This document shows, piece after piece, positions 1-64,000 of a DNA stretch of 64,000 nucleotides. Made by a program: the position numbers and the translations under genes. Origin of the DNA: Stegostoma tigrinum (taxonomy: Eukaryota). Within the stretch, counting starts at the first letter, position 1, and every line of letters begins with the position of its first letter. Below the pieces are notes generated by a model that had not been told where the DNA came from, made no database searches, and saw nothing but the letters and a program-made list of their open reading frames with translations. The DNA lies in NCBI RefSeq assembly GCF_030684315.1, contig NC_081370.1, positions 45,712,728-45,776,727 on the forward strand, in the 5' to 3' direction.

Positions 1-529
1 CCCCCTCTTTTAGTTACTGTTATTGTTCACTGTGACAATTCATAATCGCTATCGGATACAGTGACTGACTTTGCTATTTGACACACTGCTCATGGGCCAA
101 GGTCACTAGTATTTTAATTTAATGATGTCAGCTTTGTCTCACTAGTCTACAATGTCAACACATTATTCAGTGAGGTGCTGACAGAGGTGCCTTTTTATTA
201 ATGAGATGTTAAACTGAAAGTTCATCTGCCTTGGCACGATTTGAAAAAAGAGCAACCTAGTTCTTTGCAGGATCCTGGAAATATCTAAGCATCACTCAGA
301 AAACATATGAGCTGGGTATTATCTCATTACTGTGTGTAGGACCTAACCATTTGCAAATTTACTGCCATTATCCTAAAGTGGCAAAAACACTGAGGTCAAG
401 CCATATAATTCAGGCTAAAACTACTTATTAAGCTTATTATAATGACTCAAATTATACAGAAGATTCAATAGCATGCGAGATAAATAGGCTCTGTCATCAT
501 CAAGCGATAGTAAGAACTGAAGAAGAATT

Positions 530-622
530 TCTGAAGAAAGATCCCGACCCCAAACGTTAACTTTCCTGTGCCTCTGATGCTGCCTGGCTCACTGTGCTCT
601 TCCAGCTCCACACTGTGTTATC
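530..622 (+). mobile_element. Penelope-derived terminus remnant
   Basis: ctgaaga..caaacgttaactttcctg..ctgatgctgcctggc..ccagctccacactgtgttatct is similar to the other copies. Related remnants lie at about 21550-21660, 38720-38880, 39910-40020 and 44885-45020. Confidence 0.7.
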
Positions 623-639
623 TTTACAATAACACCCTT

Positions 640-1800
640 TTTTAATGCTGTTTCTCCATGTGTTTTCTACCAAATTATATTATTTCACACTTCTTTGTTT
701 TGAACTTCATCTGCCACCTATTTGTCCACTTTACAAATAGAATGTGAACATTCTATTGAAATTCTTTGTTGACGTCCTCACTGTTTATAATGTATCTAAA
801 TTATATCATCCGCAGACTTGGAAATTGTCCCTTCCACTCCAATATCAAATCATTAATATGTAACTGGAAAAGGAAAGGTCACAATCCTGGCCGCTGGGAA
901 AATAAACCTTCTTTCAGTCTGAAACTTACTTTTTGTTTCTTATCTTTAAGCCAATATAGCATCCACATTACTACTGTCCCTTTTATTCCATGACCTATAA
1001 CTTTTATGTCTGCTTTTCAGCACTGAATTGAATGTATTTTGGAAGTCCAATGTGTAGCCCACATCAGCAGCATTGTCCTCATCAATCCTCTCTGTTACAT
1101 CTTCAAAAAACTCCAACAAACTAATCAAGCCATAATTTTCTGTTAAGAAATTCTCATTGGTGCACCCTGCTTCACCTATACTTGTCCCCGTGACTATTAA
1201 TTCTACCCAGCATTATTATTTCTATGAGTTAGCCCGTTACCGAATTAAACTAACTGTTCTGTTAATGCCAGGCATTTCCTTACAATCTTTCTGAATAAAG
1301 GAATAACGTTTGCAATTTCCAAGTCCCTTGGCACCACCCCTCTGTCCTGGCAGAATTGAAAGATTATGCCCAGTGCATCTGCAGTTTACATTCCCACTTC
1401 TTTCACTATCCTTTCATGCATTTCATCCAACCCCAATCAGTACCAAAGCTTATCCAAGACTCCCTCTTCATCATTTTTAACCATTCTCCTGACAGTTTCC
1501 CCCTCTGTCATCAGGGCTTGTGTAAAATCAGTTTCATTGGTAAAAGCAGATGCAAAATGTTCATTCAGTATCTCAGCCATGATGCCTGCCTCCATGTCTA
1601 AATCTCCATTCTGCTTCCTAAATGATCTTACTCTTCCTTCTGCTACTCTTACTATTTATGTGTAGGTAAAAGACTTTGGGATTCGCCTTCATATTAGATC
1701 AACACCAATCTCCTTACATGCTCCTTCTTTACTTCTCCTATTTGCCTTTTCACTTTCCTTCTGAACATTTTGCAATGTTGTTGATTCTTGTTGTTTGATG
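640..1800 (-). mobile_element. Highly decayed CR1-type LINE
   Basis: LLEFFEDVTERIDEDNAADV..LDFQ motif in ORF 946..1128. Confidence 0.75.
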
Positions 1801-1869
1801 GTATCTCCAACATATCCTTTCCAGTGCATCTTCCCAAAGTAAATTTGGAATAACAAGATGGCATCTCTT

Positions 1870-2160
1870 TTTTTGTTCATTCACTGGATATGGGCATTGC
1901 TGGATAGACCAGTGTTTATTGCCTATCTCTAACTGCCCAGAGGGCAGTTAAGAGTCAACTACTTTGATGTGGGTCTGAAGTCACATGCAGGCCAGCAAGT
2001 ACAGATGGCAGCTACCTTCCCTATAAGGTGTTCTGTACCATTTGGCTTTTCACCAACAATGAGCAACAGTTTCACAGTCACTGTTAGACTCTTCGTTCCA
2101 GATTCTTAATGAATTCAAAAATCTGACATGATGGAATTCAAACTGAGGTCTCCAGAACAT
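1870..2160 (-). mobile_element. Dispersed SINE-like repeat (other copies at about 29720-30070 plus, 57690-57990 plus, 63700-63800 minus)
   Basis: Shared gggcattgctgg..tttattg..cagttaagagtcaac..gtgggtctg(a/g)agtcacatg sequence across copies. Confidence 0.6.
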
Positions 2161-2161
2161 T

Positions 2162-2334
2162 GAGATAACAAGGTGTAGAGCTGGATGAACACAGCAGGCC
2201 AAGCAGCATCAGAGGAGCAGCAAAGCTGACGTTCTAGCCTTCCTGCTCATCTGATGCTGCTTGGCCTGCTGTGTTCATCCAGCTCTACACCTTGTTATCT
2301 CAAGATTCTCCAGCACCTGCAGTTCCTGCTATCG
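2162..2334. mobile_element. Penelope-derived mini-hairpin insertion
   Basis: Inverted arms of about 60 bp plus a tail. TSD ccagaacatt at 2152-2161 and 2335-2344. Confidence 0.85.
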
Positions 2335-3199
2335 CCAGAACATTCTTTGAACACTCCAAGATTTCTACACCTTACGAATTCTGATATCTTGATAATCACT
2401 GCTTTTAATCTCTTCTATGCTGTAGCATCAGATGCTTAGACCCCGAACTCTGGGGCTCCCTAAACCTCTCCCATCTGGGACTCTATTAAAAGCAGACTTC
2501 TTTGACCATTTCTTAGTCATCCAATCTATTTCCTTACGTGACGTAACAATGTAAAACGCTCACATGAACCTTCTTGGAATGTTTTATGGTTTTAAAATTG
2601 CTGCATAAATTAAAGTTGATATCGTCAAGTGATTAATTCAAAGAATTTATTCCATGTGCTCCATTTTTTACACAAGTCCATGGTGCAGCACTTTACCAAA
2701 TGTCTATACATCACATCAATAACATTACCACTGCCAATTCTTCTTGTTATCTCTTTAAAACCTCCAGCCAGTTAGTTAAACATTATTTGCAGTAAACAAG
2801 TCTGAAATAACTCAATGAAGGCCGAAATCCTGTCACCAAGTCATCCTTTACTTACAAATACATTATATATGACATTAGCTCAGCCAATTTAGAGCCAGCA
2901 TCTAGAGTGAACAAAATCCCTGGCACTCCTGTTTGTATCTGTCAGTCAGGGCTCCCTGATTGGACCAAGTTAACAGCCTGAATTAGGGAACTCACTTTTA
3001 GGGAACTCGCTTTCTGTGAGATCTGCCTGGTTGACTTTGTTACAATCACGAAAATCCGTAGCGGCTTTCCTTATTGAATTTGCATTTGCTCAGATGATTA
3101 TTAATTTTATCCAGAATTTGTTTCTAAAACCTCCCTCACCAGTGAGATTAAATTTACTAATCTATAATTGCAGGACTTGCCTTTACAAGCTTTTTTTTT

Positions 3200-3900
3200 C
3201 TAACATTTGCCAAAATATGCCAAAATATGTCAGTGCCAGGACACAAACCTGTTTGACTCCCAAAGTGACATTTGATCTGACAAAGCTGACCTTAATGCAA
3301 TGAGGAATGAAGATCATGTTGAGCAGCTTTAGCCGGGAGCCAATTTTCTCCAGCAGTTGAAGTAGTCCATCTCTCTTCACTTGAATGAACACCTGAAGGC
3401 AACACATAGTGGTCCTCTTCCTTCATGACAATTCTTTTGCAGTTCCAGGCTGAGAAGATCATGCCAATTATAAACCTTCTGGTTCTGAAAGCACACTTCC
3501 ATTCAGGAGAGATGCATTCAGTCAGAATCTGAAACCTGACAAAGGCAGCACAGACAAATACTTTTCCTGTGATGCTTGCAATAGTTGTTCCAATCACCGC
3601 AGCTGTCTTTGTTCTTGTGTAGGGTTACAATCTCAGCATTGTATAGGCTGAGAAACTGCACCCTCTCCCCAGCAGAGACAGGGACATTCAGGGAATGCTG
3701 CAGGAGTACAAGTTTCCCATCCTTGATGAGTTCAGGCAGTATAATATCAGCTGCTAGTTCTCCGCCCATACCTAATGAATTAATAGCTTTGCTAAGCTCC
3801 CCCACTGTGCATTCTTCACCCAGTTCTGGCATGACTGGCAGGCTTTCTATGCAGGTGATGATGACCTCCTCTATCATTTCTTAGTGTAGAGCTGCTTCTC
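3200..3900 (-). mobile_element. RTE-clade LINE reverse transcriptase fragment
   Basis: ELSKAINSL..DIILPELIKDGK.VLLQH, SITGKVF..RFQIL.E.I.PE..CAFR..R....MIFS and the DLTK region, all frameshifted. Confidence 0.75.
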
Positions 3901-4523
3901 TTGCTAAGGGAACCGTTGCTTTTTAGAGCCTTTCATTCATGCCCTTGACTTCCCCTGTGCCAAAGGACACTGGGAAGTTCTGACTGAGTTCTAAGCGCAT
4001 AGTCACAACCTCTCAGGAAAAGTCAAAACCATGACAAAAACCTTGGCCAAAGAGTTTCGGAAGAGAATTTCAGAGCCAAGGGTCTGGGGAAATAAGCAGA
4101 GCCAGCGGGCCGGGGTAATTACGACCAGAAATTAAAATAAAAAGTCGCAGAGAAATTCAGCAGATCAGGATGCAGCTAGGGTGCAGACACAAGCTGATGT
4201 TTCAGGCATGTTAGGAGATCAGAATTTGAAGTGCACATAGGTTTTTGGATAGAATAGAGGCTGTGAAAAGTTGCAGAAATTGACAGGGGGAAAGCAGTGG
4301 AAGGATTTGAAGATAATGGTAATAAAGTTAAAACTGAGGTGTAGCTGGATGGGAATCATGGGATGAATAGTGAATGGAAGTAGGTGTCTGTTTACATATG
4401 GAGTCTCTTAGAATGCCTGAGTGGTTTTAGACTGTGGGGAATCTGAATCCTGTCTGCAACCATGACTTGCATTGCTGAACAGAAAATTATAATCCTTCCA
4501 ATACTGAAACCATGCTTCAATTC

Positions 4524-5047
4524 CCGCACTTGGAGTATTGCGTACAGTTCTGGTCACTGCATTATAAGAAGGATGTGGAAGCTTTGGAAAGGGTGCAGAG
4601 GAGATTTACTAGGATGTTGCCTGGTAAGGAGGGAAGGTCTTATGAGGAAAGGCTGAGGGACTTGAGGCTGTTTTCGTTAGAGAGAAGAAGGTTGAGAAGT
4701 GACTTAATTGAGACATGTAAGATCATCAGAGGGTTAGATAGGGTGGATAGGGAGCGCCTTTTTCCTAGGATGGTGACGGCGAGCACGAGGGGGCATAGCT
4801 TTAAATAGAGGGGTGAAAGATATCGGACAGTTTCTTTACTCAGAGAATAGTAAGGGAATGGAATGCTTTGCCTGCAATGGTAGTAGATTCGGCAATTTTA
4901 AGTACATTTAAGTCATCATTGGACAAGCATATGGACGTACATGGAATAGTGTAGGTGAGATGGGCTTCAGATCGGTATGACAGGTCGGCACAATATCGAG
5001 GGCTGAAGGGCCTGTACTGTGCTGTTATGTTCTATGTTCTATGTTCT
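4524..5047 (+). mobile_element. CR1/HER1 LINE 3' end (young)
   Basis: HLEYCVQFWSLHYKKDVEALERVQRRFTRMLPG..TRGHSFK with a (gttctat)n tail. Confidence 0.9.
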
Positions 5048-5134
5048 AAACTGCTATCTGACAAAAGCAACACAGCCAAATACTTTGTTCTTATGTTGGT
5101 TTACAATCTCAGCATTATATATAGGCTGAAAAGA

Positions 5135-5572
5135 GAGGATTAGAAGGTTAAGCAATAAGGAGAGGCTGGATAGGCTGGGACTTTTCTCCCTGGAGCATCA
5201 GAGGCTGAGGGGTGACATAATAGAGGTTTATAAAATAATGAGGGGAGTTGATAAAATGAATAACCAAGGTATTTTTCCAAGTGTAGGGGAATCCAAAACT
5301 AGAGGGCATTGATTTAAAGAGAAAGGGGAAAATTTAAAAGGGCAACTTTATCCCACAGAGAGTGATGTGTGTATGGAGTGAGCTGCCAGAGGAAGTGATA
5401 GAGCCGAAGACAATTATAACATACATAAGACATTTGTACATATACATGAAAAGGAAAGGTTTAGACGAATATGGGCCAAACACAGGCAAATGCGGCCAGT
5501 TCAGTTTAGGATGCCTGGGAGGCATGGCAAAGTTGGCCTGTTTCCATGCTGCATGATTCTATGATTCTGTAT
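5135..5572 (+). mobile_element. CR1/HER1 LINE 3' end
   Basis: gagaggctggataggctgggactttt..actagagggcat.. with an (atgattct)n tail. Confidence 0.8.
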
Positions 5573-6400
5573 CTAGTGCAAAGAACAGAAAACTGGAACA
5601 ACAATTGTATATGAAACTTATGAAAGAATCCACTGTTTCACTCAGAATAATACCTTCAGGAACTATCTAAGACTAACCAAAATAGTTTGGGAATTTGGAA
5701 ATGGTTACTAGTGCTCAGTTTTGACAGATCATGGTTTCTTTGCATTTCTTGAAAGTTTATATGACATGATATCTTTCATCAAATGCTAATTATTGCACAG
5801 AAATCAAAGAAAACCTTCCAGATTGTAATTATTATTTTTATTTCTGTAAAGAATTAGCACCACAAGAATGAAATTAATAATAATTGTTAAGCACAGCACC
5901 AAAAGTAAGTTTGCAAAACAATCTTTAAAACTGCATCAAATGTTACATCCAGAACAGTAAAGCCAAAAACCATTAGAGGTAACATTACAAAATAGCAAAA
6001 GATTATGCAACAAATCTCATGTTCAATCTCAGCATCATTTGAATATTAGTTCTTGTTTACACCATTTATTGCATTTAAATGTGTCCCACCGGCCCTTATT
6101 GTGTGCTGAGAGTCTTACGTAATTTATAACCCAGGAGAGAAATATAAACAGGCAGTGGTGAGCTTTACAGCCCCAAGCTAGTGTTGAAGGTCTGCATATT
6201 TGTCAGTTAGATTTGCTATCAACTAGGAAAGAGGCGCCTTCTTTGGGATGGCACTCCGTAGCCTCCCCAGTCTCTCTGCTTCAATTCTGTTCCCCACTAC
6301 ACTGGGGTCTCCCAGCCGTGCCTACCCAAATCCCCTAGGGTGTACTACAGGTTGAGCGAATGGAATCTGCCTTCCTATCTCATCTACTCTTAGAATATGT

Positions 6401-6710
6401 GTGGCATGGTGGCACAGCATCAGGGCCTGAGTTTGATTCCAGCCTGGGTTGACTGTTTGTGTGCATGTTCTCCTCATTTCTGCTGAGTGCTCTGGTTTCC
6501 TCCCACAGGCCAGAGATGTGCAGGTCAGTGGATTTGCCATCCTATGTTGCCCTGTGGTGTCCAGGGATAAGCAGGTAAGTGGATTAGCCATGGGAAATGC
6601 AGGGTTCCAGGGATTGGATAGGGGTTTGGATCGGATGCTTTTTGGTGGGTTGGTGCAGACTCGATGGGCTAAATGGCCTTTTTCTGTATTGCTGGGATCC
6701 TGTGATTCTA
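6401..6710 (+). mobile_element. HE1-type V-SINE
   Basis: tRNA-like head, V-domain tgctctggtttcctcccaca..gatgtgcagg and a CR1-like tail. Confidence 0.75.
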
Positions 6711-7099
6711 ATATTGGGAAAATCTAACAGTTTGGGACAGGAAAACAGTCTGGGCCGATGACTTATTGTCAGAACATTTTGTTTATATCTTTTTGAACTT
6801 TTGTTCTGAATGAGACGCCTTTGACCTCTCTGTACAGAGACTGTCTTTCCTGTTGAGCATTTCCAGTTTACTTTTTATTTCAGGATTCCAGCATCTGCAG
6901 TATATCGACATTGCATAGTATGATGGTATCGTTGGATCACATGACAAGTCTATTAGACTTTTTGTTAAATAAGAAAAAGTACATTGTTTCAGTTAACAAG
7001 AAAGAATCCATACCATGTAGACTATGTAATGCTGACAGGGGTTTGACTAGTAGCTCATCATTTGTTGTGTGTTGTATATATAGTCTGTACACTTATCTT

Positions 7100-7443
7100 G
7101 GAACAAAAACAAAGTTGCTGGAGAAGCTCAGCAGGTCTGGCAGCATCTGTGGAGGAGAAAGCAGAGTTAACGTTTTGGGTCCGGTGACCCTTCCTCAGAA
7201 CTCAATTTTGAGTAATTTAGTTTATGTCTTAGGATTTATTAGAAAATCAATTTGATCCACCTCAAAAACTATGGGTTTCTAATCCTTACAGATCTAAAAA
7301 TTAAAAACCCATTTACATCTACTTTAGAACCCAAGTCCCCAAATAATAATATAAATCTTAATCATACACTGTTCCACTTCTGGACTCCACTCACTTATGT
7401 TCCCAAGATTGAGGAATGATAAAAAGATTTTGTTATCTGAAGA
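7100..7443. repeat. Left arm of the inverted repeat flanking the RAG2 coding exon
   Basis: Reverse complement of 9515-9899. The part 7216-7443 matches 9515-9740 with about 14 mismatches and one 2-nt indel. Confidence 0.95.
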
Positions 7444-7542
7444 CAAGTTTAGCGTAAGCTAGACATCAGAAAGCACGAATATTGCTACGACCCCAGATGT
7501 TAAATTGCAAATGATTTAATTGTCAGTCATTTCCATACAGTT

Positions 7543-9102
7543 TCAATCAAATAGTCTCTTCAGAAAGCTTTTCTTCATTGGTGTCCTTTTCAGAGTGGCT
7601 GGTGATTTCTTACGCGGAGATTTAATTGGTGTTCGCTTTATCTGTTTCTTCTTTTGAGGCGTTTGAATTCCTCTATCGATGTAATGCTCATTGCAAAAAT
7701 ACTGTGTGTTTTCTTGAGAAAACTGAATCAGCTGCGACTCTGCAAGATTCATGCACTGGGCATGTACCCAGTGTCCATCATCACCTCCACTCGAGCAGAA
7801 AATCATTGCAGGTTTATTTAATTCTGTGGAGTAATAAGGTTCCCAGATGTTGACGTTCACATTACATGTGGAGCTGCATTTAATCCAATAACCTTCCTCA
7901 TCAGCATTATCTCGGTTCTCTGCATCATCAGAACCCTCGCCCTCTACTTCAAAGTTAAATTCTTCTGAATCTTCAAAGGTGCTGCATTCTTCTGGATCAG
8001 TAAAGGATTCTTGACTACAAGGAATTTGACTTTCTTCGTCTAATTGCCCAAATTTTGCTATGTAGAAGAAGTTTGCCTCGGCTGCATCTTGTTTGCTTTC
8101 TCCGGGAATGCCAATTAACACTGCATTACTTTCCATGCTGCTACCAAACCAGGTTTTGCTTGCTTTAATATCAGTGGTCCATGCTGGGGGCTCCTTTTCC
8201 AAAATCTGAATGTTGTCGTTCTCCACAGTGATGGTATTGCAAATCATTCGCTTCTTGATCTCGGACTCGTAGCCACCCACAATTATGAATTCATCTTTTC
8301 CAGCTGGGGTCACAATTGCACTGGACACAGAAATGCCGCCTTGCAGTACTGTGCACTGTACACTTGGAGAAGTCCCTAATAAATCAACCTTCAGACAAAG
8401 CAACCTTGTAGGGCGACGATTAGTTTCAATTGAATGACCACCTAATATGTACACTCTGTCAATTTTTGCAATGGCGATATGAAATGAAAACCCATCCTCT
8501 ACTTCGGGAAGTATGTGGGACGTGCAGTGGCCGGTGTTTATATCAATCAGAAAAGCTTCCGGCAAACAATCAACTACACTGTTCCAGTTTTCCGTGGTTC
8601 TTTGCCCTGGGGGCCGAAAACGTCTACCCCCAAACAAGACACATAACATTTGCCCCTTGCACTGAACCACATTGATGCTGTGACCATATCTTCCTTGGGG
8701 AACGTCTCCTTCAAGATTTTTTTCAATGCAACGAAGTGATGTTCTCTTGTTGCCAGTGCTGCTGTAAACCATCATTAAATAAAGTGAATTAGACAAGTCA
8801 TTATTTGGATCTCTCCCGCCATGGATTAAATATAAAGGGCTCTTAGGCTCTGAGGGATCTGAGTAATGTGTTATTGCAGGACAACGCAATGGGGGAAGGT
8901 AACAGGAGTCAGGTGAAAATGAAACCGCTTTCAGTCTGAAACTATGGCCTTTGAGATGAAGAAGAAAAACTCCAGTGCTGCACGATCTTTTTGGCCACCC
9001 TTTCTGACCAAAAAAGAAGACCTCACCGTTAAAATTGAATAAAGAAAAGCCTGGGTAGATGAGTCCAGTTTTGATATTCTCTGAGACCATTTGCAGAGTC
9101 AT
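7543..9102 (-). CDS. RAG2: Recombination activating protein 2 (single coding exon, about 519 aa)
   Basis: ORF 7543..9147 has RAG2 signatures: FFGQKGWPKRSC.TGVF, SCYLPPLRCPA, GRYGHSI, LFGGR, RTTENWNSVVDC, acidic hinge FEDSEEF, PHD GYWIKC..C...MIFCS..HWVHAQCM..YFCNEH and C-terminal KKSFLKRLFD. The true start is probably MTLQMV at 9102, because a minus-strand acceptor (cttcttttcttccacag|) puts the exon start at 9127, making the first ORF residues intronic/UTR. Confidence 0.98.
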   Translation of the reverse strand: MTLQMVSENIKTGLIYPGFSLFNFNGEVFFFGQKGWPKRSCSTGVFLLHLKGHSFRLKAVSFSPDSCYLPPLRCPAITHYSDPSEPKSPLYLIHGGRDPNNDLSNSLYLMMVYSSTGNKRTSLRCIEKNLEGDVPQGRYGHSINVVQCKGQMLCVLFGGRRFRPPGQRTTENWNSVVDCLPEAFLIDINTGHCTSHILPEVEDGFSFHIAIAKIDRVYILGGHSIETNRRPTRLLCLKVDLLGTSPSVQCTVLQGGISVSSAIVTPAGKDEFIIVGGYESEIKKRMICNTITVENDNIQILEKEPPAWTTDIKASKTWFGSSMESNAVLIGIPGESKQDAAEANFFYIAKFGQLDEESQIPCSQESFTDPEECSTFEDSEEFNFEVEGEGSDDAENRDNADEEGYWIKCSSTCNVNVNIWEPYYSTELNKPAMIFCSSGGDDGHWVHAQCMNLAESQLIQFSQENTQYFCNEHYIDRGIQTPQKKKQIKRTPIKSPRKKSPATLKRTPMKKSFLKRLFD

Positions 9103-9514
9103 TGTAGTGGTGAAAAGCTGACAGTATCTGTGGAAGAAAAGAAGCATAAAATGATGTTAGAATTAATATTTATATCAAAATTAATTATTATGGATTCTGA
9201 TGGTGCAGAACTAACCACTTGGCAGCTTTTATTAAGTGCAGAAATGCTGGTTTTGGCTGCAATCTGTGTGATAAATCAACAATTAAAAACTGTCACTTTA
9301 TAGTTCAAAATTCAACTACTGTAGGGTATAAAATTCTTTAACATTATTAAATGAGGAAAATATTGTACTGCATTGATTTTTTTTTGTTTAAATAAATCAA
9401 CTATTTGTCAAGCACAAAGTGTAATTGCTTCCAACCGTATTACTGCAATTCAGTTTCAATAAATTTTCATTCAGCAAACTTAGTTTCATTCCAATTCCAG
9501 TTCAGGACATGCAA

Positions 9515-9899
9515 TCTTCAAATAATAAAGTCTTTTTATCATTCATCTATCTTAGGAACATAAGAGGGTGGAGTCCAGAAGTGGAACAGTGTGATTAAGA
9601 TTTATATTATTATTTGGGGACTTGGGTTCTAAAGTAGATGTAAATAGGTTTTTGATTTCTAGATCTGTAAGGATTAGAAACCCATAGTTTTTGAGGTGGA
9701 TCAAATAGATTTTCTAATAACTCCTAAGACATAAGCTAAACACCTACATAAGCTAATGTTTCAGGTCAGGTGACCCTTCCTGAGAACTCAAAACTGAGTT
9801 CTCAGGAAGGGTCACCGGACCCGAAACGTTAACTATGTTTTCTCCTCCACAGATGATGCCAGACCTGCTGAGCTTTACCAGCAACTTTGTTTTTGTTCC
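9515..9899. repeat. Right arm of the inverted repeat flanking the RAG2 coding exon
   Basis: Pairs with 7100-7443 and carries an extra 46 bp (9741-9786). Its outer part is a Penelope-like terminus. Confidence 0.95.
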
Positions 9900-11979
9900 T
9901 TATTTACAGCATCCTCAGTTCTTTTGGTTTTTAACTAGATAAGCTATATCTGGTGAGATAATTGCTGAGGTGATTATTGAATTCGGGTTTTCGAATCTAA
10001 AAAGCCTGAAGCAGGATTGTTCAGAAGAAATGCAGTCGCGGAATAGTCAAAGCCTGACTAAAGTCAGTGTGTTAACCTTTTTGTGTATCTTGAAGGGAAA
10101 TAAAGAGAATCACATTTGGTGAATGTGCAAAATGCTGCCAAAGGGAAATGTATGTGACCTTGTCAGTTGAATGAGAAATCAGAGAGTGAAATTAGGAGCG
10201 AGGCGTCACTAATGTTGAGTAGCTGTAAAGGATATTTCTGGGAGAAAAAGAATGAATCTTTATTTTTGTCGTTTGTGATAAAGTCTTTAAAAATTGTTAA
10301 TCACACAAATATCACTGCGAATTAATGCATTCGCAGCAAAATAGCTTTGAATATGATGTAGTAATTGGAAATGGTAGCAGTCCAGAAGGAAGAAACAGTT
10401 TAACACTTGGAAATGATCATACTAATCCTACTGGAGTGTTGTTCTGAAATGTACAAGACAAGTTGGACTGGTGTGTGCCATTTGCAAGTATTACTAGATT
10501 TTTCTTTCGGTAATTTCACCCTGCAGGCCTGTTCCATCTTTCAATAATACCATGGCTGATCTGGTTGTGGTCTCAGGTCCACTTTTTATCTGCATCCAAT
10601 ACCTTTGAGTCCCTTGTCTATCAAAAGTCTATCCAAATCAGACTTGAACAAAGACCCAGCTTCCACTACATAAGATTTAGGAGCAGAAGTAGACTATTAG
10701 CACAGGGTAATTCATGTCTCTAATACATACTATATTCTATATATTTAATATGAACATACGGCTCCTACGCATCAGCCTAAATATTCATTGCAGAATACAT
10801 GCCATTATTGATGCAAAAAAATCATAAGGGCCAGAAAGTACAGATTTATGGTAATCAGCAAATTTGGTGATAATATGAGAAATCTTTCTTTATGTAGGGA
10901 GGTAATTTGGAATCAATGGCCTGAAAGGGAAATGAAAACAATTTGATAAGTAGCATTGAATAACTACAGCAAAATGAGAAAAACCTGATGATTTTTTTTG
11001 AGGATGATACAAGCAATGTGGTTAAGGAAAACCAGATCCTCCTTTAATAAATACTGTTACCAAAGGATGGAGAACTCCAAGCATCACAACCCTCTTTCCA
11101 AAATTAGAGGAAGCATTAACCCGGCAGTCAGTGTATTGTCAGAAACAGAGAAGCATTTAAAAACAAAATCCACGAGTAAAATTAACAGCATCTTAGACAA
11201 GTGAAGACCAATTAAGGGAGAGCTGGCAGAGAGTCATAAAGTAGAAATCCTGTTTGACTAATTGGACTGAGGTCTTGATGAAGTAGTGGAGACAAACTGG
11301 ATGAAAAAAGTTTGTCGATGTGTATATGGGTTTCCAAAAGGTGTATGATAGAAGATGACACAGTAGCAAAATTGAACCCCAGCCGGGACAAACAAGGCAG
11401 TAGCATCATGTTTACAAATGCAGAGTGATGCAGTGAAAAGCTGTGTTTTCATATTGCTATGGAATTCCCCAGGGTTCAATAGTGTGTGGGCAAATCTGGC
11501 AAAGGATCTCCAGTCTCCCAACCTTGTCTACCAGGGTGATTCTTTCCTGCAGCCATTTTCCACTGGCTTGTCTCCATCGGTCAATTTATAGGTCTGAATC
11601 TATGACAATGCAACCAGGATTCTGAATGATGTGGCCCGAATACAATTGATCTAACCTTTTCCACACTAACACCTGTTATGATCCTAGCTGACGGTTATAT
11701 TAGACAATTCAGAAAGGAAATCTGACTTGTGGCCGCCATTCACTGAACACAATCACACAGGATTGCCAATGTAATTTTAACATCATAATATTTTATTGCA
11801 GCAGAAAGAATAAAGAGCAATAGACTAATTTTCGGGAGCGCTGCTAAGAGTAAAATAATCAACATATTATAGACTGCATCATCTGATTATTCATTATTCA
11901 GTATAATCTCTTCAAAACACCTTCCTCTTGATTCCGGAACAAATAATCAGTAGCTATATTGCTTTTGGAATTCGATTCC

Positions 11980-12095
11980 AGGTGGACCCGCCCGCAGGCT
12001 TTGTGGGATCTGTAGTTCTCAGACTGCGCCCACCTAGACTACATGTCCCAGCATTCACCGCTCCGTCGGCGTTGCCTGGCGACAGGAGTAGGCAG
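11980..12095 (+). promoter_or_regulatory. IFTAP: CpG-rich NWC/IFTAP promoter and probable non-coding first exon
   Basis: The only CpG-dense non-repeat patch noticed. It has two divergent ZNF143/Staf motifs (11998-12016 minus ACTACAGATCCCACAAAGC; 12038-12056 plus ACTACATGTCCCAGCATTC), an X-box GTTGCCTGGCGAC (12071-12083) and a donor CAG|GTAGGG after 12095. Its position upstream of the RAG2 coding exon matches the known NWC promoter in the RAG2 intron. Confidence 0.8.
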
Positions 12096-13899
12096 GTAGG
12101 GCCTTTGGAGATTGCTGCAAAACTCTTTAAGGTTATAACAACAAGCTGCGTCTAACAACCGCCTGCGTCCTCGTCATCAATAAATAATGCACAGTACAAA
12201 TGGTGGTGGGGAAGAGTTAAAGATCATCCACTGTGAGGGTTCTGAGTCTGAGGGGGCGGGGAATCTCTACACTGGGGGAGGTGGGGTGGTCTGTCCACAC
12301 TACGTGTCCGTGTGTTTTGGGGGCGGGATAGTTTCGATGGCCTCTCTGCTCTGGGTGGTAGGTTGGTGTGGGCTTTCTACACTGTGGTTGTGGGAGAGGG
12401 GGTGATCGTTCTATACCATGGCTGGAGGGGGCTGGTGGTGTCTCTACACTGTGTGTGTATGTGTTGGGGTGCCCACACATTATATTTGGCTGAGTGCTGG
12501 GGTGGGAGTTTATCAGTCCACTTGTGAGCTTTAAGTGGTTGCTCTCATCTAGATACCACTGTGGAGTTTTGATTTATACTGAACAGAAGGATGCCATATG
12601 GAGAATTCTGTCAGTTGCGCCTTTTTGAAAGAGTATTCCATTCAGTTTCAGCTCTTGGCTGTTTACTGTAAGATTTTATTTCTTTCAATTACTGATTTAT
12701 TTCCCTTTAACCGTTGGCACCATTACCTCTTTATTGTTCTGTCAGACTGTCCATTTTTCTGGGTTAAATTTCATCTGGGATCAATTCATTCTGTTTGCTA
12801 ATCCATCTTTATCTCCTAAAGTCATACAAATCATTCCAAAGCTAACCAGGCTTTCTATCTTAATATCTGTAAGTTGATATTGTGTTGTTAAATAATATAT
12901 GGCTGTGATACATATATAGACTAGTGCAAAGTGCTCTAAGATTCTTGACCATTAATATAATTTTAATGCCATGTACCTTAATTTTGTGTAATGGTTTATC
13001 AAATTGCTTTTGAGAATCCACTTGTACTGCAATCCCTGTCACTATACACTGCATTATTTCCTCAAGCACTTGATGCAATTTGTCAGCTATGACTTGCCTT
13101 TTATAGATGTCTCACTCTATGATGATATTCAGTTGACTTGGTTTCATGGCTGGTAGAAATCTACCCCATCTAAATGTGAATTATATTGCAAAAGGAAAGA
13201 AGGATTTACATTTATCCAATTTGTACTTTTACAACATTTTACAAATAAGTTTTGTTGTGAGCATTTCATTTTCTCTTTGAATTCTAATGCTGCTATTTTT
13301 CAGTTTGGTTCACGTGGAGGTCTTGGAAAGAAATGCTTTGCAAAAGCTTGTGAAGTGAATGTTAGTTTTCTCCTGAATAGCAGTTCATTGCAACATGGCC
13401 TGAGAGGTACTTGTTGCAAAAAGAAATGGTGTTAACCACTATGCCACCTGGACAGCTAAATAATCTAGTTTTTACCTTTTTTGTTAGTGTTGTGAAACCA
13501 TTCTGTTAAAGAATCTGGTTTGCTATAAGAAACCAACATTGTGGCACGTGTTGTTAATAGCTTGTGCAATAAATCTGACAATACTGTGCTATCATTTCCA
13601 AAATTGATCTGAAAATTGATTTTTTTAGTATGAAATTTTGATTGAAATTCTCCAATTTCACATAAGTATTTCTACTGAACTATAATCAGCATATTAAATA
13701 ATTGGAATTTAACCTTTTGTAATCACTGTTAAGGTGGTCACCCTCAGCCCTGAACAGTGTCCAGTTCACTTCAGATTACCCTGCAGCTACAATACAGTAA
13801 TAACATGAGTGCCGTTTGCCACTAAAATTATGGTGTCATCAAACCAAAAAGATGATTTGTCTGTCACAATTGGATAATGTACATGCATTTTGGTTTAGC

Positions 13900-14620
13900 T
13901 GTGATGCCAGGTATATAGGTGGTGCATCCCAAAGACTAGTGGGTCAAATCAAGTAACACGTCTCTTTGGCTGCTCACAACAAGCAAGGTACTCACTATCC
14001 ACAGCCAGCCTGTCCTTGGAAAACCCACAGCAGTGTCTAAGATTAGATGCGATTCTAAAATTGGATACTTATTGGATAATAAAATGTGAGGCTGAATGAA
14101 CACAGCAGGCCCAGCAGCATCTCAGGGCCTGCTGTGTTCATCCAGCCCCACATTTTATTATCTTGGATTCTGCATTTCCCATTATTACTTATTGGATAAT
14201 CCTGAATGTGCAACAGATTATGCTGACAGCCAATGTATGATAGTTCAGCATGGCCCGCTTGTGTGTACTGGAAGCTTATCACGTGGAGGCCTATTCTTTG
14301 TAGCTAGGAAAAACATGTATATGCACCGTATCTGTTTCAGCCATTTGTTGATTAATTTCTAAGAGCAGTGTCCTGACCAATCATAGCCAACTTGCATAGT
14401 TTGAAACTTAATCAAACCTATCTGTTAACTATCAATTAGCATTATTGGGTATATTATCATTGGCAACATCTCTATCAATCAGAATACACTGGCCAACCAA
14501 TCAGCAATTTTGTTTTCTGCAGCATAAATGTTGGTTTTGCCATTGAATTGGCATTTTTGCAAAACGTCCTGATGAGTACAGTGCAAAAGCTTTGACAAAA
14601 GTAGCCTTTTTCAACAGTAG
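13900..14620 (+). mobile_element. Older, different Penelope-like 3' end (GIY-YIG C-terminus, CCAAT boxes, degenerate hammerhead), interrupted by a mini-hairpin
   Basis: Removing the insert gives CDSKIGYLLDNPECATDY. There are several ccaatca boxes and gtc-CTGATGA-gtacagtgc-AAAA-gcttt-gac at 14566-14596. Confidence 0.55.
14081..14185. mobile_element. Penelope-derived mini-hairpin insertion
   Basis: TSD tacttattggataat at 14066-14080 and 14186-14200. Confidence 0.85.
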
Positions 14621-17600
14621 CAAAAAAAAATTGCCAATTCTTAAGAGCGCACAAGAAGTAGGAGCTGAAGTGGGCTATTCAGCTCTTCAAGCCTGCTTGG
14701 CCATTTGATAAGATCTTCTATTCCAATACTACTTTCCTGCATTGTTTCATATACTTTCTATGTAGAAATCAATTGATTTTCATCTTGAATATACTTAATA
14801 TCTGACCATCCACAGCCTTCCGGTACTGAGAATTCCAAAGATTGCTCCATGAGTGAAGAAATTCTTCCTCATTTCAGTCCTGAATGATCTGTTCCTGGCT
14901 GTATGCCCAAATCTAGACTCGCTAGCAAGAGAAACATCCTACCTCACCTATCTTATCGATCTCCATAAAACGTATGTTTGAATGAGATCACCTGTGATTC
15001 CTCTAATTTCCAGAAAATAAAGTCTGAGAATATTTAATTTTTCCTTATAAGACAATGCCTCCACTTCCAGAATTAGTTTGAACCTTTGTTGTACTTGTTC
15101 TTTGGTATTAATATGAAAAGCAATTGATGAGGTAGTCTACAGGATGGCTTTTGTACAAACCTACAGGGCAAAAAAAGGTACTTTGGCACTTATTTTTATT
15201 TGTCACACCTTCATCAGATTGTCTCTCTTGGCTCAGCCAAGCTGTATTCCTAGGAATGTAGGAGCAGGATCAAGCCATTCAAACATCTGAACCTGCACAG
15301 ACTTTTAATGAAATTGCGACTGTGGTCTCATCTCTACTTTCATGTCTGACCCCATAACCTGAACTAAATTCAGTGACCCAGGCTCCACTGCTTTTTAGAG
15401 AAAAAAATTCCACACACCTTCTGAGAGAAGGGAAAAGACATTTGCCTTCTCTTCCTCTTAAAGGGAGAGCTCTTGTTTGTGATGTCTCTCCAATTTTCTC
15501 ACAATTCTTTGAAACAAAGTTGTAGGTTTGGCTCTCATTCCAAAGACTTCAGTGCATAATCTAGGGTGGCACTCTAGTGTAGAACAGAGGGAATACTTTT
15601 TTGTTGGAATTTCTGTCTTTCGGATGATATTTTCGAGGGTAAAGTGAATGTGAACAATTAGTGCTGTCATTTGAAGAGGGACAGCTCACAAAACCATAAA
15701 ATGTAGAAGCAGAAGTAGGCCATCAACCTTGTCTGCCATTCAGTGATGTCATAGAACATATATAGAACATAGAAAAGTACAGCACAGTACAGGCCCTTCG
15801 GCTCACGTGGCTAATGTCAACTCCACTTTCCTGCGTTTTCTCCATGATCCTTGATTCCCTTACTGATTAAAAATTTGCTGTGCCTCAGCCTTGAATATTG
15901 TTTGTGACGTAGCCTTTACAGTCCTTCAGAGATTCACTGCCCACTGAGAGAATAAAATACTCCTCACTTTTGTCTTATAAGGTTGACTTCGTACTGTGAG
16001 ATTATGATGTTTGACTCTAGACTATCCCACAAGGAGAAAAATGTCTCTCCACGTCTACCCTGTCAAGTCCCCTACAAATCTTTTATTTTCCCAATAAGGT
16101 CACCTCTCATTCTTCTAAACTTCAGTGAAGGCCTAATGTACAAAAGCTTCCCTCATGAGAAAATCTTTTCACAAATGGAATCAGCCTGATGAACCTTTTC
16201 TGGACTTCCTGCATCGCCAGTATATCTTTCCTGAAACACAGTATTTTACATGTGGTCTAATTAGTTTTAGCAAGATTTTTCACTATTTGTATGCTCCATC
16301 CCCTTAGAAATGAAGGTTAGCATTGCATTTGCCTTCCTACTAGCTGCTAAACTTGTATGTTGTACACAAATGATTTGGAGGGGAATCTAGGTGGCCTAAT
16401 TATTAAATTTCTGGATGACACAATGTTTGGGGGAGCTGCAGATAGTGAGCATTGTCAGAGGATACAGCTGGATATAAATAGATCAGAGAGTTGGGCAAAG
16501 AAGTGGCAGATGAAGCTTAATCCAGACAAATGCAATGGGATGCATTTTGGAAGATCTAATGCAGGAAGGCTTGGTTCTGTATAATTCATGTATTTTGGCT
16601 TTTAGCAAAGTTGATTTAATGCAACTGCTGTAATATAATTGTACTAAATGATATTTGACAGTGATGTTATTAAAAAAACCGAGAAAACTGAAAACTTTTC
16701 TTTTGAATTTCAACAGTACTATCCAATAGTACACCTACTGTTGGCTCAGACTGAATAGACTGCAATGTAGGGACAGTGTGTGGAAAAATAACTTTATTTT
16801 TCTCCCCTTTTCCCCTTGGTCACTGATCACCAAAGCAGTTCTGATATTGAGTAATATTTCCTTTACACAAATTTAATGTTTTTGGCATAATTTATGCTCA
16901 TAGTTGTCTTTGCCCGACATTTACAATAGTTTGGTTTTTGCGTGTAGGGTACCCTTTGGTCATTCTAAGAATGGAAATCATTTCAAATTTTGCATCTTTT
17001 CTGAAATAGAAAACTAACCAATATCTTGGAACATGAGACATTGACCAGCCATTTGGCCCTTAGGGCCTACTCTGCCATTCAATAAGATCATGTTTGACCT
17101 GTTTGTGGTCTCCTCTCCAGAGCTTCCTTTCTGCCATGCATAATATTTGACTCCCCTCTATCAAAAAATCTGTTACTCAACATTGAATACATTCAATGGC
17201 ACAGCCTCCACTGCTATCTGGAAAAGAGAATTTGACATACTAACAACCCTATGAATGAGAATATTTTTCCTCCTCTTAATAAAAACATTCCCTTTTTTAA
17301 TGAAATGAAAGTAAAACAATAAATAAGCCAGGTGAACCTTTTTCACATTGTTTCTTACACAGTTTCATTTTTTGTTCATATAAAGAGACTAAAATTGAAC
17401 ACAGTAAACCAGATCAAGTTTCATCAGCTACTTTATATAGTTGCAATAAAATTTTTAAACTTTTTAATATTCCCATTCCCTTGCAATAAACAACAACATT
17501 CCATTTGCCCCCCTCAAAACTGCTAACTGCCGCACTCTATTTTTAAAATTGCATCCTTCACATAATATAAACAGAATATAGCCTGTAGTTTGTCCTTCCC

Positions 17601-18772
17601 TGATCCTCATCGTTGTTCACTGTTTTCTCCTTCTCCGAGATTGCGACTGTTTCAACTGCCCTATTGTGCCTCACCCGTTTGAACATTTTTCATTCATGAG
17701 GCCAGCCTTCGTTCCATTCGCCTTACATCTGTCTTCAAATTTCAAACTTGACAGGGTTCAAACAACTACAGTCACCATTTTAATGGGATTTGGATTTAAA
17801 TTCTGAAACAATTGCAATTGTAAATGAGCTGACTGATCTATTTGGAGAGTTAGCACCCAGATGGTGACCCAGCAGTTTTAAGGGTAACTTAAATTACGTG
17901 ATGCTGTTTTATAAAGTGAACAATTTAGAAAAAATCTACCAGAAGATTCAACTTAAACTAAATTTGATTCTTTGTTTAAATTTGATTATGACAATTTGGG
18001 TTTAAGAAGTGGTTGCTTGCAATTGTCTATAGTTAATGTTACATTTATCTTTTATTCCAGTCCTTTTGAGCAAAATGTGTTTCAAGTTATTTTAGCTTCA
18101 CACGATGAAATAACAACTTTGAAACTGTAGGTTTGTATTTACTGTGTTTTCTTATTCTGAATTTTCTGTAAACAATACTTGAGTACATTAGCCAATAGCT
18201 TTTTCTGTCTCTGATCCACTTTGCTTAATGCCATACTATTCTTTGCAGAAGTTGCCCTTGATTAATATTAATACATCATTTTTATGTTAGTTTTGTTTGG
18301 CAACCTTCATTGTCCTTGTAAATGTAGAAGCAAGGTGAGTAGAGCACAAATATAACAATCAGATTTGGTCACCTCTGTAATGACATGCCAGTTTTTGCCC
18401 TACTGGGTTTTCTGGACTGTGGCTATAAATATTATGGTAATTACATTAGTGTTGTAACTTTTAAGCTTGTTTCTTCTCAATAAATAACATGATGGCATTA
18501 GTAGTGTATATATTTTTGTTTAACCCTAACATTGTTAGTAGATAAAATTTTGTTGACGAAGTGTATTTATATTTTTCTAGACCAAGGAAACTTTGCAGAC
18601 ACTGATATAAAGATAATAATGGGACATCACAAAAGAACTTTTGTATAGTTTAAAACCCTATGATAAATTAGTCAATAACAAGAATCTTGTTTGAAAACAA
18701 CTGTACTACTTTAAGTAAGCTTAAAACAAACTATCTTTTAAAAATGATTGCTATCAGTTGCTGCATTCTTAC

Positions 18773-18980
18773 CTCTGATCACTTTCTTCAAACAATATTA
18801 CCTGTCAAGTGCAAAGGAGACTGAAGTTGCTTGTAGAATTAGAAGGTGCTGAACACTTGGCAAATATGCAGCATACAGGCAGTGTAGAAGATATTTCAGA
18901 GAGTTTACAGCTGGGTGCAGATGGTACTAAGCACGACCGTGATGAGTGTTACTGTCTGATTGTTGGAGTTCAACAGATGC
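18773..18980 (-). promoter_or_regulatory. RAG2: Putative RAG2 lymphoid promoter and non-coding exon 1
   Basis: E-boxes CAGCTG (18908) and CAGATG (18918, 18974), a Pax-like site (minus ACTCATCACGGTCGTGC, 18947-18931), and two minus-strand donors downstream (CAG|gtaata at 18802, GAG|gtaaga at 18773). It lies inside NWC intron 1, as expected for RAG2 exon 1. Confidence 0.5.
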
Positions 18981-19157
18981 AACGATGACATTGGATGTTC
19001 TAAAGTGCAAGATAACCAATATATAAACATTACACTACAATACATCTGCAGCACCTTATCTTTGTTATTACTCTAACCCTCTCAAAACTTGATCATACCC
19101 TTCAAATTAAATTCCCTTTGCTAGTTATCATACTGATTGTAGTTTTTGGGAAAGCAT

Positions 19158-19480
19158 CATAGAATCCCTACAGTGCAGAAACAGGCCTTTCAGCCCAACA
19201 AGACCACACCGACCTTAGGAGCATCCCACCCTGACCCATTCCCCTCTAACCTCACCTAAGCTACACATCCCTGAATACCACAGGCAATTAAACATGGCCG
19301 ATCCAACTGACCTGCACATCTTTGAATTGTGGGAGGAAACCAGAGCACCTGGAGGAAACCCATGGAGACACGGGGCGAATATACAAATTCCACACAGACA
19401 GTTGCCTGAGGGTGGAATTGCACCCAGGTCCCTGGCACTGAGAGGCAGCAGTGCTAACCACTGCGCCATTGTATTGCCCC
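19158..19480 (-). mobile_element. HE1-type V-SINE
   Basis: Reverse complement reads tggcgcagtggttagcactgctgcctctcag..V-domain..cactgtagggattctatg. Confidence 0.85.
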
Positions 19481-22400
19481 TTTTAAGTGAAGGAGCTCAT
19501 CGCCTCTGGGCTCTTCAATTTGCAGTTAATTTCTTAGATGTAGGCAACTTTTAGGTTTATTATTAAAGCAAAAGCAAAATGTTAACTGACTTGGGTACAT
19601 AAATGAAACTGTGGGTCAGTATAGTATACATTTTTATCTTTGTACATTGGAACTCTAAAATGTCTTTTTTTAAAAGAGGACTAATACACTCAAAAATGGC
19701 TGTGGATATGAATTAAGTGACATTCTGGAGAAAGATAAACCCATGGAATGTCACCTTTGGATACAAAGAGAATGTTACACAACATCCCTTCAAGGTGAAG
19801 AAGAGGCATGTCAAAACAGACTGGACTGTGATCTCATTTGACTATAAAGATAACAAGAGGCTGATGACTCCTACTCAACAGCAAGCTATTCCCTGCACAT
19901 TATGGTGCAAACTGCATTCATGTTTTGTTCTCTTCCCTTTGAAGAATACACAATGACAGTTCAGTGCGCTGATGGGACTGAATGCTGCTGTGTGTACCAG
20001 CTTGGGTTTGAGCATTACCGTACCACAGTCAAAGAACCCGCTCTCAGTCACCCCAGTGTTGTGACAAAAGGGATTCTGTCACTCTTTGTCGTGGAGGTCA
20101 GATAGCTAGCAGTCAGACAAAAGGAAATAGGATCACCAAAGGACTTTCTCTGGCTCTGAATACTAGAATACAGTCGTAGCCAATAGGAATCAGATTGATA
20201 AAATCTCAACTAATCTGCAACCAAGGACCATAAAATTGGCTTTTCAACTCACAACGTTAATTCTACTGATAACCTTCACTGCAACAGCCGCAATTTACGA
20301 CTAATCACTAGTCATAAACAATTCAGAGTCTGAAAGCTTCTTTTTCAACTGTATCTTTTTTGGACTTGCCTCTTCTTTCTAATCTCTGTATGGGTTGAGT
20401 TACTAATTTTTCTATTGTTTGGTAATTGGTCAACTCATTCTTTTGATAATATGTAAGCCTGGAGAAATTGACTCCTTTTAGAACATAAATTCATTTGAGC
20501 CCTGGGAAATGCATCCAAAAGGAAAGGGATCATTTTAAAATTGACCTGTTGTGACCGAGAGGATGGGTGAATAAAAAAAGTGGACACAACATCCCCCCTC
20601 CCCCCCCAATCCATGAGTTTAATGATTTGGGGTGTGGTCATTATGACTGCAAAATGTCGTCGTTCATTGAAATTTTTGCATTTGTGATTAAGCAAACTAA
20701 TTTTGGCAGAAACTTAAACTGTAACCTAACCAGGGCAATTCCTGAATACATGGCCATCACACACTTTGATTATTCCTGGATTGAAAACTCTTTTCTAATT
20801 TATTGTGATTTCTAGCAAAAAAATTTTTATGAAGATATTTGCCCAATTCTGTTGTATGCTTTGGAGGACAATGGTTATGTCTTTATGAAGCTTTTTTTGA
20901 ATTTTAATGGAAATACATGATAATGCTTATTCAGTAACCAGTCAGAATTGACATACGGTCGACAGCTCAGCGAGGTGGTAAATAGATAGTAAATGGTGCT
21001 CAGAGTAAGTTCTAGAAAATATCATACTCTTGATTATAAGGAGGGCATGTGGATAGATGCATTGGATAGTGTCTCTGCCTCTGAGCCAGATCTCCAGATT
21101 TGAGTCCCACCCAGGGATTTAACAACCAAGGAATTCTGTATGTCATAATGTGGCTGAATAATTGAGGATCAAGCTACAAATCCTTCTGGCACATGCCAAC
21201 AGCATGCAGTAATAACAGGAGAAATTGCTGGTCTGTCATGTAACGGAAAGAAAGTTAAGATCTCTACCCTTACTATCCAGAGCTCCAGATGACAAAGTGC
21301 ATGTTGTCACATGCTCAGTCTCCCTGCCTGATATGTAACATGCTGACACCACTCTTGGTTATGAATTGTATAGCATTGACTTTAGACACAATTTGGGGTT
21401 TCTAATGGCAACATTCCATGGCTGTTGTTTAAAGACAAATCCGGAAGATAAAGAACTTGTCATCTTTCTTCTTAGGCAGATCCTTGAGACTAAAAATGAC
21501 TTTCTTTCATTTGGATAAAAATCGGAAGAACGGTGGATGCTGTAAATGAGAAACATAAACAGAAGTTGCAGGAAAAGCTCAGTAGGTTTGGCAGCATCTG
21601 TGGAAAAGAAAATCAGAGTTCACGTTTTGGGTCTGGTGACCTCCCCGAGGAAGGGTTTATGTAATGTTCAGTTCTCAAGGCTTTTTCCTGTCTGTCACTG
21701 ATGGTAGATTATGACTGAAGTTCATACTTCCTGAATTTGGGAATTTTTCATTTCCTTGGGCTCAGTTATTTCTTCCAATGATTATTGGTCACATCTGTGG
21801 GGTGGTGTTTGGAGTAGCCCAACACAAGGAATTGCTTCAAAATTCTTCTGGAGTGCAAGATTTTTGAGACTCTTGGATATATTGGGAAAAATATGAAAAT
21901 GCTGCAGCATGTGAAAAAAAATTCCCTTAAATGTTTTCCTCAAAAGACCGCTGAGGTCTTCAAATTCTTTTCTTTTTAAGAGTTTGATTTATCATCCATA
22001 AGTTGGGTTGAGCTTGGGCTGAAAATGCACCTAGAGCACAACATTTCATCCTTTTTGTCATGATAGATGTTTTGAGGCTGTTATGCTGGCATAGAGTTCC
22101 ATAGAGGACAGTGGTCCCCATTTACTGTGTTTGGAAAGTCAGTCATGAGGAGTCATCAGTTTAAAACAGCTGTTAAGAATGTTGGAGAGGGGTTAGAAGA
22201 AAATGTTTTATGACAGTGTTAGAACATGGAATACTTTGCTAGAGGGTACAGTTGTGACTTGAGTAGTTGCTTTAAAAAAAGTTGATAAATACTTGAAATA
22301 GACAATCATAAGGAACTGTGAAGAGACAGTAAGAACAGCAAACAATTAGATTAAACCGTCTCACTCTGTTTTAAAGGAAAAATAAATCATTTTATTGCTT

Positions 22401-22501
22401 CAGAGATAATGGGAACTGCAGATGCTGGAGATTCCAAGATGATAAAATGTGAGGCTGGATGAACACAGCAGGCCAAGCAGCATCTCAGGAGCACAAAAGC
22501 T

Positions 22502-22529
22502 GACGTTTCGGGCCTAGACCCTTCATCAG
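22502..22529 (-). ncRNA. Minimal type I hammerhead ribozyme motif (mirror copy)
   Basis: Exact reverse complement of 23794-23821. Confidence 0.75.
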
Positions 22530-23095
22530 AGAGGGGGATGGGGGGAGGGAACTGGAATAAATAGGGAGAGAGGGGGAGGCGGACCGAAGATGGAGAGTAA
22601 AGAAGATAGGTGGAGAGAGTGTAGGTGGGGAGGTAGGGAGGGGATAGGTCAGTCCAGGGAAGACGGACAGGTCAAGGAGTTGGGATGAGATTAGTAGGTA
22701 GCGGGGGGTGCGGCTTGGGGTGGGAGGAAGGGATGGGTGAGAGGAAGAACCGGTTAGGGAGGCAGAGACAGGTTGGACTGGTTTTGGGATGCAGTGGGTG
22801 GGGGGGAAGAGCTGGGCTGGTTGTGTGGTGCAGTGGGGGGAGGGGACGAACTGGGCTGGTTGAGGGATGCAGTAGGGGAAGGGGAGATTTTGAAACTGGT
22901 GAAGTCCACATTGATACCATATGGCTGCAGGGCTCCCAGGCGGAATATGAGTTGCTGTTCCTGCAACCTTCGGGTGGCATCATTGTGGCAGTGCAGGAGG
23001 CCCATGATGGACATGTCATCAAGAGAATGGGAGGGGGAGTGGAAATGGTTTGCGACTGGGAGGTGCAGTTGTTTTTTGCGAACTGAGCGGAGGTG

Positions 23096-23199
23096 TTCTG
23101 CAAAGCGGTCCCCAAGCCTCCGCTTCTGCAAAGCGGTCCCCAAGCCTCCGCTTCTGCAAAGCGGTCCCCAAGCCTCCGCTTCTGCAAAGCGGTCCCCAA
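23096..23199 (+). repeat. Tandem repeat of a 28-bp unit, about 3.7 copies, at the palindrome apex
   Basis: ttctgcaaagcggtccccaagcctccgc starts at 23096, 23124, 23152 and 23180 (partial). Confidence 0.95.
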
Positions 23200-23793
23200 A
23201 GCGGAGGCTTGGGGACCGCTTTGCAGAACACCTCCGCTCAGTTCGCAAAAAACAACTGCACCTCCCAGTCGCAAACCATTTCCACTCCCCCTCCCATTCT
23301 CTTGATGACATGTCCATCATGGGCCTCCTGCACTGCCACAATGATGCCACCCGAAGGTTGCAGGAACAGCAACTCATATTCCGCCTGGGAACCCTGCAGC
23401 CATATGGTATCAATGTGGACTTCACCAGTTTTAAATCTCCCCTTCCCCTACTGCATCCCTCAACCAGCCCAGTTCGTCCCCTCCCCCCACTGCACCACAC
23501 AACCAGCCCAGCTCTTCCCCCCCACCCACTGCATCCCAAAACCAGTCCAACCTGTCTCTGCCTCCCTAACCGGTTCTTCCTCTCACCCATCCCTTCCTCC
23601 CACCCCAAGCCGCACCCCCCGCTACCTACTAATCTCATCCCAACTCCTTGACCTGTCCGTCTTCCCTGGACTGACCTATCCCCTCCCTACCTCCCCACCT
23701 ACACTCTCTCCACCTATCTTCTTTACTCTCCATCTTCGGTCCGCCTCCCCCTCTCTCCCTATTTATTCCAGTTCCCTCCCCCCATCCCCCTCT

Positions 23794-23821
23794 CTGATGA
23801 AGGGTCTAGGCCCGAAACGTC
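23794..23821 (+). ncRNA. Minimal type I hammerhead ribozyme motif in the Penelope-like pseudo-LTR
   Basis: CTGATGA-agggtctaggccc-GAAA-C-GTC: intact catalytic boxes and a stem II. Activity is not demonstrated. Confidence 0.75.
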
Positions 23822-26800
23822 AGCTTTTGTGCTCCTGAGATGCTGCTTGGCCTGCTGTGTTCATCCAGCCTCACATTTTATCATTTTATTGCTTACCTGT
23901 TTTTCTCTTCTGAAGATGTCTTGGACTAATTCAGATTAGATGAGATTTAAACTTTTAAAATTGTGCTTACTTATAAGAATGGGGCATGTCTTGATTCTTA
24001 ACCTAACGCTAAATTGGGGTGATTTGATGGCTGTAATCCAGTTGTTGGTGCCCAGTCCAGTTCTTTGTGAAGCACTTTCAAAGTCCCATTGTGCTGTAGT
24101 AAATACACTTTTGTCACCTTGTTTTAGTGAATTATCTCAAAAAAGCTTATGAACATGAAGAAATGTATAACTTGAACATGATTATTTCGAAGTTTGGAAT
24201 ATGTAGTGAGTCGATCACTTGCAAAAATTAGTTTAAGAACTAGAATTCTCACTATTGTAATCTTATGATTATAATAAGTGCAAAATGTCTCTCCCTGATT
24301 GTTTAATCTTCTTTATAATGAGCTTTGCCAAGTGTTACATTTGTCTGTGGTTGTGACTATATGAAGAGCTCTTCTAAGAAAGGGAATTGAACAGATGCCT
24401 ACATTTCTTCAGTTCAAACCACAGAAAGAAAAGCTCTGTGACTTGTTTAATTCATTCATAGTTGAACATTTCTTGAAGATTTAGAGATTTAGATTTGTGT
24501 GTTTAGAGATTATCTTTTTATATTTAAGTATTTGAGTACCATATTTGTGGGCTAGAAAATGGCATGCTGGATCATTGGCTGCAAGTTGTAGCTTGAGGGC
24601 GTCTGATTATAAGTTATAGTAATTTATATTATAAAATTGTAACTAATGCTTAGTGCTCTTAGTTCATATTCAATAAGGTCATCATGTGATGAGTTCTTAA
24701 AAAAAAAACAAGTGGTTTCTAAAAGGCCGATAGTCATGTTAAAATAACTTGTTGGTGAAAGTGGAAACAGATAGGGTTGAATACTGCCACATTTGGAGGT
24801 AATGCAGGGAAATGTGGTTTATTTTTGCAGATGAGAAATATCCTGCAATAAAAAGCAATTTCACCATTAACATTGGTGGTAGTGATAGAACATACGTAAA
24901 TGTTATTTTACTTGAAGCCAAAACCTAGCAGCAGTGAGGACGAAACTCACTAGACTCTGCAGTGTTGTCTTGGTAAATTCATTGATATGTGGTTTCATTT
25001 TACAATGTGCCCTCAAGCCATAAATAATCTTTGTTACAGACAAATCGTATTTACCAAATTTAGTAACATTTCTGAATAAATAATAAATTTGACACCAAAA
25101 TCCCAGGCGTACATAAGGCTATCTAATATGATAAGAGCCCAAGGCTTAGTGTATTGGCATGGGTGAAGGAACAAACAACTATTCACTTAAAAAAAATTAC
25201 GTTTGTGTTCCTTCAACTAAATAAAGCCTTATAACAGTAAATTTTGACATTTTTTGACAGCTCTAATGAACTCGACAGTAATTACTTTATAAATATTTTA
25301 CACACATTTGTGCCTACATTTAACCATTCCAAAGGGCACCTGACCCCCACCAAAGGACATCTTACCTCTCGAGGGTGTTGTGGAACATGATACAAAAGGA
25401 TACCTTGAAACCTCCAAAGGGGTACACTGGCTAATTAAAGATATCTTTAAAATTTAAACCTTCTCTTACCCAGGTCTAATCTGCACACCCTGGTTTCATG
25501 TCTCTGAGCTGCCAAGAACCAAATTAAATGGAGGCAATTGATGATTTAAATACTTAACTGCATCCATGAGTCATGTATGTACAGATTCTGATTGGACTAC
25601 ATTCCCAGTCCTGCAAAAATAGGTAGTGCTGTGTTCAGGGCAAAAATCCAAGCCTTGGTTTTGGTCTTGCCTGTTGGTAAAACTTGTGTTTCTGAATCAG
25701 CAGATCTTGGGATCAATATCCATCCCAGAAAAAAAGGCTGATACCCACCATGTATTACTCAGGAAATGCTGGTTTGTTAAAGTTGATGTTTGATTGAGAT
25801 ATTAAACTGAAGACCCATCTACTATTTGAACACATGTATTTCATGGCCAGCAGTTTTCTGAGTGTCCTATCATTTATATATCCCTTGGGAATCATCATTA
25901 GAGGAGATTATCTGTGAAATCTAACTGTGCGCAATATATTTGTCACCTTTCCATCAATTACAGTAGTAACCACTAATTCAGAGAACTCAATTAAATGTGA
26001 AGTACTGTGACATATCTTGTGGCTTTAAGAGGCACTGTACAAATGAAATTCCTTTTTAAATTCATGCCATCATTTGTGTTGCTCTATGCTATGTAATGTT
26101 GACTGTTTGGGCTATTTACTGTGACCAAGAAACACCAAATACTAAGTCAGAATAAAGAGCCTTCAATCTCGTGTTCGTATGTTCACAGAGGGTAACTGGT
26201 GATCAGACAATTTGATGGTACATATTTACTGTTTTACCCTCTTTCTGCTATACGTACTTTTATATTTGATGATGTGACAATTCTACCGAACTATAAACAA
26301 GATAAGGAACAAAATAAACAAGGGATTTCAGCCTTGTGTGCTTGTGAATGGCCTTCTACCTGTGCTATACAACTGTCCCTTTGCCACCTTCCCCAGCTTC
26401 TCTATGGCCCTTTCTTCAGAAAGACTGAAGGGTCACAGCTTTGCCCCTTTCACAATCTGCATATTCTTTCTTGTATTACTTTTGAATGCAGATGATTTTG
26501 TACATGCCCACTGACGAGAGTGTGACTGTGCTTTTAGTGGTAGATAAACATGACGTGTGCTTGTCTATGAGACTTTGCTGAGTGAAAACTGTATTATGAA
26601 TGCTTCCTTAATTTAGTTTTTACGAGCTGTTACTGCAGATGTTTGAAATAGGAAGAGTTGTGTGGCAGCTGAGGTCCTGTCCGCTTGTTGGAGACCTAAG
26701 AAATCGTGTGACTTTTTTTTTTGAAGATGCTTCGTGAATTCTCCTAGCATGCAGCACATTTCCACAACTGACAGTACCAAAACAGTTTAATGAGATTGTT

Positions 26801-28818
26801 ATCAGTGAGTTTACAAATTCTTATCTTGTAGTGCATTTTGGGACATTCTTAAAAAAATCAGTCTAGAGAAAAATAGCTCTGGCACTTGATAAACAACAGA
26901 AGGAGGGACTAACTACCATCATTAATCAGTTCAATTTGCTCTCACATTCTCTCATAATTATTTGCACAACACATTGGTACTATAAAGAAGTTGCTTGATC
27001 ACTTACCTGGTAACAGATGTGTTGTTGAGGATATTATTTGCCATTCCAGGGTGCCAGTTGTCACCTTAACAAATATATAAATCATGCAGTCGATGAAAAA
27101 GATACTGGAGGTGGTTTTTCATGGAAGATTTTAAAAAGCTCTACAGCAGTTTGTATGGTGTTGGTGGTAGACGTCAAAACAATTGATAACAACAATGTTT
27201 CCTGTTACAAAACCACCAGGTTTTGCATAAACCATTCACATTGCCTATGTAAACATTTTCTGCTGGTTCATTTGAGATTCCCTAGAGGTCAGATTTGCAG
27301 AAGTTGGGGTTTTTCTCTGTTACAGATTTGAACTGTTATTTTTTAAAATGCTAGACAGCATGCTTTGCGATGCAACATCCTGGTTTTGTTGTTAAAAAGC
27401 ATTCAAAGTTTCAGAAACACATCAGTTTAGTATTTTATGTTCTACTTTACCAATTTCTCAGTTGAAATGCTAGATTTTTTTAAGCAATTCAATTTCATTG
27501 TCTTTACCGATAAATCACAATTATATCAGCAAATAACAAAGAATTGGGAGCCAGTAATTCTCAATGTAAGTTCAATTGGAATCAATTTCAGCAATCCTGT
27601 TTAATATTTTTGGCTACTTCGCTTTATAAGTTGCATTCTCGCAAACTGATACAACAAATGCAAAACCAAACTTCAAATTAAAGAAAATGCCCAAGACATT
27701 TGATAGCACCACTGTAATTCAGACATAAAGTGGGTACTTCAGCATCTAATATGTGACAATGATCAGGCACTTGTATTAGCTGAGACAGCCCTGGCTATGA
27801 CCAGGTAAAAAGTTGAACGTGGATTGCAATCACGGTGAGAGCACGAAAAAGATAAGTGAAAAGAAATGTGGTCAAGTGATTGGAGAAGACTGAAAGGAAA
27901 TGGGGACAGGAGTATTTTGATCAGTGAGTTTGGAGGTATCAGCAGGGAGTTAGAGATCTAGATTTTTTTTTCCCTTGGTAATCCTAGTAATTTAATTGTT
28001 TCCTCCCCCTCCAGCATTACTGTCATGTCCTATAAGGTTAAGTTACTGGGTTGAGCTATGCCCTGTTTCCATTGATGGAGAAGGTATAACTTTCAGAGCC
28101 AAGCAAGGAACAGGATCTTCCTCATTTTGTTCACTGCCTTCACCAGGATCTCTAAAGTGTTAGCAGACAACCTGGTGGCCTGTCTGGACTACTTAGAGAG
28201 TTGTTTTCAAAGGGTTAATTTGGTTCTTTCACCTGTCCTTGAATGTCTGAAATATGCAGTTTCCTGACAAAAACTTGTGAACTCCATGTATTTGCAATTT
28301 TGTAGTCACTCTTTCCTCACTCAATCATAGGGCATGCTTTTGAAGTCTGTGCAGACAGAATTCATAATGAGCCATAGATTTTTATTTTATTTTGATTTAA
28401 AGTTTATTTGTTATATTTCAGTCTTTTAAAAATAAATTCCATGTATATGTTACTATCTTTGTTTCCCTGCGTGTAAAATGATTAACAAATGATGGGCAAT
28501 TGGAATGTTTAACTTCTTGGTGTGCCATCAGTGAAAATTCTTTATTATGGTTCACTGCTTAGCCTGTTGATTGACAGAACTGGAGATATCCTTCATTTAT
28601 GACAGATCCAATTTAACTTTGAAAGACATGAAATATTCACCACAGAGGTCGCTAGATCTTTGTGGACTACTTCCTTTGAAGTAAATAATGAGTGAGCCCG
28701 TGCACCTCACCATTGACCAAATGGGCCCATTTGTTTTATTGTAGCTATCCTATGCCTGTTTTGTATTCTAGATGAAATATCTACACTAGAGATGTGAGCA
28801 GTGTTGAGATCACAAATT

Positions 28819-28921
28819 ATGGAGGAAGGAGGAATAGCCTTTGATGCTTTGGAAAGATTTTGCAGCAGTCATGAACAAACATATGCTGAATTCTTGGAAT
28901 CATTTATGCACCTCAGAAAAG
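28819..28921 (+). CDS. IFTAP: NWC/IFTAP (C11orf74) first coding exon
   Basis: Acceptor ttgtattctag| at 28771. Encodes MEEGGIAFDALERFCSSHEQTYAEFLESFMHLRK, resembling the mammalian [24 protein letters not shown] motif. Donor G|gtaagc, phase 1. Confidence 0.9.
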
Positions 28922-30828
28922 GTAAGCTTTGTCAGAAGATGAGTCATAAGTAATAGATAAAAACAAGCAAAGTGTAGAGGAGTCAAGTCCGCTCAATACA
29001 CAAGTTGCAATTCCAGTGCAAACTATGTCCAAAGTTTTGCATGATTAAGAAAGTGTCCCTCACCCTGAGTTTCTGCTCAAATCAATTTGCATATTGCTTG
29101 CATAGATTCTGCAATGAAGTGGCATAATTAGGTAGCAAATTAAAATGTAAGTTTATAATAACACGCTTTAAAAATTATTCTTTGATTTTTTTTCAAAAAT
29201 TGAGATTTGATAAGTTTAAATATTGCTTAAAATAGGTCATCACAAAACAAACGTAAATCACAGCATCAATTCCCTACTTGTGACTAACCTGATTTTAAAC
29301 AACCTGAAAAAGACTTGTCGAATATATACCAAGTTATTTACTAAATAAATTGGGTTACAATAGTTAGATCTGTCATCTCTGGTAGACGGATGGATGACTA
29401 GACAGATCCTTTTGCAAACTGAAAACAAAATCAAAGTCTTTCAAAAGGTAAGAAAGATTCAACTTAACTTTTGGAACTCTTGGGGCTCAAAGTGAGCAAA
29501 GTTAGCAGAAATTCCCAACGGTGATCTTTTCGCTCCAGGAGGATGGAGTACATTGTGAACTGGACCTGTTTCAAGAACAATGTTTTGAATACTAGGCAAA
29601 AGATTATTTGAATTCAAATTGCACTGTGTGGACTTTGCACTTAAAATCTTTTGTGCTGGTTGAACTGATACTAGGGGAATTATGGTGAAGAAATCAACAC
29701 AATGGAGCAGAACCTCTGTAGTTTGTCTAACTACAGGATTAGTAGTCCAGAAATCCAGGATAACACTGGGGAAATGGGATCAAATCTGCTGGAATTTAAA
29801 ATTGAACTCTTGAAAAATATCTTGAATTGAAACCGGTCTAAGTTTCATAATCACCATTACTATCATCAATTATCATATGTCAAACGGCTAATGTCCTTTT
29901 GGGAAAGAAAGTCTGCTCTCATTGCCTGGTTTGGTCGACATATGACTGCAGACCCACAGTAATGTGATTGACTCTTAATTACTCTCTGAAGTGACTCAGC
30001 AAGATACTTAGTTCAAGGTGAGCAACAAACCTTGCCAACAATAATCTCGTCCCATCGAAGGATAATTAAACAAAAACTTCTGCAGGTGAAGGAAACTTGA
30101 CTTCATAGGTGACAAAGCTCATCAGGCATCTGAATAAAATAGCTAATTCCATCCACTAGCAACATTAGGTACTGTTTTGAGAAAGAAATCTATTTCCTGT
30201 GACATTATACACATGGAATCATGAACAAAATAATCTTCAGGTGAACTGTAGTTCAGCTGCAGCGATAATCGAACTGGAAAAAATAAAAACAGGAATTGCT
30301 GGAAATGCTCAGGAACTGCAACATCTGTTAAGAGATCTATACAGTTGTGCTCAATGACCTTTCACTAGGAAGGTGCTTTTATTTCAGTTTCCCAACACAG
30401 AATTTTAATTTGCAGACTTTTGTTCAATTACGTACTTTAATCCTTTTGTTTAAAGCTGTAAATTCATTCCCTATTTTATTAAAATATTGAAGTAACGTTA
30501 TAGTAAATAGTAAGAATGGCTGCAACTTGAAAAGTAATGGTTTGGGTATAGGCATCTTCCTGCAACCCAAATGAGTGGTTGGGAAACTCATTATTGAAAC
30601 TGTGAAATGTAATTAAAGTGACAAATATAAATATAGTTTCCTTCAATTATGGGATTTTTGAAATTCAGTTGGCAGAAAAATGCATCAAAAATGAGACGGC
30701 AGGAAGGATTGTTTTGTACAGAGGTAGTGCATGGAAATGTAAGATTTTAAATTTACATTAACAGTGATGAGCTTTAATGTGAAAATTAAGATAATTGAAC
30801 TGTTTAGATCACATCAACATCATGTTCT

Positions 30829-31038
30829 AGTGATTGTAGTGAGGTCAGCCAGGGGGACCTCATAGAATATGATTGGGGCTGTTAACCTGGTCCAACTGGG
30901 AGGCCTGGCTGACTGACACTCTTGTTTATATTTGATATTCAGGTTGCTCTGAGGAAGCCAGACTAGTGTCAAGTACAATGCACATGTAAATAAAGGGTGA
31001 CTTGGTGACAAGGTGCTGACCCCTGTGGACCCATTTCA
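30829..31038 (+). mobile_element. Solo-LTR-like repeat (second copy on the minus strand at about 2815-3050)
   Basis: Two diverged copies in the window. It contains aataaagggtgacttggtgaca and ends in ..tttca. Confidence 0.5.
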
Positions 31039-31344
31039 CACGTATTATTAGGAAGTTTATAACTTGACAATTTGTAAAAAAGTTAAAGTTCTGCAAGTGG
31101 TTTATTTATGTGACCTTGTACTGTTATGATTGGTAAGAGAGAGCCTCATGCTAAAATAAAAGGACTTTGTATTTGTGGTTACCTCTAGAATCTATTTATA
31201 AATGATTACAGTACTTGTCCTACATTGCACATCAATTTTCAGCATTCCTCAAGTATTTTCTGACAGTTACAGCTTAAGCTTGAATGCACCTGCTGTTTGA
31301 AATGTGTTTGCTTTATATTAGCTCACGTTGCAGATTTTGATTTA

Positions 31345-34000
31345 AAGTCATAGAGTCTGTTTCCATGCTGTATGGCTCTTAGGTCTAACCAATCTATGCT
31401 GACTATTTCCCAGGGCAGAAATGGCTAGCACGAGGGGTCATAGTTTTAAGCTGGTTGGTGGAAAGTATAGAGGGGATGTCAGAGGCAGGTTCTTTACGCA
31501 GAGAGTTGTGAGAGCATGGAATGCGTTGCCAGCAGCAGTTGTGGAAGCAAGGTCATTGGGGTCATTTAAGAGACTGCTGGACATGCATATGGTCACAGAA
31601 ATTTGAGGGTGCATCCATGAGGATCAATGGTCGGCACAACATTGTGGGCTGAAGGGCCTGTTCTGTGCTGTACTGTTCTATGTTCTATGTTCTATGACCA
31701 TAATCCCAAACTAAATTAGTCCCACCTGCCTGCGCTAGGCCCATATCCCTTCAAATATTTCTTATTCATGTACTTATCTAAGTGTCTTTTAAATGTTATA
31801 TCTGTACCTGTGTCTACCACTACCTCTGGAAGTTCATTCCTCACATAAACCACTCAGTGTTTTTTAAAAAATAAATCACCCCTCACATCTTTCTTTAAAC
31901 CTTTCTCCTCTCACCTTAAAAATATGCCCCATGATCTTGAAATCCTCAATCCTAGGGAGGAGACACCTGCCATTCACCTTATTTATACCTCCCATGATTT
32001 TATAAACATCTATGAAGTCACTCCTCAACATCCTACACTGCAATGAATAAGGTCCCAGCCTATCCAGCCTCTCCTTATAACTCAAACGCTTCATTCCTGG
32101 CAACAGCCTGGTAAATCTCTTCTGAATGCTCACCGGCTTAATAATATCTTTCCTATAATAACAGGATGACTAGAACTGGACACAATATGCCAGAAGTTTG
32201 AAAAACAACCTTCCACCATCACGGTCTGTCTCTTGTCATTAAGCCAATTTTGTAACCAGTTAGCAAGCTCATCCTGAATCCCATGTGATCTAGCTTTACT
32301 AATTAGTCTATCATGTGGAACCTTGTCAAATGTTTTACTAAAGTCCAAATAAGCAATGTCTATTGCTGCACCCTCATCAGTCTTCTTGGTTACTTCCTTA
32401 AAAAACTCAAATCAAGTTTGAGACATGATTTTCCTCTCACAAAACCATGCTGACTATCCTTAATCATTTCTTGCCTCTCCAAATGCATCTAAATCCTATC
32501 TTTCAGAATCACTTCAAACACCTTACCCACCACTGAAGTCAGACTTACAGGCCTGTTGTTCCCAGGCTTCTCCTTACAACCCTTCTTAAACAAATGGACA
32601 ACATTAGCCTCTTTCCAGTCATCTGGTACCATATAATTGTTATAATTGATACAGATATTTCCGCAAGAGGCCCCGTACTTTCCTCCCTAACTTCCCACAA
32701 TGTCTTGGGATACATTAGATCAAGTCCTAGAGATTTACCCACGTTTATATTTCTCAGACCTCCAGGACTCGCTCTTCTACAAGTGAACTGTTTTCAAAAC
32801 ATCAATATTTATTTCCATGAGTCCTCGAGCCTCCATTTCTTTCTCCACAGCTTTTTAAAAAAGTGCAAAATATTCATTTAGTTTCTCTGCCATGTCCTAA
32901 GGCCCAATGCCTCTTTGATCTTTAAGGGACCCTACTCTGTCTCCAGTTGCTCGTAATGTACTTGTAGAATCTGTTTAGATTAACCTTTGCCTTATTTGTC
33001 CTGGCTATCTTGTATGCTGTCGTCGCTTTCCTGATCTCCCTGTTAAGAATGTCCTCACACTGCTTATGCTGTTCGAGATTCAAGTGAACCCAGTTGTCTG
33101 TATCTAATATACAATACTTCTTTTATTCTTGACCAGAACCTCAATATCTTTATTTGTCCATTGTTCTCTAATCCAACCAGCCTTACCTTTCACTCCAACT
33201 GGGACATAATGACTCTGAACTTTTGATTTCACACTTTTGAAATCCTCTGGCTTATCCAATGTCCCTTTGCCTGCAAACAGTCGACTTCAGTCACATTTTG
33301 AAAGTTCTTGTCTTATGCAGTTAGAGTTTGCCTTACTCCAATTAAAATCTTTAATTTTTATGGAAGGCTTATCCTTTTCCATAACTATTTTAAAACAAAT
33401 AGAATTATGATCATGAGACTCAAAGCGTTCCGCTCTTATCACTTCAGTCACTTGCCCTGTCTTATTACCTAAGAGAATGTCAAGTTTTGCTCCTTCTTTA
33501 GTGGGATCAATTACATACTGATAAAGAGAATTAACTTGAACACATTTAACAAATTCTTCACCTTTCAAACCTTTAACACAATGGTAGTTCCAGTCAATGT
33601 TTGGAAAATTAAAACACCTCCTGTTCACAACTTCATAATTCTTACCTATTTCTGAGATCCTTGTCTCTACATGTTTGTTCCTCAATTTCCTTCTGACTGC
33701 TGGTGTGTGTATAATACAATTCCAGCAATGTGATCATTCCTTTTTTTAATTTCTAACTTCAATCCATATATTTTCACTGGACAATTTTTCAGAAATATCT
33801 TCTCTAGTTCCAGCAGTAATGTATTTCTTCCTCAAAAACACCACTCCACCTCCTCTTTTCCCTCTCTTCTATCCTTTCTATAGCATCTGAAACCTGGAAC
33901 ATTGAGTTGCCAATCCTATCCATCATCTGTGAGCCAGGTTTCTGTAATAGCTATGGCGTCCTAATCCCATGTTCCCAAACATGCCCCGAGTTCATCAGCC
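31345..34000 (-). mobile_element. Decayed CR1 LINE (endonuclease to 3' end) with a younger plus-strand CR1 3' end nested at about 31405-31695
   Basis: FNFPNIDW..QYV..PT.EGA.LD (33287-33685), DFSKTFDKVPHDRL (32130-32348) and QKRFTRLLPG. The nested copy reads TRGHSFKL..FFTQRVVRAWNALP with a (gttctat)n tail. Confidence 0.88.
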
Positions 34001-34153
34001 TTACCTCTAAGACCCGGGACATCTGGTCCTTTTCTCTTCATGCTTTACGTGGTGCTAGGTGTAAACTAGTACCCAGTTTTATGGAACTAGCTTGAAAATG
34101 AGTAATATTAAAGGCTCCTTTGTTGCATCTAGTGAGCTTTCATTCTTTTTCAG

Positions 34154-34287
34154 AGGACTTGAAGAAACAAAAGACATCATCTCCTGATGGTGACAGCATA
34201 GCAGATGATGAATACAAACTAACTCAGAGGGTGTTGTTGGAAAATTCAGTCCAGATTGAAGGAGAGCTGCCCAAGGATGGCAAGAAG
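34154..34287 (+). CDS. IFTAP: NWC/IFTAP coding exon 2
   Basis: Acceptor tcattctttttcag|, phase-1 compatible, open frame (E)DLKKQKTSSPDGDSIADDEYKLTQRVLLENSVQIEGELPKDGKK. The 3' end is inferred at a GC donor AAG|gcaagt (phase 0) and is uncertain. Confidence 0.65.
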
Positions 34288-35139
34288 GCAAGTTATAAAT
34301 TAGAAGTAGATTGAATTTATGTTTGGATTCAATATAGTTGTAACTTGGTAAATTCTTTTTTAAATGCAGAGGGGCATACACAAGAACTGCATGAGGAGAT
34401 TGAAACTGAAAGTGGGGGCTTTTTAAAGTGCATTTACTGTTTTATATTGATATTCATAATTGATATACATTTGCCAAAAAGTTGTTCAGTTCGTAATTGT
34501 TCAGCATACTTTAAGATAAGCAAGACTACAGTCATGCAAAGAAATTTGAAAAGTTTACAAAGTGCCTCAATTTTGGGCTGTTCACATTTTGTTTTTCTGC
34601 CTAGCAAAGTTATACCAGTATAATGGCAAATGACAGAGTAGTTTTAAGAGATGTTTGAGTACTATTGATTAAGCACTCAGTGCTGATGACCGCATTTAAA
34701 GACTGATTTTAGAGGAATACTGACACCCTAATAGCAGATTTCACTTTAACGTGGAATTATTTTGAAATTGGGTTAACAATTACATCTCCACAGACAATTT
34801 AGCTTCATCATATTGTCTGTCTCAGTAATTACTTAAAGCTAGCATATTAGCGGAGTTTGTGGCACGGTGGTCGTGACCTATCTCTGAACGAGGTGGCTTC
34901 GTGTTAAGTCCTAAGTGTTCCCTAAAAGTCTGTTGGAACAGGTTGGTTAGTGTTTGACTTCCTTCTTGCCTGAACAGGAAAGATTTTAAAAAATGTTAGA
35001 TCTGTATTTATCTGGACCTCAGGATGTTCTAAACTGCTTTAGAGCTAATGAAGTTTTCAATTTGCAGAATGGCCACTTGAAGCTAATGTGACATTTGTAA
35101 AATATATGACCAGTGTCTGTCAGCCAGTCTATTCAAAAA

Positions 35140-37580
35140 AGTCCCCTAACTCTTGGAAAATAAGGCAGGGCAGGTGACTGAGGTGTCAGTGGGGGAACAC
35201 CGTGGGTCCAGTAACCATAATCTATTAATTTTAAAATAGTGATGGAAAAGGATAGACTGGACCTAACTGTTAAAACTTTAAATTGGAGGAAAGCCAATTT
35301 TGACCGTGTTAGGCAAGAACTTTCAAAAGTAGACTGGGGGTGGACTTTTGCAGGTAAAGAGATGGCTGGAAAATGGGAAGGCTTCGAAAATGGGATAACA
35401 AAGAGTCCAGAGACAGTATGTTCCTGATAGGCTGAAGGACAAGGCAGGTAGGTGTAGGAAATGCTGGATGACTAGAGAAATTGAAGTTTTGGTCAAGAAT
35501 AAGGAGGAAGCAAAAGGCAGGCACAGACAGCAGAGATGAGTGATTCTCTAAAAGAGTATAAATGCAGCAGGGGTATACTTAAGAGGGAAATCAGGAAGGC
35601 AAAACAGGGACATGATGTAGATTTGGCAAATGGGGTTAAGGAGAATCCAAAGGATTCTACAAATACATTAAGAACAAAAGGGTAGCTAGGGAGAGAATAA
35701 AACCCCTTAAAGATCAGCAAGGCTGCCTCTGTGTAGAACCGCAGGAGATGGGGGGAAAATACTAAACGAGTATTTTGCATCAGTGCTTCTTGTAGAGTAG
35801 AGTATGGAATTTAGGGAAATAAGTAATAACATCTCGAAAATTGTCCATATTACAGAGGGGGTGGTGCTGGACGTCTTAAAACGCATGAAGGTGGATAAAT
35901 CCCAGGGACTTGATCAGGTGTAAGCTAGAACGCTATGGAATGCTAAGGAAGTGATTACCAGGCCACTTGCTGAGATATTTGTATCATTGATAGCCACAGA
36001 TGAGGTTCTGGAAGACTGGAGGTTGGCTAATGTGGTGCCACTATTTAAGAAAGGTGGTAAGATAAACCAGGGAACTATAGACTAGTGAGCCTGATATCGG
36101 TGGTGGGCAAGTTGTTGGAGGAAATCCTGAGGAACAGGACTTGCATGTATTTGGAAAGGCAGAGGCTGATTAGGGATGGTCAACATTGCTTTGTGCATGA
36201 AAGGTCGCGTCTCATGAACTTGATTGAGTTTTTTGAAGAAGTGACAAAAGAGGACTTAAGATGGCAGAGATAACACGGTGTGGAACTGGAGGAACACAGC
36301 AGACCAGGCAGCATTAGAGGAGCAGGAAAGTTGATGTTTTGAGTCAGGACCCTTCTTTAGAAATTCTTCTTCAGTTCTTAGTATCTCTTGATGATGGCAG
36401 AGCGTGGACTCGATCTATATAGAATTCATTTAAGGGGTTTGACAAGGTTCCTCATGGTAGACTGGTTAGTAAAGTTAGATCACATAGAATGGAGGGAGAA
36501 ATACCTACTTGGACACAGAATTGGCTTGAAGGTGGTGGTGGAAAGTTGCTTTTCAGATTGAAGGCCTGTGACCAGCAGTGTGCCACTTGGATCAGTTCTG
36601 AGTCCACTCCTTTCTGTCATTTATATAAATAATTTAGATGTGAGCATGGGAGATATGGTTAATACATTTGCAGATGATACCAGAATTGGACGTGTAGTGG
36701 ACAATGAAGAAGGTTACCTCAAAGGGCAACGGGATCTTGATCGGATGGGCGATTGGACTAAGGAGTGGTAGATGAAGTTCAATTTAGATAAATGTGAGGT
36801 GCTGCATTTTGGAAAGGCAAATCGGAGCATGACGTATACACTTAATGTTAAGGTCCTGGGGAGCATTGTTGAACAAAGAGATCTTGGAGTGCAGGTTCAT
36901 ACTTCCTTTAAAGTGGAGTCTCAGGTAGATGGGGCAGTGAAGAATACGTTTGGCATTCCTGCCTTTTATTGGTCAATGCGTTGAGTATAGGATTTGGGAG
37001 GTAATGTTGCGTCTGTACTGGACTGTGGTTAGGCCGCTATTCGAACACTGCATGCAATTCTGGTTGCCGTCCTATAGGAAGAATGTTGCGAAACTTGAAA
37101 GGGTTCAGAAAAGATTAGCAAGGATGCTGCCTGGGTTGGAGGGTTTGAACTATAAGGAGATGTTGAACAGGCTGGAGCTATTTTCCCTGGAGTGTTGGAG
37201 GCTGTGGAATGACCTTCTGGAGGTTTATAAAACCATGAAGGGCATGGATAAGGTATGTAGACAATGTTCTTTCCCTGGCATGGCAGAGTCCAAAACTAGA
37301 GGGCATAAGTTTTTAAGGTGAGAGGGAAAAGATTTAAATGGCACCTAAGGAGCAAAATTTTCACGCAGAATGTATATAGAATGAGTTGGCACGGGAATTG
37401 ATGGAGGCTGGACAATTACAACATTTAGAAGACATCTGGATAGGTATATGAATAACAAGGGTTTAGAGGGTTCTGGGCCAAATGCTGGCAATTGTGACTA
37501 AATTTATTTAGGATATCTGGTCAGCATGGATGAGTTGGTCAAGGGTTTGTTCCAGCACTGTATATCTCTATGACTGTAAG
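35140..37580 (+). mobile_element. Decayed CR1 LINE
   Basis: LNWRKANF, SLISVVGKLLEEIL..NLIEFFEEVT, VPLGSVL.PLL..IYIN.L..FADDT, FNLDKCEVLHFG, KTRGHKF. Confidence 0.9.
36270..36392 (-). mobile_element. Penelope-derived terminus inserted in a CR1 LINE
   Basis: TSD gatggcagag at 36260-36269 and 36393-36402. Confidence 0.75.
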
Positions 37581-40500
37581 TCGGATTCATTTTCCTGTTA
37601 TACAGTAGTTGCCAATGTTTGTTTTAAGTGATAAATCTTGCTGTGACCCAGTCAAAGCTGCTATTTTGAAGGTGGTTAACTAAACTGGATTAACTGTAGA
37701 TATTGTCTAATCAACCTATCCAGAGTTGTTTTTATGTAAGTATGGAGCATGTGGGACTTGAACCCATTCCTCCTGACCCAGAGGTAAGGACTCTATCACT
37801 GAACCACGAGAGCCTTTAGTGCTAGATTAATTGTACTTGTCTTTTTCTATAAGCTGTTGCCTTGGGCAACATTTGGTATAGCTGCAGCCATTTAAGTTTG
37901 CCTGGCAACTCTGCAATGCCTGACATAAAGACCAGAAACTGGCAATGTAATTGAAAAATAATTTATTAACAAAAAATATTGGTCTAAAAATAATGTGAAG
38001 GAAGTAATTTTCACGCAAACCCTCAACGTTTTGAGAGACTTCAGACATAAGTCTATTGATGCAGAGATGGCCAAGAGGCTCATGACCACTTTTTCCAGTG
38101 CAAGTAGAGATGGGCAGTAAACACTGGCCAGCAAGCAAAAGTAAAGTTTTAAAGATTATGAAAGGTTGTGAATGGGAAATATTTTCTCAACTTGCAGAGT
38201 CAATAAGGAAATCATAATTTTAAAATGGCTCTGGGAAATGGGGTAAAATGAATATACAAGTATTTATGAAGAGAATTCTTAGAACAAGGATTTTTTTCCT
38301 AAAAGTGATTAATTATGGCAGAGACTTTTGTATGTAGGCAAGGAAGAATAGACATAATCGGAAGCAGAGGAAAATGCAGAATCCCCCTTTGAGATTAGTT
38401 TGGATTATTCTTGCATGTAACTGGTCAAATGACCATCTCTGTTAAAAGGTTTCTGTATATAATGACTTTGTTTCTTTGAGATTTACTGTTGTCTTGCATT
38501 TAGATCAATTAATATAGTAAGGACATTGTGTAAAACAATCTGGATTTCAGACCAGTAAAATAACAATGCACCTTCAAACAGTGGTTAAGGGCTTAACAGT
38601 ATTTAGAGTAGATATTCATTGTATAGAGCAGTTGCTGTAGGGTGAACGATATAATTTAGTAGGGTCTGATAGAGATGCCTGAGACCAAATGGGAAACAGG
38701 TGATGATTTTATGCTAAAGAATAGGCAGCATGCATGGAGAGAAAGCAAGCTGACGTAACAAGTCTAGACTCAAAATGTTACCTTGGCTTTCTTTTCATGG
38801 ATGCTGCCTGACCTGCTGTGATCTCTAGCATTCCTTGTTTTCAGTACAGATTCCAGCATCTACAGAAATGTACTTCTCCTTAATTAAGGGATAGTTGGCA
38901 AGCTCTTTGCTGAATTTATAGCAACAAGTAACCACTGTGGTTCTGGTTTGTGTAGAAATGAAACTGACTAGACAGGTATATGGCTACACTTTGGCATACC
39001 AACATATAACCTCTGGTATTTAATAGTGAAATTCAACTTTTAACAAATGGTGCTCGAGTGAGTAACAACAAAAATGTTATATTTCAACTGTGTATGTTTT
39101 GTGTAATTTTGTTCATTGCTTGTCAGAGCTAGTTAAAAGGTAGAGCGAGATGTGCTCTTATTTTCACTGCCTAGAAAAAATAGTACTTTCCCCGACATTT
39201 ATTGTGTTCAGCTAAAATATTTTCAAGTGTCTAGTAGTTCCAGAATCAACATCAAGGCCTGAAGTGTATAAACATACGCTTGCAAATGTTGAAGCATTAG
39301 CAAAGCATTGGTTTCCATTTAAAATAAGCCCTGTAGTAGGGCTCTCTTTTTCTTTAGATGACAATAACAGGTGCTTTGTAGAATTTTAAAGTGAAGCCAC
39401 AGCTTTGAATATGATGGAAGTTAAATGAATGTGCTTTTTCCTAAAACCTATGATTTTAATAACCAATTGCATTCTTAATTAAATAGTTTTCTCCAAGAGC
39501 ATGAAGACTATTACTTCTGTGCTCAGGTTCTTCTCCTATAACACTTTGATTTCTGTCGGTTACTGCATTGTGTTCCTTGTAACGAATGTTTCCTGTTTAC
39601 GTGAACCATACAGAACAGTAATTGTGTTTATGGTAGAGTGATCAGAGTTGATTTCTTTTGTCTTGCACAAAGAATATATTTCTATACTTTATCCGAACAC
39701 TCTTAAAATGAGATACTTAAAGAAAAATAACATTTTGGATATTTTATGGAGACTCGAGGAAAAAATGTAATGCTCACCAAGTGATTTATCCCTTGGCTAG
39801 TATTTAACGTTGTATACTTCAAGCAAACAAAAATAAAATGCGGTGAAGTGTATCTTGTTGCTGCAAGTTGCAAAGGATGCTGGGTGTCAGAATTCCAATC
39901 TTCTGGTGAAATGCTCTTGAGATGCTGCTGGGCCTGCTGTGTTCATCCAGCCTAGCTTTTGTGCTCCTGAGATGCTGCTGGGCCTGCTGTGTTCATCCAG
40001 CCTCACGTTTTATTATCTTGGGCTGTTTTGTTGGTTGCTTGCCTATTTAACATTCTCAGCTTCTTTATTCCAAGCCAAACTGGCTGCAGAGGTCCTTGTT
40101 CAGGTTTAATGATGAAAACTCACCTTTAAGTTCATTTAAAGTAGGCATGCTCCTACAAGCTGAGTCTATTACATGCCAGCTGTTTAGACCATTGTATCAA
40201 GTAGGTTTCTCTGGTAAATCAGGCGATGTAGGATAATTCATTCACTCCGCTTTGAAATGACCCAGTTGAATTACTAAATCTTCTAGCAGTAAGTTAGAAA
40301 TTTCCTGTAATATCCTGTATTGGACCACTTCAGACTCAGTTACAAGTCAGGCCTATTGAATCTTTTCATTCCAGCAAATGGAACTAGTTTAGTTTGGGTA
40401 ACCTTGGTCAGTGTGGATGAATTGGACCAAAGGCCCTCGTTCTGTTCTGTATGACTGTAACTGTCACTTGAGACAGTGAGCAAACATCTGAAAGAAACGG

Positions 40501-40954
40501 TTGGGAGCAACAGTAAAAATGAATTTCATTTTTAAAAAGTGCAATTCAAATTGATAATTTAAATGAGTAATTAATAAAAATGGCCCTTAATAGTGAAAAC
40601 AGCACAGCTAACAAATTGTTTTTCCAACTTGGTATGAAGCAGAGCTAAAGAAAGACAAAATAGGCCCTAATTTCTGGTTGTCAAGGAAGAGGAGAGGTCT
40701 GGGGCCAAGCTAAGGAATTGGGTTGAAATAACATAAACCTTGCTTTTATCTCTGACTATGTACAGTCTGAGCTGGTGTTGGCAGAATTCATATGAGAGTT
40801 GGGAGAAGGTTGCGCTTCAGTCTGACTTTTTTCCTTTTCCCACCATGCTTTGTGTGTAGGTTTTTTGGTGAGAGAGGAGATGGAAGGAGTGAGTGTATTT
40901 GATTCAGTTGTAGAGTTCACAAACATGCACACTATGTCTCCAGTGCACTTTCAC

Positions 40955-41210
40955 TGTCTCCCCCTCTATACATCATCCATCTCTCCCTCTGTCTTCTCTG
41001 TTTCTCTCGCTCTCTCTATTTTCCTCTCATTCGTTCGCCCTTCCTTCCTGTCATTCTACACTCTCTCTCTTCCCCCTCCCTAACATCTCTCTGTTTGTAC
41101 TCCTCAACTCTCCCTCTGTTTCCCTTCCTGTCTGCCCCTCTTTCATCCCCTTCCCTGCTCGCCCCCTGTTCTCTCTCTTTCAGTCTCTCTACTCCTCTCT
41201 TCCCCCTCAG
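40955..41210. repeat. CT-rich low-complexity polypyrimidine tract
   Basis: About 250 bp, almost entirely C/T. Confidence 0.85.
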
Positions 41211-41927
41211 TCATACAAACACAGACAAACACCTCACAGCCTGCAGGTTCCAATTCCCTCTCCACCTTGATTGTGGCCCTCAGAGAACAAGAACTTGAAT
41301 AATTTGCTCACTTGGATTGTTGCAACCTGCAGCCTCTGGCAACTGAGCCTGTTTCCTGACAAGTCTCATGTCTTGTATTCTCTCCAACCACAACCCATCC
41401 CCACAAGCAGATTCTCTATCATTGTTAACAATGTGCAAGCTTTATTAATAAACCTGTCAGCAGCAAATATGGGTGAGAATCACCGTCTGGTTAGAAGAGT
41501 GTCTCCTTACGGAATCTTGCTGTTTCCAGCATTTGGGAGTCTGGTGACAATCCACATCGGGCCCCTTCCTGAGGGAACATTCTGGTGCACAGGATGGCTG
41601 TTGAACAAGCCTAATCTAAGTAATGGTCTCAAAGAAAGCAACAGGAGGTGTCAAAAAGGCATAATTCCATATTATTTTGAGACTTCTCAAAATATTTTTA
41701 ACATTAGGACTTGTTAGATACTCAGGAAGTATCTTCTTTTTGTGGTCACTTTGGGGTTGAGCCAAAGATTCAGGGATTGTTAAATTGTTCACCCATGAAC
41801 TGAATAAATTTATGTTAGAGAATCAAAGCACGGAAACAGACTCTTCAGCCCAACTCCTAGATAAATCATATCCCCGTCTATTAGTATTATTGTTATCTGT
41901 TATTTAAAACTACCACATTGTAGAATA

Positions 41928-42408
41928 CGGATAAACACAGCAGGCCAAGCAGCATCACGGGGCGGCACAGTGGCTCAGCCTCAGAGCACCAGGGACCCAG
42001 GTTCGATTCCAGCCTCCGGTGACTGTCTGTGCGGAGTTTGCACATTCTCCCTGTGTCTGCATGGGTTTCCTCTGGGTGCTCTGGTTTCCTCCCACAGTCC
42101 AAAGATGTGCAGGCTACGTGGATTGGCCTTGCTAAATTGCCCGTAGTGTTCAGGGGTGTGTGAGTTATAGGGGGATGGTCTGGGTCGGATGTTTCGAGGG
42201 GCAGTATGGACTTGTTGGGCCAAAGGGCCTGTTTCCACACTGTAGGTAATCTAATCAGAGGAGCAGGAAGGCTGACATTTTGATCCTAGACCCTTCTGAA
42301 ACGTCAGCTTTCCTGCTCCTCTGATGCTGCTTGGCCTGCTGTGTTCATCCAGCTCTACACATTGTTACCTCAGATTCTCCAGCATCTGCAGTTCCTACTA
42401 TCTCTGAT
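41928..42408. mobile_element. Penelope-derived mini-hairpin with a nested HE1-type SINE (about 41958-42255, plus strand)
   Basis: TSD acattgtagaata at 41915-41927 and 42409-42421. A SINE head ggcggcacagtggctcag..ggttcgattcc and V-domain gggtttcctctgggtgctctggtttcctcccacagtccaaagatgtgcagg interrupt the left arm. Confidence 0.85.
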
Positions 42409-43506
42409 ACATTGTAGAATATAATTGTTCTGAAGGAGCAAGTACTCACGTTAGACTTCCACTCTTTCATATCACTCATTGTGAATGGAGATTGTGTTTA
42501 TAGTAAACTTCACAGGGAGTAGCTCTGTTAATGTATTTTGTGCAACTGTTGTGATCCCTTGTAATTACACATCACTAGTATGTGATTGTACTTATTGCTA
42601 TCATGCAATAAACAATAATAAATTGTTAGCAAAGAATAATATCTCTTCTATAAAGATTCTACAGAGCTGTATTCTTCAAGATTCGACAGGCTGTAGGTGA
42701 AGTATAGAGAAAGGAAGATCGGTGGCAGTGAACTGATTCAAACAACCCTTTCTCTGATTCACATCCTGGCAGAGATAACAGATACCATGAGGTTCTAGTA
42801 GCAGCAATCAGGATAATATCACAGTACATAAGACTATGCATCCAATGATGTGAAGCGAATGTGCAAAACATTCATAAGCCACCAAAATCCATTTGGAATT
42901 CTTTCTTTTTATTACAGTTTAAAGGGAATTAATTTCGAAGCTCTAACAGGCTAGGCAGGCAGGGGTTAAGCTAGTTAAAATGTGGACCCTCAACTTGCCA
43001 CGAGTGTGCAAATGTCTAGATTACCCATGGCAATTTAGAGTTAGCTGGGTAACTCATACAGGAGAAATGGATCACTGATTAAAATATTTAAATGACGGGT
43101 TTTTTCTCAGAAGTTGGAAATTATTTCAGGGTATGGAAAGAGTTTCTGTCTAATTCTATTTTGACATTATTTAAAAGCTCCAATTAAACCTTTTGAGTTG
43201 TAAGACCATTTAGAAATGTTTTTTCTTTTTCCTGTTTGCATCTTGTCCTTTTGTCCTATTATTCCCTGAGTGAATGTATCATGGAACATTGTGGTGTAAG
43301 CAATGGTTACTTTATCAGATTATGTAATCATATTTCCTTGTTGGACTTGCTCTCAATATGCAGAAGTCACACTGTCATGTCAATATATTCTGACAGTCTT
43401 AGATAAAATGTGCATAGACAATAGATTTCACAATGTTACAAACTGATTTCAAAGATGGTAACTATTGAAGATTTTTATTCACATTTTGCTTGTCTTTCAA
43501 CTTAAG

Positions 43507-43573
43507 GTAGAACATTACATTGACATTGAGAAAAGGGACAACAAAAAACAAACTGAATACCAAAGCAATTCTG
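43507..43573 (+). CDS. IFTAP: NWC/IFTAP coding exon 3
   Basis: ctttcaacttaag|GTA...TCT G|gtaagt. Encodes VEHYIDIEKRDNKKQTEYQSNS, similar to mammalian VDNFLDLED. Confidence 0.8.
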
Positions 43574-43954
43574 GTAAGTATTTAGTATTTTATATCACTG
43601 TTCTTGGGTGTAATTGAATTTAAATGGATTGAGTGACCTTAACAAGTTGTTTTGACACTGTTTGTCCAGAAGCTTTCAAGAATGAAAACTTTCCTATCAA
43701 GAAAATGTAATTAATACTTGTATCCTCCTTCTTTCTCAATGTTTTCTTGTTAGGAAAAGTGTTTAGCATACTCCTTCAGGTGACAGCTCAGTCTATCATT
43801 TGTGAAATAATTCTCAGTGGAACAATTTGCCCAGGACAAACTCACTCATTCTTAAATCCTTAGAGACTGACTAGTAGTTTCAGTTTTTACATTTCATAAT
43901 GGTTCACAATATCATTGAACTTTCGCTCATTAATGAGAACTTAAAAACTCAAGA

Positions 43955-44410
43955 ACATGTTTACAAGAATGAAATCAGGCATTAAGGGCTTCTCATACAA
44001 TGAACAGTTGAGTACTCTGGGTCCGTACTAGATGGAGTTTGGAAGGATGAGAAGTGAACTCATTGAAACTTAGAGAATACTGAGAGGCCTGGAAAGAGTG
44101 GACTTGGAGAAGATGTTTCCACTAATAGGAGAGAATAGGACCCAAGTGCGCAGTCTAAGTGAAGGGATGACTTTCTCGAGCTGAGATGAGGAATTTCTTC
44201 AGCCACAGGATGGTGAGTCTATGGAACTCATTGCCACAGAAGGCTGAGGAGGCCAAGTCACTGAATGTATTTAAGACACGTAGGTAGGTTCTTGATTAGT
44301 AAGGAGATCAAGAGATATGTGGAGAAGGCAGGAGAATGGAGGTGAGAAACATTTCAATGATGGAGCAAACTCGTTGGGCCGAATGGCCTAATTCGTTTTT
44401 TTTTATGGCC
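43955..44410 (+). mobile_element. CR1 LINE 3' fragment
   Basis: ggagtttggaaggatgagaagtgaactcattgaaac..aatttcttcagccacaggatggtg..gggccgaatggccta. Confidence 0.75.
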
Positions 44411-46119
44411 CCATTGCATTTGCTGTGTGAATAACTGTTGGGGCTGGATATTACAAGGTATCATAGTCCTTGTCTCTTGCCAGAAAGTCGGGACAGTATC
44501 ATCAGGGCAAAGAACGGCCGTGCCTGTCTGTTACTAGCCAGCAGGCAGGATATTCACCCATCAGGAATAGGCAGTCCCACTTCAGCAGTAAACTGCTGCT
44601 GACCCAGCTGGCAATTCTCCAGTGTTTGTTGCATGCCTGGGATTGGTAGCCATCACCAGTATTGTACTTGAGGCTTGAGATGAGCAGTGCTACCTGATCT
44701 GGATTGTGTTGCAAATGTTTGAGAATTTTGCTGGGTGGCAAGCTGACAGGCTCTAGGGAGGAGTGTTTGGGATTTGAGAGGCTGTTGAAGAAATGGAAAT
44801 TTGGAGCAGGTCATACCTGCAAGGAGTCCCTTTATTGGGCTTCCTTCTTACTAGGCATGATTCCAAACAGTGGAGAGCTGAATTTCTAAAGAAGGGTCAC
44901 AGGACTTGAAACGTTAACACTTTTTTCTCTCCATAGCTGCTGCCAGACTTGCTGAGATTCTCTAGAAATGTCTGTTTGTATTTGCTTCGGACCTCTAGCA
45001 TCCACAGACCTTTGTTTTATTTTAATGGAGAACTTTTCCTAAATTCCAACTGACTCGAGTTTTGCTAGGACTCCTTGATACCACACTTGCTGAATTAATG
45101 CCTTTCCAGGTCAGCAACTGAGAAGCCCTAATGAAAACCAAACTGAGTGTCAGTGGCCAGGTGATTGAGAAGCTTATTAGCACCGTTGATGACCCCATCC
45201 ATCACTTTACTGATGATCAAGCGTAGATTGATGAGATGGTAATTGATCAGGTTAGACCTGTCCTTCTGCGTACAGGACACCTGCATCAGGACAAGTTTCC
45301 ACATTGTTGGATAGATGCCAGCGGTATAGCTGTACTGGTAAGGCTTGTCTAGGGGTGCACTTCTGACACAGAAGCCTTTAGTATTCCCAGAATGTTGTAT
45401 GGGCCCTTTGTAGCATCCAGAGCCTTTATGTTTTCTTGATATAATATGGTGTGAATTGAATTGACTGAAGATCTGCTTGTATGATACTGGAACCTTTGGA
45501 GGTGGCCAGGATCATCAACTCGATACTTCTAGCTAAAGTCTAATTCAAATACTTCAACCATATTTTTTGCACTGATGAGCTGGGTTCCCCATCTGAGAAT
45601 GGAGTTGTTTGTGGAGCTTCCTTCTCCAGAATGATGTTGCTTATATGAATTGGGCACTTGGCACAAATACCAAGTAAGAGACCTGAGCCTAGATTTTTGT
45701 GGTATGTTAGCATATCCAAAACAGCTCTCAGAACCCAGATCCAGAAATCCTACTGTTATTTCTGAAAAATGCTATTTTTACCAGTAGGGAAACAATGAAA
45801 ACACAAACTGAACTCAGTGCTGACATGACTAATTTCTCAATAGAGTGTGGACTTTATCCCACCGTATATTATGAAAGAATCTTTAGTGTAGATGTGAATC
45901 CTGAACGGCGCATCAGGGCAGTGGAACTTTCACTCTGTGGAGTTAAGTAGCCTGCCCTTAAAAATTGTGAATTTTAAAAGAACACAATCAATGCTTATCA
46001 CAGTGGGGTAATGTTGTCAATTTGTTTGACAGTTTCAAGAATTTACAAAAGGATTAACTTTCTTGTGTTCCTTTCCTCACATTTAAATGTTTGTTTTTAA
46101 AAGTGAGTCCATATTAGTA

Positions 46120-46462
46120 AAGGAAAGATGTCAAACTTGAAAGGGTTCAGAAAAGATTTACAAGGGTGTCGCCTAGCTTGGAGAGTTTGAGCAATAGGGC
46201 AAGGCTGAATAGGCTGGGGCTATTTTCCTTGGAGCATTGGAGGCTGAGGGGTGACCGACAGAAGTTTATAGGATCATGTGGGGCACAGATAGAGCAAATA
46301 GAGAAGGTCTTTTCCATGGTGTAGAGGAGTCAAAAACTAGATGGTGCAGGTTTAAGGTGAGAGGGGCAAGATTTAAATGGACTGAAGGGGCAACTTTTTA
46401 AACGCAGAGGGTGGTGTGTGTATGAAATGAGCTGCCAGAAGTGATTGAGGCTGGTACAATTA
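46120..46462 (+). mobile_element. CR1 LINE fragment
   Basis: aaacttgaaagggttcagaaaagatttacaagg.. is similar to 37090-37420. Confidence 0.75.
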
Positions 46463-49395
46463 CTAGAATTCTATTGCCAGGGCCTGGCAACTTGGCTATC
46501 AGCAGGCTTTTTACTTTAAAGCTAGATACTTTCACATCTAGCATGTAAAACCTGCAAGAGTTTGTGTACTTCTGTGCTGTCTTCAAACCCATTGTGGGCG
46601 TAAGGTAAAATACAGCTTTGTTTTCTCATGTTCCCTCTGATTCTTTTGCCTATTACCCCATAAATCTGTGCCTGTCTTGTTACTGACTTGTGCCATTTAG
46701 AATAACATGTCACCATTTGAATCTCCAAAGCAAATTCATTTAAGTGGCATCAACCACACAACCCTTCTCAACTACCTCCTTAATTGCAAAAAGCTCAATC
46801 AAGTTGATGAAACGCTATTTTCTTCAACAAATTTGGTCCGACTTTCATTTATTAATTTACATCTTTCACAAGTACCAATTAATTCCGTCCTGGATATATG
46901 TTTCTGAAATGCCCCAGCACTGATGTTAAGTTGACTGAAACTCAATTGGTGGTTTTACCCCGTTCTCCTTTTTAAATCAAGTTAGGTATAAGCAATCCTC
47001 CAATACTCTGTTAGAAGTTAAATTTGTTAAAGGTCCATTGGTAGATTATTTTGGTTTACTCTTGAATTGTGGCTGACATGGCAAGTAGTAAAATTTGGAA
47101 GCAGTTCAGAATAATTGCAAATTATTTTATAAACTTGCAAGTTCCACCTCTTTGGTTGCAGCACGTTGACAAGAGGCTTCTCAGTTGCAATGATACATAT
47201 TCACACAATAAATATGTAGATTTTATTCTTTGACTATAAACATTCATGCTTACTGAGCCTGAGATTTTTTTTGTGAATTTCTGAAAGTATCTAGCGCCCT
47301 CTATTAATAACTTGCTTTCAAATATGATGAGATTAATTATGATTTCAACAACTGCTGTCAAGGGGCTGTCCCTGCTGTTCCATGGTTACTTCTGTCTGGA
47401 CTGTTCTACACCACTGCAGCTCATCAAAACACAGCTGGGCAAATAATTAACAGAACAGCAACTATCATGAATGAGTGCACTAATTGGTTAAACAATTGAA
47501 CAAATGTTGCAATTGGAACATATGATGTCACCATCATGTACTGATATTGTACTTTCTCGAATGGTTTTTGTTTTCTGTTTGCAAGGCCATTGATAGAGGA
47601 GCCTCTCCATCATGGTGAAAATGGCTGAATATTATAAATCCAGCAATCAAATACAGCCACGCTTGTCTTTTTGGGACTGGGGTGCATTTTGCACTTGTAC
47701 ATTTCACAGAGGCAGCTGGCTGTTTAAATTCAGCAGCTGCCTCCACTGAAGTGGGATTTTGGTAGTTAAGTGTGTGAAAGCCAAAGGCTGCAGATTTAAC
47801 TTTGTAAGGGCAGATCAGAAGTTAGTGGATTAATTTGGATAGCCTGGATGTCCTTTTTGGAGAGGTAGTGTATCGCTTTGGTTAGGGTTCAACGACACCT
47901 TTGGTTGAAGGATGTTGGGAAAGGTAAAATGCTGCTTGGAGTTATTATTGGTGGTACTAATGTGCATAAAATGTGCAAAGCTCATGACTGTCTGGTATTA
48001 TGATCCCAACTGTGGTATTCCTGTATGTCAGCAGATTCCAGAATGAAATCTACTTTGAAAGATCCTATATTATCATTTAACAGGATGTGAAGGGATGCCT
48101 GAGATGTAGTGGACTAAAAGAACTGGAGATTGATATTAATTAATGGTTAATTAGGTGTGAATTGGTTGGATGAACATGGGCAGCAACTTATCAGTGGGTT
48201 GAGACTTTTATAGAGTTTGGTTAACTGAAATAATACACTCACTAAAATTGTGGTTTTGGCCTCTGTTTAAAGGCATTCCTCTGATGTATAACTCTTGTTT
48301 TATTATTGTTAATGTAATGGTTGCCCATTGAAATAGTCACATGGGGCTTCAGATTTTCTTTAAGAACAGTACAGAAGTTTATTACACAAAAGAAGAAATT
48401 AAAAAGAGGACATGCTGTTTAGATATACAACCTCTGTGCACCTATAACCTAGTATGCCTTGCTCCGACTAAGCACACTATGATATGTATGTCCTTGTTTG
48501 CTATGATCTTCCAGTACTGCTCGCAAAAGAAAGCTTTTTATTGTACTTAGGTACATGTGACTACAATAAATCAAATCGAATATTTTCATAAAATTAATTG
48601 ACTGTCATTTGTTTTGGGAAGACCTGAGAATATGAAAGACTCTTTTTGTAATTGGTTCTTCCTTTTAACATTGTTCTGTGTCTGCCTGGAGTGTGTCATA
48701 AGATGACTTGCTTACATAATTTTTCTCCGTCATTGTGGGAATATGTCTCTCTGTGTTACAGTTCGACTCCTATTGAGAGCTTGCCTAATGGGGAATTGAG
48801 TGGTGAGCAGAGTCCTAGTATTCAAGCACTCAGGTTAACAACATACTGCGACATGCACAGCTCGCCATCCTGAAAGCACTTTCATCAAATTTCAATTTTT
48901 GAACATCATAAAGTGAGGTTGTAAGAATATTTGGAATAAAAAGATATTTCATAGTTCAATATTGAAATCTTAAACAGAAATATTTGTCGTTGTTGTGGTA
49001 TGATTAGTAATCAATATAGTCAAATCCAGTTTAAGAAATTGATCTCTAAAGGAGACCACATCGCCAAGATCACACTTATTGTCTTAAGGACCTGGGGGTA
49101 GGGGTTTTGCTTCTTTTCTTCCCTGCTATCCTTGATAGTGATGCTCTCACAGTGTGTAGGATGCAAGTTCATACATTAATACCAATTTTAAAAATCTATG
49201 TTGTCTGTAATTGTAATTCTTAAGAGAAAGTAGTTTTCACAGTATAAAGGAAATATGACTCCTTTAACCTTATGAATTTTTAACTGGATTTGTGATAACA
49301 AATATATGTTTGTTATATATGGAGCCAAAGGTAGATAAAGATTTACAGTATATTTCTAGCTTGTGTTATTATCTGGCACTGTTCTTTGAATTTAG

Positions 49396-49529
49396 GCCTA
49401 GAAGTACTCCCTGGGGAAATAGTAGAGGAGACTGCTGCAAATTATACTCATTATGAAAGTAAACACACATCACTTAACTTCAAAGTGAATCCAAATGTTG
49501 AAGAGTATAATGAAAATTCATATGACCAG
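49396..49529 (+). CDS. IFTAP: NWC/IFTAP coding exon 4
   Basis: tttag|GC...CAG|gtatgt. Encodes (G)LEVLPGEIVEETAANYTHYESKHTSLNFKVNPNVEEYNENSYDQ with the conserved LPGE motif. Phases 1/0 match the neighbouring exons. Confidence 0.88.
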
Positions 49530-50619
49530 GTATGTCAGTTATTTAAGACTTTTTGAAAATATTTTATAAATGTGATAGAGAAACTTTGCATCATTGTTGT
49601 CCACAATCATATTTTCTGTGACCTGCTGATTTAATCAAATCCAAACTGCATTTGCTTCTGCCTATCTGTACACTTCAAATCCAAATCATTTCGTAGAAGA
49701 TTATCCTAAACTGCATTTCTAATCTCCAGCTATACTTGTATTGCAACCCAGTAAGGTTACAACTTCCTTCAAAAGAAACCTGTTAAAAGGAATGTTATAT
49801 GAACCACTTCTGAAGACCTAATGTGTTGTACTTTTGAAGTCTTGCATATAAAACATTATGAATTATTCCTTGATAATGGCTCTATTTGAAACTTATTAAT
49901 GTTCATGAACTTAAATGCTTTAAAATTAACTATTCAGATGTAGAATTGACTATTTCTGGTATTTGTTATAGACGCTGCATTCCATCTATTCTGTTAAAAT
50001 AGTTTGAAGTACCTTCAAGATATAATATTCAGAATACACAATTTCTAACGTAACCTTATCTTTCTGTCTTCTAATGTTACTCGGTATGGGAATGTAGTAG
50101 TTATCCTTTGAATTAAGATGTATTGAAATGTCATTATCTCTTCTTTTCATAGTTTACTTTTCAAAATGAATGATTTCCTCTAATTAGTAATGTGCTGGGA
50201 GAAAAAAACCATGAGAATAACACATGTTTTCATCAATAGTGTTTTGTTTGCAATTAAATTTTTTCTGTGAGGAAAAATGTTAAAAGGTAAAATTTTGGCC
50301 TGGAGTTTAAAAAAAAGGACACTATCTTAATCCAATCATTGTTTCTTTCACTACTGAAAATCCCAAGTTAAAATAATTAATACCTTTTTTAAACACCTGG
50401 TTTTCTGCCCATGGGGATGCTTCAGTGTGAAGGATTACTTACTTGCGACGTCACTTTTGTTTGGTGCCTTTTGACTTGTTAGCAGGTTTTAAACTGCCAT
50501 TGAGAAAGAAGAAATCCACACCACATTGCTGGATCTTTGTGAGCAGTGTTGTTTCAAGCCAGAAGTCAGTGCTATCATTTTCTCACTGACTGTGAAATCT
50601 GGTGTTTTACTATTAGAGA

Positions 50620-52015
50620 GTGCTGGTGATCAACCTAAAAATTGAAGTGTACAGAGATCTCGTATGGCTTACAATTTCTACACGCTCGCAGCAATGCTCC
50701 GGCATTTCCAGGCCTTACAATCAAGCCTACCCCAACTCAGAGCCTCCCTGTCCCAGACCTGCGAGGGACCTTTCCTGTTTTTCATTCTTCGCAGGATCCA
50801 CAACCTCAACTCACGATTCTACTCTGCCTTATTGGACACTAAAAACCCATAATTATACTAAACTTACTGGTGCTTGCCACCCAACACAGGCCTCTTCCAC
50901 CCCCCATCCCCCAAGTTCCCAACCCTACCCTGGACCTTCCCCACAATGTGCCCACCACCATTGACCATATGGCCACTGTCGGGGCACCCATGGACTCCAT
51001 GGATGACATCACCTCTGTCGACGTCTGGCACGCCACGTCTGGTACGGTGACTGCTATCGACATTGCTTCCCTCCAATCCAACCCCAACCTCACTATAAAA
51101 TCTGCTGATAAGTGTGGCGCAGCTGTAGTATGGCACACTGACCTCTACATTGCTGAGGTCAGGCGCCAATTCTCTGACACCTCCTCCTACCACACCCTTT
51201 ATCATGACCCCACCCCCAATCATCAAAACGTCATCTCCCAGACCATCCACAACCTCATCACTTCAGGTGACCTCCCAACCACAGCCTCCAACCTCATTGT
51301 TTCCCAACCCTGCACCGCCTGCTTCTATCTCCTTTCCAAAATCCATAAACCTGACAGTCCTGGTTGACCCATTGTCTCCGCCTGCTCCAGCCCCATCGAA
51401 ATCATCTCCACTTATGTCGACTCCATTTTCACTCCCCACCTATGCCCATGATAACACCCACCACCTCCACCTCCTCCAAAACTTTGATTCCCTGATCATC
51501 AACACACCATCTTAACCATAGACACCCAGTCCCTAAACACTTGCATTCCCCATGCAGATGGCCTAAATGCCCTCTGCTTCTTCCTGTACCGCAGGCCTGA
51601 CCAGTCCCCCTCCACCGACACCCTTATCTGCTTAGCCGAACTCGTCCTTACCCTTAACTTCTCTTCAACTCCTCCCTTTCCTACAAACAAAGCAGGTGGC
51701 CATGGGTACCCGCATGGGCCCAAGTTATGCCTGCTTCTTTGTAGGATACGTGGAAAAATCCCTCTTCCACAGCTACACTGGCCCCTTGACCTGTCTGTCT
51801 TCTCTCCACCTATCTGCTCCATTATCCACCTTTCGTCATCGCCTCTTCCTCTCTCTCTCTGTTTCAGAGTCACCTTCCCCTCCCCCATTTCTAAAGAAGG
51901 GTCCAGACCCGAAACATCAGCTTTCCTGCTCCTTTGATGCTGCTTGGCCTGCTCTATTCAACCAGCTGTACACCTTATTATCTCAGACTCAGGCATAAGC
52001 AGTTCCTACTATCTC
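50620..52015 (+). mobile_element. Decayed Penelope-like element: reverse transcriptase fragment plus 3' terminus
   Basis: TIKSADKCGAAVVW..LYIAEVRRQFSD, FYLLSKIHKPDSPG*PIVS and AMGTRMGPSYACFFVGYVE are Penelope RT motifs. It ends in a degenerate hammerhead (ctaaaga..gaaacatc, about 51891) and the shared terminus. Confidence 0.85.
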
Positions 52016-52211
52016 TTAGGATTTTTAAAGTTTTTTTTCCCTGTAAGTATTATTTAACGTTGATTCAAGGCAGAGCAGCTGTGAATTCTCACATCTGTAT
52101 TTTGACATCTTGTGACATATCTCAAAATCCTGAGACGTATGTCACCAGAAAGTCATGTTCTCCACTTCAAGATGCCATAAGTAAAGTGTGCTTCTCCTTA
52201 TTTTTCATCAG

Positions 52212-52358
52212 GTATTGACAGATGAAGTTCAACCTTTCACATTGGATGAAGATTTTGACTATGACTATGTCTGTCTTAAGCCTAAATACACTGAGACTGA
52301 AATTAAAACTATCTCTGCCTTGTCAAAACAGAGGTTGGAAAGGGAGAACTTAATGTAG
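52212..52358 (+). CDS. IFTAP: NWC/IFTAP last coding exon
   Basis: tttttcatcag|GTA... Encodes [48 protein letters not shown], matching the conserved DEVQ.F.LDE.FDYD.V.L..K motif. Confidence 0.93.
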
Positions 52359-52618
52359 AAAAACTAAAAGATTGTACTATCTCTTACTGCATCAATCAGA
52401 TTGTTTGATGTTTGGTTGAAAACCAGGGCTGTACTTCACGCAGAGTCTGGAAATGAGACATTTGCAACTTCACAAAGGACCATTATGAAATCATGCCATG
52501 AGTAAATTTCATATCTTTATTACTTTTAAATCATTAAAACAAATATTTCATATGAACCTGTGATGTGCTTGTTATTCGTATTTACATGATAAAGCTTCAT
52601 TTTTATGCAGGTATTTAC

Positions 52619-52624
52619 AATAAA
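52619..52624 (+). terminator. Probable IFTAP polyadenylation signal AATAAA
   Basis: AATAAA about 260 nt after the stop codon, in AT-rich 3'UTR-like sequence followed by a T-rich tract. Confidence 0.6.
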
Positions 52625-55164
52625 AAATTTGCTTATTTCTTTCCTCCGTCCCATTTCTTTCAAAAGCACATTCTATTAAAGAAATAACAATACTTTCTAA
52701 TGTCGGGGTAAACGATAATCAGTTTTTTCAGGTATATGTAAATGAAATGGAAATATTCTTTTAATCTTTCAATGTAACAGCTGAGACTTGGTGGCAAATG
52801 TCTAGCTAGCCCATAAAGAGAGAAAGCTGACAAATCAAGTGTCAATTTTATACATATAACAAAACAAAATTTTGCGCGGATTTTCCATTTTTGTGCTACT
52901 ATAAAATAATTCTGAACATGTTGGCTGATATCTGATGCTCCATTTTCTTGATGTCTGTCCTGATATTAATTCATATTTGTGGTAGTATTAGTGCTGATGA
53001 TGCAGTTGACTTTCTGTTGATAAACCACATTGTTTCCTTGGAGATCACACCTTTCAATCTGAGCTAAAGGAATTATGGAAGTTCACATGGACTGGATGTA
53101 GCACTTTGATGAAAGCTCATAATTTATCATTGTTTGGAAGCTTAGGGACTGGTTTTAATTTTCGGTTATATTAAGTGTTTATTTTTAGAAAAGATCAGAC
53201 GGTCATTTTGAACATTGATCTAGATAGAGCGTTTCCAGGAGAACATGTCATAAATGACTGACAAGATTCTGGGGAAATAGTTGCTCAAGTGACGTTTGCT
53301 GACTTGAGTTTTATAACCCTGGGAAAGCATTTGAGGGGGTGCGGGCACCAGGTCGTTCAGAAAGTAAAAAGTCTGTAACAGCAGACGTGCTGTCAGTTTA
53401 GTGACCAAAACATTCAGGGTGGAAGGGTAGAAGGTAGTTGCTTAGGAGAAAACTCCAGAAACACAACACTGGTGGTATCAGAGAGAAAGATATTCTACAA
53501 AGCAGTTGAAAATCAGTTTAAGGAATCCATGTTTAATGGTCATAGTGAGCTGCATTAGCCACTTCTTTCAAAGGTCTTGCATATTAATTGAAGAGAATAG
53601 CATGAAGTGAATACATTGAATGAATGTTTCCAAAAAGGGAAACTGATAGCTGGCATGGCTACAAAACTACGGGGAAGATTGAACTAGTGATAGAGGAGCC
53701 AGCGTGGAGGAGATTAAGCCCTTATGGGGATTGCGAGACGAACATGTCTAAGCACCTAAGAAGGGCTGTAATGTTGAACTTAACTTTTATTGTTTTTTTT
53801 CTGCCTTTATTTTAAGGTACCTTTGTACCTAAGATGGCACCAGGATTGGTGACATTGTACACTCATCATTGTACTCTTACTCCCTGTACTTGAGTACACA
53901 TGATAATAAAACCTAATTCTAATTCTAAACAAAGAGCTTTTGTGTGGAGATAGGGGTGACTCTTCAAGAAAACTTGACTGTAAAGTTAGTGTTGAAGTAA
54001 AAATATTGAATCTTGCTGATATTTGCATAGAGACGATTTCAGATGGTTCATGTATGGTGTAATATGGTTCAAGTTATTTGTTTTGTATTATAATATTTTA
54101 TTCCTTTTGTTAAAATTACTTTGTGTTTGGGTTTAGTGACTGACCTCCATTGTTAAATAAAAAGTAAGTAAAACTTGTGTAGCAAGCCAGATTTCACTCT
54201 CGTTTCAGATTTGCCCAGTAATACCATTAGTCACAATCCTAACACTATTAATGTAGTTTATTTTACATTATATTTCCAAATGCTGTGCTCCCTTATTGAT
54301 CTAAGTGGCTTATTTGCTGCATGACTTGAGCCAGTTTTTGTTGCTTGCTCGTAATTTAGCTGAAAATTCTCCTTTGTTCCTGATCTCTGCCAAGTTTCAT
54401 TGCAGTTACTCCTGTGCCAATCCTTATTAGCCAACCTTTAGAACAAATGCAGAAATAATTTGCTTTGCTTACCTTCACTCATCAGCAACAGTGTGGTAAA
54501 TAGAAGAATTGCACAGAGTTAAAAAAGGCATTATTTTCTGCAGTTTATCAGTATTTCAAGCAATGGTTGAAATTCCAAATTAACATCATTTATAGTTATT
54601 CTAAAATGTGGCACGTAATGAACTCCTCTTAAACAATCCAGGTAAGAATTGGCAAGCAAGGTTTAACTCCAAATAGTTTTTTCTCAAAATTTAAGGAGCT
54701 TGATGAGAATTTATTTCAGCAGTCACTGACCACACTAACTTATTGTAGAGCTACAGACAAGGTCAATTACACAAGCAAATAATCCACCCATTTGAAATAT
54801 AGTTTATGCAGCACAGCAAAAGTATCCCTGTGCTGATACGTGTAACGCTTTGTGTTGTTACTTTCTAAGCACTGAAAAATTCCTGGTCAGTCAGAATGTT
54901 TGCCTACAAAATGGAACGGCTCTCAAACAATGGAGAGCCTAAACGTGTTATCCTTCAACAGGCTCGTTATTAACATACTTGTACATCCCATTCCCTCCAA
55001 CAGTTCGTGAAACAGAGAAGTCATGTTTATAATTAATTTTCTGGCACTCTGGTTTAGTGACATTTTCATTCTTTTTGAAGGATATTGCAGATGGTTTTGC
55101 TGTGTTTGGTTCCAGATTCCAACAAACGGATGCTGGCACAATTTATGCAGTGCCATTACCGTAA

Positions 55165-57500
55165 AACAATAAGGGGTAGGGGCAGAAGTAGGCTATTCAG
55201 CCCATCAGGTCTGCTCCATTGTTCTATGAAATCCAAAGCCGATCTGACAATCCTCCGCTTCCCTACCTTAAGGCTCCCATACTGGTTAAAAATCTGTTTT
55301 ATCTCGGCCTTGAATATATTTAACCACCCAGCCTTGACAGCTGTCTGCAGTATAGAATTTCACAAATTTCTTGTCCTCTGTGTGAGTGAGTGAGAGAGAA
55401 AGAAGATCATGCTCACCTTTGACTTAAATGGACAACCTCTTACTCCTGAGATTATGCCTGCAGGTCCTGGATATCCCCCTTGTGGGACACAACCTTTCGG
55501 TATCTAATTTGTCAAGCCCCCTAAGAATGCTTATGTTTTAATAAGGTTACCTATTGTTCTTCTAAACTCAGAGAGTACAAGCCTAACCTATTCAACTTTC
55601 TCAGGAAAATTCTTCTACCTAGAATCAACTCGTCAGTCTTCTGTGCACTGCCCCTATATCCTTCCTATTTTTAGGGGGTGGCCAAAGTTGTTCACACTAT
55701 TCTAGTCAGGTCTAACCAGCATCTTGAATAGTTTTAACAAGGCCTCCATGTGTTTTTACACTTCATTTGCTTTGAAATAATGGCCATGAGTCCATTTTCC
55801 TTCTCTTTTTACCTACTGAATGTGGGTGCTAACTTTTTGAGATTGAGACATTGGGACCCCCCCAGATCCCTGCATTCTGCAATACTTCACAATTTTTCTC
55901 CATTTAAATAAGATTATGCTTTTCTGTTCTTCCTGCCAAAATGCATAACCTTGCATTCTCCCATATTACATGCCATTTGCCAAGTTTTCTTTTCCTATTC
56001 ACTCAACATGTCTGTATACCTCTGTAGAAGCATCACGCAATCCTCACTGCTTTCTTTCCTATCTGTTTTTGTGTCATCCACAAACTTGGCAATAGTACAT
56101 TCACTTCCATTATCTAAGTCAATATGTACCAAAGATAACTAGGCCCAGCACTGATCCTTGTGATATTTCACTAGTTAGCCATCCTGAAAATGGCCCATTT
56201 ATTCCAAATCTTTCTCTAATTAAGTAGTTAATCCTCTATCCTTACTGATATACTACCCCCAGTACCGTTGGCTGTTATGTTAACAGCCTTATTTGCAACA
56301 CCTTATTGAATGCTTTTTGGAAATCCAAGTACATTACACCTGTTGATTATTATAATTATTTAGGGAGAAGCAGTTCAATTTTGGGAGTGAGAGAATTCAT
56401 TGACCTAGAAACAACAATGACTCATTGTCTCATTTTACACAATCTCTGGAATTAGAGATAACACCGTGTGGACCTGGAGGAACAAAGCAGGCCAGGCAGC
56501 ATCAAAGGAGTGGGAAAGTTGATGTTTCAGATCAGGATCCTTCCTCAGAAAATCAATCTCTGGAATTGATTTGTGAAAACATTTGACCAATTTACAGGTT
56601 TCAAATGCTGATGCCTGTCATTGACTCCCATTGATTCATTGGAAGGCTTGTTCAAATCGCAGTGACCTAGATGTGGGGACTGGATGCCTGTATCTAAGTT
56701 TATTGATGACACAATGATGGGCGGAGTTGGAAAGTTCAGCAAAGGGATATTACTAGGCTGAGTGAGTGGCCAACAGGTAGGCAGATGGAATACAATGTGG
56801 GAAATCTATTTGTTTTGGCAGGAAGAATAGAAAAGTAGTAGAGTTTGTTTGAAGAGAGACAAAATAGATCTGGGTGTCCTGTAGTATAGCCACAAAACAT
56901 CAGTGTGCAGGTATAGTAAATGATTAGGAAGGCATGTGGAAGATTGGTGGTTAACGCAAGGGTTATGGTATAATTGTTTAAAAAAAATTACTGCAGCTGT
57001 ACAAGACCTCAGTGAGACAACACCTGGAATACTGTATGTAGTTTTGGCCATTTGAAAAAAATGTTATTGTATTTGAAACAATTTGGAGACAGTCAACTCA
57101 ATTTATTCCTGGGATAACGAGGTCACCTAAAAAAGAAAGTTTGAACAGGCTGGGCCTGTATTTTTTGGAGCTTAGAAGAATGAAGGGTGATTGTATTGAA
57201 AGATAAGATGCTGAAGGAACTTGATTATGGTGATTGCTGGTACGATAGTTAAAAGTGAGGCTTATCTTAAAGATGGAGATAAGAATTTCTTTCTCTCTTG
57301 GAGAATTCTTAGTTTGTGGAATTCTCCAGAATCCAATTGTGACTGTTGTTGAATTAAGCAATGTAGACCTGGATTTTTGATTGGTAAATGAGTCAAGGGC
57401 TTTGAGAAGCAGACTGGAAAGTGGATTTGATGCTGTGCCAAGTCAGCCATGATTTTATTGAATTGTGTAGCAGGCTCGAATGGCTGAAGGATTTAGCAGC
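55165..57500. mobile_element. Two decayed CR1-type LINE fragments in opposite orientation (minus about 55165-56345, plus about 56570-57500)
   Basis: Both contain RT-region remnants (ggatttccaaaaagcattcaataagg on minus; gatgacacaatgatggg..tggcagatggaatacaatgtggg on plus) and CR1-like tails. Confidence 0.65.
56454..56553 (-). mobile_element. Penelope-derived terminus insertion
   Basis: TSD caatctctggaatt at 56440-56453 and 56554-56567. Confidence 0.8.
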
Positions 57501-59419
57501 AGGATTAGCTCTGTGTGCCTAAACTCAAAAGTTTTGGAGATTACAAGTAAACCATATTTTAAGTCATGTAATTCATTGGTTTCCAGATATGAACAGTTTT
57601 GCCAATAAGTAATTATGCTTCCCTCTGTGAGGCTGTTTTCTGGTGATTTGAAGTGGTGAACAGGATACAGCAGTAAAGTGATTATGATACTGGAATTGTA
57701 ATCCATAGATTGGGACTAAACCTCTGGAGCCAAGAATTCAAATCTCACCATGGCATTGAGGCAAATTAAATTCAATTAACTACAAATTATATAAAAGGTC
57801 TCCATAATGGTGAGCATGAAACCACTGTTTTGTTGTAAAAGCTCATCTGGTTCACTTAATGTTCTTAAGGGTTGCAGATTACCATCCTAATGGAGATGTG
57901 GGACTTCAAATTCTCATCAATATGATTGACTCTTCCCTCTGAAATGGCTTGGTAAGCTGCTGTAATTGCATTCAAGATGGTAGGTCAGATCAGCAACACC
58001 TTCTAAAGTTTGTGGTGTTTCTTTTAAACCACTGCACAATGTGTAAGGTAATTGTATCACACTCAAGTTTGTACTATTTCTTTGCACAAAGTGTAAAATA
58101 GGTGCAGATGGTTCAAGCTTGCATTTGTAGCGACCAAGCCTCAAGCCCAAGAAGAGACCACATGAGTTTCAGTTATGCACACCACAAAGATGTGTGTATG
58201 TGATTGTGGGCTTTCCCACTGCAAACAGTTTAGATGTGGGTTAAAATGACAGTTGCCACAGGTGGGCGAAGGTACAGCTCATGTGGTAAGAATTACCTCA
58301 AGTTGAGGGATTGCTAATGCAATTGGATCATTTCTAGGCCATTCAGAGGAGCCACATTCAGCAATCTGTCAGGTGTTTAAAGCATTCAAGATTTAGGTAT
58401 TATCCTTTCATAAGTTACTTTTTGAGTTAAACAAAATTAAAATGAATGCAGATCCATGTCATCAGTAAAATTTGGGTTTGTATAGCTATACCTGTGATAG
58501 AACAGTGTAACCGAATCTGACCACACACAGGCGAGAGATAGCTGAAACATCTGTTATAGCCTAAGAGGTACAATAATTAAATTGAATTCATTTGTATTTG
58601 AGCTGGACGTAATAATTCTCACTTGGTTAAATAAATACTTTGCCTCATCAATAATTGATTAAATGTTCAAGCTTTCAGGATTCCAATAATATTTTTACAT
58701 GCAAATGAAATTATGTATGTTTTAATCAAATATGATGACCAAATGTGGAAGGCTGAATAAATATCTTCCCTGCTGAGGTTGATATGATAAGTTCTTGAAT
58801 TTTTAAACGGACGTTTCTTTTCTTAATTCATTCCATACTGGAACAAACGTTAAAGCTAAGAACAACACAGCAAACATCTTTGTGTTAGTCAAATTCGGGA
58901 GTTAAAATAGAAAACTCCTTTAAAAGTGGGGGGGAGAAAAGACCTCTTACATATTCACCCTGTGTGTATGTACACGTACAAGCAATGTAACCATGTATAG
59001 GATGACAGGAAAAGGGTTTTGAAAAGGAATTCTAAGTTGGATACTTAAACTTATATGGGGTTTGAATAACGTGAGCTGAGATGACATGAATGAGATGACA
59101 AGTCCAGCAAGGATCATTTTGACATTGAATGCATTTTGTTTAATCTTTTAGATATTTTTAACCCACCAGTTCAGCTGTATAATGTCATGCCTCTGGAGCA
59201 GGTGAAACTTAAATTCAGGCCTTTTCACTCAGAGGCGGGGAATCAAACTTCATCTTTCAATCTTTTCACTAGTGACGTGCATTGGTTCTCCTTAGGCAGT
59301 GGTGAGGAGCTGGTTGACAGGGCTGGTTTTTGTTAAATGTCCTGTTACTACTGTAACTTGCCTCAATATTCACCTTCCTGTCATTTCACATTTATAAAAC
59401 AAGCCAGGCAATTGGGAAG

Positions 59420-60140
59420 CAATAACAAGAATTGCAGATGCTGGAGTCAGAGTCAACACTGTGCAACTGGAGGAACGCAGCAGGCCTGGCCGCATCAGAG
59501 GAACAGGAAAGTTGACATTTTGGGTGGGTTGGGACCCTTCTTCAGAAATGGAGGAGAGGGAAGGTAGCTCAGAAATAAATAGAGGAGGGGTGAGGCTGGC
59601 AGAAGGTAGGTGGGATTGTGATAGCTGGATGTTGGTAGGGGATAGTGGAGATTGGTCAGTGGGAAAGGTGGGCTGGATAGGTGGAGAAGAAGATGAACAG
59701 GTTGTGTCAGATCAAGGAGGTGGAAATGAGAGAGAGGGTTGGATGTGGGATGAGGCCGGGTGTGGGGAGATTTTAAAACTGGTGAATTCTATGTTTAGGC
59801 TATTGGGTTGTATGCTCCTGAGGTGGAATATGAGGTGTTGTTGCTCTAGTCATTGTGGCACTAGAGGATGCCCAGGATGGACGTGTCACGTCCGACGCTG
59901 ACAACTCTCTGCCATCGACATTGACAACCAATCCCCACTACTCCCTACCTGAGTTAACCTATCACCATCCCAACTCCCTTACCCCAGCCAGACTCATCCT
60001 CTCTCTTGCTTTCTTGACGTGACAGAACCTGTCCATCTTCCTCCCCACCTATCTGCCCCACTGACCAATCCCTAATACCTGCATCCACCTATCGCCATCC
60101 CATTAACTTCCCACATCCCCACCCCTCCCTCTTTTTCCCA
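59420..60140 (-). mobile_element. Older Penelope-like 3' fragment with a short inverted arm
   Basis: Homologous to the arms at 22401-23879 (ILKLVNSMFRLLGC..WNMRCCCS antisense frame). Its right part reads as a diverged inverted copy. Confidence 0.75.
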
Positions 60141-60923
60141 GCTCCCTAGGCAATGGGAAAATTCAACAATGAAACCAGAGCATGTACCTGGTCGATTCAG
60201 CTTGCTTTGAATGACCTCCTTACTGAACATAAGACGTTGTTGCCAAAGGCATGACCTATGGGCACTAGCTGCACACACTCTTATAGGGACATCTGCCAAT
60301 TCAACGTTACTATTTTTGCACCTCTCTGATACACTGGCAGGCTGCTCACAGGGCACAGAATTAGACTGCAATGCACACTAGCAATTAGCTTTGTTAAGGC
60401 TGCAGCAGGGACTATTTGCATGGTCAGGAGCCCAATTCAAAGACTGGACCAGGCTGCATCTCAGGGCTGGCTGTTTGTGCCTTTAGTCTACCTGCATGTT
60501 CATGCCATCTGTTGCCAAGCCTTGACTTGATATGCTGTACAATACCCTGTTAGCTTGTTGGCTCTGTATGAGGAACGAAAGGTTTTCACTAATTCAGTTT
60601 TAAGGGGTTATTTAGCTCAGGCAGTGTCCTTGTCAGTATTTAACAGTCTAGGAGAGGAAGCACTTTGCTATCTTGGTGTGCCATTCATTCATGTAACACT
60701 AGCCTACGCCGCATGCCTGCATGGCAAACACAGTGCAGATTCATTCAAACAAATGGCCATGACTGAAACTGGTGGGGGTAGTTCTCAGTCCAGTCAATTT
60801 AAAGGGGGGAGGGAAGGTGGCATGTCAGCACCACTGTTGGTCAAAGGATCCTGGTACTTATATGGTCACAGTATAGGAGCTTTGACATAAGTATTCTGCA
60901 TGTGAGGCTGACAGTCATGGGAT

Positions 60924-61136
60924 AACACAGTGTGGAGCTGGAGGAACACAGCAGGCCAGGCAGCTTCAGAGGAGCAGGAAAGTTGTTTCGAGTCGGGATC
61001 CACCCCATTTCTGAAGAAGGGTCCCTGCCCAAAACATCAGCTTTCCTGCTTCTCTGATGCTGCCTGGTCTGCTGTGTTCCTCCAGCTCCACACTGTGTAA
61101 TCTCAGAATCCAGAATGGCAGTTCTCACTGTCTCCT
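60924..61136. mobile_element. Penelope-derived mini-hairpin insertion
   Basis: TSD gtcatgggat at 60914-60923 and 61137-61146, with a degenerate hammerhead ctgaaga..aaaacatc. Confidence 0.85.
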
Positions 61137-61334
61137 GTCATGGGATCTGACCCAGTGCATTCCAGGGAAGTAGTCCAATTGACGCTTAGTCTTGTAGGGC
61201 TTACACGTGGAGTCAGAGGAATTATGGAATTGTTAATTGCAAAAGACAGTAGTGCAGTGGCAATGTCATTGGACTAGTAATCCAGAGGCCCAAACTAATG
61301 CTTTGGCCACATGCGTTCAAATCCCACTTTAAAA

Positions 61335-62165
61335 GTGTGAAGTGATTCATTTTGGAAGGTAGAATTTGAATGCAGAATACATGGTTAATGGCAGGTTTCT
61401 CAGCAATGTGGAAGAACATAGGGATCTTGTGGTCCACGTCCATAGATCCCTCAAAGTGGCTACCCAAGTTGACAGGGTTGTAAAGAAGGCATATGGTGTG
61501 TTGGCTTTCATTCATAGAGGAATTCTGTTTAAGGGCCACGAGGTTATGCTGCAGCTCTATAAAACCGTGGTTAGACCACACTTGGAATATTGTGTTCTGT
61601 TCTGGTCACTTCATTATAGGAAGGATGTGGAAGCTTTAGAGAAGGTGCAGAGGAGATTTACCAGGATGCTGCCTGGACTGGAGGGCAGGCCTTATGAGGA
61701 AAGGTTGAGGGAACTAGGGCTTTTTTTTTTATTGGAACCAAGAAGGATGAGAGATGAAAATTGTATCAGAGATAATGGGAACTGCAGATGCTGGAGAATC
61801 CAGGATAACAAAGGATGAGAGGTGACTTGATAGAGGTGTACAAGATGACAAGAGGCATTGATAGAGTGGATACCTAGAGACTTTTTCCCAGGGTGGAAAT
61901 GTCTATTATGAGGGGGCATAATTTTGAGGTGATGGGAAGAAGGTGTAGGGGAGATGTCAGAGGTAGGTTCTTCACATAGAGAGTGGTGCGAGTGTGGAAT
62001 GTGCAGTGGTATGGAGTCAGATACATTAGAGACATTTAAATGACTCTTGGATAGGCACATGGATGGTAGTATAATGCAGGGTAGTTTGATCTTAGAGTAG
62101 GGTAATAGATCGGCACAACATTGTGGGCCAAAAGACCTGTACTGTGCTGGACTGTTCTATGTTCT
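61335..62165 (+). mobile_element. CR1 LINE 3' part with a small Penelope-tail insert (61754-61810)
   Basis: RDLVVHVHRSLKVATQVDRVVKKAYG..VRPHLEYC..RRFTRMLPG. The insert is flanked by an aaggatgagag duplication (61743-61753, 61811-61821). Confidence 0.9.
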
Positions 62166-62692
62166 TAATATGGGAGCTGCAAACACAGCATTCAGGACTC
62201 TGTCATGTTTAGGGGCTGTTTGTCATAGTTGGTCAAACAAAATCTCATTGACACATGCTTCCAAAAGAGGAGAACTGGGTTCAGCATACAGTTATTGATT
62301 GTAATCATTTTTGGTCATGATGTGCAAGTTTGGCTGGCATTGTGAAGGTGATGTGCAGCCTCTTTTGGCTTCGTTTCTGTTCCCTTTACGTCTATAAATG
62401 AAAACTTGTGATTATGTTTGTATGATTGCTTGCCTGAATGCAATGTTCTTCTATGAAATAATGACAGTAGTGGGGACAGGTTAGCACTGACATAGAGAGG
62501 TTTCAGAAGGGATGTACTAGGTGAAGTGTCAGATGGCTAAGCAGCAACCAGAGTGAGAATATGTGTGAGATAGTGTCAGCCATGTGCTGTGACCAGTGTG
62601 GTTTTGTGGCCATTGTGCCGTTGCATTGCTGGTGAGACACAATGCCAGATTGCCAGTGCTTGTCTGGGTACAAGAGAATCTTTTAAAGATGG

Positions 62693-62890
62693 GTTTCAGA
62701 GATAGTAGGAACTGCAGATGCTGGAGAATCTGAGATAACAAGGTGTAGAGCTGGATGAACATAGGCCAAGCAGCGTCAGAGGAGCAGGAAGACTGATGTT
62801 TCGGGCCTAGACCCTTCCTAAAAGTCAGCCTTCCTGCTCCTCCGATGCTGCTTGCCCTGCTGTGATCATCCAGCTCTACACCTTGTTATC
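62693..62890. mobile_element. Penelope-derived mini-hairpin insertion
   Basis: TSD tcttttaa(a/t)gatgg at 62679-62692 and 62891-62904. Confidence 0.85.
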
Positions 62891-64000
62891 TCTTTTAATG
62901 ATGGCACAGTCTTTGGACAGAAATCAGGTGTGAGAGACACTACTGGGGCAGGGTGGCCTTTTAATACAGCAAATTTGGAAAGATAGGGCAAGAAAACCGT
63001 CCAATAAGCTCATGCATCTTTGACTTAGCCAAAATACATAAGATTCAGTCCATTGTTGTAACGAGAAGGAATCATACATTCTGAAATTGATCTTGAGGTC
63101 TGATGGAGAGTTGTGATTGAAATGGTTCCATTCTTTTTTTGGCTGTAGTTGTACAGAGCAGATTTCCACATTTTAAAACAGCTTAATTCGCATTTGGCCT
63201 CCCTTAGCATTGGTCACTTGTATGGAAATGCACATATCAGAGTCAGGTTATAATCTATGAGGGGTACTTCTTGATGTTATGTTCTGCAACAGAAATATAG
63301 TTTGAGAATCATAGATTTGCACAGGAAGAGTGTTTTGATGTGTGAATGTGTTTGCCCACAATCCTGACCTTTGCACAATGAGTTTCAAAAGATACTTTTT
63401 GTCCAGGCAATACCAATTACCAAGGCATCTCATTGCTGAAAGCCTCAGTGTTAGATGATGGATTTTAATGTCCAGATAATTACTCTTTTTGGATTTTCTT
63501 TCAAGGCATGGTAGACAATTTCTGCCATGTTATTTAGACATTCCTTTGTAAATTCTTGTTGAGCTTGGCTACCCACAGATAAGATGACTTTGGCCACTTT
63601 AAAGTGCCGTAGCACATCTCTCTGTTCTCTGTTTTTGTTGAAAACAATATCCAAGGCTTTTAAATCAATGAGATTCAAAGATTTAATGGTTCTTTTTTTG
63701 TTATTCATTCATGAGATGAGGGCATTGCTGGCTAGGCTAGCATTTATTGTCCATCTTAGAGGGTAGTTAGGAATCGACCATGTTGTTGTGGCCTGGAGCC
63801 GCACCTGAGTTTATTGAGAGTGGACCAAACTGTGTGGTTGTGGGGACACAGCAATGATCTTTGGGACGACTGTCTGTACTGAAACAGTCTTGAATCTACC
63901 TGCATGTTATTCAAGACCAATATGTCCTTCCTTGGCACCCAAAACTACAATTGATACACCAGATAGGATTGGAGCATTATGATTGTTGAAGCTGCAGTGA

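Follow-up and report, generated by a model that had tools for sequence, protein, structure and literature searches.

At this shark locus the single coding exon of RAG2 lies between the two arms of an inverted repeat, which raises the question of where the repeat came from and whether it does anything for the gene that it encloses. Such a structure could be a relic of the RAG transposon, a hairpin kept for regulation, a pair of transposable elements, or an accident of DNA copying.

The repeat and what its arms are made of

In a gapped alignment, positions 7100-7443 of the window (the whole 64,000-nucleotide stretch analysed here) pair with the reverse complement of 9515-9899 in 320 matches, 22 mismatches and 45 gap columns, the latter forming one 43-nt and one 2-nt indel; identity outside the gaps is 93.6% and the blastn E-value 1e-121. 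A repeat search resolves the same pair into three gapless inverted blocks, of 152 nt at 95% (7216-7367/9589-9740), 114 nt at 93% (7100-7213/9786-9899) and 78 nt at 90% (7366-7443/9515-9592), and the longest perfect run between the arms is 53 nt. The alignment and the three blocks confirm the original prediction, which described an inverted repeat of about 93% with both arms running outward into the same Penelope-like terminus.

The open reading frame between the arms (7543-9147, minus strand) is RAG2, with Pfam matches to RAG2 (6.9e-145) and RAG2_PHD (1.4e-39); the protein starts at 9102, inside this longer frame, and the splice acceptor AG is at 9129-9128. The loop of 2071 nt contains the single coding exon, the left arm ends 99-100 nt from the stop codon and the right arm is intronic, 386-387 nt upstream of the acceptor, in agreement with the earlier reading of the loop as the RAG2 exon plus its acceptor, with the arms about 100 bp past the stop and about 390 bp upstream. 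A literature search found no report of an inverted repeat at RAG2 in sharks.

Table 1. Features of the RAG2 inverted repeat, in window coordinates
Feature	Position	Strand	Remark
Left arm	7100-7443	+	RAG2 3'UTR; lineage-specific inverted copy of right arm
Left arm, outer part	7100-7213	+	multi-copy Penelope-type module
Left arm, inner part	7216-7443	+	copy of low-copy intron sequence, outside module
Segment of 340 nt missing at the orthologous site in species B and C	7103-7442	not assigned	contig joint
Loop	7444-9514	-	99 nt 3'UTR, RAG2 CDS, ~25 nt exonic 5'UTR, 386 nt intron
RAG2 CDS	7543-9102	-	519 aa + stop, single exon
Right arm, inner part	9515-9740	-	ancestral intron sequence
Stretch in right arm only	9741-9785	not assigned	43 nt in gapped alignment
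Right arm, outer part	9786-9899	-	Penelope-type module
Natural end of module, right copy	9900-9945	-	beyond inverted repeat

The outer ~114 nt of the arms have many further copies in the window, where the module accounts for 27 matches and inverted pairs make up 7 of about 20 module loci; its contig depth is about 1e5 times the single-copy level. Elsewhere in the window there is also a perfect 1.45-kb palindrome. The module family is ~150 nt long, its copies typically reaching ~45 nt past the position equivalent to 7100 and terminating at ~7201/7202. Loose ends of contigs indicate that most genomic copies include the 45-nt end, and that most stop at ~7201/7202 and continue into unrelated sequence. 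The left copy is without this end, while in the right copy the end lines up with the copies at 21509-21649 and 44884-45018 as well as with the loose-end consensus for the whole genome. The 43 extra nucleotides of the right arm fall within 9741-9785, where a truncated module fragment in inverted orientation makes up the second half of a 40-nt hairpin (9751-9790/9795-9834); in the left arm this half is absent, having been either skipped in copying or lost later. PLE insertions are known to include adjoining inverted 5'-truncated copies and a 30-40-nt "tail" (PMC8557442; PMC11167929), and head-to-head inverted truncated copies are frequent among them (PMC8557442).

PLEs also carry min-HHRs, which have a core of CUGANGA ... 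GAAA followed by GUH, a short helix I, a long helix II whose 5' end carries a bulged base, and no helix III (PMC4209133). Compared with that description the module has min-HHR architecture, its best-kept copies (22416-22530 and 23793-23889) reading CUGAUGA-A-(helix II)-GAAAC-GUC, and each arm copy carries one core mutation. The left arm core, on the minus strand (RAG2 sense), reads GAGUU-CUGAGGA-A-GGGUC-ACCG-GACCC-AAAAC-GUU-AACUC, with GAAAC changed to AAAAC; the right arm core, on the plus strand, is the same except that it retains GAAAC and has CUCAGGA in place of CUGAGGA. It is this architecture, that of PLE pLTRs, which bears out the Penelope-like label originally given to the outer arms, although Rfam hammerhead models gave no match at E<=1 on the arms or the whole window and none at E<=10 on the best copy. 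Those models include helix III, absent from min-HHRs. Sub-threshold Rfam matches to plant miRNAs and ManX turned out to be fold-backs of the module. No ORF with RT and GIY-YIG was found in the window, ORFs of at least 150 aa other than RAG2 had no Pfam match, and Pfam returned nothing for the ORFs of the 22.4-23.9 kb palindrome, for two other ORFs or for a 114-aa ORF overlapping the left arm. The module behaves here as a short non-autonomous or solo sequence.

For the inner 228 nt, blastn found no third copy in the window, just as had been noted from the letters, and the summed contig depth is 3-8 times the single-copy level, near the background of ordinary non-coding bins. The copy number of this core had been singled out beforehand as the point on which its reading as an independent element would turn; by contig depth the core is low-copy and not a high-copy element. 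Judging by the few-fold excess, a few additional copies may exist in the genome.

Which arm is old

We compared the window with independent de Bruijn (Logan) contigs for two samples of its own species (A) and for two related species, B (DNA) and C (RNA-like), which were compared by way of alignment summaries. In both samples of A a contig of 2287 nt spans 7335-9621 with 0-1 mismatches, thereby covering the loop and the inner 108 nt of each arm, and it ends symmetrically on both sides, at the perfect run of 53 nt common to the arms; k-mer contigs of this kind break inside the arms and therefore carry no orientation information. Contigs of A bridge 7443/7444, and bridge 7099/7100 by only 28 nt. 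The depth of the contig over the latter junction (6588-7127) is that of single-copy sequence, as a homozygous insertion would give.

In B as well as in C, one contig runs across the left site without 7103-7442 (joint 7102->7443, skipping 340 nt) and has 15 other letters there, absent from the window's species; these letters are listed for C and, for B, deduced from contig coordinates 2349-2363. The right arm is retained in both, with contigs reaching 9779 in B and 9781 in C. Since both relatives keep the right arm and are without the left, the right arm is ancestral and the left was inserted only in the lineage of the window's species. A comparison of orthologous loci, proposed in the original prediction as a check on conservation, therefore splits the repeat in two: the right arm is common to B and C, and the left is absent from both. 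The missing segment departs by no more than 3 nt and 1 nt from the homology limits of the left arm (7100-7443). Such agreement is predicted by copying and not by deletion.

The arms differ by 6.4%, as against 5.8-8.7% (A-B) and 6.6-8.1% (A-C) in non-coding flanks, which places the insertion close to the species split; with an event of that age, lineage sorting may be involved at the left-arm site. Among the differences are 13 transitions, in both directions, and 9 transversions, a mixture in which we looked for the strand-biased A>G pattern of an edited RNA intermediate and found none. A TA after 9591 has been lost from the right arm of A and is kept in the left arm and in B and C. The suggestion that the arms are kept similar by gene conversion is thus not supported, since they are as diverged as neutral interspecies DNA and the loss of TA from the right arm was not copied to the left.

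How the left arm could have arisen

The two junctions show microhomologies of 3 nt (GGA) and 1 nt (A), and no target-site duplication (TSD) was found at either copy. An overlap of 4 nt (ACAA) in the window was considered as a duplication and rejected, because B and C have the 15 other letters there. In the copied unit 226 nt of intron are joined to the hairpin and to 103-114 of the ~150 nt of the module; as the family extends ~45 nt past 7100 and ends at ~7201/7202, the unit ignores both module ends. MMBIR-type template switching at microhomology is known to yield templated insertions (PMC8421209). What is seen here has the corresponding features, namely a donor (9515-9899) that is retained and ancestral, microhomology at the joints, no TSD and arbitrary end points. 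We therefore consider it likely that the left arm is a local templated inverted copy of the intron, probably made by a DNA-level template switch, and now a nearly neutral variant. The original prediction had listed a local duplication among its options, and that option fits the data.

On this reading, the Penelope-type module in the RAG2 intron, with its usual adjoining inverted fragment and beside ordinary low-copy sequence, is old, an arrangement common to at least three related shark species. The 385-nt stretch 9515-9899 would then have been copied, inverted, into the RAG2 3'UTR 2.1 kb away, only in the lineage of the window's species, when a free 3' end invaded nearby sequence (the same strand or the sister chromatid), copied it and returned, presumably during replication or double-strand-break repair (MMBIR/FoSTeS/synthesis-dependent MMEJ). 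This would have added 340 nt, with one hairpin half left out and ~15 nt of the relatives' site missing, after which the arms would have drifted like neutral DNA; the present state is likely a nearly neutral structural variant. For a low-copy sequence to land 2.1 kb from its only near relative is what one would expect of local templating, and would be very improbable for an insertion drawn from the whole genome. A length of 340 nt is, on the other hand, long for typical polymerase-theta templated insertions.

One may ask whether the assembly has falsely duplicated an inverted segment, as Penelope-type inverted repeats are known to trouble assemblies (PMC8557442) and the perfect palindrome indicates that such structures occur in this one. 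This is hardly credible, since contigs of two samples reproduce the loop and the inner part of both arms around the exon at 0-1 mismatches, which tells us that the repeat is not an artefact; moreover, they break exactly at the 53-nt perfect run, and 22 differing sites and 2 indels between the arms are unlike collapsed or duplicated reads. We also give very little credence to a scenario in which both arms were already there in the ancestor and the lineages leading to B and C lost the left one by deletion. While one deletion would be enough if B and C are sisters, and the arm divergence is indeed as large as that between species, one would not expect a random deletion to match the arm homology limits so closely, nor the 15 other letters to be at the site in both species.

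The clean presence/absence difference at the left site might also be produced by two independent, opposite insertions of a composite TE family with the 228-nt inner sequence as its body, given the high copy number of the outer part (27 matches in 64 kb) and the few-fold excess depth of the inner bins. However, that depth is near the ordinary non-coding background, there is no third copy in the window, most module copies terminate at ~7201/7202 with unrelated sequence beyond, and the left copy has neither the family's 45-nt end nor a TSD. The arm is not a multi-copy unit with shared termini and TSDs, and that it should have landed by chance within 2.1 kb of such a rare relative is itself very improbable, making this pair of insertions highly improbable. 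An RNA-mediated local copy deserves more weight, though we still think it unlikely: a plus-strand transcript (antisense to RAG2, module-sense) running from the intron through the module would be reverse-transcribed by a Penelope-like or LINE RT, with priming within the module and insertion nearby, as in 5'-transduction. The unit does stop in the 3' part of the module, ~45 nt short of its end, PLE reverse transcription begins internally in the RNA (PMC11167929), PLEs give rise to complicated inverted arrangements and are able to move host sequence (PMC8557442), the hairpin could have been jumped by a reverse transcriptase, and the extreme abundance of the module suggests a matching RT active in this lineage. 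Yet an ordinary family insertion would carry the 45-nt end, as most genomic copies do, and here there is neither TSD nor tail. Retroposition gives no reason for landing 2.1 kb from the source, the min-HHR core and module of the source copy were already degenerate, and the arm differences are without a strand-biased A>G pattern. Thus, it appears that a templated DNA copy, rather than retroposition or recurrent insertion, best accounts for the left arm.

Possible function, and comparison with known systems

The original prediction also raised the possibility that the repeat acts on the gene, through a pre-mRNA duplex affecting ADAR editing, splicing or export, to which 3' end formation may be added, or as a switch that flips the exon by recombination. 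As RNA, the arms are predicted to form 321 intermolecular pairs at -540 kcal/mol, compared with -204 +/- 4 for shuffles; in the RNA-like run of C the right-arm region reaches ~3% of the depth of the exon, a level that pre-mRNA would be expected to give; and, 303 nt past the stop, the left arm supplies an additional AATAAA in RAG2 sense (7240-7235). Nevertheless, maintenance for such a function is quite improbable: the repeat is confined to one species as compared with B and C, its arms drift in a near-neutral way with indels and no homogenisation, the right arm is removed by splicing, neither an RSS nor a recombinase site is present, and inversion would inactivate an essential immune gene. A longest perfect identity of 53 nt likewise argues against frequent recombination between the arms. 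The predicted duplex of ~320 bp needs the intronic right arm and could thus form only before splicing. That this lineage-specific intron-3'UTR duplex would be A-to-I edited, or would alter RAG2 3' end choice, export or dosage, is improbable; the AAUAAA could contribute to such an effect.

With an RSS model of heptamer CACAGTG, a 12/23 spacer and nonamer ACAAAAACC, no heptamer (up to 2 mismatches)-spacer-nonamer (up to 3) was found in 6900-7650 or 9300-10100, 0.35-0.40 being expected in shuffles. The denial, from the outset, that this is the ancient RAG transposon TIR therefore stands, the left arm being missing from two related species and no RSS-like site lying near the arms.

Most likely the repeat is neither ancient nor regulatory, but a neutral side effect of the repair or replication of DNA. 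The more exciting possibilities, that it descends from the ancient RAG transposon, that it is a hairpin conserved for regulation or that conversion maintains its arms, are thereby set aside. In their place stands a dated, well-delimited case of templated inverted insertion from a local source, fixed in the germ line of a vertebrate and situated within the 3'UTR of a gene essential to immunity. The left arm can be used as a presence/absence marker among orectolobiform sharks, and the locus suits a cheap check of editing in a young dsRNA-forming pair; should the duplex prove to be edited or active, it would offer a natural experiment on dsRNA handling in cartilaginous fish lymphocyte precursors. 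It is also a reminder that in this genome abundant Penelope-type modules can make a segmental copy resemble a transposon pair.

With RAG/ProtoRAG TIRs the structure shares an inverted repeat around a RAG gene. The TIR/RSS of the RAG transposon is ancient and common to jawed vertebrates, whereas here the left arm is species-specific, there is no heptamer-spacer-nonamer, and only the RAG2 coding exon is enclosed, not the RAG1-RAG2 pair. IRAlus in primate genes give rise to dsRNA that undergoes A-to-I editing, and they can influence retention or back-splicing. They resemble our case in having two opposite, retroelement-containing arms of ~300 nt in one transcription unit, ~2 kb apart and predicted to pair; here, however, the pair comes from local copying of one arm and not from two insertions, and with one arm intronic and the other in the terminal exon the mature mRNA keeps a single arm and back-splicing is impossible. 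PLE insertions are similar in the min-HHR architecture of the outer arms, in the inverted fragment adjoining the right arm, and in that the left copy lacks the last ~45 nt of the family, a length close to that of a PLE tail. Unlike in PLEs, the arms are not adjacent, lying 2.07 kb apart around a host exon, non-PLE host intron makes up two thirds of each arm, and an RT/GIY-YIG ORF is absent from the window. Insertions by MMBIR/FoSTeS/synthesis-dependent MMEJ (PMC8421209) share with the left arm a nearby inverted copy, short microhomology, no TSD, an intact donor and the apparent loss of a few target nucleotides; the present one differs in its 340 nt, which exceed most reported templated insertions, and in being fixed in a species rather than somatic or de novo.

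The inverted repeat around the RAG2 exon

The original prediction placed an inverted repeat around the RAG2 coding exon, and a repeat search of the window, a gapped alignment and blastn (E-value 1e-121) all find it as described. Aligned with gaps, the two arms give 320 matches, 22 mismatches and gaps of 43 nt and 2 nt (93.6% identity without gaps, longest perfect run 53 nt), and the predicted distances hold as well: the left arm is 100 nt away from the stop, the right arm about 387 nt away from the acceptor, and the loop measures 2071 nt. The RAG2 protein encoded in the loop has 519 aa (start at 9102; polypyrimidine tract and AG ending at 9128), and its closest named relatives come from orectolobiform sharks (Rhincodon typus 95.4%, Chiloscyllium plagiosum 93.1%). 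Window positions 1-7200 hold no ORF longer than 119 aa, and therefore RAG1 does not lie inside the 7.5 kb downstream of RAG2 in the window.

Features at the RAG2 locus and related structures in the window
Feature	Position	Strand	Remarks
RAG2 ORF	7543-9147	minus	Pfam RAG2 6.9e-145, RAG2_PHD 1.4e-39
Gapless inverted block	7216-7367/9589-9740		152 nt, 95%
Gapless inverted block	7100-7213/9786-9899		114 nt, 93%
Gapless inverted block	7366-7443/9515-9592		78 nt, 90%
Right-arm hairpin	9751-9790/9795-9834
AATAAA from left arm	7240-7235	minus	303 nt past stop; right-arm homologue AATAAC
Extension of right module copy	9900-9945		~45 nt; in register with 21509-21649 and 44884-45018
Near-perfect palindrome	22436-23887		1.45 kb; arms 455 nt at 100% plus 250 nt at 97%
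Nested diverged inverted pairs	32241-36527		32241-32330/36438-36527 at 78%; 33262-33403/35221-35362 at 72%
Module head-to-head fold-backs, differing break points	2151-2322, 14071-14175, 42254-42391, 60916-61115, 62711-62894

In both Stegostoma tigrinum samples, a 2287-nt contig spans 7335-9621 with 0-1 mismatches and contains the exon together with the inner 108 nt of each arm. Its ends are symmetric, at the 53-nt perfect run common to the arms, because a de Bruijn graph must break at an inverted repeat. Another contig (540 nt, 6588-7127, single-copy depth) spans the left outer junction by 28 nt only. Since these contigs, which inform on the presence of the arms and not on the orientation of the loop, hold both inner arms and the junction, and none from the two samples has an empty left site, the repeat is real and apparently homozygous in both.

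Origin and age of the left arm

Comparison with two related species, organisms B and C, rests on alignment summaries of public-run contigs. For organism B (DNA; non-coding divergence about 6-9%) one 2811-nt contig runs through 6655-7102 and then 7443-9779, and for organism C, whose run is RNA-like (depth 660-2500 in the exon and downstream vs 31 in the intron), a single contig of 661 nt joins 6640-7102 to 7443-7602. Both species lack 7103-7442, with 15 other letters at the site (listed for organism C, inferred for organism B from record coordinates), and both keep the right arm with its inner part, hairpin and module (the outer ~114 nt of each arm); hence the ancestral arm is the right one, and the left arm was inserted in the lineage of S. 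tigrinum. Splicing was rejected as the cause of the skip from 7102 to 7443, as its ends are unlike intron boundaries on either strand and organism B is represented by DNA. The proximal RAG2 3'UTR shows another lineage-specific difference just behind 7535, 8 nt past the stop, where organisms B and C have 24 nt that S. tigrinum lacks.

Had 7103-7442 instead been lost by deletion in both organisms B and C, there would be no reason for the absent segment to match the limits of right-arm homology within 3 nt (GGA) and 1 nt (A), a coincidence that copying does predict. The copied unit, 9515-9899, starts in ordinary intron and stops inside the module, 45 nt before its natural end; it is a segmental copy and not a transposon. 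The inner 228 nt of the repeat fall outside the module, since the module family usually ends at about 7201/7202, beyond which genomic copies enter unrelated sequence; this inner part has no further copy in the window (blastn) and a summed depth of 3-8 times single copy, near that of other non-coding bins. An insertion drawn from anywhere in the genome is very improbable, as a low-copy sequence would then have landed by chance just 2.1 kb away from the sole near relative it has, a placement that local templating predicts. A Penelope or LINE reverse transcriptase may instead have made the copy by way of RNA, given that reverse transcription of Penelope-like elements begins within the RNA (PMC11167929) and that these elements make inverted structures able to carry host sequence (PMC8557442), but most module copies keep the 45-nt end, and retroposition leaves the proximity unexplained. 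We favour a DNA-level template switch, in replication or break repair, that would have copied 9515-9899, inverted, into the RAG2 3'UTR, because of the homology-limit match, the arbitrary unit ends, the 2.1-kb proximity and the absence of a target-site duplication or tail. MMBIR-type events are known to yield templated insertions at microhomology (PMC8421209). The left copy lacks one half of the hairpin; the polymerase may have slipped across the stem, or a deletion may have come later.

Between the arms, 22 of the 342 aligned sites are substituted (6.4%), and there are two indels. Because this is about the divergence between species in non-coding flanks (5.8-8.7% from S. tigrinum to organism B, 6.6-8.1% to organism C), the copying was either early in the lineage or error-prone, the arms having drifted since. 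The TA that follows 9591 in organisms B and C is missing from the right arm of S. tigrinum, and restoring it gives the exact left-arm sequence; since both relatives carry it, the left arm retains the ancestral state, the later right-arm deletion not having been passed on. The suggestion that gene conversion holds the arms alike thus finds no support in the divergence, the two indels and the untransferred TA loss, and nothing points to concerted evolution or selection for pairing.

The Penelope-type module

An nhmmer profile of the module finds 27 matches in the 64-kb window, and its summed contig depth reaches about 1e5 times that of single-copy sequence, a sum that is not a copy number and is read as "very many" only. 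Its architecture (short helix I, CUGANGA, bulged base, 5-bp helix II, GAAAC, no helix III, GUH) matches that described for Penelope-like min-hammerheads (PMC4209133), and head-to-head inverted pairs, which are typical of Penelope-like elements (PMC8557442), make up 7 of the roughly 20 module loci of the window. With Rfam giving no hammerhead match at any threshold tried, it is on this architecture and pairing habit that we call the module Penelope-type. The core is mutated in both arms (left AAAAC for GAAAC; right CUCAGGA for CUGAGGA). The family usually runs about 45 nt further out than the repeat does; this extension is present in the right copy, a loose-end consensus at 7112-7116 (thousands of ends) gives a matching one, and the left copy is without it.

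Elsewhere in the window, each arm of the palindrome starts with a module copy whose CUGAUGA...GAAAC-GUC core is intact and continues into G-rich sequence, and the 73-nt centre holds ~28-nt tandem units. ORFs of the palindrome on both strands had no Pfam match; the structure is an inverted insertion of Penelope type or else a fold-back produced in assembly. Sub-threshold Rfam "plant miRNA" matches (MIR2118_2, MIR533, MIR528, mir-761) are explained by module fold-backs and are not miRNA genes. The nested pairs suggest another large, old inverted structure.

Consequences for RAG2

Organism C RNA-like contigs have high depth over 6000-7602. Since they reach from the exon across the insertion site and on to position 6000 or further, that site lies in the RAG2 3'UTR; they also suggest a 3'UTR of at least ~1.2 kb. 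An ATTAAA occurs 23 nt past the stop. If the arms recombined, the exon would be flipped and inactivated; such events should be rare because perfect identity extends over 53 nt at most. A scan found no RSS-like site near either arm, which, with the lineage-specific insertion of the left arm, bears out the view that the repeat is not a RAG transposon TIR. Taken as a whole, the repeat is a real, species-specific inverted templated duplication that is probably neutral and draws partly on a Penelope-type module; events of this type are known already, and it adds a further case.

For the two arms as RNA, the predicted duplex has 321 intermolecular pairs at -540 kcal/mol (-204 +/- 4 for shuffles). 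The right arm being intronic and the left arm in the 3'UTR, only unspliced RNA can contain both. By analogy with inverted Alu pairs, the left arm may plausibly undergo A-to-I editing.

What the first reader, a model, noticed from the sequence alone, without database searches (positions are those of the whole stretch)
22386..23894. Young 1.5-kb near-perfect palindromic Penelope-like insertion with a hammerhead core on each strand
Seen: two inverted ~680-bp copies of an element's 3' end differ at only a few positions and are bounded by one 15-bp TSD, so this is a single integration event. Each arm keeps an intact CUGAUGA/GAAA/GUC core (22502-22529 minus, 23794-23821 plus). The left arm has an extra ~38-bp tail. 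Established: Penelope-like elements carry minimal hammerheads and can have inverted pseudo-LTRs. Inference: transcription in either direction yields a long dsRNA hairpin and a ribozyme motif inside IFTAP intron 1. The DNA can extrude a cruciform, a potential fragile site a few kb from the candidate RAG2 promoter.
Basis: partly seen in the sequence, partly recalled or inferred. Interest (0 to 1): 0.7.

Follow-up and report, generated by a model that had tools for sequence, protein, structure and literature searches.

The report
Mirror-image Penelope insertion, one of thousands
This 1.5-kb DNA palindrome is a real, recent insertion of a very common Penelope-like jumping gene whose copies often land as mirror images; it was likely built by copying one broken RNA from both cut DNA strands, and its two ribozyme motifs are predicted to be inactive where they now sit.

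Summary
Observation confirmed: arms of 687 and 686 bp (99.4% alike), a 38-bp one-sided tail, two intact minimal hammerhead cores and a 15-bp TSD. A related species holds the empty site with one target copy. It is a 5'-truncated copy of a young Neptune-type Penelope-like family (17,450 exact tail ends). 57 of 100 tail-anchored copies carry the same inverted, tail-less arm, an architecture already in print. Best mechanism (inferred): twin target-primed reverse transcription of one RNA from two start sites, stutter at the RNA's 5' end, then joining. Either arm can be the longer one, which fold-back cannot explain. Ribozyme activity in the host intron is unlikely: both cores lie inside a 690-bp duplex and need a dimer. 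Family-wide, copies pile up at the predicted ribozyme cut (3,552 against 925, 712 and 595 at neighbouring bases), hinting at cleavage in vivo. The scan reported this family-level reading before on other DNA of this genome. The locus is ordinary; the family is a good mechanistic test bed.

The parts
22386..22400 (+). left copy of the 15-bp target-site duplication
   Evidence: single copy at the empty site in organism B
22401..22438 (-). 38-bp PLE 'tail', present on this arm only; marks the outer RT start site (inferred)
   Evidence: tail ends at unit 3602-3605 in 74 of 100 copies
22439..23125 (-). left arm: 3' part of the element (unit 2881-3568): end of the GIY-YIG endonuclease coding region, 3' UTR with a 39-bp repeat, pLTR
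   Evidence: 98.2% to a real full unit (L184)
22502..22529 (-). minimal type I hammerhead core; predicted cut after 22502 on the minus strand
   Evidence: fits the min-HHR description in PMC4209133
23096..23199 (.). 28-bp unit x3.7: the first unit is the left arm's 5' end, 23126-23198 are extra copies; likely RT stutter at the RNA template's end with a 2-nt (TT) realignment
23199..23884 (+). right arm (unit 2881-3568), tail-less; starts at the same base as the left arm; 1-bp deletion near 23432
23794..23821 (+). minimal type I hammerhead core; predicted cut after 23821
23880..23894 (+). right TSD copy; 23880-23884 (ATCAT) is microhomology with the arm's end
12004..12100 (+). context: candidate IFTAP/NWC promoter and first splice donor (two inverted ZNF143-like sites, X-box-like site; motif patterns recalled)
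   Evidence: two inverted ZFP-143 sites are described for the mouse NWC promoter in PMC4157847
28772..28921 (+). context: first coding exon of IFTAP (ATG 28819)
7543..9102 (-). context: RAG2 coding sequence

Best explanation
This is a dead, 5'-truncated insertion of an abundant Neptune-type Penelope-like retrotransposon, likely made in one event by twin target-primed reverse transcription. Inferred steps: the endonuclease cut both strands 15 bp apart. One free end primed at the outer start site (giving the tail), the other 38 nt further in, helped by the 5-nt match ATCAT. Both cDNAs ran to the same broken 5' end of one RNA (unit 2881). The left cDNA realigned on TT and re-copied the last 28 nt nearly three times, then joined the other cDNA's end, and repair closed the palindrome. 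It has no RT and no intact ORF, so it cannot move by itself. Its likely effect is that of a near-neutral intronic passenger that forms dsRNA if transcribed, with both hammerheads buried.
For: Shown: RT and GIY-YIG in longer copies (both below Pfam's curated cut-off), CX4CxxC linker. 57 of 100 tail-anchored copies have an inverted arm ending at unit 3558-3577 against tail ends at 3602 and beyond; a TSD of 11-17 bp was found in 52 of 55 directly joined cases. Among 29 long two-armed copies, 8 stop within 20 nt of each other (permutation mean 0.9; 0 of 20,000 reach 8), in 13 the tail arm is shorter and in 8 longer. Microhomology at both target junctions: mean 1.6 nt (41 scored of 54) and 2.1 nt (53 of 54) against 0.7 by chance. 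595 loop-less palindromes centred on a self-complementary 4-mer. Reiterations occur on either arm (4 of 157 arms). Here both arms share 5 substitutions seen in no other of 24 loci compared. In vitro, an anole PLE nicks and extends both strands from two start sites that bound the tail (PMC11167929). Empty site in organism B.
Against: The order of events is inferred from end products only. 21 of 29 long copies have unequal arms, which two separate RNAs (dual priming) explain as well. Shared variants may come from one source locus or from gene conversion between arms; in several loci the arms differ as much as unrelated copies do (L134, L181b, L174, L117). For this symmetric locus alone, fold-back of the tail-bearing cDNA is not excluded. 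The 100 copies are the first exact matches on one contig, from one subfamily. PMC3846280 favours self-priming on an antisense template.
Confidence: 0.68

Rival explanations
1. Fold-back or self-priming: one cDNA snaps back at its 3' end, copies itself, and the endonuclease cuts the copy at the AT-rich site 35-38 nt short of the end, leaving the tail on one side (close to the self-priming and 'EN-mediated resolution' ideas in print).
For: Equal arm ends and shared private variants at this locus; the centre can form a hairpin with a loop; 3 of 30 cut-site loci (L204, L213, L218) have the junction that a 3-bp snap-back of the tail-bearing cDNA predicts; PMC3846280 and PMC8557442 passages.
Against: In 13 of 29 long copies the tail-less arm is longer than the tail arm, by up to 2.4 kb. 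L202 has the same junction with the tail on the shorter arm. Loop-less 4-bp overlaps and reiterations on the tail-less arm (L065, L138). Here the right arm starts at the original template end, not at one of the repeats.
Confidence: 0.15
2. Dual priming: a protein dimer brings two RNA molecules, one to each nicked strand, and the two cDNAs join in the middle.
For: Unequal arms in 21 of 29 long copies; the anole protein is predicted to be a dimer (PMC11167929); dual priming is proposed for L1 (PMC2837659).
Against: Independent RNAs should not break at the same base: 8 of 29 stop within 20 nt against 0.9 expected, and both arms here start at unit 2881. The two ends use different fixed start sites.
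Confidence: 0.13
3. A functional element at the RAG2/IFTAP locus: active intronic ribozyme, regulatory dsRNA or fragile site.
For: Both cores are intact; it lies in the inferred IFTAP intron 1; a read-through RNA is predicted to fold at about -1600 kcal/mol; present in both organism A samples laid.
Against: Intact cores are expected at 2% divergence from the family. The cores are paired in the duplex; the monomer fold is a non-hammerhead hairpin; single min-HHRs showed no cleavage in vitro (PMC4209133). Absent in organism B, so not conserved. The shape is the family's commonest.
Confidence: 0.04
4. Assembly artefact from fold-back reads.
For: Perfect palindromes are a known long-read artefact (own knowledge); the centre was not read-tested.
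Against: Both junctions stand in short-read unitigs of two samples; TSD matches the empty site in organism B; arms differ at two places and only one has the tail.
Confidence: 0.01

Closest known systems
EN+ Penelope-like insertions with an inverted 5'-truncated copy and a 30-40-bp tail (PMC8557442 Fig. 2 legend; Pen2a_Av in PMC3846280)
   Same: Head-to-head arms, one-sided tail, one TSD, pLTR holding the start of a reading frame.
   Different: Here the two arms are equal, reach about 590 bp upstream of the pLTR, and enclose a 28-bp reiteration; the family has tens of thousands of near-identical ends.
Poseidon of Anolis carolinensis (PMC11167929)
   Same: Two RT start sites that bound the tail; both strands cut and extended in vitro; hammerhead at the pLTR.
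   Different: Other clade. That study found the ribozyme dispensable in vitro and no RNA reads ending at the cut; this family's genomic copies pile up at the predicted cut.
Minimal hammerheads of metazoan PLEs (PMC4209133)
   Same: Extra base between positions 9 and 10.1, G10.1-C11.1 pair, palindromic 15.2-16.2, no helix III; pairs on opposite strands 100-700 bp apart were already noted there.
   Different: Helix I is only 2 bp here; activity of this motif is untested.
L1 twin priming (as described in PMC2837659)
   Same: Second nick primes inside the same RNA; inverted part, one TSD, microhomology.
   Different: L1 gives inversion with deletion; here the second start is fixed about 35-38 nt from the first and both cDNAs copy the same stretch, giving an inverted duplication.

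Membership tests
EN+ Penelope-like element | single ORF with RT and C-terminal GIY-YIG endonuclease | tested here: met
   L034 ORF: RVT_1 E=6.7e-5, GIY-YIG E=0.0028, both under the curated cut-off; YIDD and the endonuclease motifs read; the window's arms are 98% identical to a real unit
EN+ Penelope-like element | partial-tandem organisation forming pLTRs, direct or inverted | tested here: met
   L184, L185; 57 of 100 with an inverted arm
EN+ Penelope-like element | 30-40-bp one-sided tail and TSD | tested here: met
   38-bp tail, 15-bp TSD with empty site
Neptune clade | CX2-5CxxC motif between RT and endonuclease (shared with Nematis) | tested here: met
   CNRRKCYTC; definition in PMC8557442
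Neptune clade | placement with Neptune, not Nematis, in an RT tree | not tested
   no named reference proteins were fetched; 'Neptune-type' rests on the motif and the vertebrate host
Minimal type I hammerhead | core CUGANGA, GAAA, NUH; helix II; palindromic 15.2-16.2 | tested here: met
   sequence; 4-bp helix II forms; no Rfam match
Minimal type I hammerhead | helix I of 4-5 bp | tested here: not met
   only 2 pairs flank the core by inspection; PMC4209133 reports a 2-bp helix I for the D. virilis variant
Minimal type I hammerhead | self-cleavage (as dimer) | not testable with these tools
   indirect only: peak of copy starts at the predicted cut
Fold-back DNA transposon or MITE | fixed terminal inverted repeats, copies of constant structure | tested here: not met
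   inner ends vary from copy to copy and outer ends differ by the tail

The most novel reading that the evidence does not exclude
The family's insertions record the Penelope reaction in vivo: obligatory-looking twin priming of one RNA from two fixed start sites, templates whose 5' end was cut by the minimal hammerhead, and, at this locus, telomerase-like realignment in which the RT re-copied the last 28 nt of its template nearly three times before joining the second cDNA.
Probability: 0.5. Interest if true: 0.62.

Novelty: new member of a known kind. Interest (0 to 1): 0.35.

Why it matters
The locus alone matters little: the architecture and opposed hammerheads are in print and the genome holds thousands. 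The family matters because how PLEs make inverted arms and tails, and whether their minimal hammerheads cut in vivo, are stated as open in the papers read (PMC3846280, PMC4209133, PMC11167929). Tens of thousands of young copies give base-level end statistics that separate the models. The 28-bp reiteration is a clear trace of template realignment by an RT that is sister to telomerase. Many long perfect inverted repeats in introns would also be a large source of dsRNA in this animal (untested).

Tried and rejected
Rfam scan at E<=10: 11 matches, none a hammerhead, all below gathering score and all but two on the central repeat; taken as chance. No RNA holder listed among public runs: no evidence either way on expression, editing or exon 1. 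Pfam found nothing in the 78-aa endonuclease fragment of the window. The apparent common 5' end of long copies proved to be the edge of a 21-bp repeat inside the ORF. RT stalling at the foot of the monomer hairpin as the cause of the cut-site peak: starts at +2 and +3 are 712 and 595, below +1, so it is weakened but not excluded. Self-complementarity alone as the cause: ACGT- and GGCC-centred palindromes number 31 and 21 against 595 for AGCT; only two control 4-mers were run. Literature searches for a twin-priming or template-switch model of PLE inversion, or for shark PLE palindromes, gave nothing relevant; the library lacks most subscription papers, and the 2005 and 2006 PLE reviews were not read. 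The paper on dimer cleavage of PLE hammerheads (PMC5785218) is not held; only its title was seen in a reference list. A sequence look-up in earlier findings gave nothing. No supplements were read; those of PMC11167929 (Fig. S1-S2) and PMC4209133 may bear on start sites and vertebrate motifs.
Full report
Observation. The coordinates hold. A 15-bp direct repeat (22386-22400, 23880-23894) encloses two inverted arms, 22439-23125 (minus) and 23199-23884 (plus), which differ at two places; the left arm carries 38 extra bases. Both hammerhead cores are identical and intact. The space between the arms is a 28-bp unit in 3.7 perfect copies: the first is the left arm's own 5' end, the rest re-copy it.

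Reality and age. Contigs of a related organism (B) cover the left flank to 22400 at record positions 782 (X6, 6265-nt record) and 267 (X10, 812-nt record), and the right flank from 23880 at 768 and 253; records were matched between the two answers by length and depth. The 15-nt overlap is a single target copy, so the site is empty in B and the whole 15 bp is target. In both organism A runs laid (2 of 4 full holders; two samples, one heterozygous at 24243 and one not) the unitigs run about 20 bp into the element at both junctions and show no empty allele. One may be the assembly's source. The centre itself was not tested with reads.

Identity. The arms match unit positions 2881-3604 and 2881-3569 of a real 3.6-kb tandem unit (L184) at 98%. 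Longer copies encode RT and a GIY-YIG endonuclease (both under Pfam's cut-off) with a CX4CxxC linker, the mark of Neptune and Nematis in PMC8557442 (passages). No tree was built. That the host is a cartilaginous fish is my recall of such repeats and the wording of earlier scan notes, not a test. Exact 33-mers count 17,450 tail ends and 89,887 pLTR cores in the 3.2-Gb genome.

The shape is the norm. I took the first 100 exact tail matches (11.7 Mb of contig C1; one subfamily; none dropped). 55 have a directly joined inverted arm, 2 a complex one, 38 are single-armed and 5 other. Inverted arms end at 3558-3577 (mode 3567-3568), tail arms mostly at 3602-3605. TSDs of 11-17 bp (mode 14) were found in 52 of 55. 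This architecture is described for PLEs: inverted 5'-truncated copy and 30-40-bp tail (PMC8557442, passages; PMC3846280, passages), and hammerheads on opposite strands 100-700 bp apart (PMC4209133, parts 1-2 of 4 read).

Mechanism (inferred). In 29 long two-armed copies, 8 stop within 20 nt of each other (0.9 expected; 0 of 20,000 permutations reach 8), 13 have the shorter arm on the tail side and 8 the longer. A fold-back copy cannot be longer than its template, nor gain a tail that its template lacks. Two independent RNAs should not stop at the same base. Twin priming of one RNA fits both. It agrees with the anole element, which in vitro cuts and extends both strands from two start sites bounding the tail (PMC11167929, parts 1-2 of 4 read), and with L1 twin priming as described in PMC2837659 (passages). 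Both target junctions show microhomology (means 1.6 nt, 41 scored of 54, and 2.1 nt, 53 of 54; chance 0.7); here it is 5 nt on the tail-less side. Central junctions overlap in 30, are blunt in 6 and hold inserts in 19 of 55. Reiteration at an arm's 5' end occurs in 4 of 157 arms, on either arm, each with one extra copy; this locus has 2.7. Against: arm-to-arm divergence averages 0.32% over 24 loci but equals or exceeds the between-locus level in several; shared variants do not separate one RNA from one source locus or from gene conversion; for this symmetric locus alone fold-back is not excluded, and 3 of 30 cut-site loci have a junction that a short snap-back predicts. PMC3846280 proposes self-priming on an antisense template.

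The ribozyme. The motif fits the minimal PLE hammerhead but has only 2 bp of helix I and no helix III as a monomer; alone it folds into another hairpin and Rfam does not see it. In the full transcript both cores are paired in the long duplex, and on either strand the sense core follows its complement. Activity at this locus is therefore unlikely. At family level, copy starts cluster at 3470-3478 (likely the RNA's 5' end) and at 3504, the base after the predicted cut. Genome-wide apparent starts number 925 (-1), 3,552 (+1), 712 (+2) and 595 (+3). The +1 figure counts perfect palindromes on both strands; by my count 39 of the first 100 rows are not of that kind, which leaves only about a 1.5- to 2-fold excess, and a few rows are small deletions. 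Loop-less palindromes centred on the first four bases after the cut number 595, against 31 and 21 for two other self-complementary 4-mers. This hints at cleavage in vivo, which PMC4209133 says was lacking and PMC11167929 did not see in RNA reads. It is indirect.

Host context. RAG2's coding sequence is 7543-9102 (minus); IFTAP's first coding exon is 28772-28921 (plus). Two inverted ZNF143-like sites and a donor at 12004-12100 resemble the mouse NWC promoter (PMC4157847, passages; motif patterns recalled). The insertion thus lies in the inferred intron 1, about 10 kb from that promoter and 13 kb from RAG2's ATG. The RAG2 promoter was not located. Cruciform and fragility were not tested.

Novelty. 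Four searches found no twin-priming model for PLE inversions and no account of these palindromes in cartilaginous fish, within a library that lacks most subscription papers. Also seen as passages only: PMC6155905, PMC6765202, bioRxiv 10.1101/2024.12.14.628481. Earlier notes of this scan give the same family-level reading for other loci; I had reached it and run its main tests before that look-up, and they are not independent support. Verdict: a real, ordinary member of a known kind, with an unusually clear reiteration at its centre; interest 0.35.

Noticed in passing
window 12004-12100: Two inverted ZNF143-like sites, an X-box-like site and a splice donor in a GC-rich patch 2.9 kb upstream of RAG2's ATG: likely the IFTAP/NWC promoter, with the architecture described for mouse.
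   Followed up: partly
window 2163-2326, 14075-14174, 39912-40021, 60921-61134, 62697-62891: Five further short mirror-image stubs of the same or sister families (75-97% to the unit); several arms start at or near unit 3504.
   Followed up: no
window 50685-52016 and 59429-59888: Older, more diverged (67-81%) PLE copies with RT or endonuclease parts.
   Followed up: no
L184 minus strand, unit start; L141-L170: A 21-bp repeat of variable copy number lies in frame in the ORF's N-terminal part (ADGTPPT repeats). In L184 a frame opens at an ATG just after the hammerhead, runs through the tail and meets a stop at the tail's end, after which the long ORF goes on in the same frame.
   Followed up: no
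L163, L168: Internally deleted copies framed by a direct and an inverted pLTR on one side and a pLTR on the other; possible non-autonomous derivatives.
   Followed up: no
L155-L158: The same junction and flank on four small contigs: a copy caught in a segmental duplication or satellite; inverted piece joined to a tail-only piece, the L1-like inversion without duplication.
   Followed up: no
L040, L049, L190: Head-to-head pairs in which both arms appear to carry the tail; may be a two-RNA class or separate insertions.
   Followed up: no
L068, centre of the insertion: 126 bp of unrelated DNA captured between the two arms.
   Followed up: no
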